Positions 1-64,000 of a DNA stretch of 64,000 bases are shown piece by piece (positions within the stretch are counted from its first letter, which is position 1; every line of letters begins with the position of its first letter). The notes beneath the pieces are model-generated. The model was not told the origin of the DNA, did no database searches, and saw only the letters and a list, made by a program, of their open reading frames with translations. Location of the stretch: NCBI GenBank assembly GCA_026395175.1, contig JAPLZF010000010.1, forward strand, positions 4,450 to 68,449, in the 5' to 3' direction. Made by a program: the position numbers and the translations under genes. The DNA is from Candidatus Staskawiczbacteria bacterium (GTDB lineage: Bacteria > Patescibacteriota > Minisyncoccia > Minisyncoccales > Staskawiczbacteraceae).

Positions 1-417
1 AATCCTATGCGCATCTTTTAACAAGCGCATCGACAATGGAATGTTTTTTAGTTCTTTAATAGAGTGATTCATGGCTTCTATATAGTTATGAACTTCTTTC
101 CAATCATCACGCCTTTCTGGGTCAACATCTTCTTTTACTTTCAAAACATCATCTATCGCGGTTTTTGTGCCTTCAATGCGACTTGATGTGGTCGCCTCTT
201 TAGCTATGTGCATTTTTATAAAATAATCTACATCGGGCACAAGCGTTGAATAAGCATTAAGTTCGCCCAAAAGGCGCATTGCTTCATCAGAAAGCATGTT
301 AATTTTTTTATCTCGCCACTCAAAAGGCTTGTTAACCAAAGATGGACTAAAACTTTTATATTCCAGTTGCTGTTTATATGTGCCTGCTTTGAATTCTTGG
401 TTTATATGTGAAAACAT
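1..417 (-). CDS. Fic/DOC family protein, N-terminal part (gene runs off the window start)
   Basis: Not in ORF track (truncated). Frame open from ATG at rc 417 to position 1: [23 protein letters not shown]...[24 protein letters not shown], fitting the Fic N-terminal domain pattern (kEAxxSSxIEGt). Confidence 0.75.
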
Positions 418-503
418 AAATATTTATACTTTCAGTTTAGCATGTTAAGTGAAAATATGCACTATCACACTTTCGTTTATAATTCTAAGTTACTTTATTT
501 ATT

Positions 504-541
504 ATTTCACCATAAAATTTTATGTCAAACCCTGTGGATAA
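504..541 (-). promoter_or_regulatory. Putative promoter of the Fic gene with upstream TTATCCACAG box
   Basis: rc reads TTATCCACAG-GGT-TTGACA-13 nt-(TGG)TGAAAT; box 532-541, -35 523-528, -10 504-509; about 80 nt upstream of the ATG at 417. Confidence 0.5.
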
Positions 542-551
542 CTATTAAACA

Positions 552-1829
552 TTACTCCGGCAGATAAATAACCAGTATTGTATTAACTGCGGAACTGCCA
601 AAAGTCGCTCCTGGTGTCTGACTTCCTGTTGCTACATCCAATGTATGCCCAGAGGCGTCGTAGTGATTATTATTATTATCGTTATCGTGTGATGTCACAT
701 TTAACCAGCCTGACCAAACATTGGTAGATTCATTGAGCCAATAAATAAACATTGAAGATTGGACTGTGGTGGTAAGAGGAACTGTCAAACTTGTTCCAGT
801 CCCATAATTAGAACCTGTCTTGTGATAAGTCCCACTGCTTAATCCCCTGACAATCCAGCCAGTCGCACCCAAATCACGATTAACGTCATTAGGCACATAA
901 ACAGTCGGTATGCCTGCTGTTGTTACAGGAGCAGTCAGACAGGTAATATAGGATGAATTACCCGCAACATAATTTTGTTCGGTATAAGTATTTGTCAAAC
1001 TATCAGTAGCCGTATAATGAAAGTCAGCACTTGCTCCAGTAAATATTACAATCACATCGCCAACCTCAGCCCGTTGGGTAAAAATTAAAGTGAGGGGTTT
1101 GCCGCTGTCAGGATACCGACGTTTAAATCCAATAATGCTGGCGCCGGCGACCGCTGGTGCGGCTATTTTTATTCCGGTTGACATTTTAACTCCTGCGCTT
1201 AAAGCTATGCCAGGCCCGGCTGGGTCAACAATTTCGTCAATGTCAACACCCGCACTCTGGATTCCCGCTTGCGCGGGAATGACACGAAGGTCAAAAGTGT
1301 CTGTTGGTGTTTTTAAATTGGTCAATAAAAATTGTTGCGCCCTTGCCTGCCTAATTTCCAAAAACTCGCCAATTGGTTTTTCATTATTTTCTGCATACAC
1401 TTCAATTTTGCTTCCTGCCTGTCCTTCCTGCCAATTTGTTGTTTTGGCAAACATTGTAATGTCGTTTTTGCTGGTTAATTGTTTTTCAAAAACAATTCTT
1501 ATATAGTAATTATTTTTTATTTCTGCCCAATTGTTGTCTTTACTTTCAACTTTTTTGGTAATGTCTTCAACCTGATTTTTATTTTCATCAAGAACCAAAA
1601 CTTTTGAAATGCAAATTACAGAACTTCCTCCCGGACACTCTTTATTTGCAGAAATATCGCCTGCCAAAACAGCAGGACTCGCGGCAGAATTTTTATAAGA
1701 AAGTCCTGCACTAAAATTTTTGGTTGCAATCCCAAACTGCCCGGTTTGGTAAACCGCAAAAACAGCAACTGCGCAAAGCAAAATCGCCACAGGAACTACT
1801 ATTATAAGTGTTTTTATTTTTTTTGGCAT
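552..1829 (-). CDS. Secreted/envelope protein of unknown function (N-terminal signal anchor)
   Basis: Long frame. Start moved to ATG at 1829 (MPKKIKTLIIVVPVAILLCAVAVFAV) because GGAGGA lies 8 nt upstream; the track start at 1856 is 9 codons longer. One N-terminal hydrophobic helix, no motif I recognise. Confidence 0.7.
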   Translation of the reverse strand: MPKKIKTLIIVVPVAILLCAVAVFAVYQTGQFGIATKNFSAGLSYKNSAASPAVLAGDISANKECPGGSSVICISKVLVLDENKNQVEDITKKVESKDNNWAEIKNNYYIRIVFEKQLTSKNDITMFAKTTNWQEGQAGSKIEVYAENNEKPIGEFLEIRQARAQQFLLTNLKTPTDTFDLRVIPAQAGIQSAGVDIDEIVDPAGPGIALSAGVKMSTGIKIAAPAVAGASIIGFKRRYPDSGKPLTLIFTQRAEVGDVIVIFTGASADFHYTATDSLTNTYTEQNYVAGNSSYITCLTAPVTTAGIPTVYVPNDVNRDLGATGWIVRGLSSGTYHKTGSNYGTGTSLTVPLTTTVQSSMFIYWLNESTNVWSGWLNVTSHDNDNNNNHYDASGHTLDVATGSQTPGATFGSSAVNTILVIYLPE

Positions 1830-1899
1830 TTGTTTAATCCTCCGGTTTTTAGCCACTGAAAATAGCTAAAAAATGCAAAAATAGCTAAAAAGCGGAGGA

Positions 1900-2295
1900 C
1901 TAATACGAAATCTTTTTAACTAATGCTTCCAACAAATTTTCAACTCCAATTTGGACTCCCTGCTGGTCTGTGGCATTTGTAAATGCCTCCCATTTTGCCA
2001 ACAAATCCGGGTCGTTTAAATTCCTGATGGCGTTTTCCAATTTCAGCCGGTCGTCAAAAGAAACTTCTGTCTGCGATTTTAGAACTTTTCCTATGAAAAG
2101 GTCTAAAAAGTTTATTACGCCCGCGTTAAGTTTTTGTTTGCTCAATTCTGCCTGTATTTTTTGCGTTTCCTGATATTGCAAAAAATATCCAACTCCCAAA
2201 AGCGCGCTTAAAGCCACAAGAATTAAAATAACAACTGATATTATAATTGTTTTTTTGTCGGGATATCTTTTTGGCCTCGGTAAATTTTCTAACAT
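1900..2295 (-). CDS. Small bitopic membrane protein, unknown function
   Basis: 131-aa ORF, single TM (IIISVVILILVALSALLGVGYFL), 18 nt downstream of the preceding gene on the same strand. Confidence 0.6.
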   Translation of the reverse strand: MLENLPRPKRYPDKKTIIISVVILILVALSALLGVGYFLQYQETQKIQAELSKQKLNAGVINFLDLFIGKVLKSQTEVSFDDRLKLENAIRNLNDPDLLAKWEAFTNATDQQGVQIGVENLLEALVKKISY

Positions 2296-2313
2296 TTTTT
2301 TATTCGATTAATT

Positions 2314-4716
2314 TTACGATTTTTTGCTTAAAATCATTCTTATTTTGTCTCTAGTTTTGTCTTGGTAAAAGTTATATAACAGCATCAAAACCACTACAAC
2401 CAACAGCGCTGTTTTCCAATCTATGATATTCAGCCACCAGTATTGGGTTTTTAATTCAATATTGATGTGAATTCCGCTTCCTTCTGTTACATTGAAAGGC
2501 TTGCCGTCATAACTCAAATAGCCAGGCGTGTCGACCCTTAAATAATAATAGCCGTCTGGCACTAAAAATGAATATGTTCCGCTGACGTCAGTTGTCTGCG
2601 GATTTTCCTGCTGGTAATCTTTGGCTGACCAAAGCTCGTATTGTTTTGTTTTTGGATTTAACCAATAAAGAGAAACAACCGCTCCCAAAATGCGCGTTTC
2701 TTTATTGCCGGTTTTTTCATAAATATATCCTTCCGGGTCGACAACAGTAACCAGTTTTATTTCTTTAGACGGAATTGCCGGATCCTGGTAATCTATATCG
2801 GTTATAATTTGGTATTGTCCGCTTACTGCCGGCGCGTTTATTTGGGCTGTGTAAACTCCGTTGCCAGCGGGCTGGTAAGCAAAATATGCCAAAACTAATC
2901 TTTGTTCTGCCGGAGCCACCGGCACTTGGTTGACGGTAAAATCAGGATTAGCAAAACTCAAGGAAGCAGTTAGGTAATTCAATAAAATATTATTGTTGTT
3001 TTCAGAAACTTGGTTGGTTTTTCTTGATTCAAAAATTATATATCCTGTAATTTGCTTTACCGGCTTGTCTTCCCTGACAACCAATTGCAAAGGGCTGTTG
3101 GCAACTGTTTTTATTGTCTGCTGGGTTTGGCCGGTGCTTTTGTTGACAGACAAAGCAATGTTAAAATCAATCAGCCCGGCTCCTGCCTTGGTGAAAACAA
3201 TATCTGTTGGAATTTTGCTTTTTGCAATGTCTGTCAGTTTGGCGATAGGAATTCCTTTTGGCAGAGCAAATCCTGTTGTTGCCACGCCAGACGAAGGAAT
3301 GTTGGTTATTTGCGCCAAAGTTGGCAATTTCAAATTGGCTGCTGCAATTTTCTGGACATCTGTAATTTTTTGGACTCCAACCTGCTTAAATGTCGTATTT
3401 AACTGGGGAATTTTTTGGGCAAGCAAAGTTATGTCTGAAGGCAGGGGAGCCAAAACAAATCTGTTTAAAGAAAAAAATGACAAAGGATACCAGCTCTTGC
3501 TGAAAGCTATTGGAGCTATTTTAGGAACAGTGACAACTTGCACAGGCTGCAATTCTTTTTTATTGAAAATTTTGGCAATGAAAGGAGCTATGCCGTTTTC
3601 CAAATTTTTTAAAGTAGACACCCATGCCTGGCCAAGCAACGGACCCAAAGACACCGGACCTGGCGGTTTTGCCTGCCCTGCCTGCGCAACTGAAAAATCA
3701 GCAGAAATTGTTTTGCCTGTGTTTTGGGCAAGGTCTGTTGCAGAAAATTCTATATGATGGTTTCCAACCGGCATTTTGCCAAAACTAACCAGCCAATCGC
3801 CATTATTGTCTGCCTTAAAAATTCCATAACGGCTGTTGTCTATTAACGCTGTAATTTCCGCGTTGGCTTCTGTTTTTCCGCTTATTATTATTTCTTCGTC
3901 AGAGCTGTATTGGCTTTTTATATTGGAAATTACTATTGAAGGAGGATTTGTGTCTAAAATAATATTTGCAAATATTGCCTGCGAAGGAACTTGGTGCTTT
4001 GAATAAAACTTGGCGTAAATTGTTTTTGCGCCGTCTCCGCCCGCCAAAGTCCATATTTTTTTTGCCGGAATATCTTCTTTTACAGCATTTAAAAAATCAG
4101 AAGAATTTGATATTTCAATTTGAACCGAATCAGGCCCGCCGTCAAAAACAAGAGAAACTATTTTATTATTTGTATATTGAGATCCGTTATTTATTAAAAT
4201 TTTAAGAGGAAGCGACGGCGGGCCATAAACAATTCCGCCTCCGGGCGTTGGCGTGGGAGTTGGAGTTGGCGCCGGAGTTCTGGCGCTTGCCGGCCTCCAA
4301 TCAGTTTGGACATTGCAACTTGAGCAGGAAAAATTAATATTTACAGAATTGTCGCCGGTTGCCGTTCCTGAAAATGTTCCTGACGAGCTTATAACAACTC
4401 CGCTAAAATTTATTTTGCCTGAGCCTTCATCCCATGCATAACCGGACAAATTTCCCTCGCCGTCATTTTTTACGCCCCAGCCTGCTGTGCCCGGGCTTAA
4501 ATTTATTCTGCCTGTATTTTGGCTCCACGCATAGCCGGTCAAACCGGAATCTGTAACATGAACATCGCCGTTTGTCCAGCCAAAATTTATCCAACCACTC
4601 TGATTATTCCAAGCATAGCCTGAAACCGTGCCGTCGGTGGTTGAAGCAAGAACTAAACCAGCCAGACTAATTAATCCGGCAAAAATAAATAAAAACAAAT
4701 AAGCGAATTTAGCCAT
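2314..4716 (-). CDS. Large cell-surface protein (GYAW..G.INF repeats, PT linker, C-terminal membrane anchor)
   Basis: 800-aa ORF. Signal peptide MAKFAYLFLFIFAGLISLAGLVLAS; three GYAW(N/S/D)xxxG(W/R/K)IN(F/L) repeats; TPAPTPTPTPTP linker; C-terminal beta-sandwich-like segment (SGTYSFLVPDGYYYLRVDTPGY) and terminal TM helix. Confidence 0.8.
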   Translation of the reverse strand: MAKFAYLFLFIFAGLISLAGLVLASTTDGTVSGYAWNNQSGWINFGWTNGDVHVTDSGLTGYAWSQNTGRINLSPGTAGWGVKNDGEGNLSGYAWDEGSGKINFSGVVISSSGTFSGTATGDNSVNINFSCSSCNVQTDWRPASARTPAPTPTPTPTPGGGIVYGPPSLPLKILINNGSQYTNNKIVSLVFDGGPDSVQIEISNSSDFLNAVKEDIPAKKIWTLAGGDGAKTIYAKFYSKHQVPSQAIFANIILDTNPPSIVISNIKSQYSSDEEIIISGKTEANAEITALIDNSRYGIFKADNNGDWLVSFGKMPVGNHHIEFSATDLAQNTGKTISADFSVAQAGQAKPPGPVSLGPLLGQAWVSTLKNLENGIAPFIAKIFNKKELQPVQVVTVPKIAPIAFSKSWYPLSFFSLNRFVLAPLPSDITLLAQKIPQLNTTFKQVGVQKITDVQKIAAANLKLPTLAQITNIPSSGVATTGFALPKGIPIAKLTDIAKSKIPTDIVFTKAGAGLIDFNIALSVNKSTGQTQQTIKTVANSPLQLVVREDKPVKQITGYIIFESRKTNQVSENNNNILLNYLTASLSFANPDFTVNQVPVAPAEQRLVLAYFAYQPAGNGVYTAQINAPAVSGQYQIITDIDYQDPAIPSKEIKLVTVVDPEGYIYEKTGNKETRILGAVVSLYWLNPKTKQYELWSAKDYQQENPQTTDVSGTYSFLVPDGYYYLRVDTPGYLSYDGKPFNVTEGSGIHINIELKTQYWWLNIIDWKTALLVVVVLMLLYNFYQDKTRDKIRMILSKKS

Positions 4717-4730
4717 TATTTTATTTATTT

Positions 4731-4778
4731 ATTTTACCACAAAAATAAATAATCAACTCTATCGTTTTCTGTGGATAA
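4731..4778 (-). promoter_or_regulatory. Putative promoter of the 800-aa surface protein gene with TTATCCACAG box
   Basis: rc reads AAAGTTATCCACAGAAAAC-..-TTGATT-14 nt-(TGG)TAAAAT; box 4769-4778, -35 4751-4756, -10 4731-4736; ATG at 4716. Confidence 0.5.
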
Positions 4779-4785
4779 CTTTTAT

Positions 4786-5184
4786 TTATGCCTTTCGCTC
4801 AAGCCTTTCTTTTATTTTTCCCACCACATCTTTTAAATTCCAATCAGATTTCACCAAATAATATGCCGGCTCGTTGTCAACAACAGCTTTCATTGTTTTT
4901 TCTTCGTCTGGCGACAAATTAGTCAAAAGTATGATAGGCACATCTTTTCCGTAAGGGTTTGTTTCCCTAAGCTTATACATCATAGTTATTCCGTCCATTA
5001 CGGGCATTAAAATATCAAGCAGAATGATGTCGGGTTTTTCGCTTAAAGCAAGACCCAATCCCTCTTGGCCGTTTTTTGCTTGAAGCACAAAAAACCCCTC
5101 GTCGCGCAATTCTTCTGAGTATGGCTTTAAAATCAGCTCTTCGTCTTCCACAATTAAAATTTTTGTTTTATTATCTTCATCCAT
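4786..5184 (-). CDS. Single-domain response regulator (REC only, CheY-like)
   Basis: 132 aa; KILIVEDEE acidic pocket, phospho-acceptor context DIILLDILMPVMDG, conserved K in PIILLTNL...K region; sits directly after the kinase gene. Confidence 0.9.
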   Translation of the reverse strand: MDEDNKTKILIVEDEELILKPYSEELRDEGFFVLQAKNGQEGLGLALSEKPDIILLDILMPVMDGITMMYKLRETNPYGKDVPIILLTNLSPDEEKTMKAVVDNEPAYYLVKSDWNLKDVVGKIKERLERKA

Positions 5185-5201
5185 AATTATTGATGTTAAT
5201 T

Positions 5202-7514
5202 TTAATTTTTTTTCGACCTCATTCCTGTTGTAGGAATGGCTACATAAAAAATGGCGCCTTCATTTTCTTTTGAAGAAAACCATATTGTTCCGCCGGAATT
5301 ATCAAGTATTGATTTTACAAGATATAATCCCAATCCTGTTCCGCTTGCTTGTTTCTGCCTGACATTATCTGCTCTGAAAAACTTGGTGAATATCTTATCC
5401 TGCTGTGCCTCGGGAATTCCGCAGCCGGTGTCTGAAACAATAACCGCAAAACTATCTTCATCAAAAAACTTTTCTCCCAATGTTTCTCCTTTATTTATCT
5501 GTCTGCATTCAACTTTTATCTTGCCCTTTTCCGGAGTGTAATTTATGGCGTTGACAACAATATTATTTATCACCATTCTAAATAATGGTTCATCGATTAG
5601 CGCCATATTGCTGTTTTTTTGGCATTTTTCCTCAAGCTTGAGCTTGCTTTTTTCAAAAAGAGGCTTCAAATCGCGCAAAATGTTTTTAACAACCGCGCCA
5701 ATATTTTTTTCCTGCAATTCAATATTGAAAGTTCCCATTTCAATGTGCGACACGTCCAATAATGTGTTTACAATATCAATCATCCGCTGGTTGGAAAAGC
5801 TTATATCATTTAAATATTCTTTTTGTTTTTTATTAATCTTGCCGAGTTTCCCGCCTAAAATTCTTTCTGCGAGCAATTTAATGGCAGTCGGCGGAGTTTT
5901 GAGCTGATGGGAAGCCAAAGAAATAAATTCAGTTTTGGCTTTGTCAACCGCTTTTTCTTTGGTGATATCGTGAAAAACTTCTATGGCGCCGATTATTTTA
6001 TTATCAAGAATAACTGGCGACACAATAATGGCAACTGGAAATTTAATTTTATTCTTGCTAAAAATATATAATCCGGCAGTAGTAGTAGTAGTAGTAAAAC
6101 CGCGGGCAAAAGATTTGGCAATCGGCCTCTCCTCAAGCGGAACAAAATTTCCTTTTTCGTCTTCCAAGGAAATAACATCAATATAAAATTTCCCAATTGC
6201 TTCATTAATTTTCCAACCCAACAATTTTTCCGCCACCTTATTCATAAATATAATTTCCCCATCTTTATCAACTGCAATCACGCCCTCTCCAATGCTCTGC
6301 AATAAAGCTTCGTCTTTTGCTTTTGCTTCGGCAAGATTTTGTTTCTCAACTCGAATGTCTTCAAGAATATTTTGAGTGGCTTTCTGCGCATTTTCCAAAT
6401 CTTGCGTGCGTACGCTAATCTTTTCTTCCAAACTGCTGTATGATTCTTTCAATCTGCTCGTCATTTCATTAAAAGATTTTGCCACCTGGCCAATTTCATC
6501 CTTGCTTTTTACATCTATTTTATAATCCAAATTTCCTTTACCAATTATTTCCGCACCTTTTGTCAGCTGATTTAACGGCCTGGAAATAAAATAGGCCAGA
6601 ATAAAGCTAATAATAAACGAAATGAAAAGACCGATTAACCCAAAAATTATTGAATTTTTAATTAAAGCTGTTCTATACTCCCCAATAACTTCTGAAATGT
6701 CCATTTTGGCAACTAAGCCCATATCGGCAATATCAATGTATTGCGAAGCCGCAACAACAGGCACGCCTCTATAATCTAATGTATTTTGAAAAATTGATTC
6801 ATTCCCAAATAACGCCTGCTTCATGGGCTCTCCAGTAGTAGTAGTAGTAGTAGTAAAGAGTCTTGTAAAAGGATAAGTTATTTGCCCAGTTTCTTTATTT
6901 CGATAAGCAATAAGAACCTCTCCTGTTTCTTTCAAACCCACTCTGTTTTTAACAATCTTGCCCAATTCATCAAAACCCTCAAAAGTAACAATAACGCCCA
7001 TTAATTTTTCATCGGGGATTATGGGCCCGGAGGTAACAATATCTGTGTGAGATTCACTCACATGATCAAAAAAATACACTCCTTCCGTTACCTTTCCCTT
7101 TACAAAAAATTCTTCTTGGCTAAAATCCTGCTCGTCAAGAGACGAATCAGCGCAAGTCACCGCCTTGCCATTTATATCAATAAAACAAATATTCCGATAG
7201 TCAGCAACGGCATTTTTAGAACCAATAAGCTTAACCCTAATTATTTCTTTTAATTCTGAACTTGGAGCTTTAAGATAATTTTCAACATCTATTTTAAGCT
7301 GTGTCCGGCTGGAAATGAGTTTTAACTTATCAATTTCATCACTAAAATAAGTTTTAATATTTTCTGCCCTTGATTGTGCAATAGCAAACAAGCTCTGGCT
7401 TTTATTATTTATTGCAATTGTCGAATCAGAAAAATAATACAGCAGTCCGCCGATAATACTGTTGCCTAAGCTGACAATTAAAAACAAAAAAATTAATAAA
7501 CTGCGAAGCTTCAT
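5202..7514 (-). CDS. Sensor histidine kinase (extracytoplasmic sensor domain, HAMP, PAS, HisKA, HATPase_c)
   Basis: 770 aa; two TM helices flanking a ~270-aa outside domain; H-box FISLASHQLKTPPTAI; G1 DTGCGIP and G2 GTGLGLYLVKSIL boxes. ATGA overlap with the upstream SBP gene. Confidence 0.92.
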   Translation of the reverse strand: MKLRSLLIFLFLIVSLGNSIIGGLLYYFSDSTIAINNKSQSLFAIAQSRAENIKTYFSDEIDKLKLISSRTQLKIDVENYLKAPSSELKEIIRVKLIGSKNAVADYRNICFIDINGKAVTCADSSLDEQDFSQEEFFVKGKVTEGVYFFDHVSESHTDIVTSGPIIPDEKLMGVIVTFEGFDELGKIVKNRVGLKETGEVLIAYRNKETGQITYPFTRLFTTTTTTTGEPMKQALFGNESIFQNTLDYRGVPVVAASQYIDIADMGLVAKMDISEVIGEYRTALIKNSIIFGLIGLFISFIISFILAYFISRPLNQLTKGAEIIGKGNLDYKIDVKSKDEIGQVAKSFNEMTSRLKESYSSLEEKISVRTQDLENAQKATQNILEDIRVEKQNLAEAKAKDEALLQSIGEGVIAVDKDGEIIFMNKVAEKLLGWKINEAIGKFYIDVISLEDEKGNFVPLEERPIAKSFARGFTTTTTTAGLYIFSKNKIKFPVAIIVSPVILDNKIIGAIEVFHDITKEKAVDKAKTEFISLASHQLKTPPTAIKLLAERILGGKLGKINKKQKEYLNDISFSNQRMIDIVNTLLDVSHIEMGTFNIELQEKNIGAVVKNILRDLKPLFEKSKLKLEEKCQKNSNMALIDEPLFRMVINNIVVNAINYTPEKGKIKVECRQINKGETLGEKFFDEDSFAVIVSDTGCGIPEAQQDKIFTKFFRADNVRQKQASGTGLGLYLVKSILDNSGGTIWFSSKENEGAIFYVAIPTTGMRSKKN
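6078..6095 (-). repeat. (ACT)6 trinucleotide microsatellite inside the kinase gene (Thr6)
   Basis: Plus strand shows agt x6 at 6078-6095; it encodes GFTTTTTTAG in the PAS-region of the kinase. Confidence 0.95.
6834..6854 (-). repeat. (ACT)7 trinucleotide microsatellite inside the kinase gene (Thr7)
   Basis: Plus strand shows agt x7 at 6834-6854; it encodes LFTTTTTTTGEP in the extracytoplasmic sensor domain. Confidence 0.95.
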
Positions 7515-8371
7515 TTATATTTTTTCCGTATTAAATAAGCGCTCACCGATATTGTTGCGATGAATGTCAAAACAATAAGCAAAATTATTAACAGATAATT
7601 TAATTTTGCCCCGGATTCGGCGAACCATTTTTGGTAAAGTTTATCAAATGTGCCGTTTATTTTTACAATTGCCAATCCCTTATCAAGTTCGGCTAATAAG
7701 CCCGTGTCTCCCTTTTTTACCGCAAAAGTAAATTCCTGCTTAAATTTATCAAGCCGGTAATCAACAGCAACCACATTTTTAATTCCAAGTGTTTTTATTA
7801 GGTTGGTCCCCATTCGTTGTTGCGCAACAACTGCGTCATATTTGCCTTCGGACAACTGAGTAAAAGCTTCCTTATATGTCTCGGCTGTGACAATCCGGCT
7901 GGAGATATTTTCACGCCTTACATAATCCTCGGCATTGTCGCCTTTCAAAACTGCAATTTCCTTGCCTGCCAAGTCTTTGTCGGTTTTGATGCTGGTATCT
8001 CCGGTTCTGACAAAAATTGCTCCATAAAATGTGAGGTATGATTCCGTAAGATCATATACTAATTCTCTTTCCGGAGTTTTTCCAACCAACGGCAAAACCT
8101 GTATCTTCCCGTCCGCTAAGTCCTGTTTTATTTGATTCCAAGGAGCTGTGTAAAAACTGACATCAAGATTAACGGCTTTTAAAGTCGCTTTAAGCAGTTC
8201 AACAGAAAAACCGTCCGCTTGGCCATTTTTATCAACAATGCAAAACGGCGGATAATCAGGTTCGGACGCTGATTTAATAATTGTATTTTCCTGCGCCTCG
8301 GCTGATTGAAAAAACCCAACTCCGGCGGTAACAAAAATCGCTACGATAAAAACAATAAGTTTTTTGTTCAT
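7511..8371 (-). CDS. Family-3 solute-binding protein with C-terminal membrane anchor
   Basis: 286 aa; signal peptide, SEPDYPPFCIVDKNGQADGFSVELLKA...APWNQIKQDLADGKIQVLP typical of SBP_bac_3; terminal TM LNYLLIILLIVLTFIATISVSAYL; 4-nt overlap with the kinase start. Confidence 0.85.
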   Translation of the reverse strand: MNKKLIVFIVAIFVTAGVGFFQSAEAQENTIIKSASEPDYPPFCIVDKNGQADGFSVELLKATLKAVNLDVSFYTAPWNQIKQDLADGKIQVLPLVGKTPERELVYDLTESYLTFYGAIFVRTGDTSIKTDKDLAGKEIAVLKGDNAEDYVRRENISSRIVTAETYKEAFTQLSEGKYDAVVAQQRMGTNLIKTLGIKNVVAVDYRLDKFKQEFTFAVKKGDTGLLAELDKGLAIVKINGTFDKLYQKWFAESGAKLNYLLIILLIVLTFIATISVSAYLIRKKYK

Positions 8372-8374
8372 AAA

Positions 8375-9010
8375 TTAAATTTTATGATTGCCATTGTGAT
8401 TTTTCCCGTTTCCATTATGGCCATTGCCGTTTTTATGGTTTTTCTTCAATTCTTCAATTTCTTTTTTCAGTTCCACCATTTTTAATTCTCTACCCACCAT
8501 GCTTTTGTTTGCTGACTCAAGTTCTTTAATTCTGTCGCCGAGTTCTTTTGTGCGTTCAGCCACTTTGTCCTCAAGCATTTTAGCGTGCTCAGCCAGTTTT
8601 TCCTCAAGCTCCTCCTTTTCAGTAATGTCTTCCATGCATATTATAATCAATTGCACAGAATCAATCTGCCTGGCATTAACCAGCATTGTTTTTTGCCCTA
8701 TTGTTTCAAAGTCGTGCTTAACCTCATAATCTTTCACAACTTTTTTCTTCGGCAAAATTTCTTCCATTAATTTTTTCAGTTCGGAAATGTTCCACTGGCC
8801 GTTTCCTAATTTATAAAGAAATTTGCCTTCTGTTTGCGCAGGCTCAACCTTAAATGTTTGGTAAAAAATAGAGTTCGCTGAAATCACTTCAAGGCCGGCG
8901 TCAAGAATTAAAAAAGATTCTCTGGCAACGTCAACCAATGTTTTCATATAATGCAAAGCAAGCTCTTTCGATTCTTTCAACTCGCTTTGATTAATTTTAT
9001 TATTTTCCAT
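8375..9010 (-). CDS. PAS-domain protein with coiled coil and His/Asn/Gly-rich tail
   Basis: ATG at 9010 (MENNKINQSELK) preferred over the track start at 9049. PAS-like core (FLILDAGLEVISANSIFYQTFKVEP...GQWNI), a heptad-rich region, and tail HKNGNGHNGNGKNHNGNHKI. First gene of the sensory operon. Confidence 0.75.
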   Translation of the reverse strand: MENNKINQSELKESKELALHYMKTLVDVARESFLILDAGLEVISANSIFYQTFKVEPAQTEGKFLYKLGNGQWNISELKKLMEEILPKKKVVKDYEVKHDFETIGQKTMLVNARQIDSVQLIIICMEDITEKEELEEKLAEHAKMLEDKVAERTKELGDRIKELESANKSMVGRELKMVELKKEIEELKKNHKNGNGHNGNGKNHNGNHKI

Positions 9011-9122
9011 GCTTTTGCAGAAGCTCTTTACGAAAAAAATTATTAACAATTTTTTTCTTTGCGTTTCTGTGTAAGTTAAATTTCGGAATTGTCCTCCGAG
9101 ATTTTATATTAATTACAATTTT

Positions 9123-9174
9123 ATTATACCATAAAAACCAATTGTCAACCCTATTTCTTGTTTTCTGTGGATAA
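9123..9174 (-). promoter_or_regulatory. Putative promoter of the PAS-SBP-kinase-REC operon with TTATCCACAG box
   Basis: rc reads AAAGTTATCCACAGAAAAC-..-TTGACA-14 nt-(TGG)TATAAT; box 9165-9174, -35 9143-9148, -10 9123-9128; roughly 100-nt leader to the ATG at 9010. Confidence 0.6.
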
Positions 9175-9193
9175 CTTTTTTGTACAAAAAAAG

Positions 9194-9278
9194 CGGAGGG
9201 GGTGAGATTCGAACTCACGATACCCTTTCGGGTAATGGTTTTCGAAACCATCCTGATAAACCGCTCCAGCACCCCTCC
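9194..9278 (-). tRNA. tRNA-Ser (anticodon CGA)
   Basis: rc GGAGGGGTGCTGGAGCGG...ATGGT-TTCGAAA-ACCAT...long variable arm ACCCGAAAGGGT...GTGAGTTCGAATCTCACCCCCTCCG; cloverleaf folds by eye; no encoded CCA. Confidence 0.9.
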
Positions 9279-9347
9279 ATAAAATTATCTTACCACACTT
9301 TTACTAAAAATACGGCTTCTGCCGTATTTTTGTTTTTTAAAATTTTT

Positions 9348-9767
9348 CTATTTAACCTCATTTTTTACAAAAACTTTGTGCCAGTCGTTGAAGTCATAAA
9401 TATCGTGCGCAATAACTCCGCAGATAAACCCCACGAAAAATCTTGGAAGATAAAAATAATCAATAAACCAAACTATCAGCAAAAACATAGCTCCCAAAAT
9501 CCAATGATGCAAATGAAGCTTGTATTTTCCGCAATCAATAAAAATGCAATCTACTTTTCCGTTTTCAACAAAAAGCTTTGAAAATATTTTTGAACCAATA
9601 TATCCCAGCGCCAACCCCAATGCCAAAAGAAAGGAATAATAAAATGATGCCACCAGCACGAATGCCGGCAGATATTTCCTTACTTTTGAGTTTTTGTTGT
9701 CTGATTTTGCTAATTCGAGGTCTATTAATTTATCGTTTATGTTGCTTAATTCAGCATTGTTTTCCAT
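9348..9767 (-). CDS. Polytopic membrane protein, unknown function
   Basis: 139-aa ORF with 3-4 hydrophobic helices (YLPAFVLVASFYYSFLLALGLALGYIG, HHWILGAMFLLIVWFIDYFYL). Confidence 0.6.
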   Translation of the reverse strand: MENNAELSNINDKLIDLELAKSDNKNSKVRKYLPAFVLVASFYYSFLLALGLALGYIGSKIFSKLFVENGKVDCIFIDCGKYKLHLHHWILGAMFLLIVWFIDYFYLPRFFVGFICGVIAHDIYDFNDWHKVFVKNEVK

Positions 9768-9841
9768 ATTTAATTATTTTATCATCATCAAAAACCCCTG
9801 TCCATAGTCAAGCCCTATTTTTATCCCCAGCTTAAAAATAC

Positions 9842-9883
9842 AAAAAAAGAGGCGTGGAACAAGTTTTTACACTTGCCACGCCT
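9842..9883 (-). terminator. Rho-independent terminator of cassette A
   Basis: rc AGGCGTGGCAAGT-GTAAAA-ACTTGTTCCACGCCT followed by C-TTTTTTT; begins 23 nt after the TGA at 9906-9908. Confidence 0.8.
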
Positions 9884-9905
9884 TTGGCTAATCACCCGAA
9901 AGTGA

Positions 9906-10991
9906 TCAGCCCATACCTCCGTCGCCGTAGTAATACGGCGGGATGCTCGGCTGGTCCTGATCCCAATCGTCAAAGTCGAACCAGACGTCATATACGCACC
10001 CCGCGTCAAACTGCACGCGAAGATCCTGACTCGGGATAACCGTGTAGGATAGCGCTTCGGTCATACCAACTCCGATTTTCCGAATCAAAACATGTTCAGC
10101 GAGCTCGCCTGTCGGAGACACACCGAACAACTTCACTATCCGGCTAGTCTTGAACGAAACCTGGAATACAGGGTTAGCGTAAACTGCCGCCTTGCCCACA
10201 CCCAGATTTATGTCGTTCGGGTCGTCCAAGAATACGGTGTTGTCGAAGGTTGCGTTTCCGCCAACTTCGAACATCTCTGGGTCAACGCTTGCCCCCGTAC
10301 CGATGTCGTAGACTGTGGGAACATTTCCGCCAGTGTAGACAGCCAGTTGCCCTGACCAGCCAGCTCCTTCGAGCCCTGTCAAAGAGGTCGGGAAAAAGAA
10401 TCGGCCATTGTTCCAGGCGTTCAACGGGACCCATTGTGGCTGAGTCTCTCCGGCCGGCTTCACTAGGGCAAACGCCGATGTAACCCCAGGCAAAGAGATT
10501 GGAATCTCGTTTGCCATTTCCATGACTACGCTGTCGGCGCCATTTGGCACTGCCCAACCGCCCGGACCAGGAACCGGGTAAAACTGGTTCTGTCCGAAGA
10601 ACAGTTGAGCGCCATAGCTGTCTGAGAAGTTCATGCCGAACGTCAATTGTAACGACGTGTCCATGGCACCGAACTCAAGTAGGTCTTTCACTACTGACGA
10701 CACAATCTTCCTGACGTCGGGGTCCGATCCAGTCACGCTCGTGTATGTCTTGCCGGTGAGAATTCCCGGGCTGCCTATCCATTTCTGCGCCGAGGCAACC
10801 TGTTCCTTAGCGTAAGAGAACAGAGCCTTGCGTGAGGTGATCATCGGAAGGGCATCTGGTAAGCTTACCGTCGGCATTGAGGCCGAAGCTGAAACCACGG
10901 TCGGTAACGTGTTATCACCACCCGCTGCCATCGCGCTCATTCCCGCCATCAACGTAACCAACAAAACTACCAAAAACGTGTGTGTGTTCAT
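9906..10991 (-). CDS. Secreted protein of unknown function (GC-rich cassette A, 361 aa)
   Basis: Start moved to ATG at 10991 (MNTHTFLVVLLVTLMAGMSAMAAGG, a signal-peptide-like N-terminus) with GGGAGA 8 nt upstream; the track ORF is 52 codons longer. No domain I recognise; ends WFDFDDWDQDQPSIPPYYYGDGGMG. Confidence 0.7.
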   Translation of the reverse strand: MNTHTFLVVLLVTLMAGMSAMAAGGDNTLPTVVSASASMPTVSLPDALPMITSRKALFSYAKEQVASAQKWIGSPGILTGKTYTSVTGSDPDVRKIVSSVVKDLLEFGAMDTSLQLTFGMNFSDSYGAQLFFGQNQFYPVPGPGGWAVPNGADSVVMEMANEIPISLPGVTSAFALVKPAGETQPQWVPLNAWNNGRFFFPTSLTGLEGAGWSGQLAVYTGGNVPTVYDIGTGASVDPEMFEVGGNATFDNTVFLDDPNDINLGVGKAAVYANPVFQVSFKTSRIVKLFGVSPTGELAEHVLIRKIGVGMTEALSYTVIPSQDLRVQFDAGCVYDVWFDFDDWDQDQPSIPPYYYGDGGMG

Positions 10992-11088
10992 GTCGTATTC
11001 TCCCATTTCATTTCTTCCACCCACAGCAGTGCATCCAGAACACCCTTCAGCACTGCTCACTGCAACTTCACATACCATCCCGTTCCAG

Positions 11089-11358
11089 TTATTTGTCGGT
11101 CGCATCTCCTTCCTTTTTTTCATCCGCAAAAATGACATGTCCCCCAATTACGAAAGTTGCGCCTTTCGGCACTTCAACTTTCTGAGGTTCAGTCTTTTCC
11201 GGGACGGTCTCCTTCCGCGGTTCGACAGCCGTTACGACTTTTGCGGGCTGTTGATATCCTTTGGCTGGAACCGCCTTATCGGCAGTCCTATCCAAAAAGA
11301 TGATCAGAGCCAAGAATGCAAACGCCACTGCCAGAAAACCTGCCACTGCTTTTTTCAC
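11089..11358 (-). CDS. Small bitopic membrane protein (GC-rich cassette A, 89 aa)
   Basis: GTG at 11358 preceded by GGAGGGAG (5-nt spacer): VKKAVAGFLAVAFAFLALIIFLD..., then a Pro/Glu/Lys/Thr linker (EPRKETVPEKTEPQK) and a short C-terminal segment ATFVIGGHVIFADEKK. The 97-nt gap to the next gene holds an 8-bp hairpin (AGCAGTGC...GCACTGCT). Confidence 0.55.
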   Translation of the reverse strand: MKKAVAGFLAVAFAFLALIIFLDRTADKAVPAKGYQQPAKVVTAVEPRKETVPEKTEPQKVEVPKGATFVIGGHVIFADEKKEGDATDK

Positions 11359-11472
11359 GTTTCTCCCTCCATTTTTCCGACCAAATTGACAAAGGACTTG
11401 CGGTCCAAACCTTGCACAAGCAGGGTAGGACAAATAAAAACATGGTTTTCACCATATATTTATTATCTCATT

Positions 11473-11501
11473 ATCATATCACAATTTGACTAACGTGTCA
11501 A
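11473..11501 (-). promoter_or_regulatory. Promoter of cassette A
   Basis: rc GAAAGC-TTGACA-17 nt-TATGAT; -35 11496-11501, -10 11473-11478; about 110-nt leader. Confidence 0.6.
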
Positions 11502-11548
11502 GCTTTCACTTATTTAAAAATTTATGTTATTGTTAGATTAAATACAAT

Positions 11549-11620
11549 GCCCTCGTCGTTCAACGGATAGGACGGAAGTTTCCTAAACTTTAAATGGAGG
11601 TTCGATTCCTCCCGAGGGCA
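11549..11620 (+). tRNA. tRNA-Arg (anticodon CCT)
   Basis: GCCCTCG..GAAGT-TTCCTAA-ACTTT..GGAGGTTCGATTCCTCC-CGAGGGC-A; no encoded CCA. Confidence 0.9.
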
Positions 11621-11645
11621 CAAAATAAAATTAAAATAAAAAAAT

Positions 11646-12572
11646 ATGAAATCTCCAATAATAGAAATTGCAAAAAAAGTTTGCCCGGCGGAAGGGAAAG
11701 TGGAAAAAACCCAAATTGGAGGAGGTTCTGGCTTTATTGTTTCTGAAAACGGATATGTTTTAACCTCAAACCATGTGGTTTCAGACACCACAGCCGACTA
11801 CACGGTAATTTTAGACCCAAAGCGCAAATATCCTGCCAAAATTTTATCAAGAAATCCAATTAACGACACTGCTGTCTTAAAAATTGACGACGGAAAATTG
11901 CCATATTTAGAAATGGCAGATTCAGACAAAATTGAGCTTGGCGAAGAAGTAATCGCGGTTGGAAATGCCTTGGGCGAATTCACAGACACGCTGTCGGCTG
12001 GAATCATTTCCGGGCTTTCGCGCTTTATTACAGCTTTTGGCGGAATGGACCACCAAATGCAAAACTTGCGAGGCTTAATACAAACCGATGCGGCAATAAA
12101 TCCGGGAAATTCCGGCGGACCATTAATAAATATGGAAGGAAAAGTTGTCGGAATAAATACTGCAATGATTGCCGGGGCGCAAAATATTGGTTTTGCAATT
12201 CCAATAAATTATGCCAAAAAAGATTTGGCGGAAGTTAAAAAATATGGAAAAATAATGATGCCGTTTTTGGGAGTAAAATATGTTTTAATTTCAAAAGAAA
12301 TGGCAGAAGCCAATAAATTGCCTGCAAACGACGGAGCTTTGGTGGTAAGAGAAGCTTTGGGAGAACCGCCAGTCATAAAAGGTTCTTCGGCAGACAAGGC
12401 CGGCGTTAAAGAATGGGACATAATTTTAGAATGCAACGGCGAAAAAATTACCTCAAAAAATCCTTTGGCAGACATTTTGCAAAAATGCAAAATTGGAAGC
12501 CAGACAACTTTGCTGGTCTTGCGCGACGGAAAAAGATTAAGCCTTTCTGCAAAACTGGAAGAAAAAATTTAG
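11646..12572 (+). CDS. HtrA/DegP-like serine protease (trypsin fold + PDZ)
   Basis: 308 aa; GSGFIVSENGYVLTSNHVV (His), ND(T)AVLKI (Asp), NPGNSGGPLINMEGKVVGINT (Ser); C-terminal PDZ-like GSSADKAGVKEWDIILECNG. Confidence 0.9.
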   Translation: MKSPIIEIAKKVCPAEGKVEKTQIGGGSGFIVSENGYVLTSNHVVSDTTADYTVILDPKRKYPAKILSRNPINDTAVLKIDDGKLPYLEMADSDKIELGEEVIAVGNALGEFTDTLSAGIISGLSRFITAFGGMDHQMQNLRGLIQTDAAINPGNSGGPLINMEGKVVGINTAMIAGAQNIGFAIPINYAKKDLAEVKKYGKIMMPFLGVKYVLISKEMAEANKLPANDGALVVREALGEPPVIKGSSADKAGVKEWDIILECNGEKITSKNPLADILQKCKIGSQTTLLVLRDGKRLSLSAKLEEKI

Positions 12573-12589
12573 GTTTGGTATAATAAATA

Positions 12590-13777
12590 ATGTTTAAAAA
12601 TTTAAAACTTTCGCATTATTTAATTTTTGCGCTTGTTATTTTGTTAATTGTTTTTCAAACTATAGCAATAGTAATTTTGTGTTCGCCTGTCGCCACTTCA
12701 ACCGCTGGCTTGACGCCCGACCAAATGTCAGCAATAACCAAATTGCTTTATTCGTTTGGAGCAGACGAAACAACAGTTGCCAAAGTTCAAGACGCATTAA
12801 ACGGAAACGCCAGCAAATCTTTGGGCTACCCGGCTGTTACAATAACCAGCGTTAAACTATCAACAAATCCTTGGCTTGGAGGAACAGGCAACACAATTTT
12901 AGTCAGCGGGTCAGGCATGAGCAACAAGCCAGACCTCAACATTAGTGTTTGCCATCCTGCGCCAACTGCCGTTCCTTGCCTTTCTTTGTCTTACAACAAA
13001 ACCGACCTGGCAAGTTATTACTGCTACGGCAACGATTCGTGCGTTGTTAAAACCTCGGAGATTGGCTCCAATCTTTATGCCAACAACCAGCAAGTTTTTG
13101 ATTCTGTTCCGCAAACCAGTTTAAAAGTTTGCGCAACCGGCACAAATCCGTCTTGCGCGTCTGTTAATTTTTCTTACACTCCGGCGCCAGCTACTGCTTC
13201 ATCTATAACAATGGTTGCTCCAGAATCGCTTTTTTGGACAGGCGGAACAACACAAACTTTAACAATTTCCGGTTTCAATTTTTCCGGCCAAACTCTCGAC
13301 ATTAGAATTTGCCACCCAACAACTCCAGGCCTTTGCCTTGCAACTCCTTTCACTTACACCAATAATACTTGCCAAAGCAATTTTGCAACCCATTTAACTA
13401 CTTGCACTTTAACCACCTCGGTAATTGGTTCTTATTTGTCGACAAATAATTTAAAATATTTTAGCGATGATAAAATAACCTCAATGCTAAGAGTTTGCCC
13501 AACCGCAACCTCACCTTTAACAGCTTGCTTTGCAAGAAACTTTACTTACACGCCAGTCGGAGGAATTGTTCCGCCTGTGGTAATTCCACCAATTACTCCA
13601 ACAGACTCATCAGTATCGCCAACATTTAATATGCCAACCGGCGGTGGATGTTTAACAGGTGAGTGTGTTTGCGTTGTTGGTGTAAAAAAAATATGTGCCA
13701 GTCCCATGCAAGATGGAACCAGTTGTTTAGCAGGAAATCCTAATTTTGTCGGCACTTCTTGCGCCAATTCAAAATAA
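12590..13777 (+). CDS. Cys-rich secreted protein with two internal ~100-aa repeats
   Basis: 395 aa; N-terminus MFKNLKLSHYLIFALVILLIVF closely matches that of the 41052 gene. Repeats have the form ..(I/V)SG..(M/F)S....L(N/D)I.(V/I)CHP....(P/L)CL......Y(T/N)...C...FSYTP / FTYTP. Confidence 0.75.
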   Translation: MFKNLKLSHYLIFALVILLIVFQTIAIVILCSPVATSTAGLTPDQMSAITKLLYSFGADETTVAKVQDALNGNASKSLGYPAVTITSVKLSTNPWLGGTGNTILVSGSGMSNKPDLNISVCHPAPTAVPCLSLSYNKTDLASYYCYGNDSCVVKTSEIGSNLYANNQQVFDSVPQTSLKVCATGTNPSCASVNFSYTPAPATASSITMVAPESLFWTGGTTQTLTISGFNFSGQTLDIRICHPTTPGLCLATPFTYTNNTCQSNFATHLTTCTLTTSVIGSYLSTNNLKYFSDDKITSMLRVCPTATSPLTACFARNFTYTPVGGIVPPVVIPPITPTDSSVSPTFNMPTGGGCLTGECVCVVGVKKICASPMQDGTSCLAGNPNFVGTSCANSK

Positions 13778-13780
13778 AAT

Positions 13781-15268
13781 ATGAAAACTATTTTTTCGTC
13801 AAAATTTATTTCATTGTTTCTATTTTCCGGTTTTGCTTTATTTTCTTTTCCTATTCTTACATTTTCTGCTGTTGCCGACCACGTTCAAATTGGCTCTGAG
13901 TGCCAAGGCTCAATTAACCAAAACCAAACTTGTAATATTATCAAAGACCGAGGCCAAACTCTGGTGCATTTAAAATGGGACTTGTCAGGTTATTATTCTT
14001 CCGGCAAAGTTCAAACCTGCCAGTTGGAAAAAAATTATCCCAGCCAATATGATACTAAACGCCATTTTTATAGTATTGGTATTTACAAAGATAGCAAAGA
14101 CGTTATTAACAACAATCTTCCGGTTTCAGTATTAATCCCGCTTAAAGTTAAAGACGATGTTTGGGTGCCAGCGCCGACAGGACAAACTAATAGTGAAGAT
14201 ATTTATCAAATTGATTGCTGGGATAAATACTGGTATCTGGACAAAAGTATTTCTACGAAGTCGACAAATCCTGCCAATGAACAATTCGGACCAGAAAAAG
14301 ATGTGAAGCTGGTTGAATCCTGCGAAGTGCCATTTGCTTCAATTGCAAAAGATTTAAATCACAATATCCTTACCGACATAACAGAAAATAGTTTTAGAGA
14401 TTGGGCATCTGATGACACTGAAGATTCTAATTCTATATTTGATCCTGTTACAAGGAAAACCAATCCATTTGGTTCTGGAGACAAGACTGATATCATACGT
14501 GGAATTATCTATAATCAATGTACTACTGCTTGCCCCATACCTCCTTCTGATATTACATGGAAAACTGCCATTTCTGATTTAGAAAAAATTATTCCAAGTA
14601 CAAAATATCCAAACAAAAAAGATGCCGAACAATTAAGTCTTGTTTTTCATGATGCAAATATACCTTATAATCATACTGGCAACCATTCTGTCATTGCCAC
14701 CTTCGTTACTGATCCGGGCGATGGAACCGCTACAATTACATATTTGGATCCTAATGGACCGACTAACAATCTATTTATATATTGCGGGCGAAAAACGGAT
14801 AATATCCCTGCAGACCATACAGACAAATGGTGCTTTTCTCCTAAGGGTAATAAATTTGTTAACCCTTTTGTGGATACAGTCGACGCACAACAACAAGCCA
14901 ATCTTTCATCGGCACGAAATAATTTTATAAACTCAAATCAAAATTTTTGCAGTGATCCTAAACACAGCGACTATTGCAAACGCGATATTAACCAATGGAT
15001 ACGAACCAATTATCCTGATATAAATAATTTTAGTGTTACTAATCTAGATTTAGGCGGTTGTTGCAAAGGTTGGACGGATTTTGTTATGAGGGTTGCATAT
15101 TTAGGAGACTTTGTCGGGTATGATTACCATCCAAACGATGGAAAATATGTCAATCAAGATTGCGATGCCAACCATTACCCCTTGCCCACAAAATCCGCTT
15201 TTCTTGACTCAACAAACTTTCTGGGAAGTATTTTAACACCCATCATCAATTTCTTTGCCCAAAAATAA
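13781..15268 (+). CDS. Secreted protein, unknown function
   Basis: 495-aa ORF 3 nt after the previous gene; signal peptide MKTIFSSKFISLFLFSGFALFSFPILTFSA; several Cys pairs; no catalytic motif recognised. Confidence 0.7.
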   Translation: MKTIFSSKFISLFLFSGFALFSFPILTFSAVADHVQIGSECQGSINQNQTCNIIKDRGQTLVHLKWDLSGYYSSGKVQTCQLEKNYPSQYDTKRHFYSIGIYKDSKDVINNNLPVSVLIPLKVKDDVWVPAPTGQTNSEDIYQIDCWDKYWYLDKSISTKSTNPANEQFGPEKDVKLVESCEVPFASIAKDLNHNILTDITENSFRDWASDDTEDSNSIFDPVTRKTNPFGSGDKTDIIRGIIYNQCTTACPIPPSDITWKTAISDLEKIIPSTKYPNKKDAEQLSLVFHDANIPYNHTGNHSVIATFVTDPGDGTATITYLDPNGPTNNLFIYCGRKTDNIPADHTDKWCFSPKGNKFVNPFVDTVDAQQQANLSSARNNFINSNQNFCSDPKHSDYCKRDINQWIRTNYPDINNFSVTNLDLGGCCKGWTDFVMRVAYLGDFVGYDYHPNDGKYVNQDCDANHYPLPTKSAFLDSTNFLGSILTPIINFFAQK

Positions 15269-15274
15269 TTAACA

Positions 15275-15298
15275 AAAAACCGCCTTCGGGCGATTTTT
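15275..15298. terminator. Bidirectional UUCG-tetraloop terminator
   Basis: AAAAAACCGCC-TTCG-GGCGATTTTTG between convergent genes. Confidence 0.8.
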
Positions 15299-15309
15299 GT
15301 TTTTGCTTT

Positions 15310-15582
15310 TTATTTTTTGTTTGGCAATGCGAGAACGTTTTCTAAATAGTCAACTCGAGTTTCTAATTTTCCTGCATCACTAATTTTCTCATCTACAGAA
15401 ATTAATTTTTTTTCGACTTTTTCTAGCCGATTTTCTATTTTGTTAATTTTTTCTTTAGTCCATTTTTCAAAATCACCCACCTGCTCTTTGGTAGCTACTT
15501 TTTCAAAACGCTCATCAACTCCATTAAATCCTCTTTGGACCATTGTCGCCAAATCATTTATTGTTATATTTTTCTTTGCCAT
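15310..15582 (-). CDS. Small coiled-coil protein, unknown function
   Basis: 90-aa ORF, heptad-rich (KINKIENRLEKVEKKLISVDEKI); TTGACA-containing promoter-like sequence at about 15590-15612. Confidence 0.5.
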   Translation of the reverse strand: MAKKNITINDLATMVQRGFNGVDERFEKVATKEQVGDFEKWTKEKINKIENRLEKVEKKLISVDEKISDAGKLETRVDYLENVLALPNKK

Positions 15583-15614
15583 ACATTTTTATTATATATC
15601 AAACAAAATCCGTG

Positions 15615-16361
15615 TCAAACTTGGATTTTGCTGAATAAATAACTGCCGATTGCAATTACAACAAACACAATGCCAAGCATTATCCAAAAATCGGTAAATA
15701 AGCCAAATTCTGCCACGCCTCCCAAAGTGCCTCGAAGCCCGTCAACGCCGTAAGTTAAAGGATCAAATTTTACTACAACCTCTAATACGCTCGGCAAATT
15801 TTTAAGAGGAAAAAGCGCGCCGGAAAGGAAGAAAATCGGCATTACCAAAAAGTTCATAATTAATTGGAATCCGTGCATATCTTCCAGAACAGAAGCAATT
15901 GCAGTTCCCACCGCGGTAAAAAGCAAAGCAATCATTATCATAAAAACAAAAGCCAATACCAAAAGCCCTGCATTTTGCATATGGAAACCAAGCAAAAGTG
16001 AAATCAAAAAAACAATTATTCCCTGCATTACCGCCACTGTAGCTCCTCCCAAAGTTCTGCCCAACATAATTTGCCAGCGGGGAACCGGAGCCACCATTGT
16101 TTCTTTTAAAAATCCAAATTGCCTGTCCCAAATAACGCTGATTCCGGAAAAAACAGCCAAAAACAAAATACTCATCGAAATAATTCCCGGAACTAAAAAT
16201 TGGACATAGTCTCCTTGTCCTGCCGCTTTAAATACCGGTCCCAATCCAAAACCGAGAGCAAGCAAAAATAATATTGGCTGGCCCAAAGAACCGATTATTC
16301 TTGATTTTGACCTGAAATATTTTTTAACTTCTCTCACCCAGAGAGTATAAATTGCTATCAT
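15615..16361 (-). CDS. ABC-2 type transporter permease
   Basis: 248 aa, six hydrophobic helices, immediately downstream of the ATPase gene. Confidence 0.85.
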   Translation of the reverse strand: MIAIYTLWVREVKKYFRSKSRIIGSLGQPILFLLALGFGLGPVFKAAGQGDYVQFLVPGIISMSILFLAVFSGISVIWDRQFGFLKETMVAPVPRWQIMLGRTLGGATVAVMQGIIVFLISLLLGFHMQNAGLLVLAFVFMIMIALLFTAVGTAIASVLEDMHGFQLIMNFLVMPIFFLSGALFPLKNLPSVLEVVVKFDPLTYGVDGLRGTLGGVAEFGLFTDFWIMLGIVFVVIAIGSYLFSKIQV

Positions 16362-16367
16362 AATTTT

Positions 16368-17159
16368 TTATCTTCGCCATGCGCGAGCTCTGCCAGACAT
16401 GGCTTGATTTTTAACTTTTTCTTCGCGGATTTCCTTTCCCGTAAGAGCCAAAAATGCGTCTTCTAAAGAATCTTTGTGTGTCTGTTCTTTCAACTCTTTT
16501 GAAGTTCCTTGGGCAACAATTTTCCCATGGTCTATTATTGCAATTCTGTCTGAAACTTTATCTGCTTCTTCCATATAATGAGTTGTCAAAAAAACCGTCG
16601 TTCCTTCTTCCTCGTTCATTTTTTTTAAGTAAGTCCAAATGTGGTTTCTTGTCTGCGGGTCAAGCCCAATTGTCGGTTCGTCCAAAAATAAAACTTTCGG
16701 GTGATGCAAAAATCCCCGGGCAATTTCAAGACGCCTTTTCATTCCGCCGGAAAAATGTTTCACCAAATCTTTTCTTCTGTCCCAAAGCTCAACAAATTCC
16801 AAAAGCTGTTTTATTCTTTTTTTTCTTTCTTTCCATCCAACTTTATAGAGCATTCCGTGCATATCTAAATTTTCATAGGCAGTAAGATCATCGTCTAAGC
16901 TTGGGTCTTGAAAAACAATTCCAAAGGAAGACCTTACTTTGTCTGAATTTTTCGTTGGATCAAATTTATTGATTATAATCTCGCCAAATGTCGGATTAGT
17001 CAGGGTTGTAAGCATTTTTATGGTTGTTGTTTTTCCTGCACCATTTGGGCCCAAAAACGCAAAAATTTCCCCCTTTTTTACATTAAAAGATATGTCATCA
17101 ACCGCAGTAAAATCTTTAAATTTCTTGGTAAGATTTTTTATTTCTATTATATTATCCAT
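16368..17159 (-). CDS. ABC transporter ATP-binding protein (DrrA/ABC-2 class)
   Basis: Walker A GPNGAGKTTT, signature FSGGMKRRLEIA, Walker B VLFLDEPTIGLD. Confidence 0.92.
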   Translation of the reverse strand: MDNIIEIKNLTKKFKDFTAVDDISFNVKKGEIFAFLGPNGAGKTTTIKMLTTLTNPTFGEIIINKFDPTKNSDKVRSSFGIVFQDPSLDDDLTAYENLDMHGMLYKVGWKERKKRIKQLLEFVELWDRRKDLVKHFSGGMKRRLEIARGFLHHPKVLFLDEPTIGLDPQTRNHIWTYLKKMNEEEGTTVFLTTHYMEEADKVSDRIAIIDHGKIVAQGTSKELKEQTHKDSLEDAFLALTGKEIREEKVKNQAMSGRARAWRR

Positions 17160-17180
17160 CTTTTTAATACGTATAAAAAT

Positions 17181-18296
17181 TTAATTTGGGTTTGTTATTT
17201 TTAAAATCGCATCTTGTGTGTAAATATTTCTTGGATTCCAAAGCATAAATCCATTATATTCGCTTGCCAAAGAATCTTGGACTGCCTTGATTTCCTGCTT
17301 TACCATATCGGCTGTGTAATAAGCTCCCAAATTAAAATCTTGAAGCCAAGGCCTTAATTTTGTCAAAAAAATTATATTTTTTCTGGCCAAAGCGCTATCC
17401 ATTGAATATTTTATAACTTCGTAAGGGTGGTCTGCCGGGTTGGCAAATCCTATAAATCCGTCTGCAAAATGAGAGGGGTAAACCATTGGGCAAACATAAT
17501 CAAAATTGTAAAATGCGTCTTCAATTATTTGCCCAATTCCCATGTCGTCTTTGTTGACTGTTGTCAAACCAAACAAATCAATTGATATTTTTTCATTTAA
17601 TAATTGTTGCCTTGTATATTCAAAAAATTCTTTTATAATTTCTGCTTTTGCCACCTTTCCGTCATAAACCGGAAAACCAGCTTCTCCTGTTTTTCCGTCA
17701 GTGGGAAATCTGACATAGTCAAAATTTATTTCGTCAAAGCCGTGATTTGCCAGCGCGTCTTTTGCCAGGAAAATATTATAATCCCAAACATCTTTTGAAG
17801 CAGGGTCCAGCCAAAGTAATCCGTTTCTATCTTGCCATAACCCTCCATTTTTATTATAAACTGCCAATTCCGGCCTGGCTTTTGCATAAACAGGGTCTTC
17901 AAAAACAGCGATCCTGCCAATTACATAAATATTTTTACCGTGCAAAAATCTTACCAAAGTGTCAATGTCTGAAATGCGTTTTGGATAAGTAATTACGCCG
18001 TCGCTTCCTTTAAGGTCAATTACAACTGCATTTATTTCTGTATTGTCCAAAAAATTGCTTAAATAACCAACATAAGATTTTGTGCCGGCAGAATATCCGG
18101 TAACATAAACTGCTTTAATTGTTTCCGGCGGCTTGCGAGCAACCGCAACAGCCAAAACATTATTTTTGCTAACCAATCCTCCAACTTTTTTATTATTTAA
18201 AAAATGCAAAGCAAAAAAAATTCCACTAGCCAAAACTGCAATTATTATCAAAATAATTGCCACAATTAAAATTATTTTCTTTTTTGGAAAATCCAT
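17181..18296 (-). CDS. Putative glycoside-hydrolase-like protein (TIM-barrel, DUF4015-like), membrane anchored
   Basis: ATG at 18296 (MDFPKKKIILIVAIILIIIAVLASGIFF) avoids overlap with the cupin gene. VKAVYVTGYSAG...INAVVIDLKGSDG...WLDPASKDVWDYN...GFDEINFDYVRFP resembles that family; recognition is from memory only. Confidence 0.65.
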   Translation of the reverse strand: MDFPKKKIILIVAIILIIIAVLASGIFFALHFLNNKKVGGLVSKNNVLAVAVARKPPETIKAVYVTGYSAGTKSYVGYLSNFLDNTEINAVVIDLKGSDGVITYPKRISDIDTLVRFLHGKNIYVIGRIAVFEDPVYAKARPELAVYNKNGGLWQDRNGLLWLDPASKDVWDYNIFLAKDALANHGFDEINFDYVRFPTDGKTGEAGFPVYDGKVAKAEIIKEFFEYTRQQLLNEKISIDLFGLTTVNKDDMGIGQIIEDAFYNFDYVCPMVYPSHFADGFIGFANPADHPYEVIKYSMDSALARKNIIFLTKLRPWLQDFNLGAYYTADMVKQEIKAVQDSLASEYNGFMLWNPRNIYTQDAILKITNPN

Positions 18297-18297
18297 T

Positions 18298-18699
18298 CTA
18301 TTCAGTTGTTGTTCCGTCAAATTCCGGACCGTCAGCTTCGGCCTCTGCTTTGGTCGCTCTAACAACGCCGTCTTTATGATGAGCAGGAGAATAAATGGTG
18401 TAAAGTTTTAACTCGTCTGTTGCAGAAACATTCACAACATTGTGCTGGGCACCACAAGGCACAACAACTGCTGTTCCGTCTGCAACGCTATATTCATTTC
18501 CGTCAATTATAACTTTGCCCTGGCCTTTTTCAAAGCGAAAAAACTGGTCGTTGTCTGCGTGTACTTCCATTCCAATTTCTTCATTAGGTTTTAAGCACAT
18601 CAAAACCAACTGGCTGTGCTTTCCTGTATAGACAACTTTTCTAAAATTTTCATTGTCTAAAGTTGCCTTTTCTATGTTTTCGCAAAATCCTTTTGCCAT
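18298..18699 (-). CDS. Cupin-domain protein
   Basis: 133 aa; GMEVHADNDQFFRFEKGQGKVIIDG...VVVPCGAQHNVVN (cupin motifs G-x5-H-x-H-like and G-x-x-H-x-x-N). Confidence 0.8.
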   Translation of the reverse strand: MAKGFCENIEKATLDNENFRKVVYTGKHSQLVLMCLKPNEEIGMEVHADNDQFFRFEKGQGKVIIDGNEYSVADGTAVVVPCGAQHNVVNVSATDELKLYTIYSPAHHKDGVVRATKAEAEADGPEFDGTTTE

Positions 18700-18774
18700 A
18701 TATTTTATTTATTTAATAATTATATTTTTATTATATCAAAAAACCACCTCAATTAAAAGGTGATTTTCAAAATG

Positions 18775-18845
18775 AGCGGGTAAGGGGAGTCGAACCCCTA
18801 GCAAGACTTTGGAAAAGTCTGGTATTACCGCTATACGATACCCGC
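18775..18845 (-). tRNA. tRNA-Gly (anticodon TCC)
   Basis: rc GCGGGTA..AGACT-TTTCCAA-AGTCT..AGGGGTTCGACTCCCCT-TACCCGC-T. Confidence 0.9.
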
Positions 18846-19520
18846 ATTAATTTTTTTCGTGGATGATTCTATCCAACCCATAATTCGTCTATGCAATTTT
18901 CTGCCAAATTCTTTATTACCATAGCTTTTAATTTTTAAATGAAGTGTGCCATATGGTAAAATTTCTTTTTTTGTTTTAGATTTATTAATCCTTTTATCTA
19001 CATAGGTTTTTCCAAATTGTTTTTTTGGTATGCCGGTAACCTTTGACCAATAATTTAAAGTTTCTTCAATATCATTATCGGGATATAAATGAACAAACGG
19101 ATTTAAGTTTTTATTTTTTAAATTGCAGATTTTTTTGAACCATATTACAGCAATTTTTATCATTTCCGGGTTAGAATTAGAAAATCTAATTTGTTCGTTC
19201 GATTTGCTCCCTTCTCCGGAGTAAAGCCCAATTCCCAAAAACCAAAAATCTCTTTTTGTAATTTTACCAAGATCTTTTTCTGCTAAATTTTTCATTTCTG
19301 CAATTTCTTCTATTTTTTGGGTATGTTTAAATAAAGCAGATTTTAACTTTGCAGAGCCTATTCTTCTTAAAACTTCTTCATTGGGAGAAAAGGGAATTTT
19401 ATTAAGCCAATTGCTTAGAGTACTTTTATTAACTCCTATTTTTTGACTAATCATATTATATGAATAGCCTTTTTTCCTATAATTTATAGCTTTTCCTTTT
19501 AAGCTTAATGTTTTCATCAT
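18831..19520 (-). CDS. HTH + LAGLIDADG-like protein (free-standing homing-endonuclease-like gene)
   Basis: N-terminal HTH (GYSYNMISQKIGVNKSTLSNWL) and the single motif FWFLGIGLYSGEGSK. ATG at 19520 lies 7 nt after TGTGGGTATAAT, suggesting a leaderless transcript. The last 5 codons and the TAG (GCG GGT ATC GTA TAG) are the first 15 nt of tRNA-Gly. Confidence 0.6.
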   Translation of the reverse strand: MMKTLSLKGKAINYRKKGYSYNMISQKIGVNKSTLSNWLNKIPFSPNEEVLRRIGSAKLKSALFKHTQKIEEIAEMKNLAEKDLGKITKRDFWFLGIGLYSGEGSKSNEQIRFSNSNPEMIKIAVIWFKKICNLKNKNLNPFVHLYPDNDIEETLNYWSKVTGIPKKQFGKTYVDKRINKSKTKKEILPYGTLHLKIKSYGNKEFGRKLHRRIMGWIESSTKKINAGIV

Positions 19521-19594
19521 CGTCAAAATTATACCCACAACTATATTCTATCATACACTATAAAGGGGTTCAATATAAAGAACACTAAGCTATG

Positions 19595-19665
19595 TCGGGG
19601 TGCTGAGAATCGAACTCAGACCAAACGCTCCCAAAGCGTTTATACTACCACTATACGACACCCCG
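19595..19665 (-). tRNA. tRNA-Pro (anticodon TGG)
   Basis: rc CGGGGTG..AACGC-TTTGGGA-GCGTT..CTGAGTTCGATTCTCAG-CACCCCG-A. Confidence 0.9.
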
Positions 19666-19702
19666 TTAATTTATAAAATAATTCTAACCGAAAAAGGCGA
19701 TA

Positions 19703-19731
19703 TTGTCAAAGGGAAAATTTTATGATAATAT
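19703..19731 (+). promoter_or_regulatory. Promoter of the tRNA-Arg/tRNA-His pair
   Basis: TTGTCA-17 nt-TAATAT, ending 14 nt before the tRNA 5' end. Confidence 0.55.
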
Positions 19732-19745
19732 CTTATATATGAAAT

Positions 19746-19817
19746 GCCCCCGTAGTTCAATGGACAGAACAAGATCCTTCTAAGATTTAGATGTTGGTCC
19801 GATTCCAACCGGGGGCA
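19746..19817 (+). tRNA. tRNA-Arg (anticodon TCT)
   Basis: GCCCCCG..AGATC-CTTCTAA-GATTT..GTTGGTCCGATTCCAAC-CGGGGGC-A. Confidence 0.9.
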
Positions 19818-19838
19818 CAAAAATGATAAAAAATTTAT

Positions 19839-19910
19839 GGCGGCTATGGTGTAGCAGTAACACAACGCTCTGTGGCAGCGTCATCACGGGTGCAAATCCC
19901 GTTAGCCGCC
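19839..19910 (+). tRNA. tRNA-His (anticodon GTG) with encoded G-1
   Basis: G-GCGGCTA..ACGCT-CTGTGGC-AGCGT..ACGGGTGCAAATCCCGT-TAGCCGC-C; the extra 5' G pairs with C73. Confidence 0.9.
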
Positions 19911-19917
19911 CATTTTT

Positions 19918-19952
19918 AAAACCACCCCGAACTTTGCGAAGGGTGGTTTTTA
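19918..19952 (+). terminator. Terminator after tRNA-His
   Basis: AAACCACCC-CGAACTTTGCGAA-GGGTGGTTTTTATTTT. Confidence 0.7.
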
Positions 19953-20002
19953 TTTTATCTTTTTTATGATAGAATAAGATAAAATAAGATAAGCGCCAAA
20001 CT

Positions 20003-20530
20003 ATGCCGGATAAATTTGTAGATTTATACAATTTTATAGATTTTGCCAAAGCCAACAGAAAATATGCAGACAACACTGCCAATAATTTAAAATCTGCTTT
20101 AAAAATTTTTGAGAAAGAGTTGAATGCAAAAGAGCTTGAATCAATAGACATGGTGGAAGACAGCATAGGAGAAATTTTTAGAAGCCTAGTAATTGCCAAT
20201 AAAAACAAAAGCATTGTATCGCTAAATACTTACAAGGCGCGCCTGCTAAAAGTTATAAAAGACTACAAAAAATATGGAGCAGAACCAAGCAAAATACAGC
20301 ATTGGGTTGCAGGCACAAGGAAATCCACACCCCTGTTAATTAAGAAAGATATTTCAGATAAAAAAAAGATAACCTTATCTAACCCTATCAACACCCCTGT
20401 GGACAACCTTCATAAGATAACACTTTCTTTTGAATGCGGAAAAGCAGAAATTTTAATTCCCAAAAATATGGGCGCAAAAGAAGCTAAAATAATTAAGGAT
20501 ATTATTGATTCTCTTTCCATTGAGGAGTAA
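20003..20530 (+). CDS. Hypothetical protein
   Basis: 175-aa ORF next to the tRNA cluster; no motif recognised with confidence. Confidence 0.5.
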   Translation: MPDKFVDLYNFIDFAKANRKYADNTANNLKSALKIFEKELNAKELESIDMVEDSIGEIFRSLVIANKNKSIVSLNTYKARLLKVIKDYKKYGAEPSKIQHWVAGTRKSTPLLIKKDISDKKKITLSNPINTPVDNLHKITLSFECGKAEILIPKNMGAKEAKIIKDIIDSLSIEE

Positions 20531-20539
20531 AATAATTAA

Positions 20540-21271
20540 ATGGCAATAATTATTATACTTTCAATAATAACTTTTATTTCCACCCTTCTGGGAGGGCTTT
20601 TTGCTATAAAATTTAAAGACAAACTCCATTATATTATGGCTTTTGCAGCCGGAGTTTTGCTGGGGGTGGTGGCATTTGATATTTTCCCAGAAATTATAGA
20701 AGAAATCAAAACATATAATTTCAGCCCAACTGGAACAATGATTGCTTTAGTTCTAGGATTTTTAGTTTTCCACATATTAGAAAAAAGCATTTTGATACAG
20801 CATTGCCACGAGGAGGATTGTTCTATCCATCATAAACATCCGCATATAGGAATGGCTGGAGCTTTAGCACTGGCGGGGCATAGCTTTATGGATGGCGTTG
20901 GCATTGGTCTTGGTTTTCAGGTTAGCCCAGCAATTGGGGTTTTGGTGGCAATTGCTGTTATTTCTCATGATTTTACAGATGGAATGAATATGGTAACTTT
21001 AATGCTCAACAACAAAAACAGCCATACAAAATCTAAGTTATTTTTACTTTTTGGCGCCATAACACCTATTTTAGGAGCTGTATCAACTTTATTTTTTAAA
21101 GTTCCTCCTCAATTTTTAGTTTTATATTTGGGATTTTTTGCAGGATTTTTGCTTTACATTGGAGCCTCAGACATTCTGCCGGAGGCCCACGCAGAACACA
21201 GCTCTTACAAGCTAATTGGTCTGACAATTCTCGGCACATTATTCATTTTTATCATCACGCGTTTTATTTAA
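20540..21271 (+). CDS. ZIP-family divalent metal (zinc) transporter
   Basis: 243 aa, about 8 TM helices; HSFMDGVGIGLGFQ and ISHDFTDGMN motifs; His-rich loop HCHEEDCSIHHKHPH. Confidence 0.88.
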   Translation: MAIIIILSIITFISTLLGGLFAIKFKDKLHYIMAFAAGVLLGVVAFDIFPEIIEEIKTYNFSPTGTMIALVLGFLVFHILEKSILIQHCHEEDCSIHHKHPHIGMAGALALAGHSFMDGVGIGLGFQVSPAIGVLVAIAVISHDFTDGMNMVTLMLNNKNSHTKSKLFLLFGAITPILGAVSTLFFKVPPQFLVLYLGFFAGFLLYIGASDILPEAHAEHSSYKLIGLTILGTLFIFIITRFI

Positions 21272-21284
21272 AAAATATAAAAAT

Positions 21285-21635
21285 ATGAACCAAGAAAATA
21301 GACAAGAAAAAGAAGAAGAATATAATCCGTTTGTATCTTTAAAAGATTTGCGAGATAATTGGTCAGATGAAATTCCAGAGAAAATTTTGGAGGGAGGCAA
21401 AGGAGAAGAAAACCCAACTTTTAAGGTTAGGACAAACTGGTGGAACGGCGTCACGGGAAACATGGGCCTTTTGCTTGAAGATAAAATGCTGCCTGAAGAA
21501 TTAGTAGAAGAAACTGAAAAATTCATTAAAAAATTTTCGGGCAGATCTAGTATTTTGCACCTTCGACTACCCACTGCTGAAGACATTGCCGAAGCCAACG
21601 CAATGATTGATAAAGTTTTAGACTCCCAAAAATAA
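21285..21635 (+). CDS. Hypothetical acidic protein
   Basis: 116-aa ORF followed by a strong terminator; no motif recognised. Confidence 0.5.
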   Translation: MNQENRQEKEEEYNPFVSLKDLRDNWSDEIPEKILEGGKGEENPTFKVRTNWWNGVTGNMGLLLEDKMLPEELVEETEKFIKKFSGRSSILHLRLPTAEDIAEANAMIDKVLDSQK

Positions 21636-21643
21636 AGCAAGCA

Positions 21644-21667
21644 AAAACCGCCTTCGGGCGGTTTTTG
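21644..21667. terminator. Bidirectional UUCG-tetraloop terminator
   Basis: AAAAACCGCC-TTCG-GGCGGTTTTT, a perfect palindrome between convergent genes. Confidence 0.9.
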
Positions 21668-21675
21668 CTTTAGAT

Positions 21676-23211
21676 TTATCTGGCGTATTCGATTACGCGG
21701 TTTTCGCGAATGACCACAACTTTGATTTCTCCTGGGTATTTTAATTCTTCCTCAATTTCTGCCGCAATTTGCCTGGCAATTTTGGCAGCTTGCAAGTCAT
21801 CCACTCTGTCGGACTTTACGAAAACACGAATTTCTCTGCCTGCCTGAATGGCATAGGTTTTTTCAACGCCTTCAAATTTGTTGGCAATATCTTCCAATGC
21901 TTTTAACCTCTGCAAATAGTTTTCCAAAGTATCTTTTCTGGCCCCTGGTCTAGAACTTGAAATTGCGTCTGCCACAGCCACAATTGTGCCCTCTAAAGAA
22001 TCAACAGGGAAGTCGCCGTGGTGACTTCGCATTGCTTTTATAATTGCTTCTCCTTCGCCAAATTTTTCCAAAATTTTAATTCCAATGTCAATGTGCGAGC
22101 CCTGAATCTGCTGGTCAATTGCTTTTCCAATGTCGTGCAAAAGCCCGGCCCGTTTTGCAGTTTGAGAGTTGGCTCCCAATTCGTCGGCAATTGTTTCAGA
22201 AATTAAAGCCACTTCCATTGAATGCAACAAAACGTTTTGGCCATAACTGGTTCTGTAATATAATCTGCCTAAAATCTGAATTAATTTTTCGTTCAACCCA
22301 ATAATTCCCACTTCATAAACTGCCTTGTCTCCGGCTTCCTTAATTTTAGCAGAAATTTCGGCTTTGGCTTCTTCATACTTTTCTTCAATTTTTGCCGGCT
22401 GAATTCTGCCGTCTTGAATTAATTTATCCAAAGTAACTTTGGCAATTTGCCTTCTAATTGGATTAAACCCCGAAATTACAACCGATTCTGGAGTTTCGTC
22501 TACAATTAATTCAACCCCGGTTAACTTTTCAAAAGTTCTAATGTTTCTGCCTTCCTTGCCGATAATTCTGCCTTTTAAGTCTTCGTTGGCAAGAATAACG
22601 CTTGTTGTTGTCAGCTCCTGCGCCTGAGAAACCGCGCATTTTTGAATTGCCATGGCAACAATGTCTTTTGCCCTCAATTGCAACTTTTCCTGGTTTCCTT
22701 CTTCCAATCTTTTCATCCTGTCCAAAATTTCTTTTTCGTTTTCTATTTCAACTAAAGCCAGCAATTCTTTTTTGGCATCGTCGCGCGATAGGGAAGCCAC
22801 CTTTTCCAATTTTGTTTCCGCTTCAAGCCTCAATTGCTCCAAGCTTTCTTTTATAGTTTTCAATTTTTCCACTTTATCCTGCAACTCTTTTTCTTTGCCT
22901 TCAAAAGAAACAATTCTTTCAGCCAACAAGCTTTCTCGGTCCAGCAGAAGCTGCTGGGCTTTTAAAAATTCCCTTCTTCTTTCATCGACTTCTTTTTGAG
23001 CTTTTTCAATAATTTCAGCAGATTTTTTTTCTGCGTTTTTCACCATTGTTGATGTTTCTTCTTTAACATCAATAACTCTTTTTTGCAGTTTTGCCTCTAA
23101 TGTTCCTGCTCTTCTTTTCGCCAAGCTCTGCCTGACATAATATCCCAAAATAGAGCCGAAAATAACGCACAAAGCTCCGCCTATAATATAAATGATAATA
23201 ATTTGTTCCAT
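21676..23211 (-). CDS. rny: Ribonuclease Y
   Basis: 511 aa; N-terminal TM, long coiled coil, KH (GRIIGKEGRNIRTFEKLTGVELIVD), HD domain (LLHDIGKA...HH). Confidence 0.93.
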   Translation of the reverse strand: MEQIIIIYIIGGALCVIFGSILGYYVRQSLAKRRAGTLEAKLQKRVIDVKEETSTMVKNAEKKSAEIIEKAQKEVDERRREFLKAQQLLLDRESLLAERIVSFEGKEKELQDKVEKLKTIKESLEQLRLEAETKLEKVASLSRDDAKKELLALVEIENEKEILDRMKRLEEGNQEKLQLRAKDIVAMAIQKCAVSQAQELTTTSVILANEDLKGRIIGKEGRNIRTFEKLTGVELIVDETPESVVISGFNPIRRQIAKVTLDKLIQDGRIQPAKIEEKYEEAKAEISAKIKEAGDKAVYEVGIIGLNEKLIQILGRLYYRTSYGQNVLLHSMEVALISETIADELGANSQTAKRAGLLHDIGKAIDQQIQGSHIDIGIKILEKFGEGEAIIKAMRSHHGDFPVDSLEGTIVAVADAISSSRPGARKDTLENYLQRLKALEDIANKFEGVEKTYAIQAGREIRVFVKSDRVDDLQAAKIARQIAAEIEEELKYPGEIKVVVIRENRVIEYAR

Positions 23212-23318
23212 AACTTTATAATTTTTAATTTTAATAAAATAAACTCACTTGCTCAGTGAGTACACATAAAATATATTTTAATTTTAGAAGGCCGAAGGTC
23301 CTGAGCGAAGCCGAAGGA

Positions 23319-23900
23319 TTATTTTCCGCCGATTACTTCATCGATTAGTCCGTATTTTTTGGCTTCTTCCGCAGTCAAATAAAAATCTCGGTCGGTATCT
23401 TTCACCACCTTTGATATGGGCTGTCCTGTGTGCGAGGAGATAATTTTATTTAACTTTTCTTTCATATGGACAATCTGTTTTGCAGTAATTTCAATGTCTG
23501 CTGCCTGCCCTTGCATGCCTCCTGCAACTTGGTGCAAAAGTATTTCGGCATTAGGCAAGGCAAATCTCTTGCCTTTGGTTCCTGATGCCAAAATAACTGC
23601 CGCCATTGAAGCCGTAAGACCTATGCAAATGGTAGAAATTGGACACTTCAAAAACTGCATCGTGTCGTAAATTGCTAACCCGGCTGTAACCGAACCTCCT
23701 GGGCTGTTTATGTAAAGCTTAATATCTCTTTTGGAGTCTTTTGATGCCAAATACAGCATCTGGGCAATAACCACGTTTGCGTTCATGTCGGTTACGGGCC
23801 CGGCCAAAAAAATTATACGCTCTTCTAAAAGCCTTGAAAATATATCGTATGCGCGCTCACCGCGCTGTGATTTTTCTACAATAGTTGGTACTATTGGCAT
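23319..23900 (-). CDS. clpP: ATP-dependent Clp protease proteolytic subunit
   Basis: 193 aa; [28 protein letters not shown], catalytic Ser in [11 protein letters not shown], His in ILLHQ. Confidence 0.95.
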
Positions 23901-25171
23901 TCTTCTAATTTTTTAAATATTTTTTCATTTTTAATTACACCTTTAGTATACTCTTTTAACTCATTTATGTCAATTTTGGCCAACTGCTCTTTGGAATAAT
24001 TTTTTATTGATTTTGCCACTTCTTCTGCAACTTCTTCATCAGAAACTTCAACATTTTCTTTATTGCCCAATTCCCGCAAAACCAAAAATCCTCGCAGTCT
24101 TTTTTCGGCCTCTTTTTTATAGGTTTCTTTTATTTCTTCTTCTGTTTTTTTAATGGAAGCCAAATATTCTCCAAAACTAATTTTTGTAGCGTCTTCAATT
24201 TTATGTTTTAAGTCGTGCAATAATCTTTCCTGTTCATATTCCACCATGGCAATGGGCATTTCAAACTTTGACTTTTCAGCAATTTTTTCTAAAATTTCTG
24301 CTCTTACTCTTTGTTTTTCTTCTTCTGTTTTTTCCAAAGAAATTCCTTCTTTCATACTGCCTTTCAGGGCATCCAAAGAATCAAAAGCGCCCATTTGTTT
24401 TGCAAATTCGTCATCAATTTCAGGCAACTCCATTTTTTGCACCGAAATTATTTTTACTTTAAATTCTCCGTCTTTCCCGGCTAATGCCGATTTTTCGGGA
24501 AACTTAATTGTAAATGTTTTTTCTTCACCGGCTTTCATACCAACAATATTTTCTTCAAATCCTTTCACCAAACCTCCTTCTCCCAAAATAAACTGGTCTT
24601 TAACTGATTTTCCATTTTCAATTTCTTTGCAGGAATATTCAATTTCCACAAAATCTTTGTTTTCTGCCACATCATTTTTTAAAATAAATTTTGCCCTGGT
24701 TTTTTGCAAATAATTTATGGAATCCTGAATTTCTTCTTCTGTTACAGAAATTTCTTTTCCCTTCACGCTTTTTGCAATTTCTTTATAATTTGGCAATTCA
24801 ACATCGGGCAAAATTGTAATTACTGCTTTAAATACAAAAGGGGAGCCACCTTCGACTTTGCTCAGGTCAGGCTTTTCAATTTTAATTATAGAAACTTCGG
24901 GCTGTCCAACTGGTTCTAATTTGTTTTCCAAAATGTAATCGGTATAAACATGCTGGACCGCATGGTCACCGGCTTCCATAAGCAAAGCCTCGGGCTTTAA
25001 TTTATCTTCCACCATTGAGGAGGGCGCTTTTCCTTCGCGAAATCCGTCAACTTTTACGTGATGCTTTAAATGTTCTAAAGCATGCGAAAAATGCTCCAAA
25101 AACTCTTCAGCTGTCAGCTCAAAAGTTATTTCTAATTGTGATTTCTCCAGCTTTTTTAATTCTGTTTTCAT
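23891..25171 (-). CDS. tig: Trigger factor
   Basis: 426 aa; N-terminal ribosome-binding domain pattern ([12 protein letters not shown]...DGFREGKAP), central FKBP-like segment, 10-nt overlap with clpP (the conserved tig-clpP order). Confidence 0.88.
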
Positions 25172-25205
25172 AATTTACTAAATATTTTTACGAATAATAT
25201 TGTCT

Positions 25206-25234
25206 AGTTTACCGCTTTTCCATCAAAAAATCAA
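25206..25234 (-). promoter_or_regulatory. Putative tig-clpP promoter
   Basis: rc TTGATT-17 nt-TAAACT; -35 25229-25234, -10 25206-25211. Confidence 0.45.
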
Positions 25235-25250
25235 CTCTCAATTTATTTCA

Positions 25251-25268
25251 GGTTGCCATACGACAACC
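25251..25268. promoter_or_regulatory. 18-bp GGTT..AACC palindrome (operator-like), copy 1
   Basis: GGTTGCCATACGACAACC (one arm mismatch), 16 nt upstream of the tig -35 on the minus strand; shares the flank TTATTTC(TC)AGGTTG with copy 3. Confidence 0.5.
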
Positions 25269-25291
25269 AACGCAAGGCGACACCCCAAGTG

Positions 25292-25317
25292 AAAAGCGGG
25301 CTTAAAACCCGCTTTTA
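25292..25317. terminator. Palindromic terminator
   Basis: AAAAGCGGG-CTTAAAA-CCCGCTTTT downstream of the 25341 gene. Confidence 0.8.
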
Positions 25318-25340
25318 TTTTTTGTTATCTTTTTATAAAT

Positions 25341-25736
25341 TTATTTTTTTCTTTTGAGCCAGTTAATGATAAATAAAACTCCAACTAAAATTGCAGGACC
25401 AGCAATTGTGATCATCCAAGAAATCATATACCACTCAAAACGGCTGTTTAAAAAAAGTAGTCCAATATAAAATAACCCTGCTAAAATAAATATAATTCCG
25501 ACAATAATTTCTTTTCTCCATGAAATTATTAAAACAGCCAGCAAAATCAGCGAAGGAATATTATGCATAAATAATGCCAAAGCTGTGCCCCAAAATCCAT
25601 AAGCCCCATCAAAAACATCCAAAGAAAATAACGCCAAAAAAAGAATAAAAATCACCGCACTGACCCTTGGCGTCCAATACAAAAATTTATTTATTTTCTC
25701 CATTTTTTCCCATTTTTTTAATTTTAAAAAATCCAA
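25341..25736 (-). CDS. Polytopic membrane protein, unknown function
   Basis: 131-aa ORF (an alternative start MEKINKF at 25703 is possible); four hydrophobic helices. Confidence 0.55.
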   Translation of the reverse strand: MDFLKLKKWEKMEKINKFLYWTPRVSAVIFILFLALFSLDVFDGAYGFWGTALALFMHNIPSLILLAVLIISWRKEIIVGIIFILAGLFYIGLLFLNSRFEWYMISWMITIAGPAILVGVLFIINWLKRKK

Positions 25737-25781
25737 CTATCAGGGGAAGCGCAAAGGTTGTGGCGTAATAAAAATACACGT

Positions 25782-26012
25782 CTAATTTGTAATACCCATC
25801 TGCTGGTTTAAACAGCAAAACCAAGAAAAAATAATTGTCTTTTTTATCAAAACCCAAAGCGTTATTAAAATTCCCACAGGCGAAATAACCCAACCAATTA
25901 AATTTGCCGGCACCAGCATAAACAAAATAATTCCCAGCACGTAGCCGATAAGCCACAAACCAACTCCCCAGCCAAAGCTATTAATTAAAAACTTTTTTGT
26001 ATTTTCTCTCAT
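25782..26012 (-). CDS. Small membrane protein, possibly the 5' part of a frameshifted gene
   Basis: 76-aa ORF with two TM helices. An overlapping frame (25687-25956) continues with further TM-like sequence after a T6/A6 run at 25840-25845. Confidence 0.4.
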   Translation of the reverse strand: MRENTKKFLINSFGWGVGLWLIGYVLGIILFMLVPANLIGWVISPVGILITLWVLIKKTIIFSWFCCLNQQMGITN

Positions 26013-26608
26013 AAATTTATTTTATAATTATTTTTTAAAAATGGATTTCCCATATTAAAGGTTATTTCTGGTGTTTTATTATTTATGATTTCAGCAGGAA
26101 TGCCGTATTTTTTGCTGTATATCTCGCCAGCGGCGCAAAACAACGCCTTAAAATAATCAAAACCAAGTTTTTCAGAAATCAATTTTACCTCTTTTTCGGA
26201 TTTTCCCTCAACTTCCACAAACGGCTCTAAAAATGGCCATTCGTCAATACACACCTCAACGCCATCTAATTCCCAAATTTCTCTTTTAGTTTCCTGATAT
26301 GATTTTTTTTGGCACCCTATCACTTCTAAAAATTCTTTTCCTGCATTAAAATCATTTATAACTAAACCTATTTCTTTTTGGTTTTCGATTTTTTCTCCAT
26401 CAACAACTTTCAAACTCATTGTAATCTTATTGTCTTCATCTCTTACCCTAAGCCACGCGCCCTCTATTTCATGCCCGTTGGGTAAATTAAAAACAACTCT
26501 CTTTTGCATGAATTCAGACTTTACCAACTTCGCTCCAACTTTCTCTAACTTCTCTCTTATCTCCCCCTTATTTATATTTAGAAATGTGGCCTCATATTCT
26601 ATTGCCAT
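26009..26608 (-). CDS. CYTH-domain protein (CyaB/thiamine-triphosphatase-like)
   Basis: ATG at 26608 (MAIEYEATFL; the track uses TTG at 26620). E-x-E-x-T/K N-terminal signature, then WLRVRDE..ITMSLK..., EIWELDGVEVCIDEWPFLEPFVEVEG. Confidence 0.65.
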   Translation of the reverse strand: MAIEYEATFLNINKGEIREKLEKVGAKLVKSEFMQKRVVFNLPNGHEIEGAWLRVRDEDNKITMSLKVVDGEKIENQKEIGLVINDFNAGKEFLEVIGCQKKSYQETKREIWELDGVEVCIDEWPFLEPFVEVEGKSEKEVKLISEKLGFDYFKALFCAAGEIYSKKYGIPAEIINNKTPEITFNMGNPFLKNNYKINL

Positions 26609-26638
26609 AAGTTTGTTCAACTTTTCTAAATTATTTTA

Positions 26639-26656
26639 GGTTAACACTTGTTAACC
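26639..26656. promoter_or_regulatory. 18-bp GGTT..AACC palindrome, copy 2
   Basis: GGTTAAC-ACTT-GTTAACC with perfect arms, about 30 nt upstream of the CYTH start. Confidence 0.5.
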
Positions 26657-26690
26657 TGATACGTTTAATTATTTTTTGTTTTATTTCTCA

Positions 26691-26708
26691 GGTTGTCATA
26701 TGACAACC
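26691..26708. promoter_or_regulatory. 18-bp GGTT..AACC palindrome, copy 3
   Basis: GGTTGTCATATGACAACC, perfect (22 bp perfect with the flanking CA/TG). Confidence 0.55.
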
Positions 26709-26741
26709 TGCGTGGTCTCATTATTGATACGGCATTGATAC

Positions 26742-26773
26742 AGCACGTTTTTGCCTCGAGGCAAAAACGTGCT
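26742..26773. other. Perfect 14-bp-stem hairpin without a U-tract
   Basis: AGCACGTTTTTGCC-TCGA-GGCAAAAACGTGCT; not followed by a T-run on either strand, so not a canonical terminator. Confidence 0.6.
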
Positions 26774-26832
26774 ATCCACTGTTCGCTTTTTCTTCTCTGG
26801 TCTGGCAACTTTCTTTCCCCTTCCCCATAAAT

Positions 26833-27120
26833 TTATTTATCTTCTTTCTTAACACTTATTATTATACCTATAAATAATAAACCCATCCATAATAATTCCC
26901 CCTCGGAATTTTTAAAAAATTTCGCCCAGTCTGGAACATTTAATTTACTTACGTCTTCTTTATATTTTTCTCCACATGGTCCTCTGTCATCATTTTGGCA
27001 AACAATATCTCCAGTAGGATACATTTCACCTTTTGGAAAATAGTGATTAGCAGAAAAAAATAATACTGAAATTATCGCAAATAAAACCCAAACAATTATA
27101 ATCCAAATCTTTTTTACCAT
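26833..27120 (-). CDS. Small membrane protein, unknown function
   Basis: 95-aa ORF with N- and C-terminal TM helices. Confidence 0.5.
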   Translation of the reverse strand: MVKKIWIIIVWVLFAIISVLFFSANHYFPKGEMYPTGDIVCQNDDRGPCGEKYKEDVSKLNVPDWAKFFKNSEGELLWMGLLFIGIIISVKKEDK

Positions 27121-27183
27121 AAATTTATTGTTTATTTATTAAAGACTCAACGAGAACACTTCCCGTCGGTTATTTTCCTATGA

Positions 27184-27660
27184 TTAAAAAACTTTACTCA
27201 TTATTCCAATCACAAGATTAAAAGAATAACTAATAAGAATAACGTCACCAAATAAAATAGGTAATCTAATGTTCTGATATATAAAAATTGAGAATATGAT
27301 TAAAAATAAATTTATAATCGCAACAACAAAAGTATAAAAACTAAATTTGAACATTTTTTCTCTACCTAGTTTTTCTCCAGCTTCAAAGTTTGTCCTACTC
27401 CCCTCATCTAGCATACCCCTTGATGCAAGTCTTTCCCTTTTTCTATCAATATTTTCAAATCCATATACAAACATCATTCCCACAAAAGCTACCAAAGATA
27501 TTAAAGATGTGGCGACTATTGATGCAAATTGTTCTATTACGTTTTCTCTTATCTTAATTCCAAAATATTGTTGTACAAACCATCCCATAAAAACAAACAA
27601 GCAAAAACAAATTATTATCTTTTTTTCATTTTTTAACCATTTCATAATTTTTCTACCCAT
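27184..27660 (-). CDS. Membrane protein, unknown function
   Basis: 158-aa ORF with four hydrophobic helices. Confidence 0.5.
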   Translation of the reverse strand: MGRKIMKWLKNEKKIIICFCLFVFMGWFVQQYFGIKIRENVIEQFASIVATSLISLVAFVGMMFVYGFENIDRKRERLASRGMLDEGSRTNFEAGEKLGREKMFKFSFYTFVVAIINLFLIIFSIFIYQNIRLPILFGDVILISYSFNLVIGIMSKVF

Positions 27661-27664
27661 AATT

Positions 27665-27880
27665 TTATTTTTCTAATCCGTGTTTTTTTATACAGAAATT
27701 TAATAACGTCGATCCTTCTGAAGGAGAAAGCTTGTTTTCATTAGCTATTTTTGATACTGATACCCCGCACTCTTTTCTGATTTGTGCAGGTCTCCATTGG
27801 AACCAATAAAAAGCTGAACTAACTATCGTAATAATCAAAACCATTATGACTATTGAAATTGTTAATATTATTTTTTCCAT
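27665..27880 (-). CDS. Small bitopic protein, unknown function
   Basis: 71-aa ORF with one TM; 4-nt gap to the next gene. Confidence 0.45.
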   Translation of the reverse strand: MEKIILTISIVIMVLIITIVSSAFYWFQWRPAQIRKECGVSVSKIANENKLSPSEGSTLLNFCIKKHGLEK

Positions 27881-27999
27881 AATTTTAATTTTTAATAATT
27901 ATTATTTGAGTTTGACGCTGTTTGTATAAAAAGTCAACACTCATTTGCCGCGATTATCTTGAATTTGACATTGGGATTTTTTGTTGATAAAGTAAAAAT

Positions 28000-28329
28000 A
28001 TGAGCTATAAAAATACACTAAAAAAGGGGTCTGTTAGATATGTTATCTTCAAAGAAGCTGACACTTGGTACGGAGTGGCTTTAGAATTTAATATTGTAGA
28101 AGAAGGTAAAGACCCACTAAAGGTGATGAGTTCTTTATTTGAAGCAATTCAGGGATATGTTGAAACGGCTCAAAAATTAAAACTACGCCCGATGCCGTTG
28201 AATCAAAAACCAGATACAGAATATCAAAAACTTTGGGAAAAATTATCCAAAGTCAAAAAAGAAACAGATTTACTGCCAAAAAATGTTTATAACTTTGGCA
28301 CCACTTCTCCCTATGCCATGGCTCAGTGA
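28000..28329 (+). CDS. hicB: HicB-like antitoxin (tentative)
   Basis: 109 aa; N-terminal YVIFKEADTWYGVALEFNIVEEG fits the HicB fold pattern; stop overlaps or abuts the HicA-like gene; TTGACA-17-TAAAGT promoter-like sequence at about 27966-27994. Confidence 0.55.
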   Translation: MSYKNTLKKGSVRYVIFKEADTWYGVALEFNIVEEGKDPLKVMSSLFEAIQGYVETAQKLKLRPMPLNQKPDTEYQKLWEKLSKVKKETDLLPKNVYNFGTTSPYAMAQ

Positions 28330-28331
28330 AT

Positions 28332-28562
28332 ATGACTAAAAGCATTTTTAACTGGAATTTCAAAGATATAGAAAAATTTCTGAGAGAAAATCATTTTATT
28401 TATTCTCATGCAAGAGGTAGCCATTATTTCTACACAGGACATTATGGAAAACAACCAAGAATCGTTCAAGTACCACGCCATAGTTCAGAATCATTAAAAC
28501 CAAGAACATTTAAAGCAATTGTAAAACAATCAGGAATACCCTTAAAAATCTGGCTGGAATAA
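28332..28562 (+). CDS. hicA: HicA-family mRNA interferase toxin
   Basis: 76 aa (GTG at 28326 also possible); ..LRENHFIYSHARGSHYFY...IVQVPRHSSESLKPRTFKAIVKQSGI matches the HicA/YcfA pattern (GSH...vP.H...l..gt...Il.q.g). Confidence 0.75.
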   Translation: MTKSIFNWNFKDIEKFLRENHFIYSHARGSHYFYTGHYGKQPRIVQVPRHSSESLKPRTFKAIVKQSGIPLKIWLE

Positions 28563-28583
28563 TACAAATACTAAATCAAAACA

Positions 28584-28608
28584 AAAATCCCTCACTTAAG
28601 GGATTTTT
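28584..28608. terminator. Bidirectional terminator
   Basis: AAAAATCCCT-CACTTA-AGGGATTTTT between convergent hicA and hppA. Confidence 0.85.
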
Positions 28609-28622
28609 GTTTGTATATTTTA

Positions 28623-30608
28623 TTATACTAAGAAAGCGACAATCAATAAGGCGACGATGTTGAGCACTTTAATCATTGGGTTGATTGCAGGGCCTGCTGT
28701 GTCTTTGTAGGGGTCGCCAACGGTGTCACCGGTGACTGCGGCTTGGTGGGCAAAACTTCCTTTGCCTCCATAAGCTCCGCCTTCAATGTATTTTTTGGCA
28801 TTGTCCCAGGCAGCTCCGCCGGTTGTCATAGAAACTCCAACGAATATTCCTGTAATAATTGAACCAATTAACAACCCGCCCAAAGCCTGCGGGCCAAGAA
28901 TGAATCCAACCAAAATTGGAGCAACAATTGGAATTAAAGCCGGAATCATCATTTCTTTAATGGCGGCTTTTGTAACAATGTCAACGCATTTTCCATATTC
29001 TGGTTTTGCGGTTCCTTCCATTAAACCCGCAATATTTTTAAATTGTCTGCGAACTTCTTCAACAACTTTTCCGGCTGTTTTCCCAACAGCTCCCATTAAA
29101 AATGACGCAAACAAGTAGGGGAGCAGTCCGCCAATTAAAAGCCCTGCAATAACTTTTGGGTCGTTTAAGACAAACTGCGAAACTCCGCCAACGTTAACTT
29201 TTTCTGAATATGCAGAAAACAAAACCAATGCAGCCAAACCTGCCGATGCAATTGCATAACCTTTTGTAACTGCTTTTGTTGTGTTGCCAACTGCGTCCAA
29301 AGCATCTGTAATTTCCCTGACTTCTTCTGGCATGCCGGACATTTCTGCAATTCCTCCGGCGTTATCTGTAATTGGACCATAAGCATCAACACCAACCACA
29401 ATTCCAGAAATTGAAAGCATTGCCATAACAGCCAAAGCGACTCCGTAAATTCCTGCCAGCCAAAAGCTTAAAATTGTTCCAAAAGCAATCAGCAAAACAG
29501 GGTAGGCTGTAGATTGCATTCCCAAACCAATCCCACGAATTATATTTGTTGCGTGCCCTGTTTCTGAAGCCTTGGCAATTGATTTTACCGGGCCATAATC
29601 TTTTGAAGTGTAATATTCTGTAATAACAAACATTTCAATTGCAATTACCAAACCCACCAATGTTGAAAAATACAACCTGTTTGCCGAAATTGCCTGTCCT
29701 GCCATAAGTTTTACAATTACAGGATAAAATGCAATTGCACACAAAATTACCGTAGCCGCCAAGCCTTTGTACATGGCTCCCATAATTGATTTTTTGGCTC
29801 CCAATCTTACAAAGAAACTTCCAATAATTGAAGCCAAAATTGCAACGCTTCCCAAAATTAAAGGAAGCAAAACAAAGTTTGGGCTTCGCGGAAACAGCAA
29901 AGCTCCCAAAATCATTGTGGCAACCGTGGTAACTGCGTAAGTTTCAAAAATGTCTGCTGCCATGCCGGCGCAGTCTCCAACGTTGTCGCCAACCTGGTCG
30001 GCAATTACTGCCGGGTTTCTTGGGTCGTCTTCTGGAATTCCTTTTTCAACTTTTCCAACCAAGTCTGCTCCAACATCGGCTGCTTTAGTATAAATACCCC
30101 CGCCAACTCTGGCAAAAACAGAAATTAAAGAAGCTCCAAATCCCAAACCCACCAAGGCTTCCATGTCGCCTTTTGTTAAAAAATAATATCCTGAAACCGC
30201 CAGCAATCCCAAACTCACCACCATTAAACCTGTGATTAAACCTCCTTTAAAAGAAATGTCTAAAGCCTTTGCCAAGCCCTTTTTTGCGGCTTCTGCAACT
30301 CTTGTATTGGCTTGCGTAGAAACAATCATTCCAATAAATCCCGAAAGCCCAGACAAAACAGCTCCAATTAAAAATCCAATTGCAATTTTCCAACCTAAAA
30401 AGAATAAAAGTATAAAAAGCACGACCCCAACTATAGAAATAGTCTTGTATTGCCTTTTTAAATAAGACATTGCTCCCTCCTGAACTGCTGCTGTAATTGC
30501 CACGGCTTTGCCCGAGGCAACCGGCGCTTTTTTAATTTGCATTGCCAAAAAATAGACAAATACAATTGCAAAAAGCGAAACGATTATCGGAAAATATATC
30601 AACGACAT
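28623..30608 (-). CDS. hppA: Membrane-bound proton/sodium-translocating pyrophosphatase
   Basis: 661 aa, about 15 TM helices; [77 protein letters not shown]. Confidence 0.96.
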
Positions 30609-30636
30609 AATTTCTAATTTCTAATTTCTAATTTCT
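30609..30636 (-). repeat. Heptanucleotide tandem repeat (AGAAATT)x4 abutting the hppA start codon
   Basis: rc reads AGAAATT AGAAATT AGAAATT AGAAATT ATG; it occupies the position where an SD sequence would be expected. Confidence 0.95.
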
Positions 30637-30709
30637 AAATAATGACTAAATGTCATAATTTTTAAAAATTAACAAATTAGAATATCAATTAATTATTTTT
30701 TTATTTAAT

Positions 30710-32041
30710 TTATTTATTTTCGTCGGTTGGGTTGTCGGCTGGTTCTGCCTCAACTGCTTCGCCATCTGTTCCAACTTCTTTGGCCTTTTTAGTTTTTCGA
30801 GCCTTCTTGGCTCGCCCTGAGCTTGCCGAAGGGTTGGTTTTCCCCTCGCTATCGCTCGGGGTAAGTGTTCGCTCCGCTCCCTTATCTTCACCTTCGTTTT
30901 CTTCTGTTGGAGTTTCCGATGTTTTAATGTCTATTTTCCAGCCGGTTAATTGAGCAGCCAATCTTACATTTCTGCCGTCTTTTCCAATTGCCAAAGAAAG
31001 CTGGTCTTCTGGTACAAAAACAATTGCTGTGTTTTTGTCTTCAACTTGCACACTGACAACTTTTGCAGGAGACAAAGCATTTGTAATAAATTTTTCCGGT
31101 TTTTCGTCAAAAGAAATCACGTCAATTTTTTCTCCGCCCAATTCATTTATAACCGCCATAATTCTTGTTCCACGCTGTCCAACGCAAGCTCCAATTGGGT
31201 CAACGCCTTGTTCATTTGAAACAACTGCAATTTTTGTTCGAAACCCTGGCTCTCTGGCAATTGCCTTAATTACAACTGTGCCAGAGGCAATTTCAGGAAC
31301 TTCCAACTCAAATAATTTTGAAATTAATTTTGGATATGTCCTTGAAAGCATAACAACACTTCCTTTTGGAGTGTCTTCCACCTTCATTATATAAAGCTTT
31401 AATCTTTGGCTTGGCCTGTAAAATTCTCCCGGAATTTGCTCGTCTCGGTTTAAAATTCCCAAAGTTTTTCCAATGTCCACAAAAACAGTATGGCCTTCAA
31501 TCCTCTGCACAATTCCAGAAACGATTTCTCCTTCGCGAGACCTGTATTCTAAAGAAATTGTTTCTTTTTCTGCTTCTCTAATTTTTTGCAGAATAACCTG
31601 TTTTGCGGTTTGCGCTGCAATTCTGCCATAATCTTGCTTGGAAATTAAAGGAATTTCGATATCTTCGCCGGCTTTAATTTTTGGAAAATCTTTTTTGGCG
31701 TCAGCTAACATAATATGTTTTTCAGGATTAAAAACATATTTCTTTGGAGGTTCTTCTCCTGCTCTGGCTTCATCTTGCGGAATTTCTTTTCTTTCTTTCA
31801 TTTCTTCAATTTCCTCGTCTGTGTAAAGCATGCCATTGTCCACAACCAATTTTATTTGCCAAAACTTAACATCGCCCGAAACCGGGTTGAATTTGGCCTT
31901 AATTTTCTGCCCTTTTTGGCCGTAGTCTTTTTTGTAGGCTGTAGCAATTGCAGCTTCAATTGTTTCAATTACTTTTTCAGGCGAGATGCCTCTTTCTTCT
32001 GCAATTTGGTTTAACGCGCCCTTAAATGATTTTATATCCAT
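30710..32041 (-). CDS. nusA: Transcription termination/antitermination factor NusA with GC-rich C-terminal tail
   Basis: 443 aa; S1 (GEIVSGIVQRIEGHTVFVDIG), KH1 (GACVGQRGTRIMAVINELGGEKIDVI), KH2 (LAIGKDGRNVRLAAQLTGWKIDIK), then a low-complexity tail of about 65 aa. Confidence 0.95.
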   Translation of the reverse strand: MDIKSFKGALNQIAEERGISPEKVIETIEAAIATAYKKDYGQKGQKIKAKFNPVSGDVKFWQIKLVVDNGMLYTDEEIEEMKERKEIPQDEARAGEEPPKKYVFNPEKHIMLADAKKDFPKIKAGEDIEIPLISKQDYGRIAAQTAKQVILQKIREAEKETISLEYRSREGEIVSGIVQRIEGHTVFVDIGKTLGILNRDEQIPGEFYRPSQRLKLYIMKVEDTPKGSVVMLSRTYPKLISKLFELEVPEIASGTVVIKAIAREPGFRTKIAVVSNEQGVDPIGACVGQRGTRIMAVINELGGEKIDVISFDEKPEKFITNALSPAKVVSVQVEDKNTAIVFVPEDQLSLAIGKDGRNVRLAAQLTGWKIDIKTSETPTEENEGEDKGAERTLTPSDSEGKTNPSASSGRAKKARKTKKAKEVGTDGEAVEAEPADNPTDENK

Positions 32042-32161
32042 GTTTATATATTTAATAATTTTTTAGAAAAAAAGCCCGTGGTCAGACGGACAAATAATCT
32101 TTCTATATCTTTAACATAAGATTACTAAAATTATAGCTCCCTGTCAAGTTGGCGAGAAAAA

Positions 32162-32566
32162 TTACGAAATTATATTTTCGTGGTGGGTGAGGCGCGAGAC
32201 GGAAAAATCTGCCTCGCCCGTAGGCTTATGGCCGAGGGGCTTAAGCACAATGCAGATTGCGTCTATACGCGCAGGTCCGTCCCATCTTTTAAATGCCGTG
32301 TAGCTTTTGGCGTTTTGCAAAACTTTCCACAGCTTGGCTTTATTAATTGTATCTTCCGGACTGCCAAAATTTTCTCCAATTTTTGTCCTCACTTCCACAA
32401 ACACTAATTTATTTTTTCCCCACAAATTATCTTTTTTCTCTGCAATCAAATCAATTTCAGCATATTTTGTCTTATAATTCTGCTCTATAATTTTGTATCC
32501 TTCTTTTTCCAAATATTCCCTTGCCAAATCCTCCCCAATTTTCCCCACTTCATTATGAAAGCTCAT
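32162..32566 (-). CDS. yraN: YraN-family (UPF0102) endonuclease-like protein
   Basis: ATG at 32566 (MSFHNEVGKIGEDLAREYLEKEGYKIIEQNYKTKYAEIDLIA...LVFVEVRT); the track ORF is 25 codons longer and would overlap comM further. Confidence 0.85.
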   Translation of the reverse strand: MSFHNEVGKIGEDLAREYLEKEGYKIIEQNYKTKYAEIDLIAEKKDNLWGKNKLVFVEVRTKIGENFGSPEDTINKAKLWKVLQNAKSYTAFKRWDGPARIDAICIVLKPLGHKPTGEADFSVSRLTHHENIIS

Positions 32567-34100
32567 GATATTTTGGCTTGTACTGCAAGGCTTCTGCCAT
32601 GTGAGAAACAGTAATTTCTTCTGCATTGTCCAAGTCTGCAATTGTTCGCGCCACTTTTATCATTTTCATGTAGCTTCTGGCAGAAAGCTGAAATTTTAAG
32701 CTTGCCTGCCTTAAAATTTCCTCAACGTCTTTTAAAAGTTTGCAATATTTTTTTATATCGGCATTTTTCATTTGGCTGTTGCAATGAATTACCTTTTTTT
32801 CTCCTTGGTTAGAAAACCGCACTTCCTGCTTTTTCCTGGCAAAAACAACTCTTTGCTTTATTTTTTCTGATGACTCTAAAAAATCAGAATTTTTCTGGTT
32901 GTCTGAAAATTCTCCTGCGTCAACAGGCATAACAGAAATGTGCAAATCAATTCTGTCTAAAATAGGGCCTGAAATTCTTTTTTGATATTTTGATATTTGG
33001 TTTGGGTTGCATGTGCAATTCTTTTTTGGGTGCATGGCATACCCGCAAGGGCAGGGGTTTGCTGAGGCTACAAGCATAAAATCAGCAGGATAGACAACGC
33101 GCTGTTTGCTTCTTGAAATTGTTAAATAGCCGTCTTCTAAAGGTTGACGGAGCGCTTCCATAATAGACCTTGGAAATTCGTTGAACTCATCTAAAAATAA
33201 AATTCCTCTGTGAGCCAAACTTATTTCACCCGGTTGCGGTTTTGATCCTCCACCAACCAGCCCGGCCAAAGAAGCTGTATGATGTGGAGCGCGAAATTGC
33301 CTGTTAAGTATTAGCGACCCTCCCGGCGGGATTCCACCGGAAGCTGAATAAATTTTTGTAACTTCTAAAGATTCTGCTTCGTTTAAGGGCGGCAATATGC
33401 CCGGCAAGGCTCGTGCCAACATTGTTTTGCCAGAACCGGGCGAGCCAATCATAATTATATTATGGCCTCCGGCAGCCGCAATTTCCATTGCCCTTTTTGC
33501 CTGCTCTTGGCCCAAAACTTCTTTCATATCAAACTCAACAGGAGCTGGAATATTTTCTGCAACTTGTTTGTAAACAACTGGAAAAATTTCTTCTTGTTTT
33601 AATAAATGCCTGCAAATTTGAGTTAAATTTTCAACAGGAAAAACTTTTACTCCCTTTATAGCAGCAGCTTCGTTGGCAGAATCTTTTGGCACAAACAAAT
33701 TTATAAATCCAAATTCCTTGGCAAAAAGCGCCATTAAAAAAGCGCCTTTTGTGTGCCGAAGCGACCCGTCAAACGACAGCTCACCCAAAAACAGCGACTT
33801 TTGGGGAACAGGAAATTCCAAAACACTGCTTAAAATTCCAACGGCAATTGGCAAGTCATAAATTGAACCCTCTTTTGGCACGTCAGCCGGCGCCATATTT
33901 ACGGTTATTTTTTTTGCAGGAAAATCAATGCCGGAGGTTGCAATGGCAGTGCGCACCCTTTCTTTGCTTTCGTCCACTGCTTTGTCGGGCAAACCAACAA
34001 TTTCAAACCCGGGCAAACCCTTGTTTGCCAAGTTTATTTCAATGTCAACTTTTATTGTTTGTAGCCCCAAATTTGCCACCGAAGGAATTTTAATAAGCAT
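32553..34100 (-). CDS. comM: ComM/YifB Mg-chelatase-like AAA+ ATPase (competence-associated)
   Basis: 515 aa; Lon-like N-domain, Walker A GSPGSGKTMLA, Walker B GILFLDEFNEF, zinc-ribbon-like CPCGY...CTC. Confidence 0.92.
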   Translation of the reverse strand: MLIKIPSVANLGLQTIKVDIEINLANKGLPGFEIVGLPDKAVDESKERVRTAIATSGIDFPAKKITVNMAPADVPKEGSIYDLPIAVGILSSVLEFPVPQKSLFLGELSFDGSLRHTKGAFLMALFAKEFGFINLFVPKDSANEAAAIKGVKVFPVENLTQICRHLLKQEEIFPVVYKQVAENIPAPVEFDMKEVLGQEQAKRAMEIAAAGGHNIIMIGSPGSGKTMLARALPGILPPLNEAESLEVTKIYSASGGIPPGGSLILNRQFRAPHHTASLAGLVGGGSKPQPGEISLAHRGILFLDEFNEFPRSIMEALRQPLEDGYLTISRSKQRVVYPADFMLVASANPCPCGYAMHPKKNCTCNPNQISKYQKRISGPILDRIDLHISVMPVDAGEFSDNQKNSDFLESSEKIKQRVVFARKKQEVRFSNQGEKKVIHCNSQMKNADIKKYCKLLKDVEEILRQASLKFQLSARSYMKMIKVARTIADLDNAEEITVSHMAEALQYKPKYHELS

Positions 34101-34112
34101 GTTTTTAAAAAT

Positions 34113-34991
34113 TTAATTTATATAATATTTTCCGGAGTCTTGGCTGATAAAACCTTTGAGTTGCATTAGTGACAAGGCAGTACCAAGTTGGGCAACCGGA
34201 ATGACAAACAATCTTGCCAGTTCGTCAGCTTTCAGCGGTTCACGCTTTAATTGCTCTATAATTTTATTTTCCAAACTGTCACCCGTAACAAAATTTTTGC
34301 CTGCCTTTTTAGCAGACGGCAGAATGTCAAAATATTTTAAAATATCTTTTGCTTCGGTCACAACTTCAGCGCCTTCTTTTATTAGTTTTAACGATCCTTT
34401 TGAAACCTCGCTGGTAATTGGGCCAGGTAAAGCAAATATTTTTTTGCCCATTTTTTTTGCATAGCTTGCGCTAATTAAAGACCCAGAATTTAAAGCCGCC
34501 TCTGTAACAAAAACTGCTTTTGGAAGCCCTGCTACAATTCTATCTCGTTGTATATAAGTAAAAGTTTGGGGCTGAGCGTCACCTTCATATTCAGAGATAA
34601 TTAAACCTCCCGTATCTAAAATTTTTTGATAAAGTTCTTTTTGGTTAGCCGGGTGTATTAAATCAATTCCACAGGGCATCACGGCGATGGTTTTTCCTCC
34701 GCATTTTACAGCAGCCGAGTGAGCAGCTTCGTCGCCTCCATACATAAAACCAGAAACAATAGTAATGCCTGCGGCCGCAACTTCGGTAACCAACTGCTCG
34801 GTTGCTTTTTTGCCGTAATAAGTTAAGTGACGCGAGCCTACAACAGCCAGGCAATTTTGAAAAATTTTTTCATCCCAATTCCCCTTATAATATAATTTTT
34901 TAGGGCCCAAACTGGAAACAAGTTTTTTAAAAGACTCCTTTAGTGCTTTAGGATATTTTTTACTTTCAACTTCAACACAATTTATCTCCAT
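34113..34991 (-). CDS. dprA: DNA-processing protein DprA
   Basis: ATG at 34991 (the track uses GTG at 35012); GSRHLTYYGKKAT...ITIVSGFMYGGDEAAHSAAVKCGGKTIAVMPCGIDLIHP; C-terminal winged-helix-like domain. Confidence 0.9.
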   Translation of the reverse strand: MEINCVEVESKKYPKALKESFKKLVSSLGPKKLYYKGNWDEKIFQNCLAVVGSRHLTYYGKKATEQLVTEVAAAGITIVSGFMYGGDEAAHSAAVKCGGKTIAVMPCGIDLIHPANQKELYQKILDTGGLIISEYEGDAQPQTFTYIQRDRIVAGLPKAVFVTEAALNSGSLISASYAKKMGKKIFALPGPITSEVSKGSLKLIKEGAEVVTEAKDILKYFDILPSAKKAGKNFVTGDSLENKIIEQLKREPLKADELARLFVIPVAQLGTALSLMQLKGFISQDSGKYYIN

Positions 34992-35024
34992 AGTTTTATA
35001 CCCATTCTTCACAATATATCCACA

Positions 35025-35966
35025 TTATTTTATTTTATTTAATGGCGGGTAAAGCTGTTTATCAATCGTTCTTTCAAAACAAATTCTGCCTGTGCCGTGA
35101 TTCCAGTTTTGGTTAATACCTTGTGGAACTATATAGTCTATTGTTATATTTTTGGGATTTGGCTTGTTAAATATCGCGCATAATTCAAAAGATAAATTTG
35201 CCGCGTCTTTTACATTATATTCATAATTAGCTTTTGTTTGCGGGTCAGCAGGAACAACAAAACCTGAAATTTTATCATTTAAATCAGACAAGGAATTAGG
35301 CAAAACTTCTTTCCTCTGCCAATAATTTACAACTTGCGATTGGATGTCCTGCAAATCAGAAATTTTTTGCTGGTCAAATTGAATTAATCTTGCAGTTTGA
35401 GGAGAGCCAACTATAAAAAATGCGCAAACCACTCCGACTAAAATTATTATTGCCGAGCCGATCGCAAAATATTTTGCTAATTTTGTGGGAGTATCGCGCC
35501 TGACGTCATTTAAATAATATCCAAAAACAACTGCAGCAACCAAAAGTACTGAAAGGGCTTTCAAAACAAATTTTTCGGTTATTTCGCCTCCTAAAAATGT
35601 ATTTATTGTGCTTACCAAGTCTCCAATAATAATCAAGGAAGCGGCAAACAAAGTCAAATATATCAGCCATTTTCTGATTTTTGAGTCTCTTACAACAGCT
35701 TCTCTTCTGTAAATTTTATTTAAATACCATGAAACCAAAATAAAAACCGGAAAGACAATAATCAAAGAGGCAATGGCAAACCTCATTGGTCCGTTAAAAC
35801 TGCCGGGATAATAGTTTAAAACATCCGGCAAAAAATAATTTATATATTGCCACAATAATGTAACAAAGCTTACTGCCGACCAATATAAGGTGACGATTGC
35901 CAAAAGATGCAAAAACAAATCTCTTGGAATATTTCTTTTTGGGGTACCCTCTGGGTCTTGTTCCAT
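35025..35966 (-). CDS. Membrane protein (four N-terminal TM helices + pilin/pseudopilin-like C-terminal domain, tentative)
   Basis: 313 aa; the C-terminal part DLQDIQSQVVNYWQRKEVLPNSLSDL...VPADPQTKANYEYNV...FELCAIF resembles type II/IV pseudopilin globular domains. Recognition is by pattern only. Confidence 0.6.
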   Translation of the reverse strand: MEQDPEGTPKRNIPRDLFLHLLAIVTLYWSAVSFVTLLWQYINYFLPDVLNYYPGSFNGPMRFAIASLIIVFPVFILVSWYLNKIYRREAVVRDSKIRKWLIYLTLFAASLIIIGDLVSTINTFLGGEITEKFVLKALSVLLVAAVVFGYYLNDVRRDTPTKLAKYFAIGSAIIILVGVVCAFFIVGSPQTARLIQFDQQKISDLQDIQSQVVNYWQRKEVLPNSLSDLNDKISGFVVPADPQTKANYEYNVKDAANLSFELCAIFNKPNPKNITIDYIVPQGINQNWNHGTGRICFERTIDKQLYPPLNKIK

Positions 35967-36006
35967 ATTTTTTTATTTAATTCTATTATTTTATTTTACA
36001 ACTTTT

Positions 36007-37935
36007 TTAAAAATTAACCATTTTTGCCACAGGCTTTTCTTCATCAGGACCTTCGGCTTCGTCATCCGAATCCGCAGATTCGTCTCTTAGAGCCTGAGCC
36101 TCAGAACCGAAGGCCTGAGCCGCGTCGAAGGATTCCTCGTCTTCCAAAAACCCGCCTGCTTGAAGTTCCCAAAGTTTTTTGTACAAACTGTTTTCGTTTT
36201 CCAAAAGATCTGCGTGGCTTCCTTGTTCAATAATTTTTCCGTTATCAATAACAATAATCCTGTCCATTTTTTGAATGGTAGACAAACGGTGGGCGATTAC
36301 AATCACGGTTTTATTTTCCATCAAATTTTCTAAAGCGTCCTGAATTAGCATTTCAGAATTTGAGTCCAAACTTGAAGTCGCCTCGTCTAAAACCAAAATT
36401 GGAGCGTTTTTTAAAATTGCTCTGGCTATGGCAACCCTTTGCCTTTCTCCGCCAGATAATTTTATTCCCCGCTCTCCCACATAAGTTTCAAAACCCAAGG
36501 GCATATCTTTTATAAACTCATTACAGTGAGCCAGGGTGGCTGCTTTTTTTATTTCCTCTATTGTGGCGTTTCTTTTCCCATAAGCAATGTTTTCTGCCAA
36601 AGTGCGGTGGAATAAAATCGGATCCTGAGGCACCATTGAAATGTTTTTCCTCAAGCTTTCCTGCGTGGCCTGTGAAATATCATGGCCGTCAATTAAAATT
36701 TTCCCGGAAGTTGCTGAATATAATCTTAAAAGCAATCTAACAAAAGTTGTTTTGCCGGCTCCCGACGGCCCAATTAAAGCAACTTTTTCTCTCGGTTTAA
36801 CTATTAAATTTATATCTTCTAAAACTTTTCTGGTTTGGTTAAAGCTAAAAGTTAAATTTTTAAATTCAATTTCCCCCTTATCAACAATTAGTTCTTTTGC
36901 CTGAGGAATATCTTTAATTTCATGGGATAAAAGTGTAATTTCAACCATTTCTTTTGCATCGGCATAACTTTGGTAAACATCTCTTACTATTCTGGTAAAT
37001 CCCCATAATTGGTTAATTATATTCAAAACATAGGCCTGCAATAAAACAAAAACACCAATTGATATTAATCCTTGCTGCCAATATTTTATTGAAAAATAAA
37101 ACAAAATAAATTCTATTGCAAAACCCAAAAATGCCTGTCCTCCTTCTACTATAGCGTCCAGCCTCCATGCAAACCTTGTTATTTTTGCTTGCTCATCTGT
37201 AATTTTTTTATAGCCTGACGACTCAAATTTATATCCTCCAAAAAGTTGGATTGTATTTTGGTTTGAAATTGTATCGGCCAAATATCCTGTTGCTTTAGAA
37301 TCTATTTCAGCAACTTCAATATCATATTTTAATTTCCATCTTGAAAATGTAATGTTGAAAGATAAAAAAATAATTACCCAAATTAGAATAACCAAAGCAA
37401 TCCATTTGTTTATAAAAAACACAACTACAAATATAGAAACAACTCTTACTGCCAATGGCAACAAGTTCCATACAAAATTATCTGCTATTCTTTCAAATGA
37501 TCTAGCAAACCTGTTTACCTTCTGCACCAATGACCCGGCAAAACTATTTGTAAAAAAAGAATACGAGTGCAGCATCAAATGGTCATACGACTGCTGTTTC
37601 AAATTAGCCATCACTTTCGGCTCAAAATTGGTGTTTGCTAAAGTGGCTATACGGTAAAGAATCCAAAACAATATATTAATGCCCAAAATATAAAAAATAA
37701 GAGCAAAAAGTTTTGAAGCAATAATTATTTTGTCTCCGCCGCCAGCTATAATATCAAAAAATTGCTTGTAAAAAAGAGGAATTATTATTGCGCCTATATT
37801 TGCTAAAATAATTGAAACAACTAAAATAAATAACTGCCATTTTCTTGGTTTTATTCCGCGCCAAAAAGCAGCCAAAACATCTTTGAGTTTTACTTGCGGA
37901 TAAACAATGCCTTTTTGTATTTTCTCTGTTGGCAT
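36007..37935 (-). CDS. ABC exporter, fused permease/ATPase (MsbA-like) with acidic C-terminal tail
   Basis: 642 aa; six TM helices; Walker A GPSGAGKTTF, signature LSGGERQRVAIARA, Walker B ILVLDEATSSLD; a GC-rich tail of about 46 aa after LWELQAGGF. Confidence 0.93.
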   Translation of the reverse strand: MPTEKIQKGIVYPQVKLKDVLAAFWRGIKPRKWQLFILVVSIILANIGAIIIPLFYKQFFDIIAGGGDKIIIASKLFALIFYILGINILFWILYRIATLANTNFEPKVMANLKQQSYDHLMLHSYSFFTNSFAGSLVQKVNRFARSFERIADNFVWNLLPLAVRVVSIFVVVFFINKWIALVILIWVIIFLSFNITFSRWKLKYDIEVAEIDSKATGYLADTISNQNTIQLFGGYKFESSGYKKITDEQAKITRFAWRLDAIVEGGQAFLGFAIEFILFYFSIKYWQQGLISIGVFVLLQAYVLNIINQLWGFTRIVRDVYQSYADAKEMVEITLLSHEIKDIPQAKELIVDKGEIEFKNLTFSFNQTRKVLEDINLIVKPREKVALIGPSGAGKTTFVRLLLRLYSATSGKILIDGHDISQATQESLRKNISMVPQDPILFHRTLAENIAYGKRNATIEEIKKAATLAHCNEFIKDMPLGFETYVGERGIKLSGGERQRVAIARAILKNAPILVLDEATSSLDSNSEMLIQDALENLMENKTVIVIAHRLSTIQKMDRIIVIDNGKIIEQGSHADLLENENSLYKKLWELQAGGFLEDEESFDAAQAFGSEAQALRDESADSDDEAEGPDEEKPVAKMVNF

Positions 37936-37945
37936 ATTATTTTTG

Positions 37946-38016
37946 TGGACTTAGCGAGAGTCGAACTCGCGTCTCCGCAATGCGAATGCGGCGTACTACC
38001 ACTGTACTATAAGCCC
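37946..38016 (-). tRNA. tRNA-Ala (anticodon CGC)
   Basis: rc GGGCTTA (G3:U70)..CCGCA-TTCGCAT-TGCGG..GCGAGTTCGACTCTCGC-TAAGTCC-A. Confidence 0.9.
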
Positions 38017-38735
38017 TTTTTGGTTAATTTTTTGGCTGAATCTTTGTCTAATATAACAATAACATTTTTGTGCCGTTGTATAATAGAAGCAGGAACTTCT
38101 GTGGAAACTGGTCCTTCAATTGCGCCAAAAATTGCATCGCTTTTGTTTTCGCCACTGGCTAAAAGAATAATTTTTTTAGCCTGCATAATTGTATCAATTC
38201 CCATTGTTACTGCCTTTTTTGGAACATCTTCCATACTTTCAAAAAATCTGGAATTGTCCTTAATTGTGGTTTCTGTTAAAGAAATTTCCCGAGTTTTAGA
38301 ATCAAATTCAGAGCCAGGCTCGTTAAACGCAATATGCCCATTTCTGCCAATTCCCAAAATCTGCAAATCTATTCCGCCTGCATTTTTTATTTCTTGGTCA
38401 TACTTTTTGTAATCGGGCTTGAAATCATCCGGAAAAAATGTATTTTTAATATCAATATCCACTTTTGAAAATAAATTTTTCTTCATTGCAAAATGAAAAC
38501 TTTGGGGATGTTCTGCGGGCAATCCGGAATATTCGTCCAAATTAAATGTTTTTATTTTTTTGAAACTTATTTCTCTTTTCTTGCATTTTTCAGACAAAAT
38601 TTCGTATGTTTTTTTAGAAGTGCCGTCTGTCGGCAAACCCAAAACAGCCTCAGGATTTTCTTTCAAAAATGAAGTTATAACATCAGCTGCCCTCTTTGAA
38701 AGGGCATTGTAATCTTCTTCAATATAAATTTTCAT
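38007..38735 (-). CDS. nagB: Glucosamine-6-phosphate deaminase family protein
   Basis: 242 aa; VLGLPTDGTSKKTYE, FNLDEY, LQILGIGRNGHIAFNEPGS, ILLASGENKSDA. The last 3 codons and the TAG (G GGC TTA TAG) lie inside tRNA-Ala. Confidence 0.88.
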   Translation of the reverse strand: MKIYIEEDYNALSKRAADVITSFLKENPEAVLGLPTDGTSKKTYEILSEKCKKREISFKKIKTFNLDEYSGLPAEHPQSFHFAMKKNLFSKVDIDIKNTFFPDDFKPDYKKYDQEIKNAGGIDLQILGIGRNGHIAFNEPGSEFDSKTREISLTETTIKDNSRFFESMEDVPKKAVTMGIDTIMQAKKIILLASGENKSDAIFGAIEGPVSTEVPASIIQRHKNVIVILDKDSAKKLTKKGL

Positions 38736-38738
38736 ATG

Positions 38739-38809
38739 TCGGGGTGTTGAGAATCGGACTCAAGCCTCAGACTCCCGAAGTCTGCATACTACCACTATAC
38801 TACACCCCG
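38739..38809 (-). tRNA. tRNA-Pro (anticodon CGG)
   Basis: rc CGGGGTG..CAGAC-TTCGGGA-GTCTG..TTGAGTCCGATTCTCAA-CACCCCG-A; 3 nt from the nagB ATG and 4 nt from the cca stop. Confidence 0.9.
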
Positions 38810-38813
38810 TTTT

Positions 38814-40280
38814 TTAACTGACCCAATATTTTTGCTTTGTCATTTTGTCTTGTTTTGTTTCAACTTCCGATTTTTCTTGTTTTGATTTTTCCGCTAAATT
38901 TTTCAATTCTTTTTCAGAAAGCTTGGTTAATTTTAAAGCTTCTTTTTCTAAAAATTCTTTTTTATTGTTTTTTGGGTCGTCCAAAACATACCCTAGCAAA
39001 ATGTCCAAAATCTGGCCAATTTTAGGCCCTGGCTTTATTTCTAAAATTTGCATCAAATCATTGCCGTTGATTTTTAGCATCTTTGCAGAAATAGGATCTT
39101 TTGAAACTTTTTCAATTAAGTATTTTAAGTGACGCAATTTATACGGTTCGGCTTTAGGCACGCCAGAGCCAATCCTGTCTGCATATCTTACCTGCAAAAG
39201 ATCTTGCATGTTTTCTGCCCCGACATTTTTTACCAATCTTCTCACAGATGCCTCGCCGACTTCGTCCACATTGTAATAAAAAAGGTGAAAACGGACTAAT
39301 CTTGTAATCTTTTCAACATCTTTTTTAGAAAACTTCAAATTATTTAAAATGTAAAAACACATTTTGGCTCCGGCAATTTCATGATTGTAAAAAGTCGCGT
39401 CATTGCCTTCACCAGCTTTCACTCTTGGTTTGGCAATGTCGTGCAACAAGGCGGCAAGCCTCACATACATATTTAATTTTTTCTTTGCGGTATATTCTAA
39501 AGATTTTATGGCATGTTGGTAGCAGTCGTAAATGTGATGCTTGCTTTGAGCAACTCCATAATTTTCCAATAATTCCGGAATAATATATTTTAACAATCCT
39601 AATTCGCGCAACAGTTCAATGCCGTTGGCTGCGTTGTCTGACATAATTATTTTTATAAACTCATCACGAATCCTTTCTTTTGAAATTGCATCCAGCCAAA
39701 TGCTATTTTTTTTAATTGCCTCGGCAGTATTTTTTTCAATCTCAAAATTTAAAGTGGTGGCAAATCTTACAGCCCTGAGCATGCGAAGGGCATCTTCTAA
39801 AAATCTTTCTTCTGCGTTTCCAACAGTCCTGATTATTTTATTTTTTAAATCTTTTTCTCCATCAAACAAATCAATTATTTTTGGATTTTGGGATTTGGAT
39901 TTTGGGATTTCCAGCGCGATTGAATTTATGGTGAAATCGCGCCTGCCTAAATCATCTTCAAGTTTTTTTGCATATTTAACTTCGTCAGGATGCCTCTTGT
40001 CAGAATATTTTGCTTCCAGGCGATAGGTTGTAATTTCAATTTCTGCCAACTCTGATTTTTTTGAGCCAGTCCGGGCTGTAACTGTTAAAAAATTATTTTC
40101 ATAAAAAGAATCAGGAAAAACTTTTTGGATTTCTTCGGGCTTTGCATCAGTTGTCACATCCCAGTCTTTGGGTTCAATGTTTAACAAAAAATCGCGCACG
40201 CATCCGCCCACAATATATGCCTCAAAACCCGCTTTTTGCAAATTTTCAATAATAGATTTTACTTCCTTTGGAATTACCAT
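38814..40280 (-). CDS. cca: CCA-adding tRNA nucleotidyltransferase with HD domain
   Basis: 488 aa; GGCVRDFLLNIEPKDWDVTT, RRDFTINS, RAVRFA, HD LLHDIAKP. Consistent with all ten tRNA genes lacking encoded CCA. Confidence 0.92.
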   Translation of the reverse strand: MVIPKEVKSIIENLQKAGFEAYIVGGCVRDFLLNIEPKDWDVTTDAKPEEIQKVFPDSFYENNFLTVTARTGSKKSELAEIEITTYRLEAKYSDKRHPDEVKYAKKLEDDLGRRDFTINSIALEIPKSKSQNPKIIDLFDGEKDLKNKIIRTVGNAEERFLEDALRMLRAVRFATTLNFEIEKNTAEAIKKNSIWLDAISKERIRDEFIKIIMSDNAANGIELLRELGLLKYIIPELLENYGVAQSKHHIYDCYQHAIKSLEYTAKKKLNMYVRLAALLHDIAKPRVKAGEGNDATFYNHEIAGAKMCFYILNNLKFSKKDVEKITRLVRFHLFYYNVDEVGEASVRRLVKNVGAENMQDLLQVRYADRIGSGVPKAEPYKLRHLKYLIEKVSKDPISAKMLKINGNDLMQILEIKPGPKIGQILDILLGYVLDDPKNNKKEFLEKEALKLTKLSEKELKNLAEKSKQEKSEVETKQDKMTKQKYWVS

Positions 40281-40304
40281 GATTTTTCCATCTTACTTTA
40301 AAAA

Positions 40305-40333
40305 TTGATTTTTTTCAATAAATTGGGTATAAT
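40305..40333 (+). promoter_or_regulatory. Promoter of tRNA-Arg(TCG) / pilin-like gene
   Basis: TTGATT-17 nt-TATAAT, ending 11 nt before the tRNA 5' end. Confidence 0.6.
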
Positions 40334-40344
40334 TTAAAAAAATA

Positions 40345-40417
40345 GCCCTCGTGGTGAAACTGGATATCATAACTGGCTTCGAACCAGTTGTTGTGGGTTC
40401 GAATCCTGCCGAGGGCA
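40345..40417 (+). tRNA. tRNA-Arg (anticodon TCG)
   Basis: GCCCTCG..ACTGG-CTTCGAA-CCAGT..GTGGGTTCGAATCCTGC-CGAGGGC-A. Confidence 0.88.
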
Positions 40418-40461
40418 CAAAACGAAAATTTTAAATTAAAAATTTTAAATTTTAAATAATT

Positions 40462-40842
40462 ATGAAAAAAATATTTTTACCAATTATTTTATTTTGTTTA
40501 TTATCAATAATTTTTATTCCTGTTTTAGCAAATGCGCAAGGGCCTATTGTGCAGTGCGGCAATGAAGGGCAGAATGCTTGCGGAATTTTAGATTTTTTTG
40601 CCATGCTTGCAAGAATTTATAATTTTATTGTCCTATACATCGCAACCCCTTTGGCAGTGATAGCTTTGGTAGTTGGAGGAATTCTTTTGCTGATTTCGGC
40701 GGGAAATCCAAATCTGGCAGGAATGGGGAAAAAAATTATCTATGCGGCAATTATTGGATTGGTTTTGGTTTTCTGCTCATATTTGATAATAAATTTTGTT
40801 TTGTCAGCAATTGGATACACAGGAAATTGGCCAAACCCATAA
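40462..40842 (+). CDS. T4SS-pilin-like small membrane protein (VirB2/TrbC-like architecture)
   Basis: 126 aa: signal peptide (..IPVLANAQG), a Cys pair, then two hydrophobic helices separated by SAGNPNLAGMGKK. The helix pair aligns by eye with residues ~55-125 of the giant protein at 60597. Confidence 0.65.
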   Translation: MKKIFLPIILFCLLSIIFIPVLANAQGPIVQCGNEGQNACGILDFFAMLARIYNFIVLYIATPLAVIALVVGGILLLISAGNPNLAGMGKKIIYAAIIGLVLVFCSYLIINFVLSAIGYTGNWPNP

Positions 40843-40855
40843 CAAATCGTATTTC

Positions 40856-40926
40856 GCCCCCATAACTTAATGGTAAAGTAGCTGCCTCTTAAGCAGCCTA
40901 TGAAGGTCCGATTCCTTCTGGGGGCA
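40856..40926 (+). tRNA. tRNA-Lys (anticodon CTT)
   Basis: GCCCCCA..GCTGC-CTCTTAA-GCAGC..GAAGGTCCGATTCCTTC-TGGGGGC-A. Confidence 0.9.
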
Positions 40927-40989
40927 CACTTCGTTACGGTCAGCGTAAATTAAAACTTCATCGGAAAAACCGGCGATTTTTTTATTGCA

Positions 40990-41018
40990 TTGCGAATATT
41001 GTGCGCAAGTATTATAAT
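40990..41018 (+). promoter_or_regulatory. Promoter of the 708-aa Cys-rich protein gene
   Basis: TTGCGA-17 nt-TATAAT. Confidence 0.55.
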
Positions 41019-41051
41019 AAATAAAAAATCACTAAATACAATAAAAAAATT

Positions 41052-43178
41052 ATGTTTAAAAATATCAAGCTATTGCATTGCCTAGTTTTTGTATTTGTTG
41101 TTTTGCTGATTATTTTTGTTTTTTCAGCAACCGGGAATAATACTGTTAACTTTGGCATTGACAATATATTACAGTTTCTTAAAGCAGTAATATCAGACCC
41201 CATACAAGATCTTCTACAAAGAATTCAATCGCTTTATGGCGGCACCCCTAATGCCGAAATCTGTCCAACGGGGTATACGCATGCATCTAATGGCAATTGT
41301 GTTCCGATTGTTTGTGAAACAGGGAAAGTTTTGTTAATAGACCGGTGCGTTGACAGCTGTCCTAAAGGATACATTAAAAATGGGGCGACATGCGAGTTTA
41401 ACGGCTGTCCAATTGGATATACTGAAACGCAAGACACAATTTTGAAAGGAAAAAAATGCGTTTTTACAAGCTGCCCAACTGGATATGTTTTGACAGGAGA
41501 TGAATGCATAGGATGCCCTGTTGGACAAACTTTGGTAGAAACTCTTGTAAAAACTAAAATTGAAAACGCTTGTGTCAAAGACTGCCAGCCAGGATATGCC
41601 AGATTTAAAGACCAAAATGACGCAACGGGACAGGCTTATGAATCAGATTGCAGTAAAATTGTCTGCGAACCGGGAAAGATTTTAGTGGGCAATGAATGCA
41701 TCCAAAAAGTTTGCGCAACCGGATATGTTTTGACAGGTGACACCTGCGTTTGCGCAACTGCAGATGATTGCGCGCCTTCTGCTTCTTGCCCTTCAGGATA
41801 TACTGCAACAAGAGAAAATACTTGCATTAAAAACTGCCAAACAGGATACTCTGCGTCAGGAGACAAATGCGTTAAAAATTGTCCCATTGGATGGACTCCA
41901 GATACCATAACGGGAAATGTATGCAATTATGCCGGATGTCCAACAGGATATTTTTTATGGGGAAATTATTGCATTGCAAATTGCAAAACAGGATATGTTT
42001 GGATGCCAGGCGACTATCAGTGCAACAAAAATACATGTTCTGCAAAAGGATATGCTCCAACATATTTGGGAGGACCCTGCGTTGCTTCATGCCCGGCAGG
42101 ATATGTTATGCAGGGAAACGCTTTAACAGCCAAAAAATGCGTCATTGCCTGTCCGTATGGATACGCTCCAACAGAAAAAGGAGATGAGTGTTCAAAAACA
42201 GGAACTTCTGCTCCAGCACCAAATCCTGCGCCAACCCCAACTCCTGCGCCAACCCCAACTCCAAATCCTGCGCCAACCCCAGAGCCTCGGCCTGAAACTC
42301 TTGTTGTCAGTTGTTCTGCCTTGCCAGAATCAACTTCTCTAAACAAAACTGCAAACTTTGTTTCGCTAGTATCGGGCGGAACCGGTTCAAATAATTATAC
42401 TTGGTCTGGAGCCTGCGCTGGCACAAATCCAAATTGTAGCGCGTCTTTTGCCTGGGTGGGAAAACATACGGCAACTTTAAAAGTGGTTTCTGGCGGTCAA
42501 ACAAAAACTGCCAGCTGTGACACTAATGTTGCAACAGCGCCACCGGTAGGAGCAACAACTTTAAGCGTAACAACCGCCAATGGAAATGCGCAATGGGATT
42601 TAACAAATTTACCGGCTGATGTTGGTTATGGAGATGTTGTCTGTAAAGGAACTTACAACGGGAATGCTCCCGGTTTTAATTTTTCCGGTGAAAATTATTA
42701 TGCCTACATTGGACCAAGCTTGGCTCCAAATAATGCCAGGAATTTTAACCCAACAACTGCCGGCTTGCTTGCAATTACCTGCACAGCCGGAAGCCACACC
42801 TGGACCGGAATAAAAAACATTTCTGCAAGTGACATAGTTCCTACCTCAACCCAAACAACGCCTTTGCCTGCAACACCAAACCCTTCTCCTATGACAGGAA
42901 ATATTTCAACAAGCCCAAACCCGGTTTCTCCAGGACAATGCATGCTTATAACTTGGAACAGCGCTAATGCCTCTCATGTTTTTATTTACGGCTATGGATT
43001 TACTCCATCATCAGATAGCATAATGAACTGGGCGGAGATGGTGCCTGCAAATGGTGTCAGACGAATCTGTTTGGAACCAACTATAAAACCACGCCCCTCA
43101 TTTTACTTGTTATATCTTACTGATAATCTTTATAAGGTAAAAACAACATTTGAAGCCGAACTCACAATAGAAAGATAG
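41052..43178 (+). CDS. Cys-rich repeat surface protein (CxxGY-type repeats, PT linker, Ig-like C-terminal domains)
   Basis: 708 aa; N-terminus MFKNIKLLHCLVFVFVVLLIIF; about 17 repeats of C(P/E/Q/K)xGY..(x5-8)C; linker APAPNPAPTPTPAPTPTPNPAPTPEPRPE; PKD-like SGGTGSNNYTWSGAC. Confidence 0.8.
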   Translation: MFKNIKLLHCLVFVFVVLLIIFVFSATGNNTVNFGIDNILQFLKAVISDPIQDLLQRIQSLYGGTPNAEICPTGYTHASNGNCVPIVCETGKVLLIDRCVDSCPKGYIKNGATCEFNGCPIGYTETQDTILKGKKCVFTSCPTGYVLTGDECIGCPVGQTLVETLVKTKIENACVKDCQPGYARFKDQNDATGQAYESDCSKIVCEPGKILVGNECIQKVCATGYVLTGDTCVCATADDCAPSASCPSGYTATRENTCIKNCQTGYSASGDKCVKNCPIGWTPDTITGNVCNYAGCPTGYFLWGNYCIANCKTGYVWMPGDYQCNKNTCSAKGYAPTYLGGPCVASCPAGYVMQGNALTAKKCVIACPYGYAPTEKGDECSKTGTSAPAPNPAPTPTPAPTPTPNPAPTPEPRPETLVVSCSALPESTSLNKTANFVSLVSGGTGSNNYTWSGACAGTNPNCSASFAWVGKHTATLKVVSGGQTKTASCDTNVATAPPVGATTLSVTTANGNAQWDLTNLPADVGYGDVVCKGTYNGNAPGFNFSGENYYAYIGPSLAPNNARNFNPTTAGLLAITCTAGSHTWTGIKNISASDIVPTSTQTTPLPATPNPSPMTGNISTSPNPVSPGQCMLITWNSANASHVFIYGYGFTPSSDSIMNWAEMVPANGVRRICLEPTIKPRPSFYLLYLTDNLYKVKTTFEAELTIER

Positions 43179-43182
43179 TAAA

Positions 43183-43209
43183 AGACCCTTCGGCAGACGC
43201 TCAGGGTCT
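43183..43209 (+). terminator. 3'-end hairpin of the conserved-loop family (AGACCC-TTCGGCAGACGCTCA-GGGTCT)
   Basis: Perfect 6-bp stem 5 nt after the stop codon; no U-tract follows; the loop shares TTCG..GCTCA with five other sites. Confidence 0.6.
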
Positions 43210-43270
43210 GACGACTTGCCAAAAGAACAGAAATAGAGTATACTAAATAATTATAAATTAACTTATAAAA

Positions 43271-43540
43271 ATGGCTTTAACAACCAAAGAAAAAACAAAA
43301 ATAATAAAAGACGTTAGCTCAAATGAAAAAGACACAGGTTCTGCCGACGTGCAGATTGCGTTGCTTTCAAAATCAATAGACAAGCTGGTTTTGCATTTGA
43401 AAAAACATCCTCAAGACACGCACTCAAAAAGAGGATTAATTAAAATGGTTATACAAAGAAAAAAATTGCTTGCCTATTTGAAAAAAATATCTGAAAAAAG
43501 ATATTCTGCTATAATTAAAAAAATAGGTTTGAAAAAGTAA
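43271..43540 (+). CDS. rpsO: 30S ribosomal protein S15
   Basis: 89 aa; ..DTGSADVQIALLSKSIDKLVLHLKKHPQDTHSKRGLIKMV.QRKKLLAYLKK. Confidence 0.95.
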   Translation: MALTTKEKTKIIKDVSSNEKDTGSADVQIALLSKSIDKLVLHLKKHPQDTHSKRGLIKMVIQRKKLLAYLKKISEKRYSAIIKKIGLKK

Positions 43541-43543
43541 ACA

Positions 43544-44068
43544 ATGCAGCAGCCAAAGCCAAAAGAACAAAGAGTAGAAGTGCTGATAGACGTTCAGAAT
43601 TTATACCACTCGGCAAAAAATCTTTACCATGCAAGGGTTAATTACGGAGAAGTTTTGAAAAATGCAGTAGCCGGAAGAAAGTTTATCAGGGCTTTTGGCT
43701 ATGTTGTGCGCACAAAAACTGGCGAAGAAACGCCATTTTTTGATGCCCTAAGCAAAATTGGCATTGAAACCCGCGTGCGGGATTTGCAGGAATGGTATGG
43801 CGGAGCCAAAAAAGCAGACTGGGATGTGGGCATTGTAATTGATGCCATTAGGACAGCGCCCGGAGTTGATGTGGTTGTTTTGGTTTCGGGTGACGGCGAC
43901 TTTATTGCCTTGGTTGAATATTTAAAAAATATGGGAAAACGAGTTGAAGTGGTGGCATTTGGCAGAACAACTTCTGCAAAGTTAAAAGAAGTTGCCGATG
44001 AATTTATTGATTTAGACGAAGGTTTGGTAAAATTTTTACTGTCCGGCGAAAAACCAAAGAAAAAATAA
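43544..44068 (+). CDS. NYN-domain (LabA-like) putative ribonuclease
   Basis: 174 aa, starting 3 nt after the rpsO stop; VEVLIDVQNLYHSAK...DWDVGIVIDAI...VVVLVSGDGDFIALVEYLKNMGKRVEVVAF. Confidence 0.8.
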   Translation: MQQPKPKEQRVEVLIDVQNLYHSAKNLYHARVNYGEVLKNAVAGRKFIRAFGYVVRTKTGEETPFFDALSKIGIETRVRDLQEWYGGAKKADWDVGIVIDAIRTAPGVDVVVLVSGDGDFIALVEYLKNMGKRVEVVAFGRTTSAKLKEVADEFIDLDEGLVKFLLSGEKPKKK

Positions 44069-44092
44069 ATAATCGTGCGGTGGGGGAAGAAT

Positions 44093-44602
44093 ATGAAAAA
44101 TTCAATTATAATTCCAAGCGAAAGGATTGTCAGCAAAATTTATATTATCCGCAATAGAAAAGTTATGCTGGATAAAGACCTATCCGAGCTTTACGGAGTT
44201 AAAACAAAAGATTTAAACGCATCAGTAAAGAGAAATAAAAAAAGATTCCCGGAAGATTTTATGTTTCAGCTCACAAAGGAGGAGTTCAAAATCTTGAGGT
44301 TGCAAATTTCAACCTCAAGTTGGGGAGGCACAAGGTATATGCCACTTGCTTTTACAGAGCAAGGAGTTGCAATGCTCGCCAGTGTTTTGAACAGCGACCG
44401 AGCAATAAATGTAAACATCCAGATTGTTAGAACCTTTGTAAAAATCCGCGAGTTTATGACAACTAATGAATTGTTGCAAAGAAAAATGATGGAATTAGAG
44501 AAAAAATATGGCAAATATAGTGAGCAGATAAAGAAAATATTTGGGATATTGAATTTATTGGCGCTAGACGAACCGAAAGAAGAAATCGGATTTAAAAAAT
44601 AG
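44093..44602 (+). CDS. ORF6N-domain (KilA-N-related) DNA-binding protein
   Basis: ATG at 44093 (MKNSIIIPSE); IRNRKVMLDKDLSELYGVKTKDLNASVKRNKKRFPEDFMFQLTKEE matches the ORF6N pattern. Confidence 0.8.
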   Translation: MKNSIIIPSERIVSKIYIIRNRKVMLDKDLSELYGVKTKDLNASVKRNKKRFPEDFMFQLTKEEFKILRLQISTSSWGGTRYMPLAFTEQGVAMLASVLNSDRAINVNIQIVRTFVKIREFMTTNELLQRKMMELEKKYGKYSEQIKKIFGILNLLALDEPKEEIGFKK

Positions 44603-44720
44603 TAAATTAAAAAATAATTAACAGCTAAGCAGAGCATACTAATTCATATTAATGGTACTGATTACTTATAGATAATCTGTATTAATAACATGCATTCGTA
44701 TATCTGCTTCGCAAAGATAT

Positions 44721-46853
44721 ATGACAAAAGATACGTTTGAGATAAAGGTGGGCTCAAAGTCCATCATAATTAAAACTACAAACTGGACAGACCAGGCATC
44801 TGGCTCTTGTTTGATTTCTCAGGGAGAAACAGAAGTTTTGGTAACAGCTGTTTTGTCGCCTCATTTAAGACCAGACTTAGATTATTTTCCTTTAACAGTT
44901 GAATACGAGGAAAGGTTTTACGCTGCAGGAAAAATTTTGGGCTCGCGCTTTATGAAAAGAGAATCAAGGCCCACAGAAGAAGCCACCTTGAATGCCAGAA
45001 TGATTGATAGGGCAATAAGGCCTTTGTTTCCCAAAGATTTTAAAAGGGAAGTGCAAATTATTGTTACTTGCCTTGCATGGGATGGAGAAAACGACCCAGA
45101 TGTTTTGGCTATGATTGGCGCGTCTTTTGCCTTGGCAACCTCAAATATTCCATGGAACGGGCCTTTGGGAGCAATAAGAGTAAGCAAAATAAATGGAGAA
45201 TTTGTTTTTAACCCAACTTACGAACAGAAAAAAGAATCTGCAATGGATTTGACTTTATCTGCCATAAATAAAAATGGAGAAGTTTTGGTTAATATGATTG
45301 AAATGGGTGCAAAAGAAGTTTCTGAAGATGATGTTTTGAAAGCAACAAAACTTGCCGAAGAAGAAATTAAAAAAATTATTGAAGTTCAGCTTTTGGCAGT
45401 CAAAAAAATTGGAAAAGAAAAAGATGAATTTAATCTGGCTGTTGGAATTAAAATTGAAAAAGAAATCAAAGAATGGATGCAAGACAAATTGGAAGATGCA
45501 ATAAATAATGCTCCAGCAGAAGAAAAAAATCTTGGAAAAATTGAATTGTTGCAAGAAGAACTTATAAAATATTTGGAAGAAAAAAATCTTGAAGGAAATA
45601 TAAAAGGACAAGTGCAAGCATTTTTTGAAAAAGAAGTTGAAAGAATAATTGTCAAAAATATTGTTGAAAAAGATAAAAGGCCAGACGGCAGAAAATCAAC
45701 AGAAATTAGAAATTTATCTTGCGAAGTTGCAGTTTTGCCAAGAGCTCACGGACGCGCGGTATTTTTTAGGGGATTGACAAGAGTGCTTTCAGTTTTGACT
45801 TTGGGCGGGCCGGGCGACCAGCAAATAATGGAAGGAATGGAAACCACAGGCAAAAAAAGGTTTATGCACCATTACAATTTTCCTCCATTTTCTTCAGGAG
45901 AGGCAGGCCCGATGAGAGGACCGAGAAGAAGGGAAATTGGGCACGGAGCTTTGGCGGAAAAAGCATTAATGCCGGTTTTGCCAGATGTTGAAAAATTTCC
46001 TTATACAATTAGAATTGTTTCTGAATGTGTTTCTTCAAATGGTTCAACTTCAATGGCTTCAACGTGCGCCGCCTGTATTGCTTTAATGGACGCAGGTGTG
46101 CCAATTAAAGAACCTGTTGCCGGAATTTCTGTGGGTTTGGCAAAAGATGAAGACACAGGAAAATATAAAGTGCTAACAGACATTCAGGGGCCTGAAGACC
46201 ATTATGGAGATATGGACTTTAAGGTTGCCGGCACAAAAAACGGAATTACTGCAATTCAGCTTGATGTAAAAATTGACGGCATTGATAAAAAGATTATGGA
46301 AGAGGCTTTGGCGCGCGCAAAAGATGCAAGATTTAAAATACTTGATATAATAAAGAAACAAATACCAGAACCAAGAAAAGAGCTGTCAAAATATGCTCCA
46401 AAAATATTTACGCTGAAAATTAATCCTTCAAAGATTGGGGAAGTTATTGGGCCTAAAGGAAAAATGATAAACCAAATAATTGAAGAGTGCGGAGTGACGG
46501 TTGACGTGGAAGATTCTGGAATGGTGTTTATTACCGGAATAGATGAAGCCGGAGTCAACAAAGCAGTTGAGTGGATAAAAGGGATTACCAGAGAGGTTGA
46601 AATTGGCGAAGTGTTTCAGGGAAAGGTTGTGAAAATTATGGATTTTGGAGCCTTTGTTGAAATTTTGCCTGGCATGGATGGCATGGTGCATATTTCAAAA
46701 TTTGTGCATGAGCACATAAAAAGCGTTTCGGAAGTTGTAAAAGAAGGCGACATAATTCCTGTCAAAGTAATGGCGGTTGACGAACTGGGCAGAATAAACT
46801 TGTCGGCAATTGACGCAGGATTTAAGCCCCGACCAAAAAATCCCAAACCATAA
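44721..46853 (+). CDS. pnp: Polyribonucleotide nucleotidyltransferase (PNPase)
   Basis: 710 aa; two RNase PH domains (DKRPDGRKSTEIRNL, HGRAVFFRG), KH (IGEVIGPKGKMINQIIEE), S1 (GEVFQGKVVKIMDFGAFVEILPGMDGMVHIS). Confidence 0.96.
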   Translation: MTKDTFEIKVGSKSIIIKTTNWTDQASGSCLISQGETEVLVTAVLSPHLRPDLDYFPLTVEYEERFYAAGKILGSRFMKRESRPTEEATLNARMIDRAIRPLFPKDFKREVQIIVTCLAWDGENDPDVLAMIGASFALATSNIPWNGPLGAIRVSKINGEFVFNPTYEQKKESAMDLTLSAINKNGEVLVNMIEMGAKEVSEDDVLKATKLAEEEIKKIIEVQLLAVKKIGKEKDEFNLAVGIKIEKEIKEWMQDKLEDAINNAPAEEKNLGKIELLQEELIKYLEEKNLEGNIKGQVQAFFEKEVERIIVKNIVEKDKRPDGRKSTEIRNLSCEVAVLPRAHGRAVFFRGLTRVLSVLTLGGPGDQQIMEGMETTGKKRFMHHYNFPPFSSGEAGPMRGPRRREIGHGALAEKALMPVLPDVEKFPYTIRIVSECVSSNGSTSMASTCAACIALMDAGVPIKEPVAGISVGLAKDEDTGKYKVLTDIQGPEDHYGDMDFKVAGTKNGITAIQLDVKIDGIDKKIMEEALARAKDARFKILDIIKKQIPEPRKELSKYAPKIFTLKINPSKIGEVIGPKGKMINQIIEECGVTVDVEDSGMVFITGIDEAGVNKAVEWIKGITREVEIGEVFQGKVVKIMDFGAFVEILPGMDGMVHISKFVHEHIKSVSEVVKEGDIIPVKVMAVDELGRINLSAIDAGFKPRPKNPKP

Positions 46854-46871
46854 ATAATTAAAAGTTAAAAT

Positions 46872-47123
46872 ATGTTGACACCAAAAAAAGCAGAAAAAAT
46901 TCAAGACGCTATTTTGTATGAAATGGCTCCAGAAGAAAAGCTTAGATTATCTTTTAGAATCAATGGCAAAATTATTAAAATTGCGCGAGATAAAATGAAG
47001 TTGAAATATCCTAAACTGGATATCCCATCCTTTTCTAAAAAACTTTACGAACATTTTGATAGAAAAGAGGAATTTTATGATAATCTGTTTAATAAATTTA
47101 TGGCAGAGGAATTAAAAATATAA
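46872..47123 (+). CDS. Hypothetical small protein
   Basis: 83-aa ORF 18 nt after pnp. Confidence 0.45.
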   Translation: MLTPKKAEKIQDAILYEMAPEEKLRLSFRINGKIIKIARDKMKLKYPKLDIPSFSKKLYEHFDRKEEFYDNLFNKFMAEELKI

Positions 47124-47187
47124 AAATAATTAAAATTAATAATATACTCTAAAATTCACAGCTGTGAAAATATGAGTATGAAATATT

Positions 47188-47919
47188 ATGCAGAATAAAT
47201 ATTTAAAATTTTTATTAATTGCGTTAATTGTTGCCATAGTTGTTCCTCAGATAACTTTGGCTGCCTGGTGGAATCCTATGTCGTGGGGAATATGGAACAG
47301 AATTTTCCATTTCCAACAACAAGAACAAAAACAGGAAAAACTAATCGGCGGAGATAAAGATGCACACGGGTGTTTGATTGCAGCCGGCTATACTTGGTGC
47401 GAAGTAAAAAACAAATGTTTACGAACCTTCGAAGAAAAATGCGAAGCTGACCAAACCGCTGGCTGGAAAACATATACAAATACAGAATACAGGTTTTCGA
47501 TAAAATATCCTATAAATTGGGTTATATACAAAGAAAATTCAGAGATTGGGGAGCATAGTGTTTTCTTGGGTCCTGAAGCTAATTATGTACAAAATATAAG
47601 AACTGAAGAATCTGGTTGTTCTGTTATACTGGCTGTTTTTAATAACAGTGAAAAACTTTCTCTTTCTGATTGGCTGGCTAAAAATGATATGTGGAATCAA
47701 AAACCAGTAAAAGGAATAACCAATATAAAAATCAACGGTGCTGAAGGAATAAAATATGAAGGGACCGATTATGGTATGGGTGGTGTGACTCCTATCGGTT
47801 TTGATTCACATGTTTTATTCTCTAAAAATGACAAAATAATAGATATTTTAACTCTTGATAAATGTGCGGATAAAACTAACACAAATAAAATTAATTCTAC
47901 TTTTAAATTTACTAAATAA
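47188..47919 (+). CDS. Secreted protein, unknown function
   Basis: 243 aa; signal anchor FLLIALIVAIVVPQITLAA; small 4-Cys module HGCLIAAGYTWCEVKNKCLRTFEEKC. Confidence 0.6.
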   Translation: MQNKYLKFLLIALIVAIVVPQITLAAWWNPMSWGIWNRIFHFQQQEQKQEKLIGGDKDAHGCLIAAGYTWCEVKNKCLRTFEEKCEADQTAGWKTYTNTEYRFSIKYPINWVIYKENSEIGEHSVFLGPEANYVQNIRTEESGCSVILAVFNNSEKLSLSDWLAKNDMWNQKPVKGITNIKINGAEGIKYEGTDYGMGGVTPIGFDSHVLFSKNDKIIDILTLDKCADKTNTNKINSTFKFTK

Positions 47920-47925
47920 AAAACT

Positions 47926-48885
47926 ATGGTGACTGTTGACGAAGAAACACAAGCTAGAGAATTTTTGAAACGGGCTGAAATTAGGACAATGAAAAAGGAC
48001 TTAGGCGCCTTGAGAGAGGGCGATGCGTTGAAAGAAAGGGATAAAATTGCCAAAATAAGAACATTGGACGAGCAATTGGAAGAAAAAAGAAAAGCTGAAG
48101 CTGGGGCGACTCTTATTGTGCCAAGCAAAGAAAAAATTGAAAGAGGAAAAGTGCTGACAAGAAATGAAGGCCAGGAAAGAATTGCTGAAAAAGATTTGAA
48201 AAATTATGCAAACGAGCAGGAACGCCAGCAGATATTTTTGCTTGAATCGCAAAGGCTTGGTTTTGAAAAACAAATCGACGCAATTGACAAGGAAAAAGAC
48301 CCTGCTTTGAAGTTGGAAAAAAATAAGCTGTTACTGCAGAAGCGCGACTGGCAGGAAAGATTGAATTCCATATTGGCAGAAGAAAAAAAATTGGAAGGCG
48401 AGCAAAAATTTACCGCGGAAAAACAGCAGTCAACTACAATACCTTCGCAGAGAGAAGCGCTAGAAAAATCAAGGTGGGATTTAGACAAAAAAATACAGGA
48501 AGTGGAAAAAAAGAGATGGGAAGCGGAAAAACAAATTCAAGATTTAGACAGCCGGACCGGCCAGATAGACAAGTCTTCTGACCAACTCATCACAGAAAAA
48601 AATGGGCTTCGAAACAAAGTTTTGGGAGCTGACAAATCATTGAGGGAAATTTATTCTGCTGTGATGGCTCGCGAAGAAGAAAAAAGAAGAGGTCAGGCGC
48701 AAGAACAAATAGCCAGAAAAGAAACTCTGTCAAAAGCAAGGGCGGAAGAAAACGAAAGAGTGCAGAGAGAACAGCGGGGAGGATTGGTTGTGCCCAGGAA
48801 AATAGAAAAACTGGCAAAATCATTTGAAGCGGAAAATGAAGCGCGAAAAAAATTTATTGAAGATGTTAAAGAAGGAACAAAATAA
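47926..48885 (+). CDS. Glu/Lys/Arg-rich coiled-coil protein
   Basis: 319-aa ORF, almost entirely heptad-like charged sequence. Confidence 0.6.
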   Translation: MVTVDEETQAREFLKRAEIRTMKKDLGALREGDALKERDKIAKIRTLDEQLEEKRKAEAGATLIVPSKEKIERGKVLTRNEGQERIAEKDLKNYANEQERQQIFLLESQRLGFEKQIDAIDKEKDPALKLEKNKLLLQKRDWQERLNSILAEEKKLEGEQKFTAEKQQSTTIPSQREALEKSRWDLDKKIQEVEKKRWEAEKQIQDLDSRTGQIDKSSDQLITEKNGLRNKVLGADKSLREIYSAVMAREEEKRRGQAQEQIARKETLSKARAEENERVQREQRGGLVVPRKIEKLAKSFEAENEARKKFIEDVKEGTK

Positions 48886-48901
48886 TAATTAAATAAAAAC
48901 A

Positions 48902-49261
48902 ATGGACAAAAAAATAATTGACGAATTGAAAAAAAAGTTGGAAGCAAATAAAAATTCCATACAGAAAGAATTGGAAAGTTTTGCCACAGAAGACCCAAAA
49001 ATAAAACACAATTGGGATACAAAATATCCAAATAGGGAAGACGGCGACAAGGACGACCAAGCCGATGAAGTGCAGGAATATGACAACAAGCTTTCTGTGG
49101 AATACAGCCTGGAATTGAAATTAAAAGACGTGAATGAAGCTTTAGAAAAAATAACTGAAGGAAAATACGGAATCTGCGAAAACTGCGGGAAAGAAATTGG
49201 CGAAGAAAGATTGCAAGCCTGCCCGGAAGCCAAAACCTGCCTAAAGTGCAACGAAAAATAA
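48902..49261 (+). CDS. DksA/TraR-family C4 zinc-finger protein
   Basis: 119 aa; coiled-coil N-terminus and CENCGKEIGEERLQACPEAKTCLKC. Confidence 0.85.
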   Translation: MDKKIIDELKKKLEANKNSIQKELESFATEDPKIKHNWDTKYPNREDGDKDDQADEVQEYDNKLSVEYSLELKLKDVNEALEKITEGKYGICENCGKEIGEERLQACPEAKTCLKCNEK

Positions 49262-49271
49262 AACAACAAAA

Positions 49272-49305
49272 AATCGTCCTTCGATAAGCTCAGGGCGATT
49301 TTTTA
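49272..49305 (+). terminator. Rho-independent terminator of the conserved-loop family
   Basis: AATCGTCC-TTCGATAAGCTCA-GGGCGATT followed by TTTTT. Confidence 0.8.
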
Positions 49306-50406
49306 TTTGTAGCTTATGTTTGAGCCGACTCTGTATGAGGACAAAGGATTTCTTGCTCCCACAACCTGGAAGTGCACATGGCATCCGGTTGCCTTTCCTG
49401 TCCTGCCCATAAGCCCTATTCTGTCGCCGACATTAACCCTGTCTCCGGGCTTTACAAAAACATTTTCTAAATGGCCGTAATAGGTGACTGTACCGTTTGA
49501 GTGCAAAATTGTAACATAATTTCCCATGCCCAAATTCCAAGAATTGTTGAATACAGCCCTTTCAACTATGCCGGAAGCCGCCGCATAAACCGGAGTTCCG
49601 CATTTGTTGGCAACATCAATTGCATTGAGATAATGGAGTCCCTGCGTAATGAGTCCTTGAGTTGGGAAAATAAAGAAATTGTCAGCCAAAGGAGCCTGCT
49701 TGTTTATTATTGGACTGGCTTTTTTAGGCATCACTCCGCCAGGAATAATTAAAATGTCTCCAATGTAAATGTCGTCCTGATTTGCCAAATCGTTAAAAGA
49801 AATTATGTCGTCTGCTTTTGCTTTGTATTTTAAAGCAATCGCCGACATTGTATCTCCTGATTTCACAACGTGCAAAACTCCGTCCACCGGCAAAATTGCC
49901 AAGCTTTGTCCGGTTTTAATTGCCGAAGAACTTGTCAGCTCATTTGCCCAAAGCAAAGTATTAACAGAAATTTTATATGCATTGGCTATGGATTGCAAAG
50001 TGTCGCCGGGCTGGACAGTGTAATCAACCACATCTTTTTTATTTTGATTGTTTCCTCCAAACACATCTCCCAAAACTTTCCCCGACACAACGCACGGAGC
50101 CGCCACTGCGCAAAGAGTGTTATCTTGCATTATTTTCAAATCAGGAGTTTCCAAAGGAATTGAGTTTGCCTGGCTGGAAAATAAAGTATTGGCGCTGGCG
50201 CTGTTGGTTTCATTAAAAAAAGGATTAAAAAACACAATATGGCTGTTGATTAAGTTGCCCGCATTTGCCGAACTGTCGCAGGACGCATATATTGCTGAAA
50301 ACAAGACAACGGAAACCAACCCAAAGTAAAAAAGGGGATTTTTGAATAATCCCTCAAAATTAGCACCTTTTATCTTTATTAAGAATTTGCTAAATATTTT
50401 TAACAA
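49303..50406 (-). CDS. LysM-domain M23 metallopeptidase (peptidoglycan hydrolase)
   Basis: 367 aa (non-ATG TTG start per the track; exact start uncertain); two LysM domains (YTVQPGDTLQSIANAY.., HVVKSGDTMSAIALKY..); M23 motifs HSNGTVTYYGHL and GRTGKATGCHVHFQV. Confidence 0.88.
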   Translation of the reverse strand: MLKIFSKFLIKIKGANFEGLFKNPLFYFGLVSVVLFSAIYASCDSSANAGNLINSHIVFFNPFFNETNSASANTLFSSQANSIPLETPDLKIMQDNTLCAVAAPCVVSGKVLGDVFGGNNQNKKDVVDYTVQPGDTLQSIANAYKISVNTLLWANELTSSSAIKTGQSLAILPVDGVLHVVKSGDTMSAIALKYKAKADDIISFNDLANQDDIYIGDILIIPGGVMPKKASPIINKQAPLADNFFIFPTQGLITQGLHYLNAIDVANKCGTPVYAAASGIVERAVFNNSWNLGMGNYVTILHSNGTVTYYGHLENVFVKPGDRVNVGDRIGLMGRTGKATGCHVHFQVVGARNPLSSYRVGSNISYK

Positions 50407-50483
50407 CTTACTTAAAATTTACCATTTTTCAGGCCTTCGGTCAAGAAGTTATACACAGCAAAAAAATATGCTATTATAATGAA

Positions 50484-51329
50484 ATGGATTTGACTTCTCC
50501 AAAAATAATAAAAGAACTTCTTTCAAAATATAATGCCAGGCCTTCAAAAGGATTGGGACAGAATTTTTTGATAGACAAGAATGTTTTAAACAAAATTATT
50601 GAAGCTTCAGACATAAAACCAAGCGATGTTATTTTGGAAGTGGGCCCGGGCATTGGAACTTTAACGCAGGAACTGGCAAAAAAGGCCAAAAAAGTTATTG
50701 CAATAGAAAAAGACAAAGTAATGATTGAAATTTTGAAAGAAACCTTGAAAGATTCCAAAAATATTGAAATCATCCAAGGAGATATTTTAAAAAATAAATT
50801 ATCTCTGCCAAAAAAATATAAGATAGTTGCAAATATCCCGTATTATTTGACTTCACCTTTAATCAGAAAATTTCTGGAAAGCGAAAACCAGCCAGAAGAA
50901 ATGGTTTTGATGCTTCAAAAAGAAGTTGCCCAAAGAATTTGTTCAAAGCCTCCGCGAATGAGTTTGCTGGCAGTGTCTGTGCAGTTTTATGCCGATGCAA
51001 AAATTGTTTCTTATGTCTCAAAAAACTGCTTTTGGCCTGCTCCAAAAATTGATTCGGCAATAATAAAAATTCACCCAGTTAAATCGCCCGAAGGGCGAAT
51101 TTTGGCAAAGCCAAAATTATTTAACGGGGTAAACTCCCAACTTTTTTTCAAAGTTGTAAAAGCCGGATTTTCCCAACCCAGAAAACAATTAGCCGGCAAT
51201 TTATCAAAAATGTTAAAGTTAAGCAGAGAAAAAACAAACAGCTGGCTTTTGAAAAACAATATTGCCCCAACCCAGCGGGCTGAAACATTAAGCGTTGAAG
51301 ACTGGAAAAATTTGGCAAATAGTTTATAA
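50484..51329 (+). CDS. rsmA: 16S rRNA (adenine1518/1519-N6)-dimethyltransferase
   Basis: 281 aa; GQNFLID, EVGPGIGTLT, NIPYYLTSP; a TATTAT -10-like hexamer ends 6 nt before the ATG, so the transcript may be leaderless. Confidence 0.93.
   Translation: MDLTSPKIIKELLSKYNARPSKGLGQNFLIDKNVLNKIIEASDIKPSDVILEVGPGIGTLTQELAKKAKKVIAIEKDKVMIEILKETLKDSKNIEIIQGDILKNKLSLPKKYKIVANIPYYLTSPLIRKFLESENQPEEMVLMLQKEVAQRICSKPPRMSLLAVSVQFYADAKIVSYVSKNCFWPAPKIDSAIIKIHPVKSPEGRILAKPKLFNGVNSQLFFKVVKAGFSQPRKQLAGNLSKMLKLSREKTNSWLLKNNIAPTQRAETLSVEDWKNLANSL
51265..51305 (+). repeat. 41-bp direct repeat, copy 1 (functional rsmA 3' end)
   Basis: CCCCAACCCAGCGGGCTGAAACATTAAGCGTTGAAGACTGG; 39/41 identical to 52168-52208. Confidence 0.95.
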
Positions 51330-51336
51330 TTACCTT

Positions 51337-51747
51337 ATGGAGTTAGAAAAACAACAAAAAATAAATTTAAAAGAAATTGCAAAAAGATATCATCTAAAGA
51401 TGGTCTTACTTTTTGGTTCACAAGCAACAGGTAAAACACATAAGGAAAGCGATTTTGACATTGCTTATTTGCCGGAGAAAAATTTAAGTTATGATGATGA
51501 AATTAATATAAATCTTCAATTTGCAAATATTTTCAGAAACGACAGAGTTGATACGGTGGATATAAATAAATCTAATCCATTGTTGCTTTTTCAAGTAAGT
51601 AAAAATTCAATTTTGCTCTATGGAAACAGGCAAGATTTTTTAAAATTCAAATTATACGCATTCAATGCATATAACGACTACGCTCCTTATTTTAAAATGG
51701 AAAATAATTTGAATAAAAAAATAATCAACGCTTATGCCAATCGATAA
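51337..51747 (+). CDS. Nucleotidyltransferase (MNT-type antitoxin)
   Basis: ATG at 51337 (MELEKQQK), 8 nt after the rsmA stop; LFGSQATGKTHKESDFDIAY (GSxxxGx5-6SDxD). Confidence 0.85.
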   Translation: MELEKQQKINLKEIAKRYHLKMVLLFGSQATGKTHKESDFDIAYLPEKNLSYDDEININLQFANIFRNDRVDTVDINKSNPLLLFQVSKNSILLYGNRQDFLKFKLYAFNAYNDYAPYFKMENNLNKKIINAYANR

Positions 51748-52156
51748 AAAAATTATCAGCCGAAAAATAACTTTGATAAATAACGACTTAAAAAGCTTAA
51801 AAGCATTAAGCAAGCTTTCTCTTAAAACTTATTTGAGCAAATCAGAATACGAAGCGCTGGCGGAAAGATATTTAGAAAGGATAATCGGCAGGATGATTGA
51901 TATTAATTATCATATTTTATCGGAAAAAGAAAATGAAATTCCAACAGATTTCTACAATTCTTTTATTGAATTGGGCAGAAAAAAGTATCTGCCATTTAAG
52001 TTGGCGGAAATAATGGCTAACTCCGCCGGACTGCGGAACAGATTAGCGCACGAATATGACGAAATCGACGCTAAAAAAATTTTTGAAGCAATAGCATCTT
52101 GTTTGAAAAACACGCCAAAATATTTAAAAAACATCGTTAAGTCGCTTAATTTATAA
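51734..52156 (+). CDS. HEPN (DUF86) toxin
   Basis: 140 aa; 14-nt overlap with the MNT gene; R-x4-H motif in GLRNRLAHEYDEID. Confidence 0.85.
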   Translation: MPIDKKIISRKITLINNDLKSLKALSKLSLKTYLSKSEYEALAERYLERIIGRMIDINYHILSEKENEIPTDFYNSFIELGRKKYLPFKLAEIMANSAGLRNRLAHEYDEIDAKKIFEAIASCLKNTPKYLKNIVKSLNL

Positions 52157-52167
52157 AAATAACATCT

Positions 52168-52208
52168 CCCCAACCCAGCGTGCCGAAACATTAAGCGTTG
52201 AAGACTGG
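52168..52208 (+). repeat. 41-bp direct repeat, copy 2 (orphan rsmA 3' end remnant)
   Basis: CCCCAACCCAGCGTGCCGAAACATTAAGCGTTGAAGACTGG. In the rsmA frame it continues to SPTQRAETLSVEDWLKLNKNFK-stop; both mismatches are synonymous third positions. Confidence 0.95.
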
Positions 52209-52233
52209 CTGAAATTAAATAAAAATTTCAAAT

Positions 52234-52273
52234 AAAAAGGAGGTCTCCCAACGAACTAGCGTCGGGAAACCTC
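52234..52273 (-). terminator. Terminator of GC-rich cassette B
   Basis: rc GAGGTTTCCCGACG-CTAGTT-CGTTGGGAGACCTC (two G-U pairs) followed by C-TTTTT. Confidence 0.75.
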
Positions 52274-52302
52274 ATAAATCGTGCCTTTCGGCATTCCATG
52301 CC

Positions 52303-52641
52303 TTACCTCCCTGTCGCAATGTGACGAGCCCACTCACGCTTCTTCGCCGGATCAGTCGGTGGGTTGTTCACGGTGTGCGCCCATGCAATACGAGCGTCTA
52401 TGTCGCTCTTGGCGCTTTGGGCAGGTGTCTCTTTCGGGGTTTCCAGCACTTCTTGTTGCTGAGAATCCGCAACAATTACCCCGTTCTGGTGGGTCAACGC
52501 TGGGACCACGAACACCACCAGAATTCCTACTGCAACCACAATCAAAGCTGTGACAGCTATTGCGGTTACCATTTGAATCCCAGTGTAATTCGTGGCGGAC
52601 CTTACTTTGTGTCCTTGGATAAAATCGGCGTGCGTAGTCAT
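52303..52641 (-). CDS. Small bitopic membrane protein (GC-rich cassette B, 112 aa)
   Basis: ATG at 52641 (MTTHADFIQGHKVRSATNYTGIQMVTAIAVTALIVVAVGILVVFVV) with GTGAGG 8 nt upstream; the longer track start lies upstream of the predicted promoter. Linker QQEVLETPKETPAQSAK; 57% GC on line 52381-52440. Confidence 0.6.
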   Translation of the reverse strand: MTTHADFIQGHKVRSATNYTGIQMVTAIAVTALIVVAVGILVVFVVPALTHQNGVIVADSQQQEVLETPKETPAQSAKSDIDARIAWAHTVNNPPTDPAKKREWARHIATGR

Positions 52642-52708
52642 CGTTAGTACCTCACAATCCCTATTCAGTTGACAATGGTCAGATGAAACATCATTGACCT
52701 CTAATTTT

Positions 52709-52737
52709 AGATTAAGCAATATCAAAGAGATTGTCAA
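52709..52737 (-). promoter_or_regulatory. Promoter of cassette B
   Basis: rc AAAAGTC-TTGACA-17 nt-TAATCT; shares the 12-mer AAAGTCTTGACA with the cassette C promoter. Confidence 0.5.
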
Positions 52738-52773
52738 GACTTTTAACCGAGAGGTGTGAATAATTTTTTTCAC

Positions 52774-52798
52774 TTGCTTTCTTTCTTTGTGGTATAAT
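52774..52798 (+). promoter_or_regulatory. Promoter of the first T4SS-like operon (divergent from cassette B)
   Basis: TTGCTT-13 nt-TATAAT with an extended TGTGG-TATAAT; 26 nt before the ATG at 52825. Confidence 0.5.
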
Positions 52799-52824
52799 AG
52801 AATAATTTATATATCAAAAATATA

Positions 52825-53142
52825 ATGCCAGAACAGAAAGAAGAAGAACAAAAAAAAGAAGGGGACGGCAATAGCGGTAATTTAGCTTCTCCTGAAGGAA
52901 TTTTGATGCTTTGTGTAGCTGGGATTATAGACGCTATCAGTTTGATTCCGGTAATTAATATTATTTCAGACATTTTGGGAATTATCATTATTGGAGGATG
53001 GCTATTAATAACCCGCCCTGGCGAGGCTGTTAAAAAAGCTGTTAAAAGATTTCTTATTGCTTGTGGAATAGAATTAATTCCCATTGTGAGCATTGCCCCA
53101 TCTTGGACTTGGTTTGTTTACAAAACATTAAAAGACAATTAA
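52825..53142 (+). CDS. Small membrane protein, first gene of the T4SS-like locus
   Basis: 105 aa; acidic N-terminus then 2-3 hydrophobic helices (GILMLCVAGIIDAISLIPVINIISDILGIIIIGGWLLI). Confidence 0.6.
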   Translation: MPEQKEEEQKKEGDGNSGNLASPEGILMLCVAGIIDAISLIPVINIISDILGIIIIGGWLLITRPGEAVKKAVKRFLIACGIELIPIVSIAPSWTWFVYKTLKDN

Positions 53143-53157
53143 AAAAATATTTTTATT

Positions 53158-55053
53158 ATGAATTTTTTCTTAAAAATTTTGCGACATAAAAAAATAATAT
53201 TTTTTATTGTTTTTTTTATTGTTATTTCGGCAATTATTTTACCTCATCTCGCATCAGCACAAGGAATGTCAGGAGAAATAGATGATATGACCATGAATGC
53301 AGGCGATGTGAATATCGGCGATATTGTTGGACCAGCCGCAAGAGCGATAAGCAATGTTGCTATAGCGCCACTTTTAACCGCCATTGTTTGGGGGATTACA
53401 CTTACTTCAATTTCAGTTTTTGGCACTCTTTCTAATCTTGCTGGTGGATTATTACTTTATATAATATCTTTGAATGCAGACCCAACATGGGCATTCACCA
53501 AGTTCACTAATCCTGTAATAGCTATTGGCTGGACTCAAGTAAGAGATTTAGCTAATATGGTTGTCGTATTAGGTTTTGTCATTATAGGAATAGCGACTGC
53601 TTTAAGGATTAAAACATATCAGGCAAACCAACTTTTAGCCAAACTAATAATTGCAGCTCTTTTAATAAATTTTTCTTTATTAATTTGTGGAATATTTATT
53701 GACGGCTCTAATATATTAACGACTCATTTTCTGCAAAGTGGGGGATTTTTAGAAAAATCTGTATCACAGAGTATAACAGATCAGGTGACTGCTCTTTATA
53801 ACAATACTCACTTATTTGATATATCTGCGATTCCTGATTTAATCGGAGCGGCCATATCAATTATTTTTTTTGACGTTATAACATTGATTACGTTTTTTCT
53901 TTTCTTTTTCCTATTTTTAGCCAGGTATGTATTTTTGTGGATATTGGTTGTTCTTTCACCATTGGCTTTTGTTTGTTATGTATTTCCATTTACAAAAAAG
54001 TTTTTTGATATGTGGTGGAATAATTTTTTCCAATGGTGCATTATTGGAGTAGCTGGTTCCTTTTTTCTTTTTCTTGCGGACAAATTAACTGTAGGAATAA
54101 CCAGCACAACAACAAATGTAGCCGCCCAAACTACAGGCACCAGCATGTTTTCTTATCTTGTGCCTTCTGTATTTTTGCTTGGCGGGCTTTTATTCTCCAT
54201 GCAATCAGGCGCAATTGGAGCCAGTATGGCAGTATCAGCATTCAAAAAAACTGGAAAAGTAGGAGGAGGAATATTACAAAATTCTAGAGTAGGACAAGCA
54301 ACTGGCAACCTTGGAAACAGACTTAAGTCGGGTTCTTTGCAAGCATTGGAATCTATGGGGCTTGCCGCTCGAGGTACAACTTCAAACTCAAATACAGCGG
54401 CAGTAGCAAAACGTCAAAAATATACAGCAAATATGACAGACAATGAGGTGTTGGCAGATATGAGAAAAAGCGGGGTAATTGGAGTCGCCGCATTCAACGA
54501 AGCTCAAAAAAGAAAAATTGTCAATCAATATGCTGGCGGAGATGTAAACCAAATTGCTACACGGGCTGCCCGTGCTAGATCATGGGGAATAAACACTACT
54601 GATGCTGAAAAACAAGTGACTGAGTTATCAGGGCACAATGATAATTCTGTCAGAAATGTTATAAGAGACCAAGTTACTGGCACAGTAAACATAAATCCTA
54701 CTACTGGAGTTGCGTGGACACAACCAGAAGCTCAAAGAGAAGCTGTTAGAAGAAGAAATGCTGGACTATCTGTTCCTAATTTGAGAGATATGCATCATAG
54801 TCAAATAAATGAAAATGTTGCTGAGGATGTAGATAATAGAACATTTGATAGAGCTGCTTTGGAATTTAATAAAGAACAAATGGATAGATACAGAGGACTG
54901 GTTGCTCCAGGCGGCGCTTTAATTACAAGACAAACAGCCCTAAGGGCACAATATGCTGCTGAAAGGGCGGCTGGGCATAATGCTCAAGCCGATCACTTAC
55001 TTGCACAACTAAATAATTTGTCCGCAAACATAGGATCAATTGCAGCTTGGTAA
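53158..55053 (+). CDS. Polytopic membrane protein, VirB6/TrbL-like by architecture and context
   Basis: 631 aa; signal-like N-terminus, at least 6 TM helices over ~330 aa, hydrophilic C-terminal ~230 aa. The assignment is contextual, not motif-proven. Confidence 0.55.
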   Translation: MNFFLKILRHKKIIFFIVFFIVISAIILPHLASAQGMSGEIDDMTMNAGDVNIGDIVGPAARAISNVAIAPLLTAIVWGITLTSISVFGTLSNLAGGLLLYIISLNADPTWAFTKFTNPVIAIGWTQVRDLANMVVVLGFVIIGIATALRIKTYQANQLLAKLIIAALLINFSLLICGIFIDGSNILTTHFLQSGGFLEKSVSQSITDQVTALYNNTHLFDISAIPDLIGAAISIIFFDVITLITFFLFFFLFLARYVFLWILVVLSPLAFVCYVFPFTKKFFDMWWNNFFQWCIIGVAGSFFLFLADKLTVGITSTTTNVAAQTTGTSMFSYLVPSVFLLGGLLFSMQSGAIGASMAVSAFKKTGKVGGGILQNSRVGQATGNLGNRLKSGSLQALESMGLAARGTTSNSNTAAVAKRQKYTANMTDNEVLADMRKSGVIGVAAFNEAQKRKIVNQYAGGDVNQIATRAARARSWGINTTDAEKQVTELSGHNDNSVRNVIRDQVTGTVNINPTTGVAWTQPEAQREAVRRRNAGLSVPNLRDMHHSQINENVAEDVDNRTFDRAALEFNKEQMDRYRGLVAPGGALITRQTALRAQYAAERAAGHNAQADHLLAQLNNLSANIGSIAAW

Positions 55054-55078
55054 AATAACTTAAAAAATATAATATAAT

Positions 55079-55588
55079 ATGGCAATAAATCAAAATCAAA
55101 AAATATGGTTTTCTGGAGAAAAAAGCCCGTATATTATTATCTCAGAAATATTAGAAAAAAATAATTTGAAAGAAACACTAAATGATATGGTTGATAAAAT
55201 AGGGCAAGGACAAGTTTCTAGAATAATAATTTTATACAAGCTATCAAGAGATATTGCAGGAGAAAAAATTTATGAAAAAGATTTTATATTGGCAATTCAA
55301 GATCAATTGAAAACCACCACTAAAATAGCGCAGGACATAAATAAAGACATCAAAGAAAAACTTTTACCGCTGGCTCAAAAAATTAATATTGTCGAGCAAA
55401 AATCAGAAGAAAAAGTAATTACAATGCCTGCACCAATACAAACAGAAAAAATACCGACGAAAGAAACAGGTTATGAAACAAATCAAAAACCAATAAAATT
55501 AACAAAGACTATTACTAAAATTCCTGAAATAAAAGAAGTCAAAAATACTACCAAAAAGTCTGACAGCTATAGAGAAACAATTGAATAA
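55079..55588 (+). CDS. Hypothetical protein of the T4SS-like locus
   Basis: 169-aa ORF with a Lys/Glu/Thr-rich C-terminal half. Confidence 0.55.
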   Translation: MAINQNQKIWFSGEKSPYIIISEILEKNNLKETLNDMVDKIGQGQVSRIIILYKLSRDIAGEKIYEKDFILAIQDQLKTTTKIAQDINKDIKEKLLPLAQKINIVEQKSEEKVITMPAPIQTEKIPTKETGYETNQKPIKLTKTITKIPEIKEVKNTTKKSDSYRETIE

Positions 55589-55602
55589 AATTATAAATAA
55601 AG

Positions 55603-55634
55603 AGGCGGCTCTGACAGAAATGTCGGAGTCGCCT
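55603..55634. terminator. Bidirectional long-stem terminator between 55079 gene and cassette C
   Basis: AGGCGGCTCTGACA-GAAA-TGTCGGAGTCGCCT (two G-U pairs), with T-rich sequence on both sides. Confidence 0.75.
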
Positions 55635-55671
55635 TTGTTTGCTCTTGGGGCGAGCAGCCCATACTACACTA

Positions 55672-56922
55672 TTATCTCCTTCTTGTTTTTCTTTTGTCCT
55701 TTCTTTCCGCCCAAGCCCGTAATTGAGCTGGATTCATCTTGCTGAGGTCCGGATGATCGTCATCCTCATCATCGACGAGTTCATCCGAATCATCGTTAGA
55801 ATTTCTTCCGCCACCGCGAGGGTTGCCTTGACGGCCGGGATTGCCAACACCACGCTGACCGCCACCGGAATCTTTTACGGCGAAGGCCGCAGCGACTCCA
55901 CCGATTAGCTCGGCAATACTCCCTTGGGCGAATGGAGTTCCATCTACCGAACCTATGCGAATGTCGCGCAAATCGCCAGAAGCACCAGCACGGTCGCGTT
56001 TGACCTGATCCCATGCTCTGTCAAAGTCATCCTTGAATCCGCCTTCGGAATTCGGAATACCCCTTAACTTGGGATTTGCATCAAGCTTCTCTTTCAATTC
56101 GTCTTCGGTGATATGAGCGAGCCGAGCGACAGATTTTAGAATTCTGCCAGCCGTCTCTTCCATGTCCTTGTCGGCAGTCTGCTGAGCGCTCCACTTCGCA
56201 AGGGTTGCCTCACGATAGCCCTCAGGTGGGTCAATATTGACCGTCTCCAGGGCAAGCAGTTCAATTCCATACTGATTCTTCAATATAGAAATAATGCTCG
56301 GCTCACCGCCAGGTCCATCATGGGCCAGCATTGCGAAGACATCCCTGTCTAACTGAGTACCGGGATCGTTGATGATTTTGTCGTACTCGTGCTCTGAGAT
56401 GTACTGCCTTACCCTCGGAAGAACACGGGTGACAAGAGCATCAAACCAATCTCTAACTAGAAACAAGGCTTTGTACGGGTTGATGATCATTGCCGTCATC
56501 GTCATTATCCCGTGTAGAGGAAGTTTTTTCATATCCTCTGCGTTAGAAAACTCCAGCCCATACTGATACTGCGTGCCGGCAAGGATGAAATCCGTATTCT
56601 CATCTTGACGGCGCTCAAATTTCCCGTCGGGAAGAGCTTTAGTGTAGCGCATAGTGCGAGAGTAAATCCTATCAATGCCCAGGGGCCTTAACAAGCTAAC
56701 CCAACGCAATCCGCCTAAAAGAGCAGGACTACTTGAGCCTCCCTCGACCACATCTCCATCAGAGCTCAGTCTAAAACCCCTCTTAGCCAATATGGTCTTG
56801 CGATATCCACCGAAGCGGACCACGTTTTTGGCCGTACCTTCTTTTACGAAAGTGAAGCAAAATAACGTGTAGACAACTGCAATCAATAAACCGACAATCA
56901 AAACACCAAGTGCATACAACAT
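55672..56922 (-). CDS. SPFH/band-7-like membrane protein with Gly/Arg-rich and acidic tail (GC-rich cassette C, 416 aa)
   Basis: ATG at 56922 (MLYALGVLIVGLLIAVVYTLFCF) with AAGGAG 8 nt upstream; the track ORF is 79 codons longer and runs through the promoter. VKEGTAKNVVRFGGY...GLRWVSLLRPLGIDRIY...YGIELLALETVNIDPPEGY resembles SPFH. GC is 48-63% on sampled lines. Confidence 0.6.
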   Translation of the reverse strand: MLYALGVLIVGLLIAVVYTLFCFTFVKEGTAKNVVRFGGYRKTILAKRGFRLSSDGDVVEGGSSSPALLGGLRWVSLLRPLGIDRIYSRTMRYTKALPDGKFERRQDENTDFILAGTQYQYGLEFSNAEDMKKLPLHGIMTMTAMIINPYKALFLVRDWFDALVTRVLPRVRQYISEHEYDKIINDPGTQLDRDVFAMLAHDGPGGEPSIISILKNQYGIELLALETVNIDPPEGYREATLAKWSAQQTADKDMEETAGRILKSVARLAHITEDELKEKLDANPKLRGIPNSEGGFKDDFDRAWDQVKRDRAGASGDLRDIRIGSVDGTPFAQGSIAELIGGVAAAFAVKDSGGGQRGVGNPGRQGNPRGGGRNSNDDSDELVDDEDDDHPDLSKMNPAQLRAWAERKDKRKTRRR

Positions 56923-57010
56923 AGTCTTTCTCCTTTTCCATATGACCCCGCTAAGCGGGGGATTCAAAGTTCTGTTTTTCAGCCAGGAAACATATCCAAG
57001 CCTATATTTA

Positions 57011-57061
57011 ATTATAGCATAATACAGGTTTCCTGTCAAGACTTTCGGCTCCTGTGGATAT
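57011..57061 (-). promoter_or_regulatory. Promoter of cassette C with ATATCCACAG box
   Basis: rc ATATCCACAG-GAGCCGAAAGTC-TTGACA-17 nt-TATAAT; -35 57034-57039, -10 57011-57016, box 57052-57061; the ~85-nt leader contains the hairpin CCCCGC-TTA-GCGGGG. Confidence 0.65.
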
Positions 57062-57071
57062 TTATATTGGG

Positions 57072-57096
57072 TTGCATTTTCTGAATGTGGTATAAT
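57072..57096 (+). promoter_or_regulatory. Promoter of the second T4SS-like operon (divergent from cassette C)
   Basis: TTGCAT-13 nt-TATAAT with an extended TGTGG-TATAAT; 19 nt before the ATG at 57116; its -35 lies 10 nt from the CCACAG box. Confidence 0.5.
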
Positions 57097-57115
57097 ACAA
57101 AAATAGAATTTTAAA

Positions 57116-57523
57116 ATGGAGCAATATCCTATACCGCAATTTATTGAAGCAGAAGGCAAAATTGCTTTCTTTATATCATTCAGACAATTTTTTTATCTGG
57201 TGGGAGCCGGCGTGGTTTGCTTTTTTCTTTATTGGATTCTGCCGACTATTCTTTTTTATATGTTTAGCATTGTAATTTTTGTTGGAACCGCAATACTTGC
57301 TTTTGCAACGGTGAATGGCATGCCCATAATAAATATAATTTTGTCATCAATCGGGTTTTCAATGGGAGGGAAAAATTATACCTGGAAGAAAAAAGAATCT
57401 CCTTATCCCTTCAAACCCATAAAAAGAACACAAATTAAAAAAATTGACCAAGGCCCTGTTTTGCAAGCCCAAACAAGCCAGCTGAAAAAAACAAAAACAG
57501 CAATAGAATTGCGGACGAAGTAG
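57116..57523 (+). CDS. PrgI-like (VirB3-like) small membrane protein
   Basis: 135 aa; MEQYPIPQFIEAEGKIAFFISFRQFFYLVGAGVVCFFLY fits the PrgI-family N-terminal pattern followed by two TM helices. Confidence 0.6.
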   Translation: MEQYPIPQFIEAEGKIAFFISFRQFFYLVGAGVVCFFLYWILPTILFYMFSIVIFVGTAILAFATVNGMPIINIILSSIGFSMGGKNYTWKKKESPYPFKPIKRTQIKKIDQGPVLQAQTSQLKKTKTAIELRTK

Positions 57524-57576
57524 CTTACAATTTTAAATTACAAATTTTAAATTTTAAATCAAATTTAAATGATTAA

Positions 57577-57960
57577 ATGAATGAAAATAAAACAAACCAA
57601 AAATATGATTTGGAAGAGAGAACAGCAAAATTTGGAGAAGATATGGTTGATTTTGTAAAAACAATTGAAAAGAGCGAAATTAACCGGCCACTTATAAATC
57701 AAATTATAAGGTCTGCCACTAGTATCGGAGCGAATTATATGGAAGCTAATGGAGCAGGATCGAAGAAAGATTTCCGAAACAAAATATGTATTTGTAAAAA
57801 AGAGGCGCGAGAAACAAAATATTGGTTAAGAATAATTTCTAAAGCTAATTCAGAAAAATTAGACAATTGCAGATTGTTATGGCAAGAGGCTCACGAATTG
57901 ACACTTATCTTTTCTAAAATAATAATTTCATCGACAAATCAAAACCCTGAGAAAATTTAA
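57577..57960 (+). CDS. Four-helix-bundle protein (23S rRNA intervening-sequence protein family)
   Basis: 127 aa; YDLEERTAKFGEDMVDF...IIRSATSIGANYMEANGAGSKKDF..K..IC.KEARETKYWLRII is the family signature. Confidence 0.85.
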   Translation: MNENKTNQKYDLEERTAKFGEDMVDFVKTIEKSEINRPLINQIIRSATSIGANYMEANGAGSKKDFRNKICICKKEARETKYWLRIISKANSEKLDNCRLLWQEAHELTLIFSKIIISSTNQNPEKI

Positions 57961-58021
57961 ACATTTTAGAATTGTCATAATTGAATTAAAATTTATAATT
58001 TAAAATTTAAAATTAGCATAT

Positions 58022-58681
58022 ATGCCAGAGTCAGCAACGCAAGCATTTTTAGAAGTGCAAGATATAAGGGAAGGAGTTTTGCTTTTGAAAAATAACGGCA
58101 TAAGGGGAGTTTTGATGGCTTCTTCCATAAATTTTGCGCTAAAATCTGAAGAAGAGCAGACAGCCATAATTTACGCTTTTCAGAATTTTTTGAATTCTCT
58201 GGATTTTTTCTGCCAGATTGTTGTCCAATCAAGAAACATAAACATTACTCCTTATTTGGACAGCCTGAAAGATTTGGAAGAAAAACAAACCAACCAATTA
58301 TTGAAAGAGCAGACGGCGTCATACAGGGAATTTATAAAAAATATGGTGGTGGGCGACGTGGTTATGACGAAAAATTTTTATGTTGTCGTGCCTTACAACC
58401 TAATGGAAATTTTTGGAACAAAAGCCGTGGGAAAAAACTTCTTGAACCAATTTTCCGGAAATCAAACGCAAAACCAGCCAATGAAAGACGACGAGTTCCA
58501 AAGATGCAAAACACAGCTTTGGCAAAGAATGGAATATTTATCAATGGGTTTGCGAAGGTGCGGAATAGAAGCTATGCCTTTGACAACTCCCGAGCTTATT
58601 GAACTTTTTTGGTCTATACACCATCCCGACCAAGCGGAAATTGGGTATTACCCGGAAATTTTACCCGAACTTTTAAAGTAA
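58022..58681 (+). CDS. VirB4-type ATPase, detached N-terminal domain (tentative)
   Basis: 219 aa; FLEVQDIREGVLLLKNNGIRGVLMASSINFALKSEEEQTAIIYAFQNFLNSLDFFCQIVVQS resembles the first ~200 aa of Gram-positive VirB4/TraE-type ATPases. 219+602 aa is about the usual full length. Confidence 0.5.
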   Translation: MPESATQAFLEVQDIREGVLLLKNNGIRGVLMASSINFALKSEEEQTAIIYAFQNFLNSLDFFCQIVVQSRNINITPYLDSLKDLEEKQTNQLLKEQTASYREFIKNMVVGDVVMTKNFYVVVPYNLMEIFGTKAVGKNFLNQFSGNQTQNQPMKDDEFQRCKTQLWQRMEYLSMGLRRCGIEAMPLTTPELIELFWSIHHPDQAEIGYYPEILPELLK

Positions 58682-58699
58682 CTACGAAATTACTAATCA

Positions 58700-58752
58700 T
58701 TACGAATATACTAATACGTATTCGTAAATTAGTAAAAATTCGTAAATTAGTA
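58700..58752 (+). repeat. Inverted + direct repeats in the spacer between the two VirB4-like ORFs
   Basis: IR TTACGAATA-10 nt-TATTCGTAA (58700-58727); 14-bp direct repeat TTCGTAAATTAGTA at 58721-58734 and 58739-58752; the ATG follows 5 nt later. Confidence 0.85.
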
Positions 58753-58757
58753 GTTTT

Positions 58758-60566
58758 ATGGATTTTTTAAATAATCTTTTAGGCAAGAAAAAAGAAGACC
58801 TGACAGAAAAAATTTTTGAGGAGGAGGCTTTTGATGTGCGCGACATTATTGCTCCGCCATACATTGGAGTGACGCAGGACCACATAAAACTTGGAGAAAG
58901 GTTTGCCAAATCCTTCTTTGTTTTTTCTTATCCAAGATATTTAAACACCGGCTGGTTTTCGCCTGTCATAAATTTGAATACTCCAATGGACATTGCTTTT
59001 TTCGTGCATCCTGTGGGAAGCGAATTGATTTTGAAAAAATTAAGAAAAAAAATTACAGAAGTTTCTTCAGAAATTTTGGAAAGGGAAGAAAAAGGACTGA
59101 TTCGCGACCCTGCTCTTGAAACAGCTTATAAAGATATTGAAAGCTTAAGAGACAACTTAATGACCGCCCAAGAAAAAATGTTTCGCCTGGGGCTTTACAT
59201 AACAATTTATGAAACTTCTGAAAAAGAACTGCGCGACACCGAGCTTACGCTAAGGTCAATTTTTGAGTCGCGGTTAATTTACATAAAACCTGCCTTGTTC
59301 AAGCAAAAAGAAGGATTTATTTCCTGCAATCCTTACGGAATGGATTTGATAAATGTCCACACTCCAATGGACACAGCTCCCTTGTCAACTTGTTTTCCTT
59401 TTATTTCGTTTGACCTAAGCTCAAACGAAGGAATTTTATACGGCGTCAACCGACACAACAATTCTTTGGTTTTGTTTGACAGGTTTAGCTTGGAAAACGC
59501 CAATATGGTGGTTTTTGCAAAAGCTGGAGCAGGAAAATCTTACGCCATAAAATTGGAAATTTTAAGATACTTGATGCAGGGAGTTGATTGCATAATTGTG
59601 GACCCGGAAAACGAATACCAAGCTTTGTCAGACGCAGTCGGCGGAGCATTTTTAAAAATTTCTTTGACGAGCCAAAACCATTTGAATCCTTTTGACTTGC
59701 CTTTGCCAGGACCCGATGACAACCCCGAAGATATTTTGCGGTCAAATGTCATAAACTTAGTGGGGCTTTTACGCATTATGCTGGGAGGATTAAGCGCAGA
59801 AGAAGACAGCATTTTAGACGAAGCTCTCACTCAAACTTATGCTGTGCGAGACATTACTCCGCAGTCTGACCCCAAAACATGGCAAAATAATACTCCTTTA
59901 ATGTCAGACTTTCAGGAAATTTTAGAGAGTATGACGGGAACCGAATCTTTGGTTAAAAGAATTGGAAAATTCACCAAAGGAACTTTTGCCGATTTTTTCA
60001 ACCAGCAGTCGAATATTTCCATAGACAAAAGCTTTGTTGTTTTTGGAATAAGAGACATGGAAGATTCATTAAGGCCAATCGCGCTTTACATTATTATGAG
60101 ATATATCTGGAATATTGTCAGGTCAAAATTGAAAAAAAGAATTTTGGTTATTGACGAGGCGTGGTGGCTGATGCAGTCAGACGACGGAGCTTCATTCCTT
60201 TTTGGTTTGGCGAAAAGAGGCAGAAAATATTATTTGGGGCTTACAACAATTACGCAAAATGTGGCTGACTTTATGAGTTCTGAATATGGAAAGGCAATTA
60301 TTACAAACTCGTCTTTGCAATTTTTAATGAAGCAATCTACTGCCGAAATTGAAACCATACAAAAAACTTTCAATTTAACCGAGCAGGAAAAATATCTGCT
60401 GATTGAAGCGTCGGTTGGCGAAGGATTGTTTTTTGCCGGCAGAAAGCACGTTTATCTTTCGGTTGTTGCCAGCCAGACAGAAAACCAAATAATTACAACT
60501 AATCCGCAGGAAGTTCTGCAAAATAGGGAAGCGGCAAAGAAAAAAATAGAGTCTGCCCAAAACTGA
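58758..60566 (+). CDS. VirB4/TraE-like type IV secretion ATPase (ATPase portion)
   Basis: 602 aa; YPRYLNTGWFSPVINL (typical of the VirB4 middle region), Walker A AKAGAGKSY, Walker B RILVIDEAWWLM, TTITQNVADF. Confidence 0.88.
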   Translation: MDFLNNLLGKKKEDLTEKIFEEEAFDVRDIIAPPYIGVTQDHIKLGERFAKSFFVFSYPRYLNTGWFSPVINLNTPMDIAFFVHPVGSELILKKLRKKITEVSSEILEREEKGLIRDPALETAYKDIESLRDNLMTAQEKMFRLGLYITIYETSEKELRDTELTLRSIFESRLIYIKPALFKQKEGFISCNPYGMDLINVHTPMDTAPLSTCFPFISFDLSSNEGILYGVNRHNNSLVLFDRFSLENANMVVFAKAGAGKSYAIKLEILRYLMQGVDCIIVDPENEYQALSDAVGGAFLKISLTSQNHLNPFDLPLPGPDDNPEDILRSNVINLVGLLRIMLGGLSAEEDSILDEALTQTYAVRDITPQSDPKTWQNNTPLMSDFQEILESMTGTESLVKRIGKFTKGTFADFFNQQSNISIDKSFVVFGIRDMEDSLRPIALYIIMRYIWNIVRSKLKKRILVIDEAWWLMQSDDGASFLFGLAKRGRKYYLGLTTITQNVADFMSSEYGKAIITNSSLQFLMKQSTAEIETIQKTFNLTEQEKYLLIEASVGEGLFFAGRKHVYLSVVASQTENQIITTNPQEVLQNREAAKKKIESAQN

Positions 60567-60596
60567 TATTTCTTGAATACAAAATTTTAAAGAAAG

Positions 60597-63500
60597 ATGG
60601 ATAAAAAAATAAATACCCCTCGGGGCACAAGCAAAACAATTATTTTTTTAGGATTGCTTTTTGCTTTTTTTTTAAAAGCCGGGTTTGTTTTGGCGCTTGA
60701 GATTCATTACCCTGATATTTTAGGACAATCTTTAAACGACACCTCCACTCTTCAGCAATTTGTCTGTTATTTTTTCGGGTTAGGAATGAACCTGGCTTTT
60801 TTTATTGCTGTTATTTCAATAGCTTTCGGCGGAATCAGTTATTTGGTTTCTTATGGAAGAGGAAAATTTACAGACGAAGGCAAAGATTGGATAAAAGCCG
60901 GCGTCACCGGACTTTTGATAATTGTTTGCGCGTCCTTGATTATTTATACAATCAATCCGGCAATAACCACTTGCAAATTAGGAATTTTATCATTGATTCC
61001 TTTTGGTTCTTCAACCAATTCTTCCCTGCCTTCCAACGTAGATGTTACCACCTTCAATGAAATTCCCATTGGAACTTTAACTGAAAATCTTTTGACAAGA
61101 AAAATAGACTGCTATGATTTTGACCAAAATGGAAATCCTATTGACGGAGAAAAAATAGACCAAAATACAAACGGCCCGACATTTTTAGAAAACGACCGGG
61201 CAGATTGCCTTACAAAACTAATTGACGGCGCCCAAAAAAAAGCTCAGGTAGTTGATGCATTGTCAGCCAAGATAACAAAATTAATGAACACCTGTTCTTG
61301 CTCCGGCACCGATCCTTCTACGGGCTTAAACAAATGTAAATCTGTTTGCGACCAAACAACAGGATGTTATGTTTCTAATGGCGTTGGGTGTCCGGCGGGC
61401 AATTTATTAAATCCTGGCTACAAATCTTCTGATAATTGCAGCGGAGCCTGCAAACCAGATACGTCAAACTGCAATACTAATCCATCAGCTCCTTTAAACG
61501 GAGCATGCCAAGTAGTGTCTGCTAATGGCACGCCAGATTGCTGTCCGAAAGATGCCGGGCTGAAAGATGAAGATGGTAACCCGCTCAAAGACCCAAGCGG
61601 AAAAATAATATCAGTAAAATATCAGATTGAGCATGGACCTGCGGGCATAGCTGTGGCTTGCAATGATGTTTCAGGCAATTCAAGAGCTGTCACTTACGAC
61701 CCACAAGGAAGCTGGGCAAGCGGAACAGCTAAAACAGTCAAATGGAATAAGTCATCTTTTAATTCCAGCGGAGTGCCGGGAGCAACAGATGCAAAAATTG
61801 AAATTTGGCTTTGCGCAAAATCTGAAATAAGCTTTACTCCGAATATCTCTGTGGCTTTAGCGGCAAACAAATATTGCAGTGTCCGACTGAATGATGGCGC
61901 CATTCCTGCATTTGACAACAAAGGGAACGCTTCTGTTAATTTTCCAGACGGCACAGCTCCCGGCGCATATTATTTTTATGTCAGACAAGTCAACAATTGG
62001 GACAACAAATATTCGGGAAATGCTTTCAGCGACGCAGTAGTAATAGGAAATATAACCGCTGGTCCGACCGTTATAACTTATGAACCGCCGGGGGATTGGC
62101 TTAAAGGAAAAACTAAAACAGTGAAATGGGATAACACAAAATTTGATTCTAATATAGAAATCTGGCTTTGCACCCAATCCGATACAAGTGTTATTCCACA
62201 CATAGCCATTGATAAGGCAGCTAAAAATTATTGCCACGTAAGGCTGGCATATAATAAGCCCAACACAGGCGACTATCAAGTTAATTTTCCAGATACGGTT
62301 GGACCGGGTATTTATTATTTTTATGTTAAAAAAGTTGATGATAATGAAAACACTTTTTCTGGCAATAATTTCAGCGGTCCGGTAACGGTACAAGGATTAT
62401 ACAATGGATTGGATGAATTCAGATGCCCCAACCCAATCAAAGGAGACGAGGATGCAAGTAATCTATGCGACGGCAGAATTATAAAAGATTTTGTTGAAAC
62501 AACGACTCATATAAACAACAAAACAATTACTTTAATCAACCAAGAAAATTGGAAAAAATTAAATCTGCTCCAGCAAGAAAAATACTTTAAAGAAAAAATA
62601 GCCAGCTGGAAAGATGACAGCAAAATTCAAGATGATATAAACTTGCTAAACAGGGCAAGCTCTGCGCTGGGAAAATGCTATTTGGCAATACCTTATGTCG
62701 ACCTTTTGAAAACTTACGAAAGCACAAACCAGCAAAATCATATTATTCTTAAAGACCCGGAAACATTTTCCGACCCTGTAACCAACAGCCCTGTAGAAGT
62801 GGCAAATTACTGCCAAGGATTCAATTACAACAATTCCAGCTGTTTGAAAAAATGCAATAATATGTGCCCGGACACAAGCCAAGAGGCAATGCAATGCTAC
62901 AAAACTTGCGGAACCTGCGACGGAGGCAACCCCGAGTGTTTGGCAAGCCAGCAACAATGCGTTGAAAATTGCAGCAATTCAAAGCCTTGCGCATTGGGAT
63001 ATCCCGAAGTTAGCTGCAACAATGACACAGAATGCCCTTTTTCAGAAAAGTGCGATACTTTCACCAATAAGTGTACAGGCATTGACGACAAAAATTTTGG
63101 AAACTGCATGACTTCCTGCCAAAAAGACTGCTCAAATAATTGCGCCAAAGAATATTCTCCATGTTCTGATTCCGACCAATATAAATTATGCCAAAACCAA
63201 TGTAAAGATAACGGGCAATGCGTTTTGGACAACCCGGGCAAATGCTTGTTTGGCGCGGAAAATTTTGTAAATTGCGCCAACCAAATTACCGACCAAGGCA
63301 ACGCAAACTTTTGCATCAGCAATGCTTATTTATGCAAGAACGGCTCTGACAATTATGCAGGCAACAAAGATTTAAACATATCTGCCTCGTCAAATTGCCC
63401 GAAATGTCCGTGCGCAACCGGATCTCAATGCAATGAAAATTCACATAACGACGACCCACTGACTTTTTACTGCCAGGACAATTGGTGGACCGACCAAAGC

Positions 63501-64000
63501 AGAGAAGGTTTGAGCCAGACTCCAATAGGGACAGACAGGGTTATAGAGTTGAAAAAAGAAGGAGAGGTGCCGGTGGGACAGACAGTTGATAATGCTATAA
63601 AATGGGCAAAACAGCTGATAGAAAATGCCGACACAATAAACAAAAACACGCAAAAAATAATTGATAAAATGATGCAAATAGGAACTGCGAAAGATGCAAC
63701 TTTAATAAAAAATTATTGCAAATGCAATGCTAAATTTGATTCAAGCCATTCTATCCGTCCTTGCGGACCGATTTGCATAACCAACTGTTCTTATTGGGAA
63801 GCCATAACAATAGACGGATGTTTCAATGGATGCAGTTTTGTGGACTGCCAAGGAAATCCATGCGGACAAATTATAGATTATTTGGCAGAACTTTCTGGCG
63901 ACAGCAGGCAATTTAAAACTGATTTTTTAAGTTTTAATTCGGCTATGCTTGCAGAGCCAAGAAGTGATATTATAAACGAATTAGCCTATTCCAGAAAAAC
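60597..64000 (+). CDS. Giant Cys-rich surface protein with T4SS-pilin-like N-terminal domain (3' end beyond window)
   Basis: Absent from the ORF track. I read the frame from ATG at 60597 to the window end (1134 codons) without a stop. N-terminal TM plus a two-helix pilin-like module, two ~115-aa repeats (VKW(N/D)..IEIWLC...VNFPD...YYFYV), dense CxxC/Cx3C regions. The minus-strand track ORFs here are shadows. Confidence 0.85.
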   Translation, partial: MDKKINTPRGTSKTIIFLGLLFAFFLKAGFVLALEIHYPDILGQSLNDTSTLQQFVCYFFGLGMNLAFFIAVISIAFGGISYLVSYGRGKFTDEGKDWIKAGVTGLLIIVCASLIIYTINPAITTCKLGILSLIPFGSSTNSSLPSNVDVTTFNEIPIGTLTENLLTRKIDCYDFDQNGNPIDGEKIDQNTNGPTFLENDRADCLTKLIDGAQKKAQVVDALSAKITKLMNTCSCSGTDPSTGLNKCKSVCDQTTGCYVSNGVGCPAGNLLNPGYKSSDNCSGACKPDTSNCNTNPSAPLNGACQVVSANGTPDCCPKDAGLKDEDGNPLKDPSGKIISVKYQIEHGPAGIAVACNDVSGNSRAVTYDPQGSWASGTAKTVKWNKSSFNSSGVPGATDAKIEIWLCAKSEISFTPNISVALAANKYCSVRLNDGAIPAFDNKGNASVNFPDGTAPGAYYFYVRQVNNWDNKYSGNAFSDAVVIGNITAGPTVITYEPPGDWLKGKTKTVKWDNTKFDSNIEIWLCTQSDTSVIPHIAIDKAAKNYCHVRLAYNKPNTGDYQVNFPDTVGPGIYYFYVKKVDDNENTFSGNNFSGPVTVQGLYNGLDEFRCPNPIKGDEDASNLCDGRIIKDFVETTTHINNKTITLINQENWKKLNLLQQEKYFKEKIASWKDDSKIQDDINLLNRASSALGKCYLAIPYVDLLKTYESTNQQNHIILKDPETFSDPVTNSPVEVANYCQGFNYNNSSCLKKCNNMCPDTSQEAMQCYKTCGTCDGGNPECLASQQQCVENCSNSKPCALGYPEVSCNNDTECPFSEKCDTFTNKCTGIDDKNFGNCMTSCQKDCSNNCAKEYSPCSDSDQYKLCQNQCKDNGQCVLDNPGKCLFGAENFVNCANQITDQGNANFCISNAYLCKNGSDNYAGNKDLNISASSNCPKCPCATGSQCNENSHNDDPLTFYCQDNWWTDQSREGLSQTPIGTDRVIELKKEGEVPVGQTVDNAIKWAKQLIENADTINKNTQKIIDKMMQIGTAKDATLIKNYCKCNAKFDSSHSIRPCGPICITNCSYWEAITIDGCFNGCSFVDCQGNPCGQIIDYLAELSGDSRQFKTDFLSFNSAMLAEPRSDIINELAYSRK

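Follow-up and report, generated by a model that had tools for sequence, protein, structure and literature searches.

A Type VII Toxin-Antitoxin Pair between Two rsmA 3′ Ends in a Candidatus Staskawiczbacteria Genome, a Probable Scar of 3′-End Displacement

The type VII toxin-antitoxin (TA) system HepT/MntA, described in 2020 (PMC7641770), has a PF01934 toxin paired with a PF18765/PF01909 antitoxin, the antitoxin gene first and the genes overlapping, and its RX4HXY (HepT) and GSX10DXD (MntA) motifs were defined in the same work. In the C-terminal displacement or orphan arrays of Rhs, CDI, and T6SS effector-immunity genes (Jackson et al. 2009; Kirchberger et al. 2017, PMC5361080), a conserved 5′ body carries a variable 3′ tip with linked downstream cargo, the newcomer allele adjoins the working gene, and older 3′ fragments, displaced downstream along with their cargo, persist as orphans that retain some upstream homology, with no integrase. 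Restriction-modification units can show "insertion with long target duplication" (Nobusato et al. 2000; Furuta et al. 2010, PMC2853133), in which an addiction-type unit without mobility genes lies between long locus-specific direct repeats that often overlap the 3′ end of a neighboring gene and are significantly commoner than at average genes; the class is defined against an empty-site genome with a single target copy. Tyrosine-integrase islands at gene 3′ ends form another class, in which incoming DNA regenerates the gene end, the former end remains downstream, and the insert is bounded by direct repeats.

Bacteria of the CPR/Patescibacteria have tiny genomes with few recognizable mobile elements, and the gain and loss of defense and addiction genes in them is therefore poorly understood. 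We analyzed a locus from a Candidatus Staskawiczbacteria contig in which a predicted MntA-HepT pair lies between two rsmA 3′ ends; "the window" is the whole stretch of DNA analyzed, 64,000 nucleotides. Among known systems, Rhs/T6SS C-terminal displacement and the insertion with long target duplication of restriction-modification genes come closest to it, and it extends both to type VII TA systems and to an essential-gene anchor. It differs from the Rhs, CDI, and T6SS arrays in that the anchor is a housekeeping rRNA methyltransferase rather than a toxin gene, only the last 7-8 codons vary, the cargo consists of TA and defense modules instead of immunity genes, the host is a CPR bacterium, and the relics are short noncoding scars, not expressible orphan toxin tips. 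Compared with the restriction-modification insertions, the cargo is a type VII TA pair, the copies in the window and in one related locus (L112) are homeologous rather than duplicated, and no empty-site genome was found. In contrast to integrase islands, the locus has no integrase and no constant core or position, the insert is only 862 nt, and repeat length and sequence vary from case to case.

Two rsmA ends around a predicted type VII pair

The features of the locus are as follows.

50484-51329, plus strand: rsmA (16S rRNA adenine dimethyltransferase), intact, 281 aa, ending ..PTQRAETLSVEDWKNLANSL-stop (PF00398, E 1.8e-61).
51252-51305, plus strand: upstream copy of the repeated rsmA segment, RsmA residues 257-274, with near-identical core 51265-51305 (48/54 against 52155-52208).
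51306-51329, plus strand: tail 1 (KNLANSL and stop), the functional rsmA end, linked to the MntA gene (from tail type and MntA junction in relatives).
51303-51330, plus strand: promoter-like TGGAAA-16 nt-TATAAT over the rsmA stop codon, 6 nt 5′ of the MntA ATG (a 10/12 consensus match only).
51337-51747, plus strand: mntA, predicted minimal nucleotidyltransferase antitoxin, 136 aa, GSX10DXD motif (GSQATGKTHKESDFD) (PF18765, E 5.6e-19; PF01909, E 8e-07).
51734-52156, plus strand: hepT, predicted HEPN RNase toxin, 140 aa, RX4HXY motif (RNRLAHEY), 14-nt overlap with mntA (PF01934, E 6.7e-18).
52155-52235, plus strand: rsmA 3′ relic, KNNISPTQRAETLSVEDW with tail 2 LKLNKNFK and stop; core copy 52168-52208 (homology to the rsmA end).
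52240-52273, minus strand: intrinsic terminator, 14-pair stem then CTTTTTATTT, for a convergent minus-strand ORF (hairpin and T-run).
52303-52773, minus strand: G+C-rich ORF, 156 aa as listed, right-hand neighbor of the relic (ORF list).
52825-55053, plus strand: conserved right border of the hot spot, orf105 (52825-53142) and a TrbL/VirB6-like gene (53158-55053; TrbL PF04610/PF19590).

An earlier note on this DNA had reported a cassette of exactly the MNT and HEPN genes inserted into the 3′ end of rsmA and flanked by a 41-bp duplication. The repeat and its contents proved real: exactly two copies of the 41-nt sequence are present in the window (51265-51305 and 52168-52208), identical at 39/41 positions, none of 100 dinucleotide shuffles yielded any match to it, and the 862 nt separating the copies contain MntA and HepT, with five assemblies in agreement. 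We also confirmed that both mismatches (CGG/CGT and GCT/GCC) fall at third codon positions and are synonymous when read in the rsmA frame. Read past the repeat, copy 1 continues ..EDW-KNLANSL-stop and copy 2 ..EDW-LKLNKNFK-stop. The homology is longer than the note's 41 bp, however, spanning 54 nt with 48/54 identities (51252-51305 against 52155-52208); the relic, which is without a start codon, has its first nucleotide inside the HepT stop codon. The six differences across the 54 nt comprise five synonymous third positions and one Ala/Ser change. Within this segment the 41-nt core includes 24 nt of perfect identity, the adjoining 13 nt match at only 9/13, and identity ends sharply after TGG, beyond which the two tails are unalignable (12/24 nt at best).

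Because the copies differ synonymously beyond the 41-mer, they read as orthologous ends of two lineages rather than as a fresh duplication of one target, and 48/54 homology with five of six differences synonymous points to the end of a second rsmA allele. Judged from its sequence, the downstream copy would be the last 26 codons of that allele, once functional, with the tail DWLKLNKNFK; the note's reading of it as a former rsmA end is plausible. Both tails are genuine RsmA tail types: KNL[AT]NS[LIV], the type of tail 1 (DWKNLANSL), is common to many relatives, and DWLKLxKxFK, the type of tail 2, is present in other rsmA-derived ORFs such as P0245 (..EDWLKLIKSFKIE). A HMMER search with the 32-aa relic gave as best library matches 12 short rsmA 3′-fragment ORFs with similar tails, the exact tail 2 being absent from those matches. 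That KNLANSL might be a translated cassette promoter was ruled out, as the tail is also found next to an inverted TA (L191) and many RsmA relatives share it. Across 435 inter-species pairs the rsmA core averages 25.8/41 identities, with a maximum of 35/41 against 39/41 in the window, which rules out purifying selection alone as the source of the identity for distant species, although close relatives such as L190 have much of the core in common and soften this argument. The window's RsmA is 100% identical to one NCBI Candidatus Staskawiczbacteria MAG protein; its 90% cluster has one member, and no other database relative exceeds 75% identity.

Pfam matches to both genes bore out the note's MNT-HEPN pair, and the type VII signature is present: a PF01934 toxin adjoins a PF01909/PF18765 antitoxin, the genes overlap by 14 nt, and the translations contain the HepT RX4HXY motif (..GLRNRLAHEYDEID..) and the MntA GSX10DXD motif (..FGSQATGKTHKESDFDIAY..). 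By these marks the pair is a real, though predicted, type VII module. By homology, HepT would be an RNase and MntA an adenylyltransferase that neutralizes HepT through AMPylation of the motif tyrosine. Unlike the described HepT/MntA, the pair is preceded by a promoter-like site lying across the rsmA stop codon, and TATAAT likewise lies 6-7 nt 5′ of the ATG in other cassettes of this family, in which MntA diverges much faster than HepT (50-66% versus 75-91% identity). HepT relatives with 84-94% amino acid identity are found in several other CPR lineages, on contigs named Moran-, Falkow-, and Buchananbacteria and Paceibacterota, compared with 75% for the next RsmA, and on this comparison of sequences the HepT family is horizontally mobile. 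The cassette had no match in IMG/VR viral contigs or PLSDB plasmids.

Recombinase genes were sought with Pfam in the 38-64 kb part of the window, among greedily chosen longest nonoverlapping ORFs of at least 70 aa minus five short ORFs of 83-126 aa. In agreement with the note, neither integrase nor transposase was detected, nor any resolvase, and only type IV secretion system (T4SS)-like genes were seen there as related to DNA transfer. Several mobility classes were considered and rejected. A transposon, insertion sequence, or MITE is excluded by the lack of a transposase, the lack of an inverted repeat around the 862-nt insert, and the long, variable duplications; an integron gene cassette by the lack of an integrase and of any common element past the HepT stop codon, where homology between cassettes ends; and a tRNA-type attachment site by Rfam and tRNA scans that found no RNA at the locus and tRNAs only elsewhere. 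No second repeat-flanked cassette was found in the window.

Relics, linked cargo, and repeats at related loci

The order LysM/M23-rsmA-TrbL, with 3 nt to about 5 kb between rsmA and TrbL, is syntenic in 22 related loci (designated here by L numbers), and the interval contains AbiEii, 23S-rRNA-IVP/bAvd-like, MNT plus HEPN/NTase_sub_bind/HepT, PaaX/Cas2-like, and ORF6N genes. It is a gene-flux hot spot filled by TA and defense modules; Pfam scans of hot-spot ORFs from related loci detected no recombinase in the intervals examined. Relics of rsmA 3′ ends recur in it, two in L015 and one each in L016, L019, L190, and L192/193. They range from about 24 codons (L192/193) through at least 61 (L190) to about 135 (L019, 81% identical to L019's own rsmA), and their left edges vary by genome from RsmA residue about 146 to about 258. 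A conserved body, a variable 3′ tip with cargo, and orphan 3′ fragments, the marks of 3′-end displacement, are thus found together in these five loci and in the window. The note's analogy with att-site duplication was not supported: there is no recombinase in or near the insert, in 38-64 kb or among the related hot-spot ORFs, and no fixed core or position, with differing relic edges and, at other cassettes, locus-specific, unrelated repeats of 22-58 nt.

A given rsmA end goes with particular cargo on its right-hand side. The junction KNL[AT]NS[LIV]-stop, 7 nt, MntA ATG is present in the window, L190, L192/193, L194/195, L196/197, and L018, the same stop, spacing, and ATG occur beside the L019 relic, and a DWKNLANSL-type tail is joined to MntA in this way in at least six Staskawiczbacteria lineages. 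The unit is accordingly not the MNT and HEPN genes exactly, as the note had it, since the tail KNLANSL-stop travels with MntA. The L019 relic with its MNT and HEPN genes is colinear with the intact L018 rsmA-MNT-HEPN at 70-87%, and rsmA tails ending ..KW-stop accompany AbiE cassettes in L015 and L019. L190 is colinear with window positions 50905-52161 at 81.6% (MntA 84% and HepT 91.5% at the amino acid level) and has a different, longer relic and different downstream genes, so the same left unit has a different right junction; its relic is followed by a MFNGERS ORF, which in L021 comes after rsmA. A comparison of N- and C-terminal RsmA identity against neighboring genes gave at most a weak hint, and too noisy a one, that the 3′ half of rsmA travels with the TA genes.

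Flanking repeats of at least 40 bits were detected around 5 of 29 testable cassettes and 1 of 400 random control intervals. The five are locus-specific sequences of 27-58 nt; a further cassette with a 22-nt repeat stands outside the count because its contig was too short for the test, and weak repeats in L113, L123, and L124 (26-28 bits) were within the control range and left out. Repeat lengths across the cassettes are 22, 27, 31, 41, 51, and 58 nt. Examples lie at the 3′ end of a putative membrane-protein gene, identified from its translation, in L111 (22 nt); of a 157-aa gene read from translation as a putative acetyltransferase in L112 (31 nt); and of a 257-aa gene read likewise as a putative regulator in L131 (58 nt). 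L015 has a 51-nt repeat (50/51) with both edges sharp around an inverted TA. The downstream copy has a sharp left edge in L015, L111, and L131, while L112 resembles the window, with a homeologous flank (KKWKESE/KKWRESQ) and matches of 15/21, then 31/31, then 6/11. In the window, L111, and L112, and weakly in L124, the host-derived copy begins 0-2 nt from the HepT stop, and DNA homology between cassettes at different loci always ends at that stop (52155-52163 in window coordinates). At L124 a similarity to the FtsZ C terminus was seen at the protein level. With its 862-nt insert, 41-nt repeat (54 nt at 89%), and lack of mobility genes, the locus falls within the bounds given for insertion with long target duplication in PMC2853133, namely an addiction-type unit of <20 kb, no mobility genes, and direct repeats of >30 bp.

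Possible origins of the arrangement

We consider the locus to be probably a scar of 3′-end displacement at the rsmA-trbL hot spot, left by a homologous crossover together with an illegitimate junction at the HepT stop. Two alternative alleles of rsmA tail plus downstream cargo would then stand in tandem, one being the working end ..DWKNLANSL-stop with the linked MntA-HepT pair, the other the 26-codon remnant ..DWLKLNKNFK-stop with the DNA to its right. Incoming DNA from a related bacterium would pair with the chromosome through rsmA homology. It would be secured by a homologous crossover, within rsmA or upstream of it, and by an illegitimate junction of the microhomology type, where the A-run over the HepT stop codon would be joined at RsmA codon 257. 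Such homology-facilitated illegitimate recombination would involve neither integrase nor transposase; we presume it, and natural competence, for these uncultured bacteria. The right junction does sit in an A-run (TTATAA/AAAT, the slash marking the joint, versus rsmA TTGAAAAAC; L112 is similar), and that microhomology placed the joint at the HepT stop is our own tentative explanation. We somewhat favor the polarity in which a unit of rsmA 3′ part and MntA-HepT enters and displaces the resident rsmA end; the mirror event, import of the relic with the right-hand genes anchored in trbL, would give an identical structure. As an addiction module, MntA-HepT may penalize loss by recombination between the repeat copies. 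Exact-protein look-ups with RsmA, HepT, orf156, and orf105 in Logan, JGI, and ENA contigs did not find the empty allele (..EDWLKLNKNFK, no TA); contigs with the neighboring genes have the arrangement of the window or break inside HepT, and all that reach leftwards show HepT. The search turned up no close relative (>75% RsmA identity) in which the site is empty or takes another form.

Some observations fit displacement poorly. Under displacement, six differences would all miss the final 24 of the 54 nt with a probability of about 0.03, and the near-identical core with its abrupt end after TGG is predicted at least as naturally by a single crossover in a short shared core. An unlikely alternative is Campbell-type or site-specific integration of a small circle carrying an rsmA 3′ fragment (KNNIS-core-KNLANSL-stop), MntA, and HepT. 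A single crossover within the 41-nt core, the work either of RecA on a short run of identity or of a recombinase supplied in trans, would leave a host-left/element-right and an element-left/host-right hybrid copy. The mosaic of left flank, core, and unrelated tails fits one reciprocal crossover in the window and equally in L112, the insert ends joined through one core copy rebuild a coherent rsmA 3′ fragment abutting the HepT stop, and 39/41 lies above all 435 inter-species core pairs. Against the circle, no integrase, resolvase, or transposase occurs in 38-64 kb or in the hot-spot intervals examined, and no circular, excised, or empty form was seen in the contigs examined. The nearest cassette (L190) has another relic edge and spacer, so that a fresh rsmA fragment would have to be captured each time; relics of about 24 to 135 codons and 22-58-nt repeats at unrelated genes speak against a single attachment site; and the rsmA-7 nt-MntA junction, kept across lineages with about 70-74% RsmA identity, resembles linked inheritance.

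Nor does the displacement reading account readily for the host copy starting 0-2 nt from the HepT stop, which may point to a defined end of the element, not random joints, or for the sharp-edged 51-nt repeat of L015, which looks more like a true target duplication. In that explanation, which we likewise think improbable for the window, staggered breaks tens of nucleotides apart were filled in at insertion and the TA cassette is an integrase-free mobile unit. The variable, sequence-unrelated direct repeats, far commoner than at random intervals, the sharp left edges in L015, L111, and L131, and a cassette right end at the HepT stop at all loci accord with it, and other addiction modules without mobility genes are known in this class, chiefly from naturally competent species (PMC2853133). 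Fill-in would not, however, leave copies that differ synonymously beyond the core, with an insert-side flank homeologous to the target gene, as in the window and L112; tail 1 is a genuine RsmA tail common to relatives and not cassette sequence, the long relics of L190 and L019 misfit a staggered cut, and an empty-site genome with a single-copy target was not found. It is similarly doubtful that the MntA-HepT family of the CPR as a whole is an integrase-free mobile unit, running from promoter to HepT stop and inserting in either orientation at or near gene 3′ ends with 22-58-nt target duplications, perhaps moving as a small circle together with part of the gene it last targeted; if true, this would be a new mobility mode for TA genes, beyond passive hitchhiking on homologous recombination. 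Tandem duplication of the rsmA 3′ end in situ, with later divergence of the copies and the TA either inserted between them or already there, is very improbable: the copies are on the same strand 903 nt apart and 39/41 is compatible with a recent event, yet the unalignable tails are both genuine RsmA types, five of six synonymous differences are unexpected for a decaying noncoding duplicate, and the same left unit stands beside different relics in L190 and L192. Least credible, to the point of being negligible, is an assembly artefact, which the note had named as a possible refutation, or the merging of two strains into a chimeric contig through an rsmA k-mer they have in common. Many Logan contigs do break inside HepT near 51893-51925, a sign of graph branching in the region, but contigs from five separate samples (SRR20698651, ERR15302203, ERR15302165, ERR15302212, and ERR15302220) span both copies at the identical 903-nt spacing, four of them identical to window positions 51201-52300. 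The longest exact repeat run, 24 nt, is also below the 31 nt that we take to be the assembly word used for these contigs, and the same architecture recurs in L190, L192/193, L015, and L019.

Displacement at the rsmA end, the origin we prefer, suggests that small TA and defense modules ride on the last codons of a housekeeping gene and are swapped or stacked by homologous recombination and an illegitimate joint. Each such event would leave a dated trail of gene-end relics, which could serve as markers for the order of acquisitions, could be used to test whether TA modules stabilize these regions, and could help to locate other hot spots, because rsmA relic ORFs are common in metagenomes.

Neighbors of the relic

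The note had assigned the terminator after the second copy to rsmA. The T-run of the hairpin at 52240-52273 is on the minus strand, and the terminator therefore belongs to the convergent ORF at 52303-52773. This ORF had no match in a Pfam scan; its GC content is 0.50-0.54 in surroundings of about 0.30-0.40, the G+C-rich part, with a hydrophobic stretch resembling a membrane span, runs from 52303 to about 52640, and the ORF is called as a gene on 18 Logan contigs.

Two rsmA ends around a HepT/MntA pair

A 41-nt sequence at the 3′ end of rsmA, the 16S rRNA adenine dimethyltransferase gene, recurs downstream of a gene pair for the antitoxin MntA and the toxin HepT. The locus comprises the following features.

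Features at the window locus
50484-51329: rsmA, a clear RrnaAD-family gene
51265-51305: upstream copy of the 41-nt core
51337-51747: mntA, MNT nucleotidyltransferase, between the repeat copies
51734-52156: hepT, HepT-like HEPN protein, between the repeat copies
52155-52235: putative displaced rsmA 3′ end (the relic)
52168-52208: downstream copy of the 41-nt core
52240-52273, minus strand: hairpin/terminator

The two copies differ at two positions, no third occurrence was found in the window, and a 41-mer match was obtained in 0 of 100 shuffles. Both copies lie where the earlier note had placed them, with the MNT and HEPN genes between, and its 41-nt core is real, but the homology extends to 54 nt (51252-51305 versus 52155-52208; 48/54 identical), and the terminator that it had assigned to the downstream copy is instead the minus-strand terminator of the convergent ORF 52303-52773. 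The copies are 903 nt apart in five independent metagenome assemblies, four of them identical to the window across 51201-52300, and an assembly artefact is therefore effectively excluded. The window is part of a Candidatus Staskawiczbacteria MAG. Many independent Logan contigs start or end inside hepT, at window positions ~51893-51925, with ~31 nt of overlap, a sign that the assembly graph branches there; the likely cause is k-mers shared with closely related HepT cassettes of other organisms in the same samples.

Read in the rsmA frame, five of the six differences within the 54 nt are synonymous third-position changes, and the remaining one exchanges Ala and Ser. Divergence of this kind builds up while both sequences code for protein; a noncoding duplicate would decay otherwise. 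The present rsmA tail, ..DWKNLANSL-stop, is the common type among the nearest RsmA relatives, and the relic tail, ..DWLKLNKNFK-stop, is a genuine RsmA tail type as well. When the 32-aa relic peptide was run with HMMER against 1.84 billion representatives, 12 matches came back, all short rsmA 3′-fragment ORFs, whose tails include ..EDWLKLIKSFKIE and ..DDWIKLVKSFKINQ. From the coding-type differences and the genuine tail type, 52155-52235 is the final 26 codons of a second rsmA allele; its first nucleotide lies inside the HepT stop codon, and it is without a start codon of its own. Core identity (39/41) exceeds that in all 435 interspecies comparisons (mean 25.8, maximum 35), so either the alleles derive from fairly closely related lineages or the core contains a crossover. 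Duplication in situ is effectively excluded. The rsmA 3′-fragment ORFs P0241-P0252 of the representative library, 42-137 aa long and in 50%-identity clusters of their own, several beginning with unrelated N-terminal residues, suggest a wide distribution of displaced rsmA ends across metagenomes.

Relics and cargo between rsmA and trbL

An RsmA scan of species-representative genomes revealed a conserved order of a DksA-like gene, a LysM/M23 peptidase gene, rsmA, a variable interval, and a TrbL/VirB6-like gene. The interval measures from 3 nt (related locus L017) to ~5 kb and carries small accessory modules: AbiEii, 23S-rRNA-IVP/bAvd-like four-helix, PaaX/Cas2-like, ORF6N, and MNT with NTase_sub_bind, HEPN, or HepT partners. 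No recombinase was found in the hot-spot intervals of the related loci examined, and the stretch from 38 to 64 kb of the window likewise lacks genes for an integrase or transposase, in line with the earlier note. Relics of rsmA are present downstream of the intact gene in related loci as well.

Relics of rsmA in related loci
L015: two
L016: one
L019: one, ~135 codons, 81% identical to L019's own rsmA
L190: one, at least 61 codons
L192/193: one, ~24 codons, immediately upstream of trbL

The left edges of the relics vary between loci, which excludes a single attachment site. The observation behind the proposed att-like footprint is confirmed and its interpretation supported in part: what it describes is a scar left by recombination, not an att footprint.

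Particular rsmA tails travel with particular cargo. The junction KNL[AT]NS[LIV], stop codon, 7 nt, and MntA ATG is found in the window and in L190, L192/193, L194/195, L196/197, and L018, and the same stop + 7 nt + MntA ATG junction also adjoins the L019 relic; the intact rsmA-MNT-HEPN of L018 is colinear with the relic, MNT, and HEPN of L019 at 70-87% identity. AbiE cassettes accompany ..KW-stop tails in L015 and L019, and the MFNGERS.. ORF after the L190 relic is the ORF that follows rsmA in L021. Judging by these pairings across loci, the exchangeable unit consists of the last codons of rsmA and the downstream cargo, and its boundary is at the conserved QRAETLS..DW-coding block. The closest relative of the cassette, on the groundwater contig L190, is colinear with window positions 50905-52161 (81.6% nucleotide identity; amino acid identity 72.5% for the 3′ half of rsmA, 84% for MntA, and 91.5% for HepT), and it has another right junction, a longer relic, a different tail (..DWIDLTTTFNNIRIN-stop), and different downstream genes. 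A shared left unit with differing scars fits repeated recombination with one variable, illegitimate joint.

The same rsmA-MntA-HepT unit is present in L196/197 with hepT broken and without a relic. The break (L196 1563-2000, also in L197) is an internal deletion or frameshift beside an intact mntA; the toxin decayed and the antitoxin was kept. Functional rsmA is convergent with an inverted HepT in L191 (2530-2545), where the palindrome TTATAA provides Leu and stop of both, and rsmA and inverted hepT likewise share TTATAA Leu/stop codons at relic 2 of L015 (7495-7506). TTATAA is also the end of both rsmA and hepT in the window, so that an inversion, or an insertion at the palindrome, could connect the direct with the inverted arrangement.

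ORFs of ~50-56% G+C stand out in the ~30-40% G+C genome at window positions 52303-52640 and 55672-57159, both on the minus strand. The former, to the right of the relic, codes for a small protein that has a hydrophobic stretch resembling a membrane span, and the latter for a 416-495-aa protein whose sole match, to Band_7, is weak; by eye, similar G+C-rich ORFs with hydrophobic stretches lie in the same hot spot of L196 (~2150-2400) and L022 (5965-6711). These ORFs may be foreign DNA from high-G+C donors. A ~100-nt G+C-rich stretch (..GTCATTGCGAGGAGCCTGCAGGTCGCAGATCCTGCAAGGGCGACGTGGCAATCC..) lies in frame inside rsmA of L019 (5680-5770 and 7136-7226), 100% identical between functional copy and relic with flanks at ~80%; gene conversion or a mobile in-frame element could account for it.

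HepT/MntA cassettes and the origin of the scar

HepT has many relatives with 84-94% amino acid identity in contigs named Moranbacteria, Falkowbacteria, Buchananbacteria, Paceibacterota, and others; the next relative of RsmA is only 75% identical. MntA is far less conserved than HepT, with 50-66% identity in most loci. DNA homology with many cassettes begins mid-mntA (window position 51563) and always stops at the HepT stop (52155-52163), and the modules are therefore mosaics. Most cassettes have a promoter-like TTGnATTATT...TATAAT ending 6-7 nt upstream of the ATG, and the promoter-like TATAAT of rsmA-linked cassettes overlaps the rsmA stop codon. Searches of viral contigs and of plasmids gave no copy of the cassette. 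HepT contains RX4HXY (RNRLAHEY) and MntA contains GSX10DXD (GSQATGKTHKESDFD), the two motifs that mark type VII HepT/MntA systems; in such systems the motif tyrosine is polyadenylylated by MntA, blocking the RNase (PMC7641770). Judged by these motifs, the window proteins would act as a type VII pair, and as an addiction module the pair could penalize its loss via recombination between the copies.

The earlier note had proposed a search for similarly flanked cassettes elsewhere. When the flanks of HepT loci from metagenomes were checked for direct repeats, several cassettes proved to be flanked by them, with a sequence that differs from locus to locus.

Direct repeats flanking HepT cassettes
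L111: 22 nt, 3′ end of a gene whose translation we take to be a membrane protein (predicted)
L112: 31 nt, 3′ end of a 157-aa gene, presumably an acetyltransferase from its translation; flank homeologous (KKWKESE/KKWRESQ), tails differ
L131: 58 nt, 3′ end of a 257-aa gene, presumably a regulator from its translation
L109: 27 nt, promoter region
L015: 51 nt, inside an rsmA relic, TA pair inverted

Flank repeats reaching the threshold of at least 40 bits were detected at 5 of 29 cassettes versus 1 of 400 random control intervals of 815 nt. At three loci, namely the window, L111, and L112, the HepT stop and the start of the downstream copy are 0-2 nt apart; an A-run contains the junction at the window locus and at L112. 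L128 and L131 are orthologous, and the 3′ end of their anchor gene is duplicated around different inserts, which is an accretion pattern. Downstream of the repeat-flanked MntA-HepT of L112, positions 4546-5983 encode two more pairs (101 + 136 aa and 96 + 111 aa), presumably nucleotidyltransferase and HEPN-type proteins from their translations; if so, several TA modules would follow one another in tandem behind one anchor gene in L112.

Displacement of the rsmA 3′ end is the best-supported reading of the scar. DNA arriving from a relative would pair through rsmA; a homologous crossover would fix it at one end and an illegitimate joint of the microhomology type at the other, and the resident rsmA end would stay behind as the relic; 3′-end displacement has been proposed for Vibrio T6SS immunity-gene arrays and Rhs loci (PMC5361080). 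Entry of the rsmA 3′ part together with the TA pair is the narrowly favored polarity because the TA pair is the demonstrably mobile part and L196/197 shows a donor-type arrangement that has no relic. Some weight also stays with a small circular cassette that recombined through one crossover in the core, given how sharp the mosaic is and that it abuts the HepT stop exactly, and with a true long target duplication, given the sharp-edged repeats at L015, L111, and L131. Descriptively, the locus also agrees with the other criteria for restriction-modification "insertion with long target duplication" (PMC2853133); no empty-site genome was found for comparison. In the literature searched, no paper linking HEPN/MNT, toxin-antitoxin, and the Candidate Phyla Radiation (CPR) was found, and TA modules with long target duplication were found only as citations of restriction-modification work. 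The recombination scar in the window is one instance of a recurrent process at the rsmA-anchored hot spot and around the mobile HepT/MntA family of CPR bacteria.

Other accessory genes in the window

Adjacent genes for an NYN-domain (ribonuclease-like) and an ORF6N-domain protein, another small accessory pair, lie at 43544-44602 between a 708-aa ORF and pnp; further ORF6N genes are found in L019, within the rsmA hot spot, and in L194, upstream. The 708-aa ORF (41052-43178) has no Pfam match and contains a degenerate 12/18-nt tandem repeat (42195-42292; CCAACxCCAAATCCTGCGCC..) that would code for a low-complexity stretch rich in Pro, Ala, Asn, and Thr. A 23S-rRNA-intervening-sequence (four-helix-bundle) gene is located at 57577-57960 between PrgI-like and VirB4-like genes, and the VirB4/TraC-like ATPase at 58022-60566 is split into two ORFs of 219 aa and 602 aa, 77 nt apart.

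Follow-up and report, generated by a model that had tools for sequence, protein, structure and literature searches.

Within a window of 64,000 nt from a Candidatus Staskawiczbacteria genome (contig JAPLZF010000010.1, positions 4,450 to 68,449 of the forward strand), a short GC-rich unit, here called B, lies back to back with the first operon of a T4SS-like locus, and two further GC-rich units, A and C, lie elsewhere in the same window. The original prediction proposed that the three are either related acquisitions or a co-regulated set of envelope proteins functionally attached to the secretion and surface machinery. This raises the questions of whether B is a gene at all, whether its composition betrays a recent import shared with A and C, and whether it has any connection with the secretion genes next to which it is found.

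Anatomy and coding character of unit B

B is a complete transcription unit running on the minus strand from promoter through terminator at window positions 52236-52750. Its promoter (52709..52743) combines a perfect -35 hexamer, TTGACA (52737-52732), with a 17-nt spacer and a -10 element, TAATCT (52714-52709), that retains the TAnnnT pattern and matches TATAAT at three of six positions, which is why a consensus scan did not list it. Immediately upstream, an AAAGTC extension of the -35 hexamer completes the 12-mer AAAGTCTTGACA (52743-52732). The TTGACA-17-TAATCT arrangement has one further occurrence in the window, upstream of a gene at 30710-32041 that we take to be nusA from its N-terminal sequence. 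The promoter is followed by a 5' leader of about 65 nt (52642..52708) containing a ribosome-binding site, GTGAGG (52655-52650), 8 nt ahead of an ATG at 52641, which opens a frame of 112 aa plus stop (52303..52641). An intrinsic terminator (52230..52273), consisting of a 14-bp stem with a 6-nt loop (52273-52240) and the T-run CTTTTTATTT (52239-52230), begins 30 nt beyond the stop. The NCBI annotation starts the protein at a GTG at 52773, giving 156 aa; this start is placed upstream of B's own promoter and is less plausible than the ATG at 52641. On its left the unit is bordered by a remnant of the ksgA 3' end and on its right by the promoter and leader of the p105 operon, the two divergent promoters being separated by about 36 bp. 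The promoter, leader, GTGAGG site, 112-aa product, 14-bp-stem terminator and 36-bp divergence described in the original prediction can all be read in the sequence, which supports the view of B as a self-contained monocistronic unit that points away from the T4SS-like operon and encodes a bitopic envelope protein.

The product is predicted to be a single-pass (bitopic) protein with an N-in/C-out topology. It comprises an N-terminal cytoplasmic segment (residues 1-23), a TM segment (about 24-48) whose Kyte-Doolittle 19-residue maximum reaches 3.25 at residues 28-46, an acidic linker of Pro/Glu/Thr/Gln character (49-73), and a basic, two-helix C-terminal hairpin of roughly 37 aa (74-110). The N terminus is short and weakly basic, and the distribution of charges fits the N-in orientation (positive-inside asymmetry). 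A single-sequence AF2 model (pLDDT 73), with helices at 4-60, 74-92 and 98-110, yields only the TM helix and the hairpin, and the best match of this model to the PDB by Foldseek (E = 5) is meaningless.

The compositional contrast noted in the original prediction is real: the GC content of the ORF is 52.8% and that of the terminator 59%, versus 26-35% in the flanks, and the richest 300-nt stretch (52300-52599) reaches 54.3%. The enrichment is restricted to the ORF and terminator; the leader (37%) and promoter (27%) resemble the host. By codon position, the GC content of the ORF is 0.59/0.44/0.55, the last of these values (GC3) standing against a mean of 0.336 (sd 0.079) for genes of the window. 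Expression-linked codon bias is unlikely to be behind the high GC3, as an 89-aa gene that we take to encode ribosomal protein S15 and another that we take to encode trigger factor each have a GC3 of 0.28. Coding periodicity is seen solely in the frame of B (G1 0.39, R1 0.71), on par with bona fide genes. The host codon model describes B no better than models built from A or C, the log-likelihood ratio (LLR) being about 0 to +0.07 per codon; under the C model, by comparison, host genes score -0.21 per codon. We found the gene in 18 contigs and retrieved six that were independently assembled from different sequencing runs; all six are 100% identical to the window over both junctions of B. Samples in which the strain occurs include SRR20698651 and ERR15302165-198. 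Misassembly at these junctions, a concern raised in the original prediction, is ruled out because of this identity, and B is confirmed as a real, correctly assembled gene.

An orphan in a flexible slot

B is a strain-specific orphan, without a detectable homologue in the databases searched. A word-indexed search of 5.8e9 protein clusters and an exhaustive phmmer search of 1.84e9 representatives each recovered only B itself, and tblastn against phages and plasmids (E <= 10) and a search of IMG/VR returned zero matches. The profile and structure searches that the original prediction had proposed yielded neither a family nor a PDB fold: the best Pfam hit has an E value of 0.14 (12 bits versus a cutoff of 26), the best PHROG profile an E value of 0.066 and the best NCBIfam hit 14.7 bits versus a cutoff of 575, and PADLOC reported none. 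Likewise, the proposed check of presence next to the T4SS-like loci of relatives found B absent, with zero copies by tblastn over 52 related loci.

The slot that separates ksgA from the T4SS-like operon is a flexible gene-swapping hotspot in which the ksgA 3' end recurrently receives small cassettes. In the window, the displaced original ksgA 3' end (...PTQRAETLSVEDWLKLNKNFK*; 52150..52235, plus strand) forms an 84-nt direct repeat, 76% identical, with 51247-51330 and constitutes both the right border of an MNT/HepT insertion and the left border of B; the TA module adjoining B is what duplicated the ksgA 3' end. A tail akin to this remnant (...DWIKLLDNFK*) is present in relative L030. The content of the slot differs from one relative to another: it is empty in L039 and L041, where ksgA and p105 are separated by 130-229 bp; it holds a Y1_Tnp-like (Y1-transposase-like) gene in L008 and L030, AbiEii and MNT/HEPN (toxin-antitoxin) pairs together with ORF6N in L007/L015, ORF6N in L011, and IVP genes in L014, L018 and L033. 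Among the relatives sampled, none has in this slot a small antisense gene analogous to B, and a search around B for flanking repeats, DGR-type template/variable repeats, an integrase or a prophage context found none.

On the other side of B, the native promoter and leader of the p105 operon (52755..52824, plus strand) carry the motif TGTGAATAAT (52755-52764) and an extended -10, TGGTATAAT (52790-52798); in relatives, both p105 and PrgI are preceded by a conserved TGTGGATAAC / TGTTAATAAC motif with a -10 after it. The operon itself (52825..55588, plus strand) encodes p105 (52825-53142), a VirB6/TrbL-like protein of 631 aa (53158-55053; Pfam TrbL, E = 2e-4; TrbL_3 precomputed) and p169 (55079-55588), an order that is syntenic in relatives. 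Identity among the relatives is 31-54% for the VirB6-like protein versus mostly 65-82% for PrgI.

Units A and C and the promoter signature

Unit C (55601..57045, minus strand) contains an antisense gene for an SPFH/Band 7-like protein of 416 aa (55672-56922), preceded by a TTGACA-17-TATAAT promoter with a TG (57039-57011) and ending in a hairpin terminator common to it and p169 (55601-55636). The protein has 44 homologues, and the antisense gene sits between p169 and PrgI in 13 of 13 relatives that cover the region; its promoter, too, is conserved in relatives. It is GC enriched nearly everywhere in the relatives, tracking local GC content (r = 0.81) with a mean excess of +0.095. We rejected a viral origin of this gene, as IMG/VR holds none of its relatives. 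Unit A (9866..11506, minus strand) consists of a promoter, AAAGCTTGACA-17-TATGAT (11506-11473), genes for an 89-aa TM protein (GTG 11358 to 11089) and a 361-aa secreted protein (10991-9906), and a terminator. It has two homologues only; in the close relative L058 it is syntenic and still GC rich, with about 61% identity, compared with 92% for the neighboring p139. Since C and A are GC rich and yet resident in relatives, high GC content is no proof of recent import in this lineage, and a GC-rich island is an unreliable sign of recent horizontal transfer in these CPR bacteria.

The notion that the three units are related acquisitions is not supported by these comparisons, given the slot-conserved position of C, the synteny of A and the lack of any kinship in sequence or codon usage. 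The three units show no protein similarity to one another, and correlations of RSCU among them, which the original prediction had suggested comparing, are weak (0.08-0.18), so that a common donor finds no support. The resemblance claimed between the linkers of B and the 89-aa protein of A is not significant by BLASTP (E = 0.69), in which the TM segments alone align, and we rejected a relationship between the two on this basis. The peptides DPAKKREWA in B and NPAQLRAWA in C prompted us to ask whether B arose from an SPFH gene by internal deletion; this too was rejected for want of similarity (best E value of 0.18 over 9 residues by BLASTP of B versus C, and 0.17 by phmmer against 59 SPFH-slot proteins). 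These comparisons do not show B to be a foreign acquisition akin to A and C.

The promoters present a different picture. As originally noted, the 12-mer is identical in B (52732-52743) and C (57034-57045), with AAAGCTTGACA as its counterpart in A (11496-11506). Taken alone, this 12-mer is a weak signal, as at least two matches with one mismatch allowed occur in 11 of 100 shuffles. The broader class AAAG(N0-1)CTTGACA, which was defined after the three sites had been seen, has three sites in the window versus 0.15 expected, a count reached by 0 of 100 shuffles; one site heads each of the three units, and there is none elsewhere. Furthermore, the bidirectional promoter regions of B/p105 and C/PrgI align over about 75 nt with a score of 33; shuffles score 17.0 +/- 2.8, and the observed value is reached by 1 of 1,000 shuffles and by 0 of 400 AT-rich genomic windows. 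In both its -35 region and its back-to-back layout with a secretion operon, B copies the C/PrgI arrangement 4.3 kb away. A divergent TTGACA-16-TATACT is also present upstream of p105 in relative L020. The extended -35 common to the three units and the aligned promoter regions make co-regulation of A, B and C plausible, so that this half of the original proposal gains support and the half concerning acquisition does not. A functional tie between B and the secretion machinery is suggested only by position and promoter similarity.

Competing explanations and parallels with known systems

On the basis of these observations, we consider it reasonably probable that B is a genuine, independently transcribed strain-specific gene for a resident-class surface protein that is transcribed alongside A and C. 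It would then belong to a small set of envelope proteins expressed together, and its GC richness would mark resident surface protein genes that are rapidly diverging or being replaced, rather than a one-off import.

This account has to be weighed against the fairly unlikely prospect that B is a recent horizontal import, a moron-like cassette whose donor (a phage, plasmid or host bacterium) was richer in GC. It would then have no functional relation to the secretion genes and might encode, for example, a superinfection exclusion protein or another membrane protein belonging to a mobile element. The strongly atypical composition of the ORF and terminator, a codon usage for which the host model is no better a fit than the A or C models, the absence of B from every relative, and its location in an insertion hotspot beside the TA module responsible for the duplicated ksgA 3' end all speak for such an origin. 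So does its anatomy: morons, as defined by Hendrix/Juhala, are reportedly self-contained units of this kind, and B is an autonomous transcription unit with its own promoter (the -10 matching at 3/6 positions), ORF and factor-independent terminator. However, neither donor nor relative turned up in the phage, plasmid, IMG/VR and global protein collections, the surroundings of B lack flanking repeats, an integrase and a prophage context, and GC richness has proved to be no sign of recency for C and A. Moreover, the promoter and leader are host-like in composition and the promoter carries a genome-specific motif in common with A and C, which argues that at least the promoter of B is not foreign.

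Two further explanations would deny that B encodes a protein of consequence. It is very unlikely that it represents a chance open frame on GC-rich junk or decaying DNA with fortuitous promoter and terminator sites. In favor of this are the complete lack of homologues, the weak -10, the identity of all copies, which leaves purifying selection without evidence, and the paucity of stops in GC-rich DNA, illustrated by ORFs of 90 and 108 aa in two frames of the opposite (plus) strand over B. Yet codon periodicity is confined to the B frame, the hydrophobic core is accompanied by a positive-inside asymmetry, the ribosome-binding site is correctly spaced, a 14-bp terminator follows closely on the stop, and the perfect -35 carries a motif common to two other units. 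Even less credible, to the point of being extremely improbable, is a structured noncoding RNA that happens to contain an ORF. GC-rich islands of AT-rich genomes frequently turn out to be RNA genes, the transcript of B is more stably folded than shuffled sequences (z = -4.45 for 52236-52708; z = -2.72 when the ORF is folded by itself), and the TM-coding part contains a hairpin of about 93 nt; against this, the excess folding energy stems mostly from the terminator, matches to Rfam families all stay below the gathering scores (best relaxed match, E = 0.77), and the coding signals are strong.

With B viewed as a resident surface protein gene, our best guess is that its product serves as a surface accessory or exclusion-like factor. 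In the more specific form of this proposal, which is drawn purely by analogy and which we regard as unlikely, the exposed hairpin would target the T4SS-like apparatus at the cell surface, possibly as an exclusion- or immunity-like factor against the adjoining, highly variable VirB6-like protein. As the corresponding slot of the sampled relatives has no analogous small antisense gene, a general role of B in T4SS function is unlikely. According to PMC12102498, most T4SS loci of Patescibacteria are devoid of a relaxase and the systems are thought to be nonconjugative; classical entry exclusion may accordingly have no counterpart here. The most encompassing conception, distinctly unlikely as a whole, would have A, B and C form an undescribed co-regulated, fast-evolving CPR envelope set, in which the SPFH protein would be a so far unreported core T4SS partner and B a strain-specific factor for specificity, exclusion or immunity, matched to the hypervariable VirB6-like protein. 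An extended -35 AAAG(N)CTTGACA promoter would drive each unit, and its GC content would be kept high against the AT bias by a process such as selection, biased gene conversion or frequent replacement of alleles. Taken by itself, B is a modest addition, one more strain-specific orphan membrane protein in bacteria that are full of them. Should the three units prove to encode surface proteins under common regulation, they would be candidates for strain-specific recognition of hosts or siblings in uncultured epibionts.

The genes near B correspond to the described patescibacterial MPF_FATA-like T4SS locus, with its VirB3/PrgI, TrsD, VirB4, VirB6 and LysM/M23 VirB1-like components, which cultivated Saccharibacteria require for epibiotic growth (PMC12102498): PrgI, TraC/TrsD-like, VirB4 and TrbL/VirB6-like genes are all present, as is a LysM-M23 peptidase gene beside ksgA, while B falls outside the described components. 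The locus also bears the conserved, compositionally odd antisense SPFH gene, which goes unmentioned in that report (SPFH, Band 7 and stomatin have 0 occurrences in it). In being self-contained, unlike its flanks in the composition of its ORF and terminator, limited to one strain and placed in a variable slot, B resembles lineage-specific accessory ORFans of flexible slots with moron anatomy; it differs from phage morons in lying outside a prophage or recognizable mobile element, in its host-like promoter and in having no donor that could be found. From exclusion proteins of the YddJ, TraS, Eex and TrbK types it is set apart by the lack of sequence or fold similarity, and from the ICEBs1 situation by the mostly relaxase-less and probably nonconjugative CPR system (PMC12102498) and by the lack of a counterpart in the slot of relatives. 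There is nonetheless a parallel with YddJ of ICEBs1, a small membrane-anchored exclusion protein that targets the VirB6 homologue ConG (bioRxiv 10.1101/2021.01.25.428195). Like YddJ and other exclusion proteins, B is a small product (112 aa) encoded beside T4SS genes, with one predicted TM anchor, an exposed domain and a poorly conserved, orphan-like sequence, and it is encoded next to a VirB6-like gene that is itself highly variable among relatives.

An autonomous transcription unit for an orphan membrane protein

On this Candidatus Staskawiczbacteria (CPR/Patescibacteria) contig, the GC-rich gene lying on the minus strand between the 3' end of ksgA and the p105 operon (unit B; NCBI label, hypothetical protein NTY81_01620) forms a complete transcription unit (52750-52230, -), as read from the sequence, the ORF list and a terminator scan. 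The promoter, SD, 112-aa frame and terminator of the original prediction were found as described, with a −10 element, TAATCT (52714-52709), that fits TATAAT at just 3/6 positions (TAnnnT is kept), which is why the promoter is missing from the consensus-scan list. A 17-nt spacer separates it from the −35 element TTGACA (52737-52732), and a leader of about 65 nt follows it, with GTGAGG 8 nt 5' of the ATG at 52641. The 112 codons run to 52303, and the terminator, confirmed by the consensus scan, has a 14-bp stem and a 6-nt loop (hairpin 52273-52240) followed by CTTTTTATTT. TTGACA-17-TAATCT occurs once more in the window, 5' of a gene that we take to be nusA. The 156-aa NCBI version of the protein begins at GTG 52773, upstream of the gene's own promoter, and is the less plausible start. 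GC enrichment is confined to the coding part and the terminator (terminator, 59%; ORF, 52.8%; leader, 37%; promoter, 27%).

The unit is carried by eighteen contigs. We retrieved six of these, which stem from separate runs (SRR20698651 and five of the ERR153021xx series); over 5 to 10 kb they match the window at 100% identity, and they cross both junctions of B and both of unit C (see below), and the misassembly considered in the original prediction is therefore excluded. The frame has a purine-rich first codon position, as real genes do (G1, 0.39; R1, 0.71), comparable to that of unit C (0.39/0.67) and of the VirB6-like gene (0.33/0.66); this signature is absent from the other five frames of the segment. 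The product has a 19-residue hydrophobic core (residues 28 to 46; KD, 3.25), a weakly basic N terminus and an acidic segment after the transmembrane (TM) helix, and is predicted from its sequence to be N-in/C-out. A single-sequence AF2 model (pLDDT, 73) comprises a helix (4 to 60), a disordered linker (61 to 73) and a helix-turn-helix (74 to 110). An Rfam search of the segment returned no matching family; its mRNA folds more stably than shuffled sequences (z = −4.45), mostly by virtue of the terminator (ORF alone, z = −2.7). Within the TM-coding part of the mRNA (about 52505-52596, -), folding predicts a hairpin of about 93 nt with numerous G-U pairs; it does not show up as an inverted repeat in the DNA.

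Searches for relatives retrieved only the protein itself, both among 5.8 billion protein clusters and in an exhaustive phmmer search of 1.84 billion representatives. There was no match in phage and plasmid records (E ≤ 10), in IMG/VR, by tblastn in 52 related loci or in a fold search with the model, and the protein falls in no Pfam, PHROG, PADLOC or NCBIfam family.

Gene flux between ksgA and p105

Loci of relatives (L007 and similar handles) were gathered via the VirB6/TrbL-like protein, the SPFH protein and a p105-homologue alignment. They fall into the window's arrangement (ksgA ... p105, VirB6-like, p169, antisense SPFH, PrgI, TrsD/TraC-like, VirB4) and one running p169, antisense SPFH, PrgI, TrsD-like, VirB4, p105, VirB6-like. 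In the former, the content of the ksgA-p105 slot varies: it is nearly empty (130 to 229 bp) in L039 and L041 and elsewhere holds a Y1-transposase-like gene (L008/L036 and L030); DUF6922-AbiEii, a ksgA fragment, MNT-HEPN and ORF6N (L007/L015); ORF6N (L011); IVP four-helix-bundle genes (L014, L018 and L033); or other membrane or secreted ORFs (L018, L024 and L049). In the window, it contains an MNT/HepT toxin-antitoxin (TA) pair (51295-52156) and then B. The pair is bracketed by two imperfect copies, 84 nt each, of the ksgA 3' end (51247-51330 and 52150-52233; direct repeat, 76% identity), and its insertion gave ksgA a new C terminus and pushed the old one (...DWLKLNKNFK*) away. A comparable displaced tail lies 3' of the Y1-transposase-like gene of L030, and the 110-aa ksgA fragment of L007/L015 lies between two TA-type pairs. 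The ksgA 3' end therefore resembles a hotspot at which site-specific insertion recurs, with no recombinase evident near the insertion site.

The left edge of B directly follows the displaced ksgA stop codon (52235), and its right edge meets the conserved p105 promoter motif TGTGAATAAT ... TGGTATAAT, recognizable 5' of p105 and PrgI in many relatives. Given this position and the variability of the slot, B occupies 515 bp within a hotspot of gene flux. None of the fetched loci has a comparable small antisense gene in the slot. B is of a familiar kind, the orphan accessory gene that is specific to one strain and lies in a flexible slot.

Elsewhere in the window, an IVP-family ("23S rRNA intervening sequence protein") four-helix-bundle gene (57577-57960), with an AT-rich inverted repeat of 38 nt on either side (57536-57573/57977-58014), is placed between PrgI and the TrsD/TraC-like gene, which in L008 directly follows PrgI. 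In L011, L014, L018 and L033, genes of this family are found at other slots of the T4SS-like locus, as small mobile cassettes would be.

Three GC-rich units and their promoter signature

Among credible window genes, the only GC3 outliers are B (0.55, versus 0.336 ± 0.079 for 70 window ORFs) and units A (0.61) and C (0.49). Unit A (9866-11506, -) is bicistronic, with a promoter and terminator, and encodes an 89-aa TM protein and a 361-aa secreted protein; it adjoins tRNA-Arg. It has two homologues only, one of them at the same place in the close relative L058 (1-1198), where the neighbor p139 is 92% identical and the A protein is about 61% identical and equally GC-rich (0.54). A further GC-rich gene of L058, PG_binding_1 (GC, 0.55), has no counterpart in the window.

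Unit C (gene at 55672-56922, -), with a weak Band_7/SPFH match, has 44 homologues. Between p169 and PrgI, each of the 13 relatives covering the region has an antisense gene, whose product (356 to 436 aa) has a TM segment at its N terminus (e.g., L008 10628-11788, L011 1587-2828, L015 7830-8963 and L009 10001-12748); Band_7 similarity was confirmed directly for L008 and L015. In relatives, this gene is the sole consistent GC3 outlier of the T4SS-like locus, and its GC tracks local GC (mean excess, +0.095; r = 0.81; n = 13). Its promoter, TTGACA-17-TGnTATAAT, is conserved across relatives, with about 55 nt separating it from the −10 of PrgI. On these grounds, C is a resident core gene whose composition is persistently biased. 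A comparative paper on patescibacterial T4SS (PMC12102498) makes no mention of it.

The proteins in this slot comprise several types without BLAST connection, and their identity to C is incongruent with the flanking genes: L030 is 71% identical in SPFH but 38% in the VirB6-like protein, and L015 has 54% and 81% identity in the VirB6-like protein and PrgI, yet no detectable similarity to C. The rapid divergence and incongruent phylogeny of these GC-rich genes suggest that their alleles are often replaced or recombined. Expression level is an unlikely cause of high GC3; the gene that we take to encode ribosomal protein S15 has a GC3 of 0.28.

The proposal that A, B and C are related acquisitions is not supported: the proteins show no similarity, an antisense gene fills the C slot in 13/13 relatives covering it, A is syntenic in L058, and RSCU correlations are weak (0.08 to 0.18), so that the three share high GC3 but no kinship in codon usage. 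What they do share is upstream. The 12-mer first noted in the B and C promoters is real and part of a larger pattern, an extended −35 AAAG(N0-1)CTTGACA at A, B and C (11496-11506, 52732-52743 and 57034-57045, all -) and nowhere else in the 64-kb window (3 sites versus 0.15 expected; three reached by 0/100 shuffles). CTTGACA itself occurs only four times. The back-to-back promoter regions B/p105 and C/PrgI align over about 75 nt with a score of 33, reached by 1/1000 dinucleotide shuffles (17.0 ± 2.8) and 0/400 other AT-rich genomic windows. The SPFH promoters of relatives have other bases 5' of the −35 (e.g., AACATCTTGACA), from which the AAAGTC extension is specific to the window genome, a hint that the promoter of B was modeled on, or converted from, that of resident C. 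The extended −35 may be an element that a particular sigma factor or activator recognizes.

At the position corresponding to the B promoter, L020 (1-131) and L021 (1-119), metagenomic contigs that end there, have a reverse-complemented −35 (TGTCAAG) 5' of p105, and in L020 a full TTGACA-16-TATACT is readable. Both T4SS-like operon promoters carry a conserved motif, TGTGGATAAC/TGTGAATAAT/TGTTAATAAC, about 25 to 30 nt 5' of their extended −10, in the window (52755-52764 and 57053-57062) and in relatives (L007, L023, L024, L025, L035, L039, L043 and L047); the motif could serve as an operator or in place of a −35 element. As leads, the shared promoter signature and the conserved, GC-rich SPFH gene on the antisense strand hold more promise than B itself.

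Possible role and comparison with exclusion proteins

As an autonomous unit, B should be transcribed leftward and give rise to a bitopic protein. Of the original interpretation, the co-regulated envelope set is plausible from the promoter signature, and common acquisition is not supported: B would be expressed along with unit A and the SPFH protein, in divergence from both T4SS-like operons. More speculatively, its exposed basic hairpin might act on the external side of the membrane, on or near the T4SS-like apparatus. B has no counterpart in relatives, and patescibacterial T4SS, most of which have no relaxase, are probably nonconjugative (PMC12102498); both points speak against such a role. 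The nearest known analogy is with exclusion proteins such as YddJ, which targets the VirB6 homologue ConG (bioRxiv 10.1101/2021.01.25.428195); between the window and relatives, the VirB6-like protein is the most divergent component of the T4SS-like locus.
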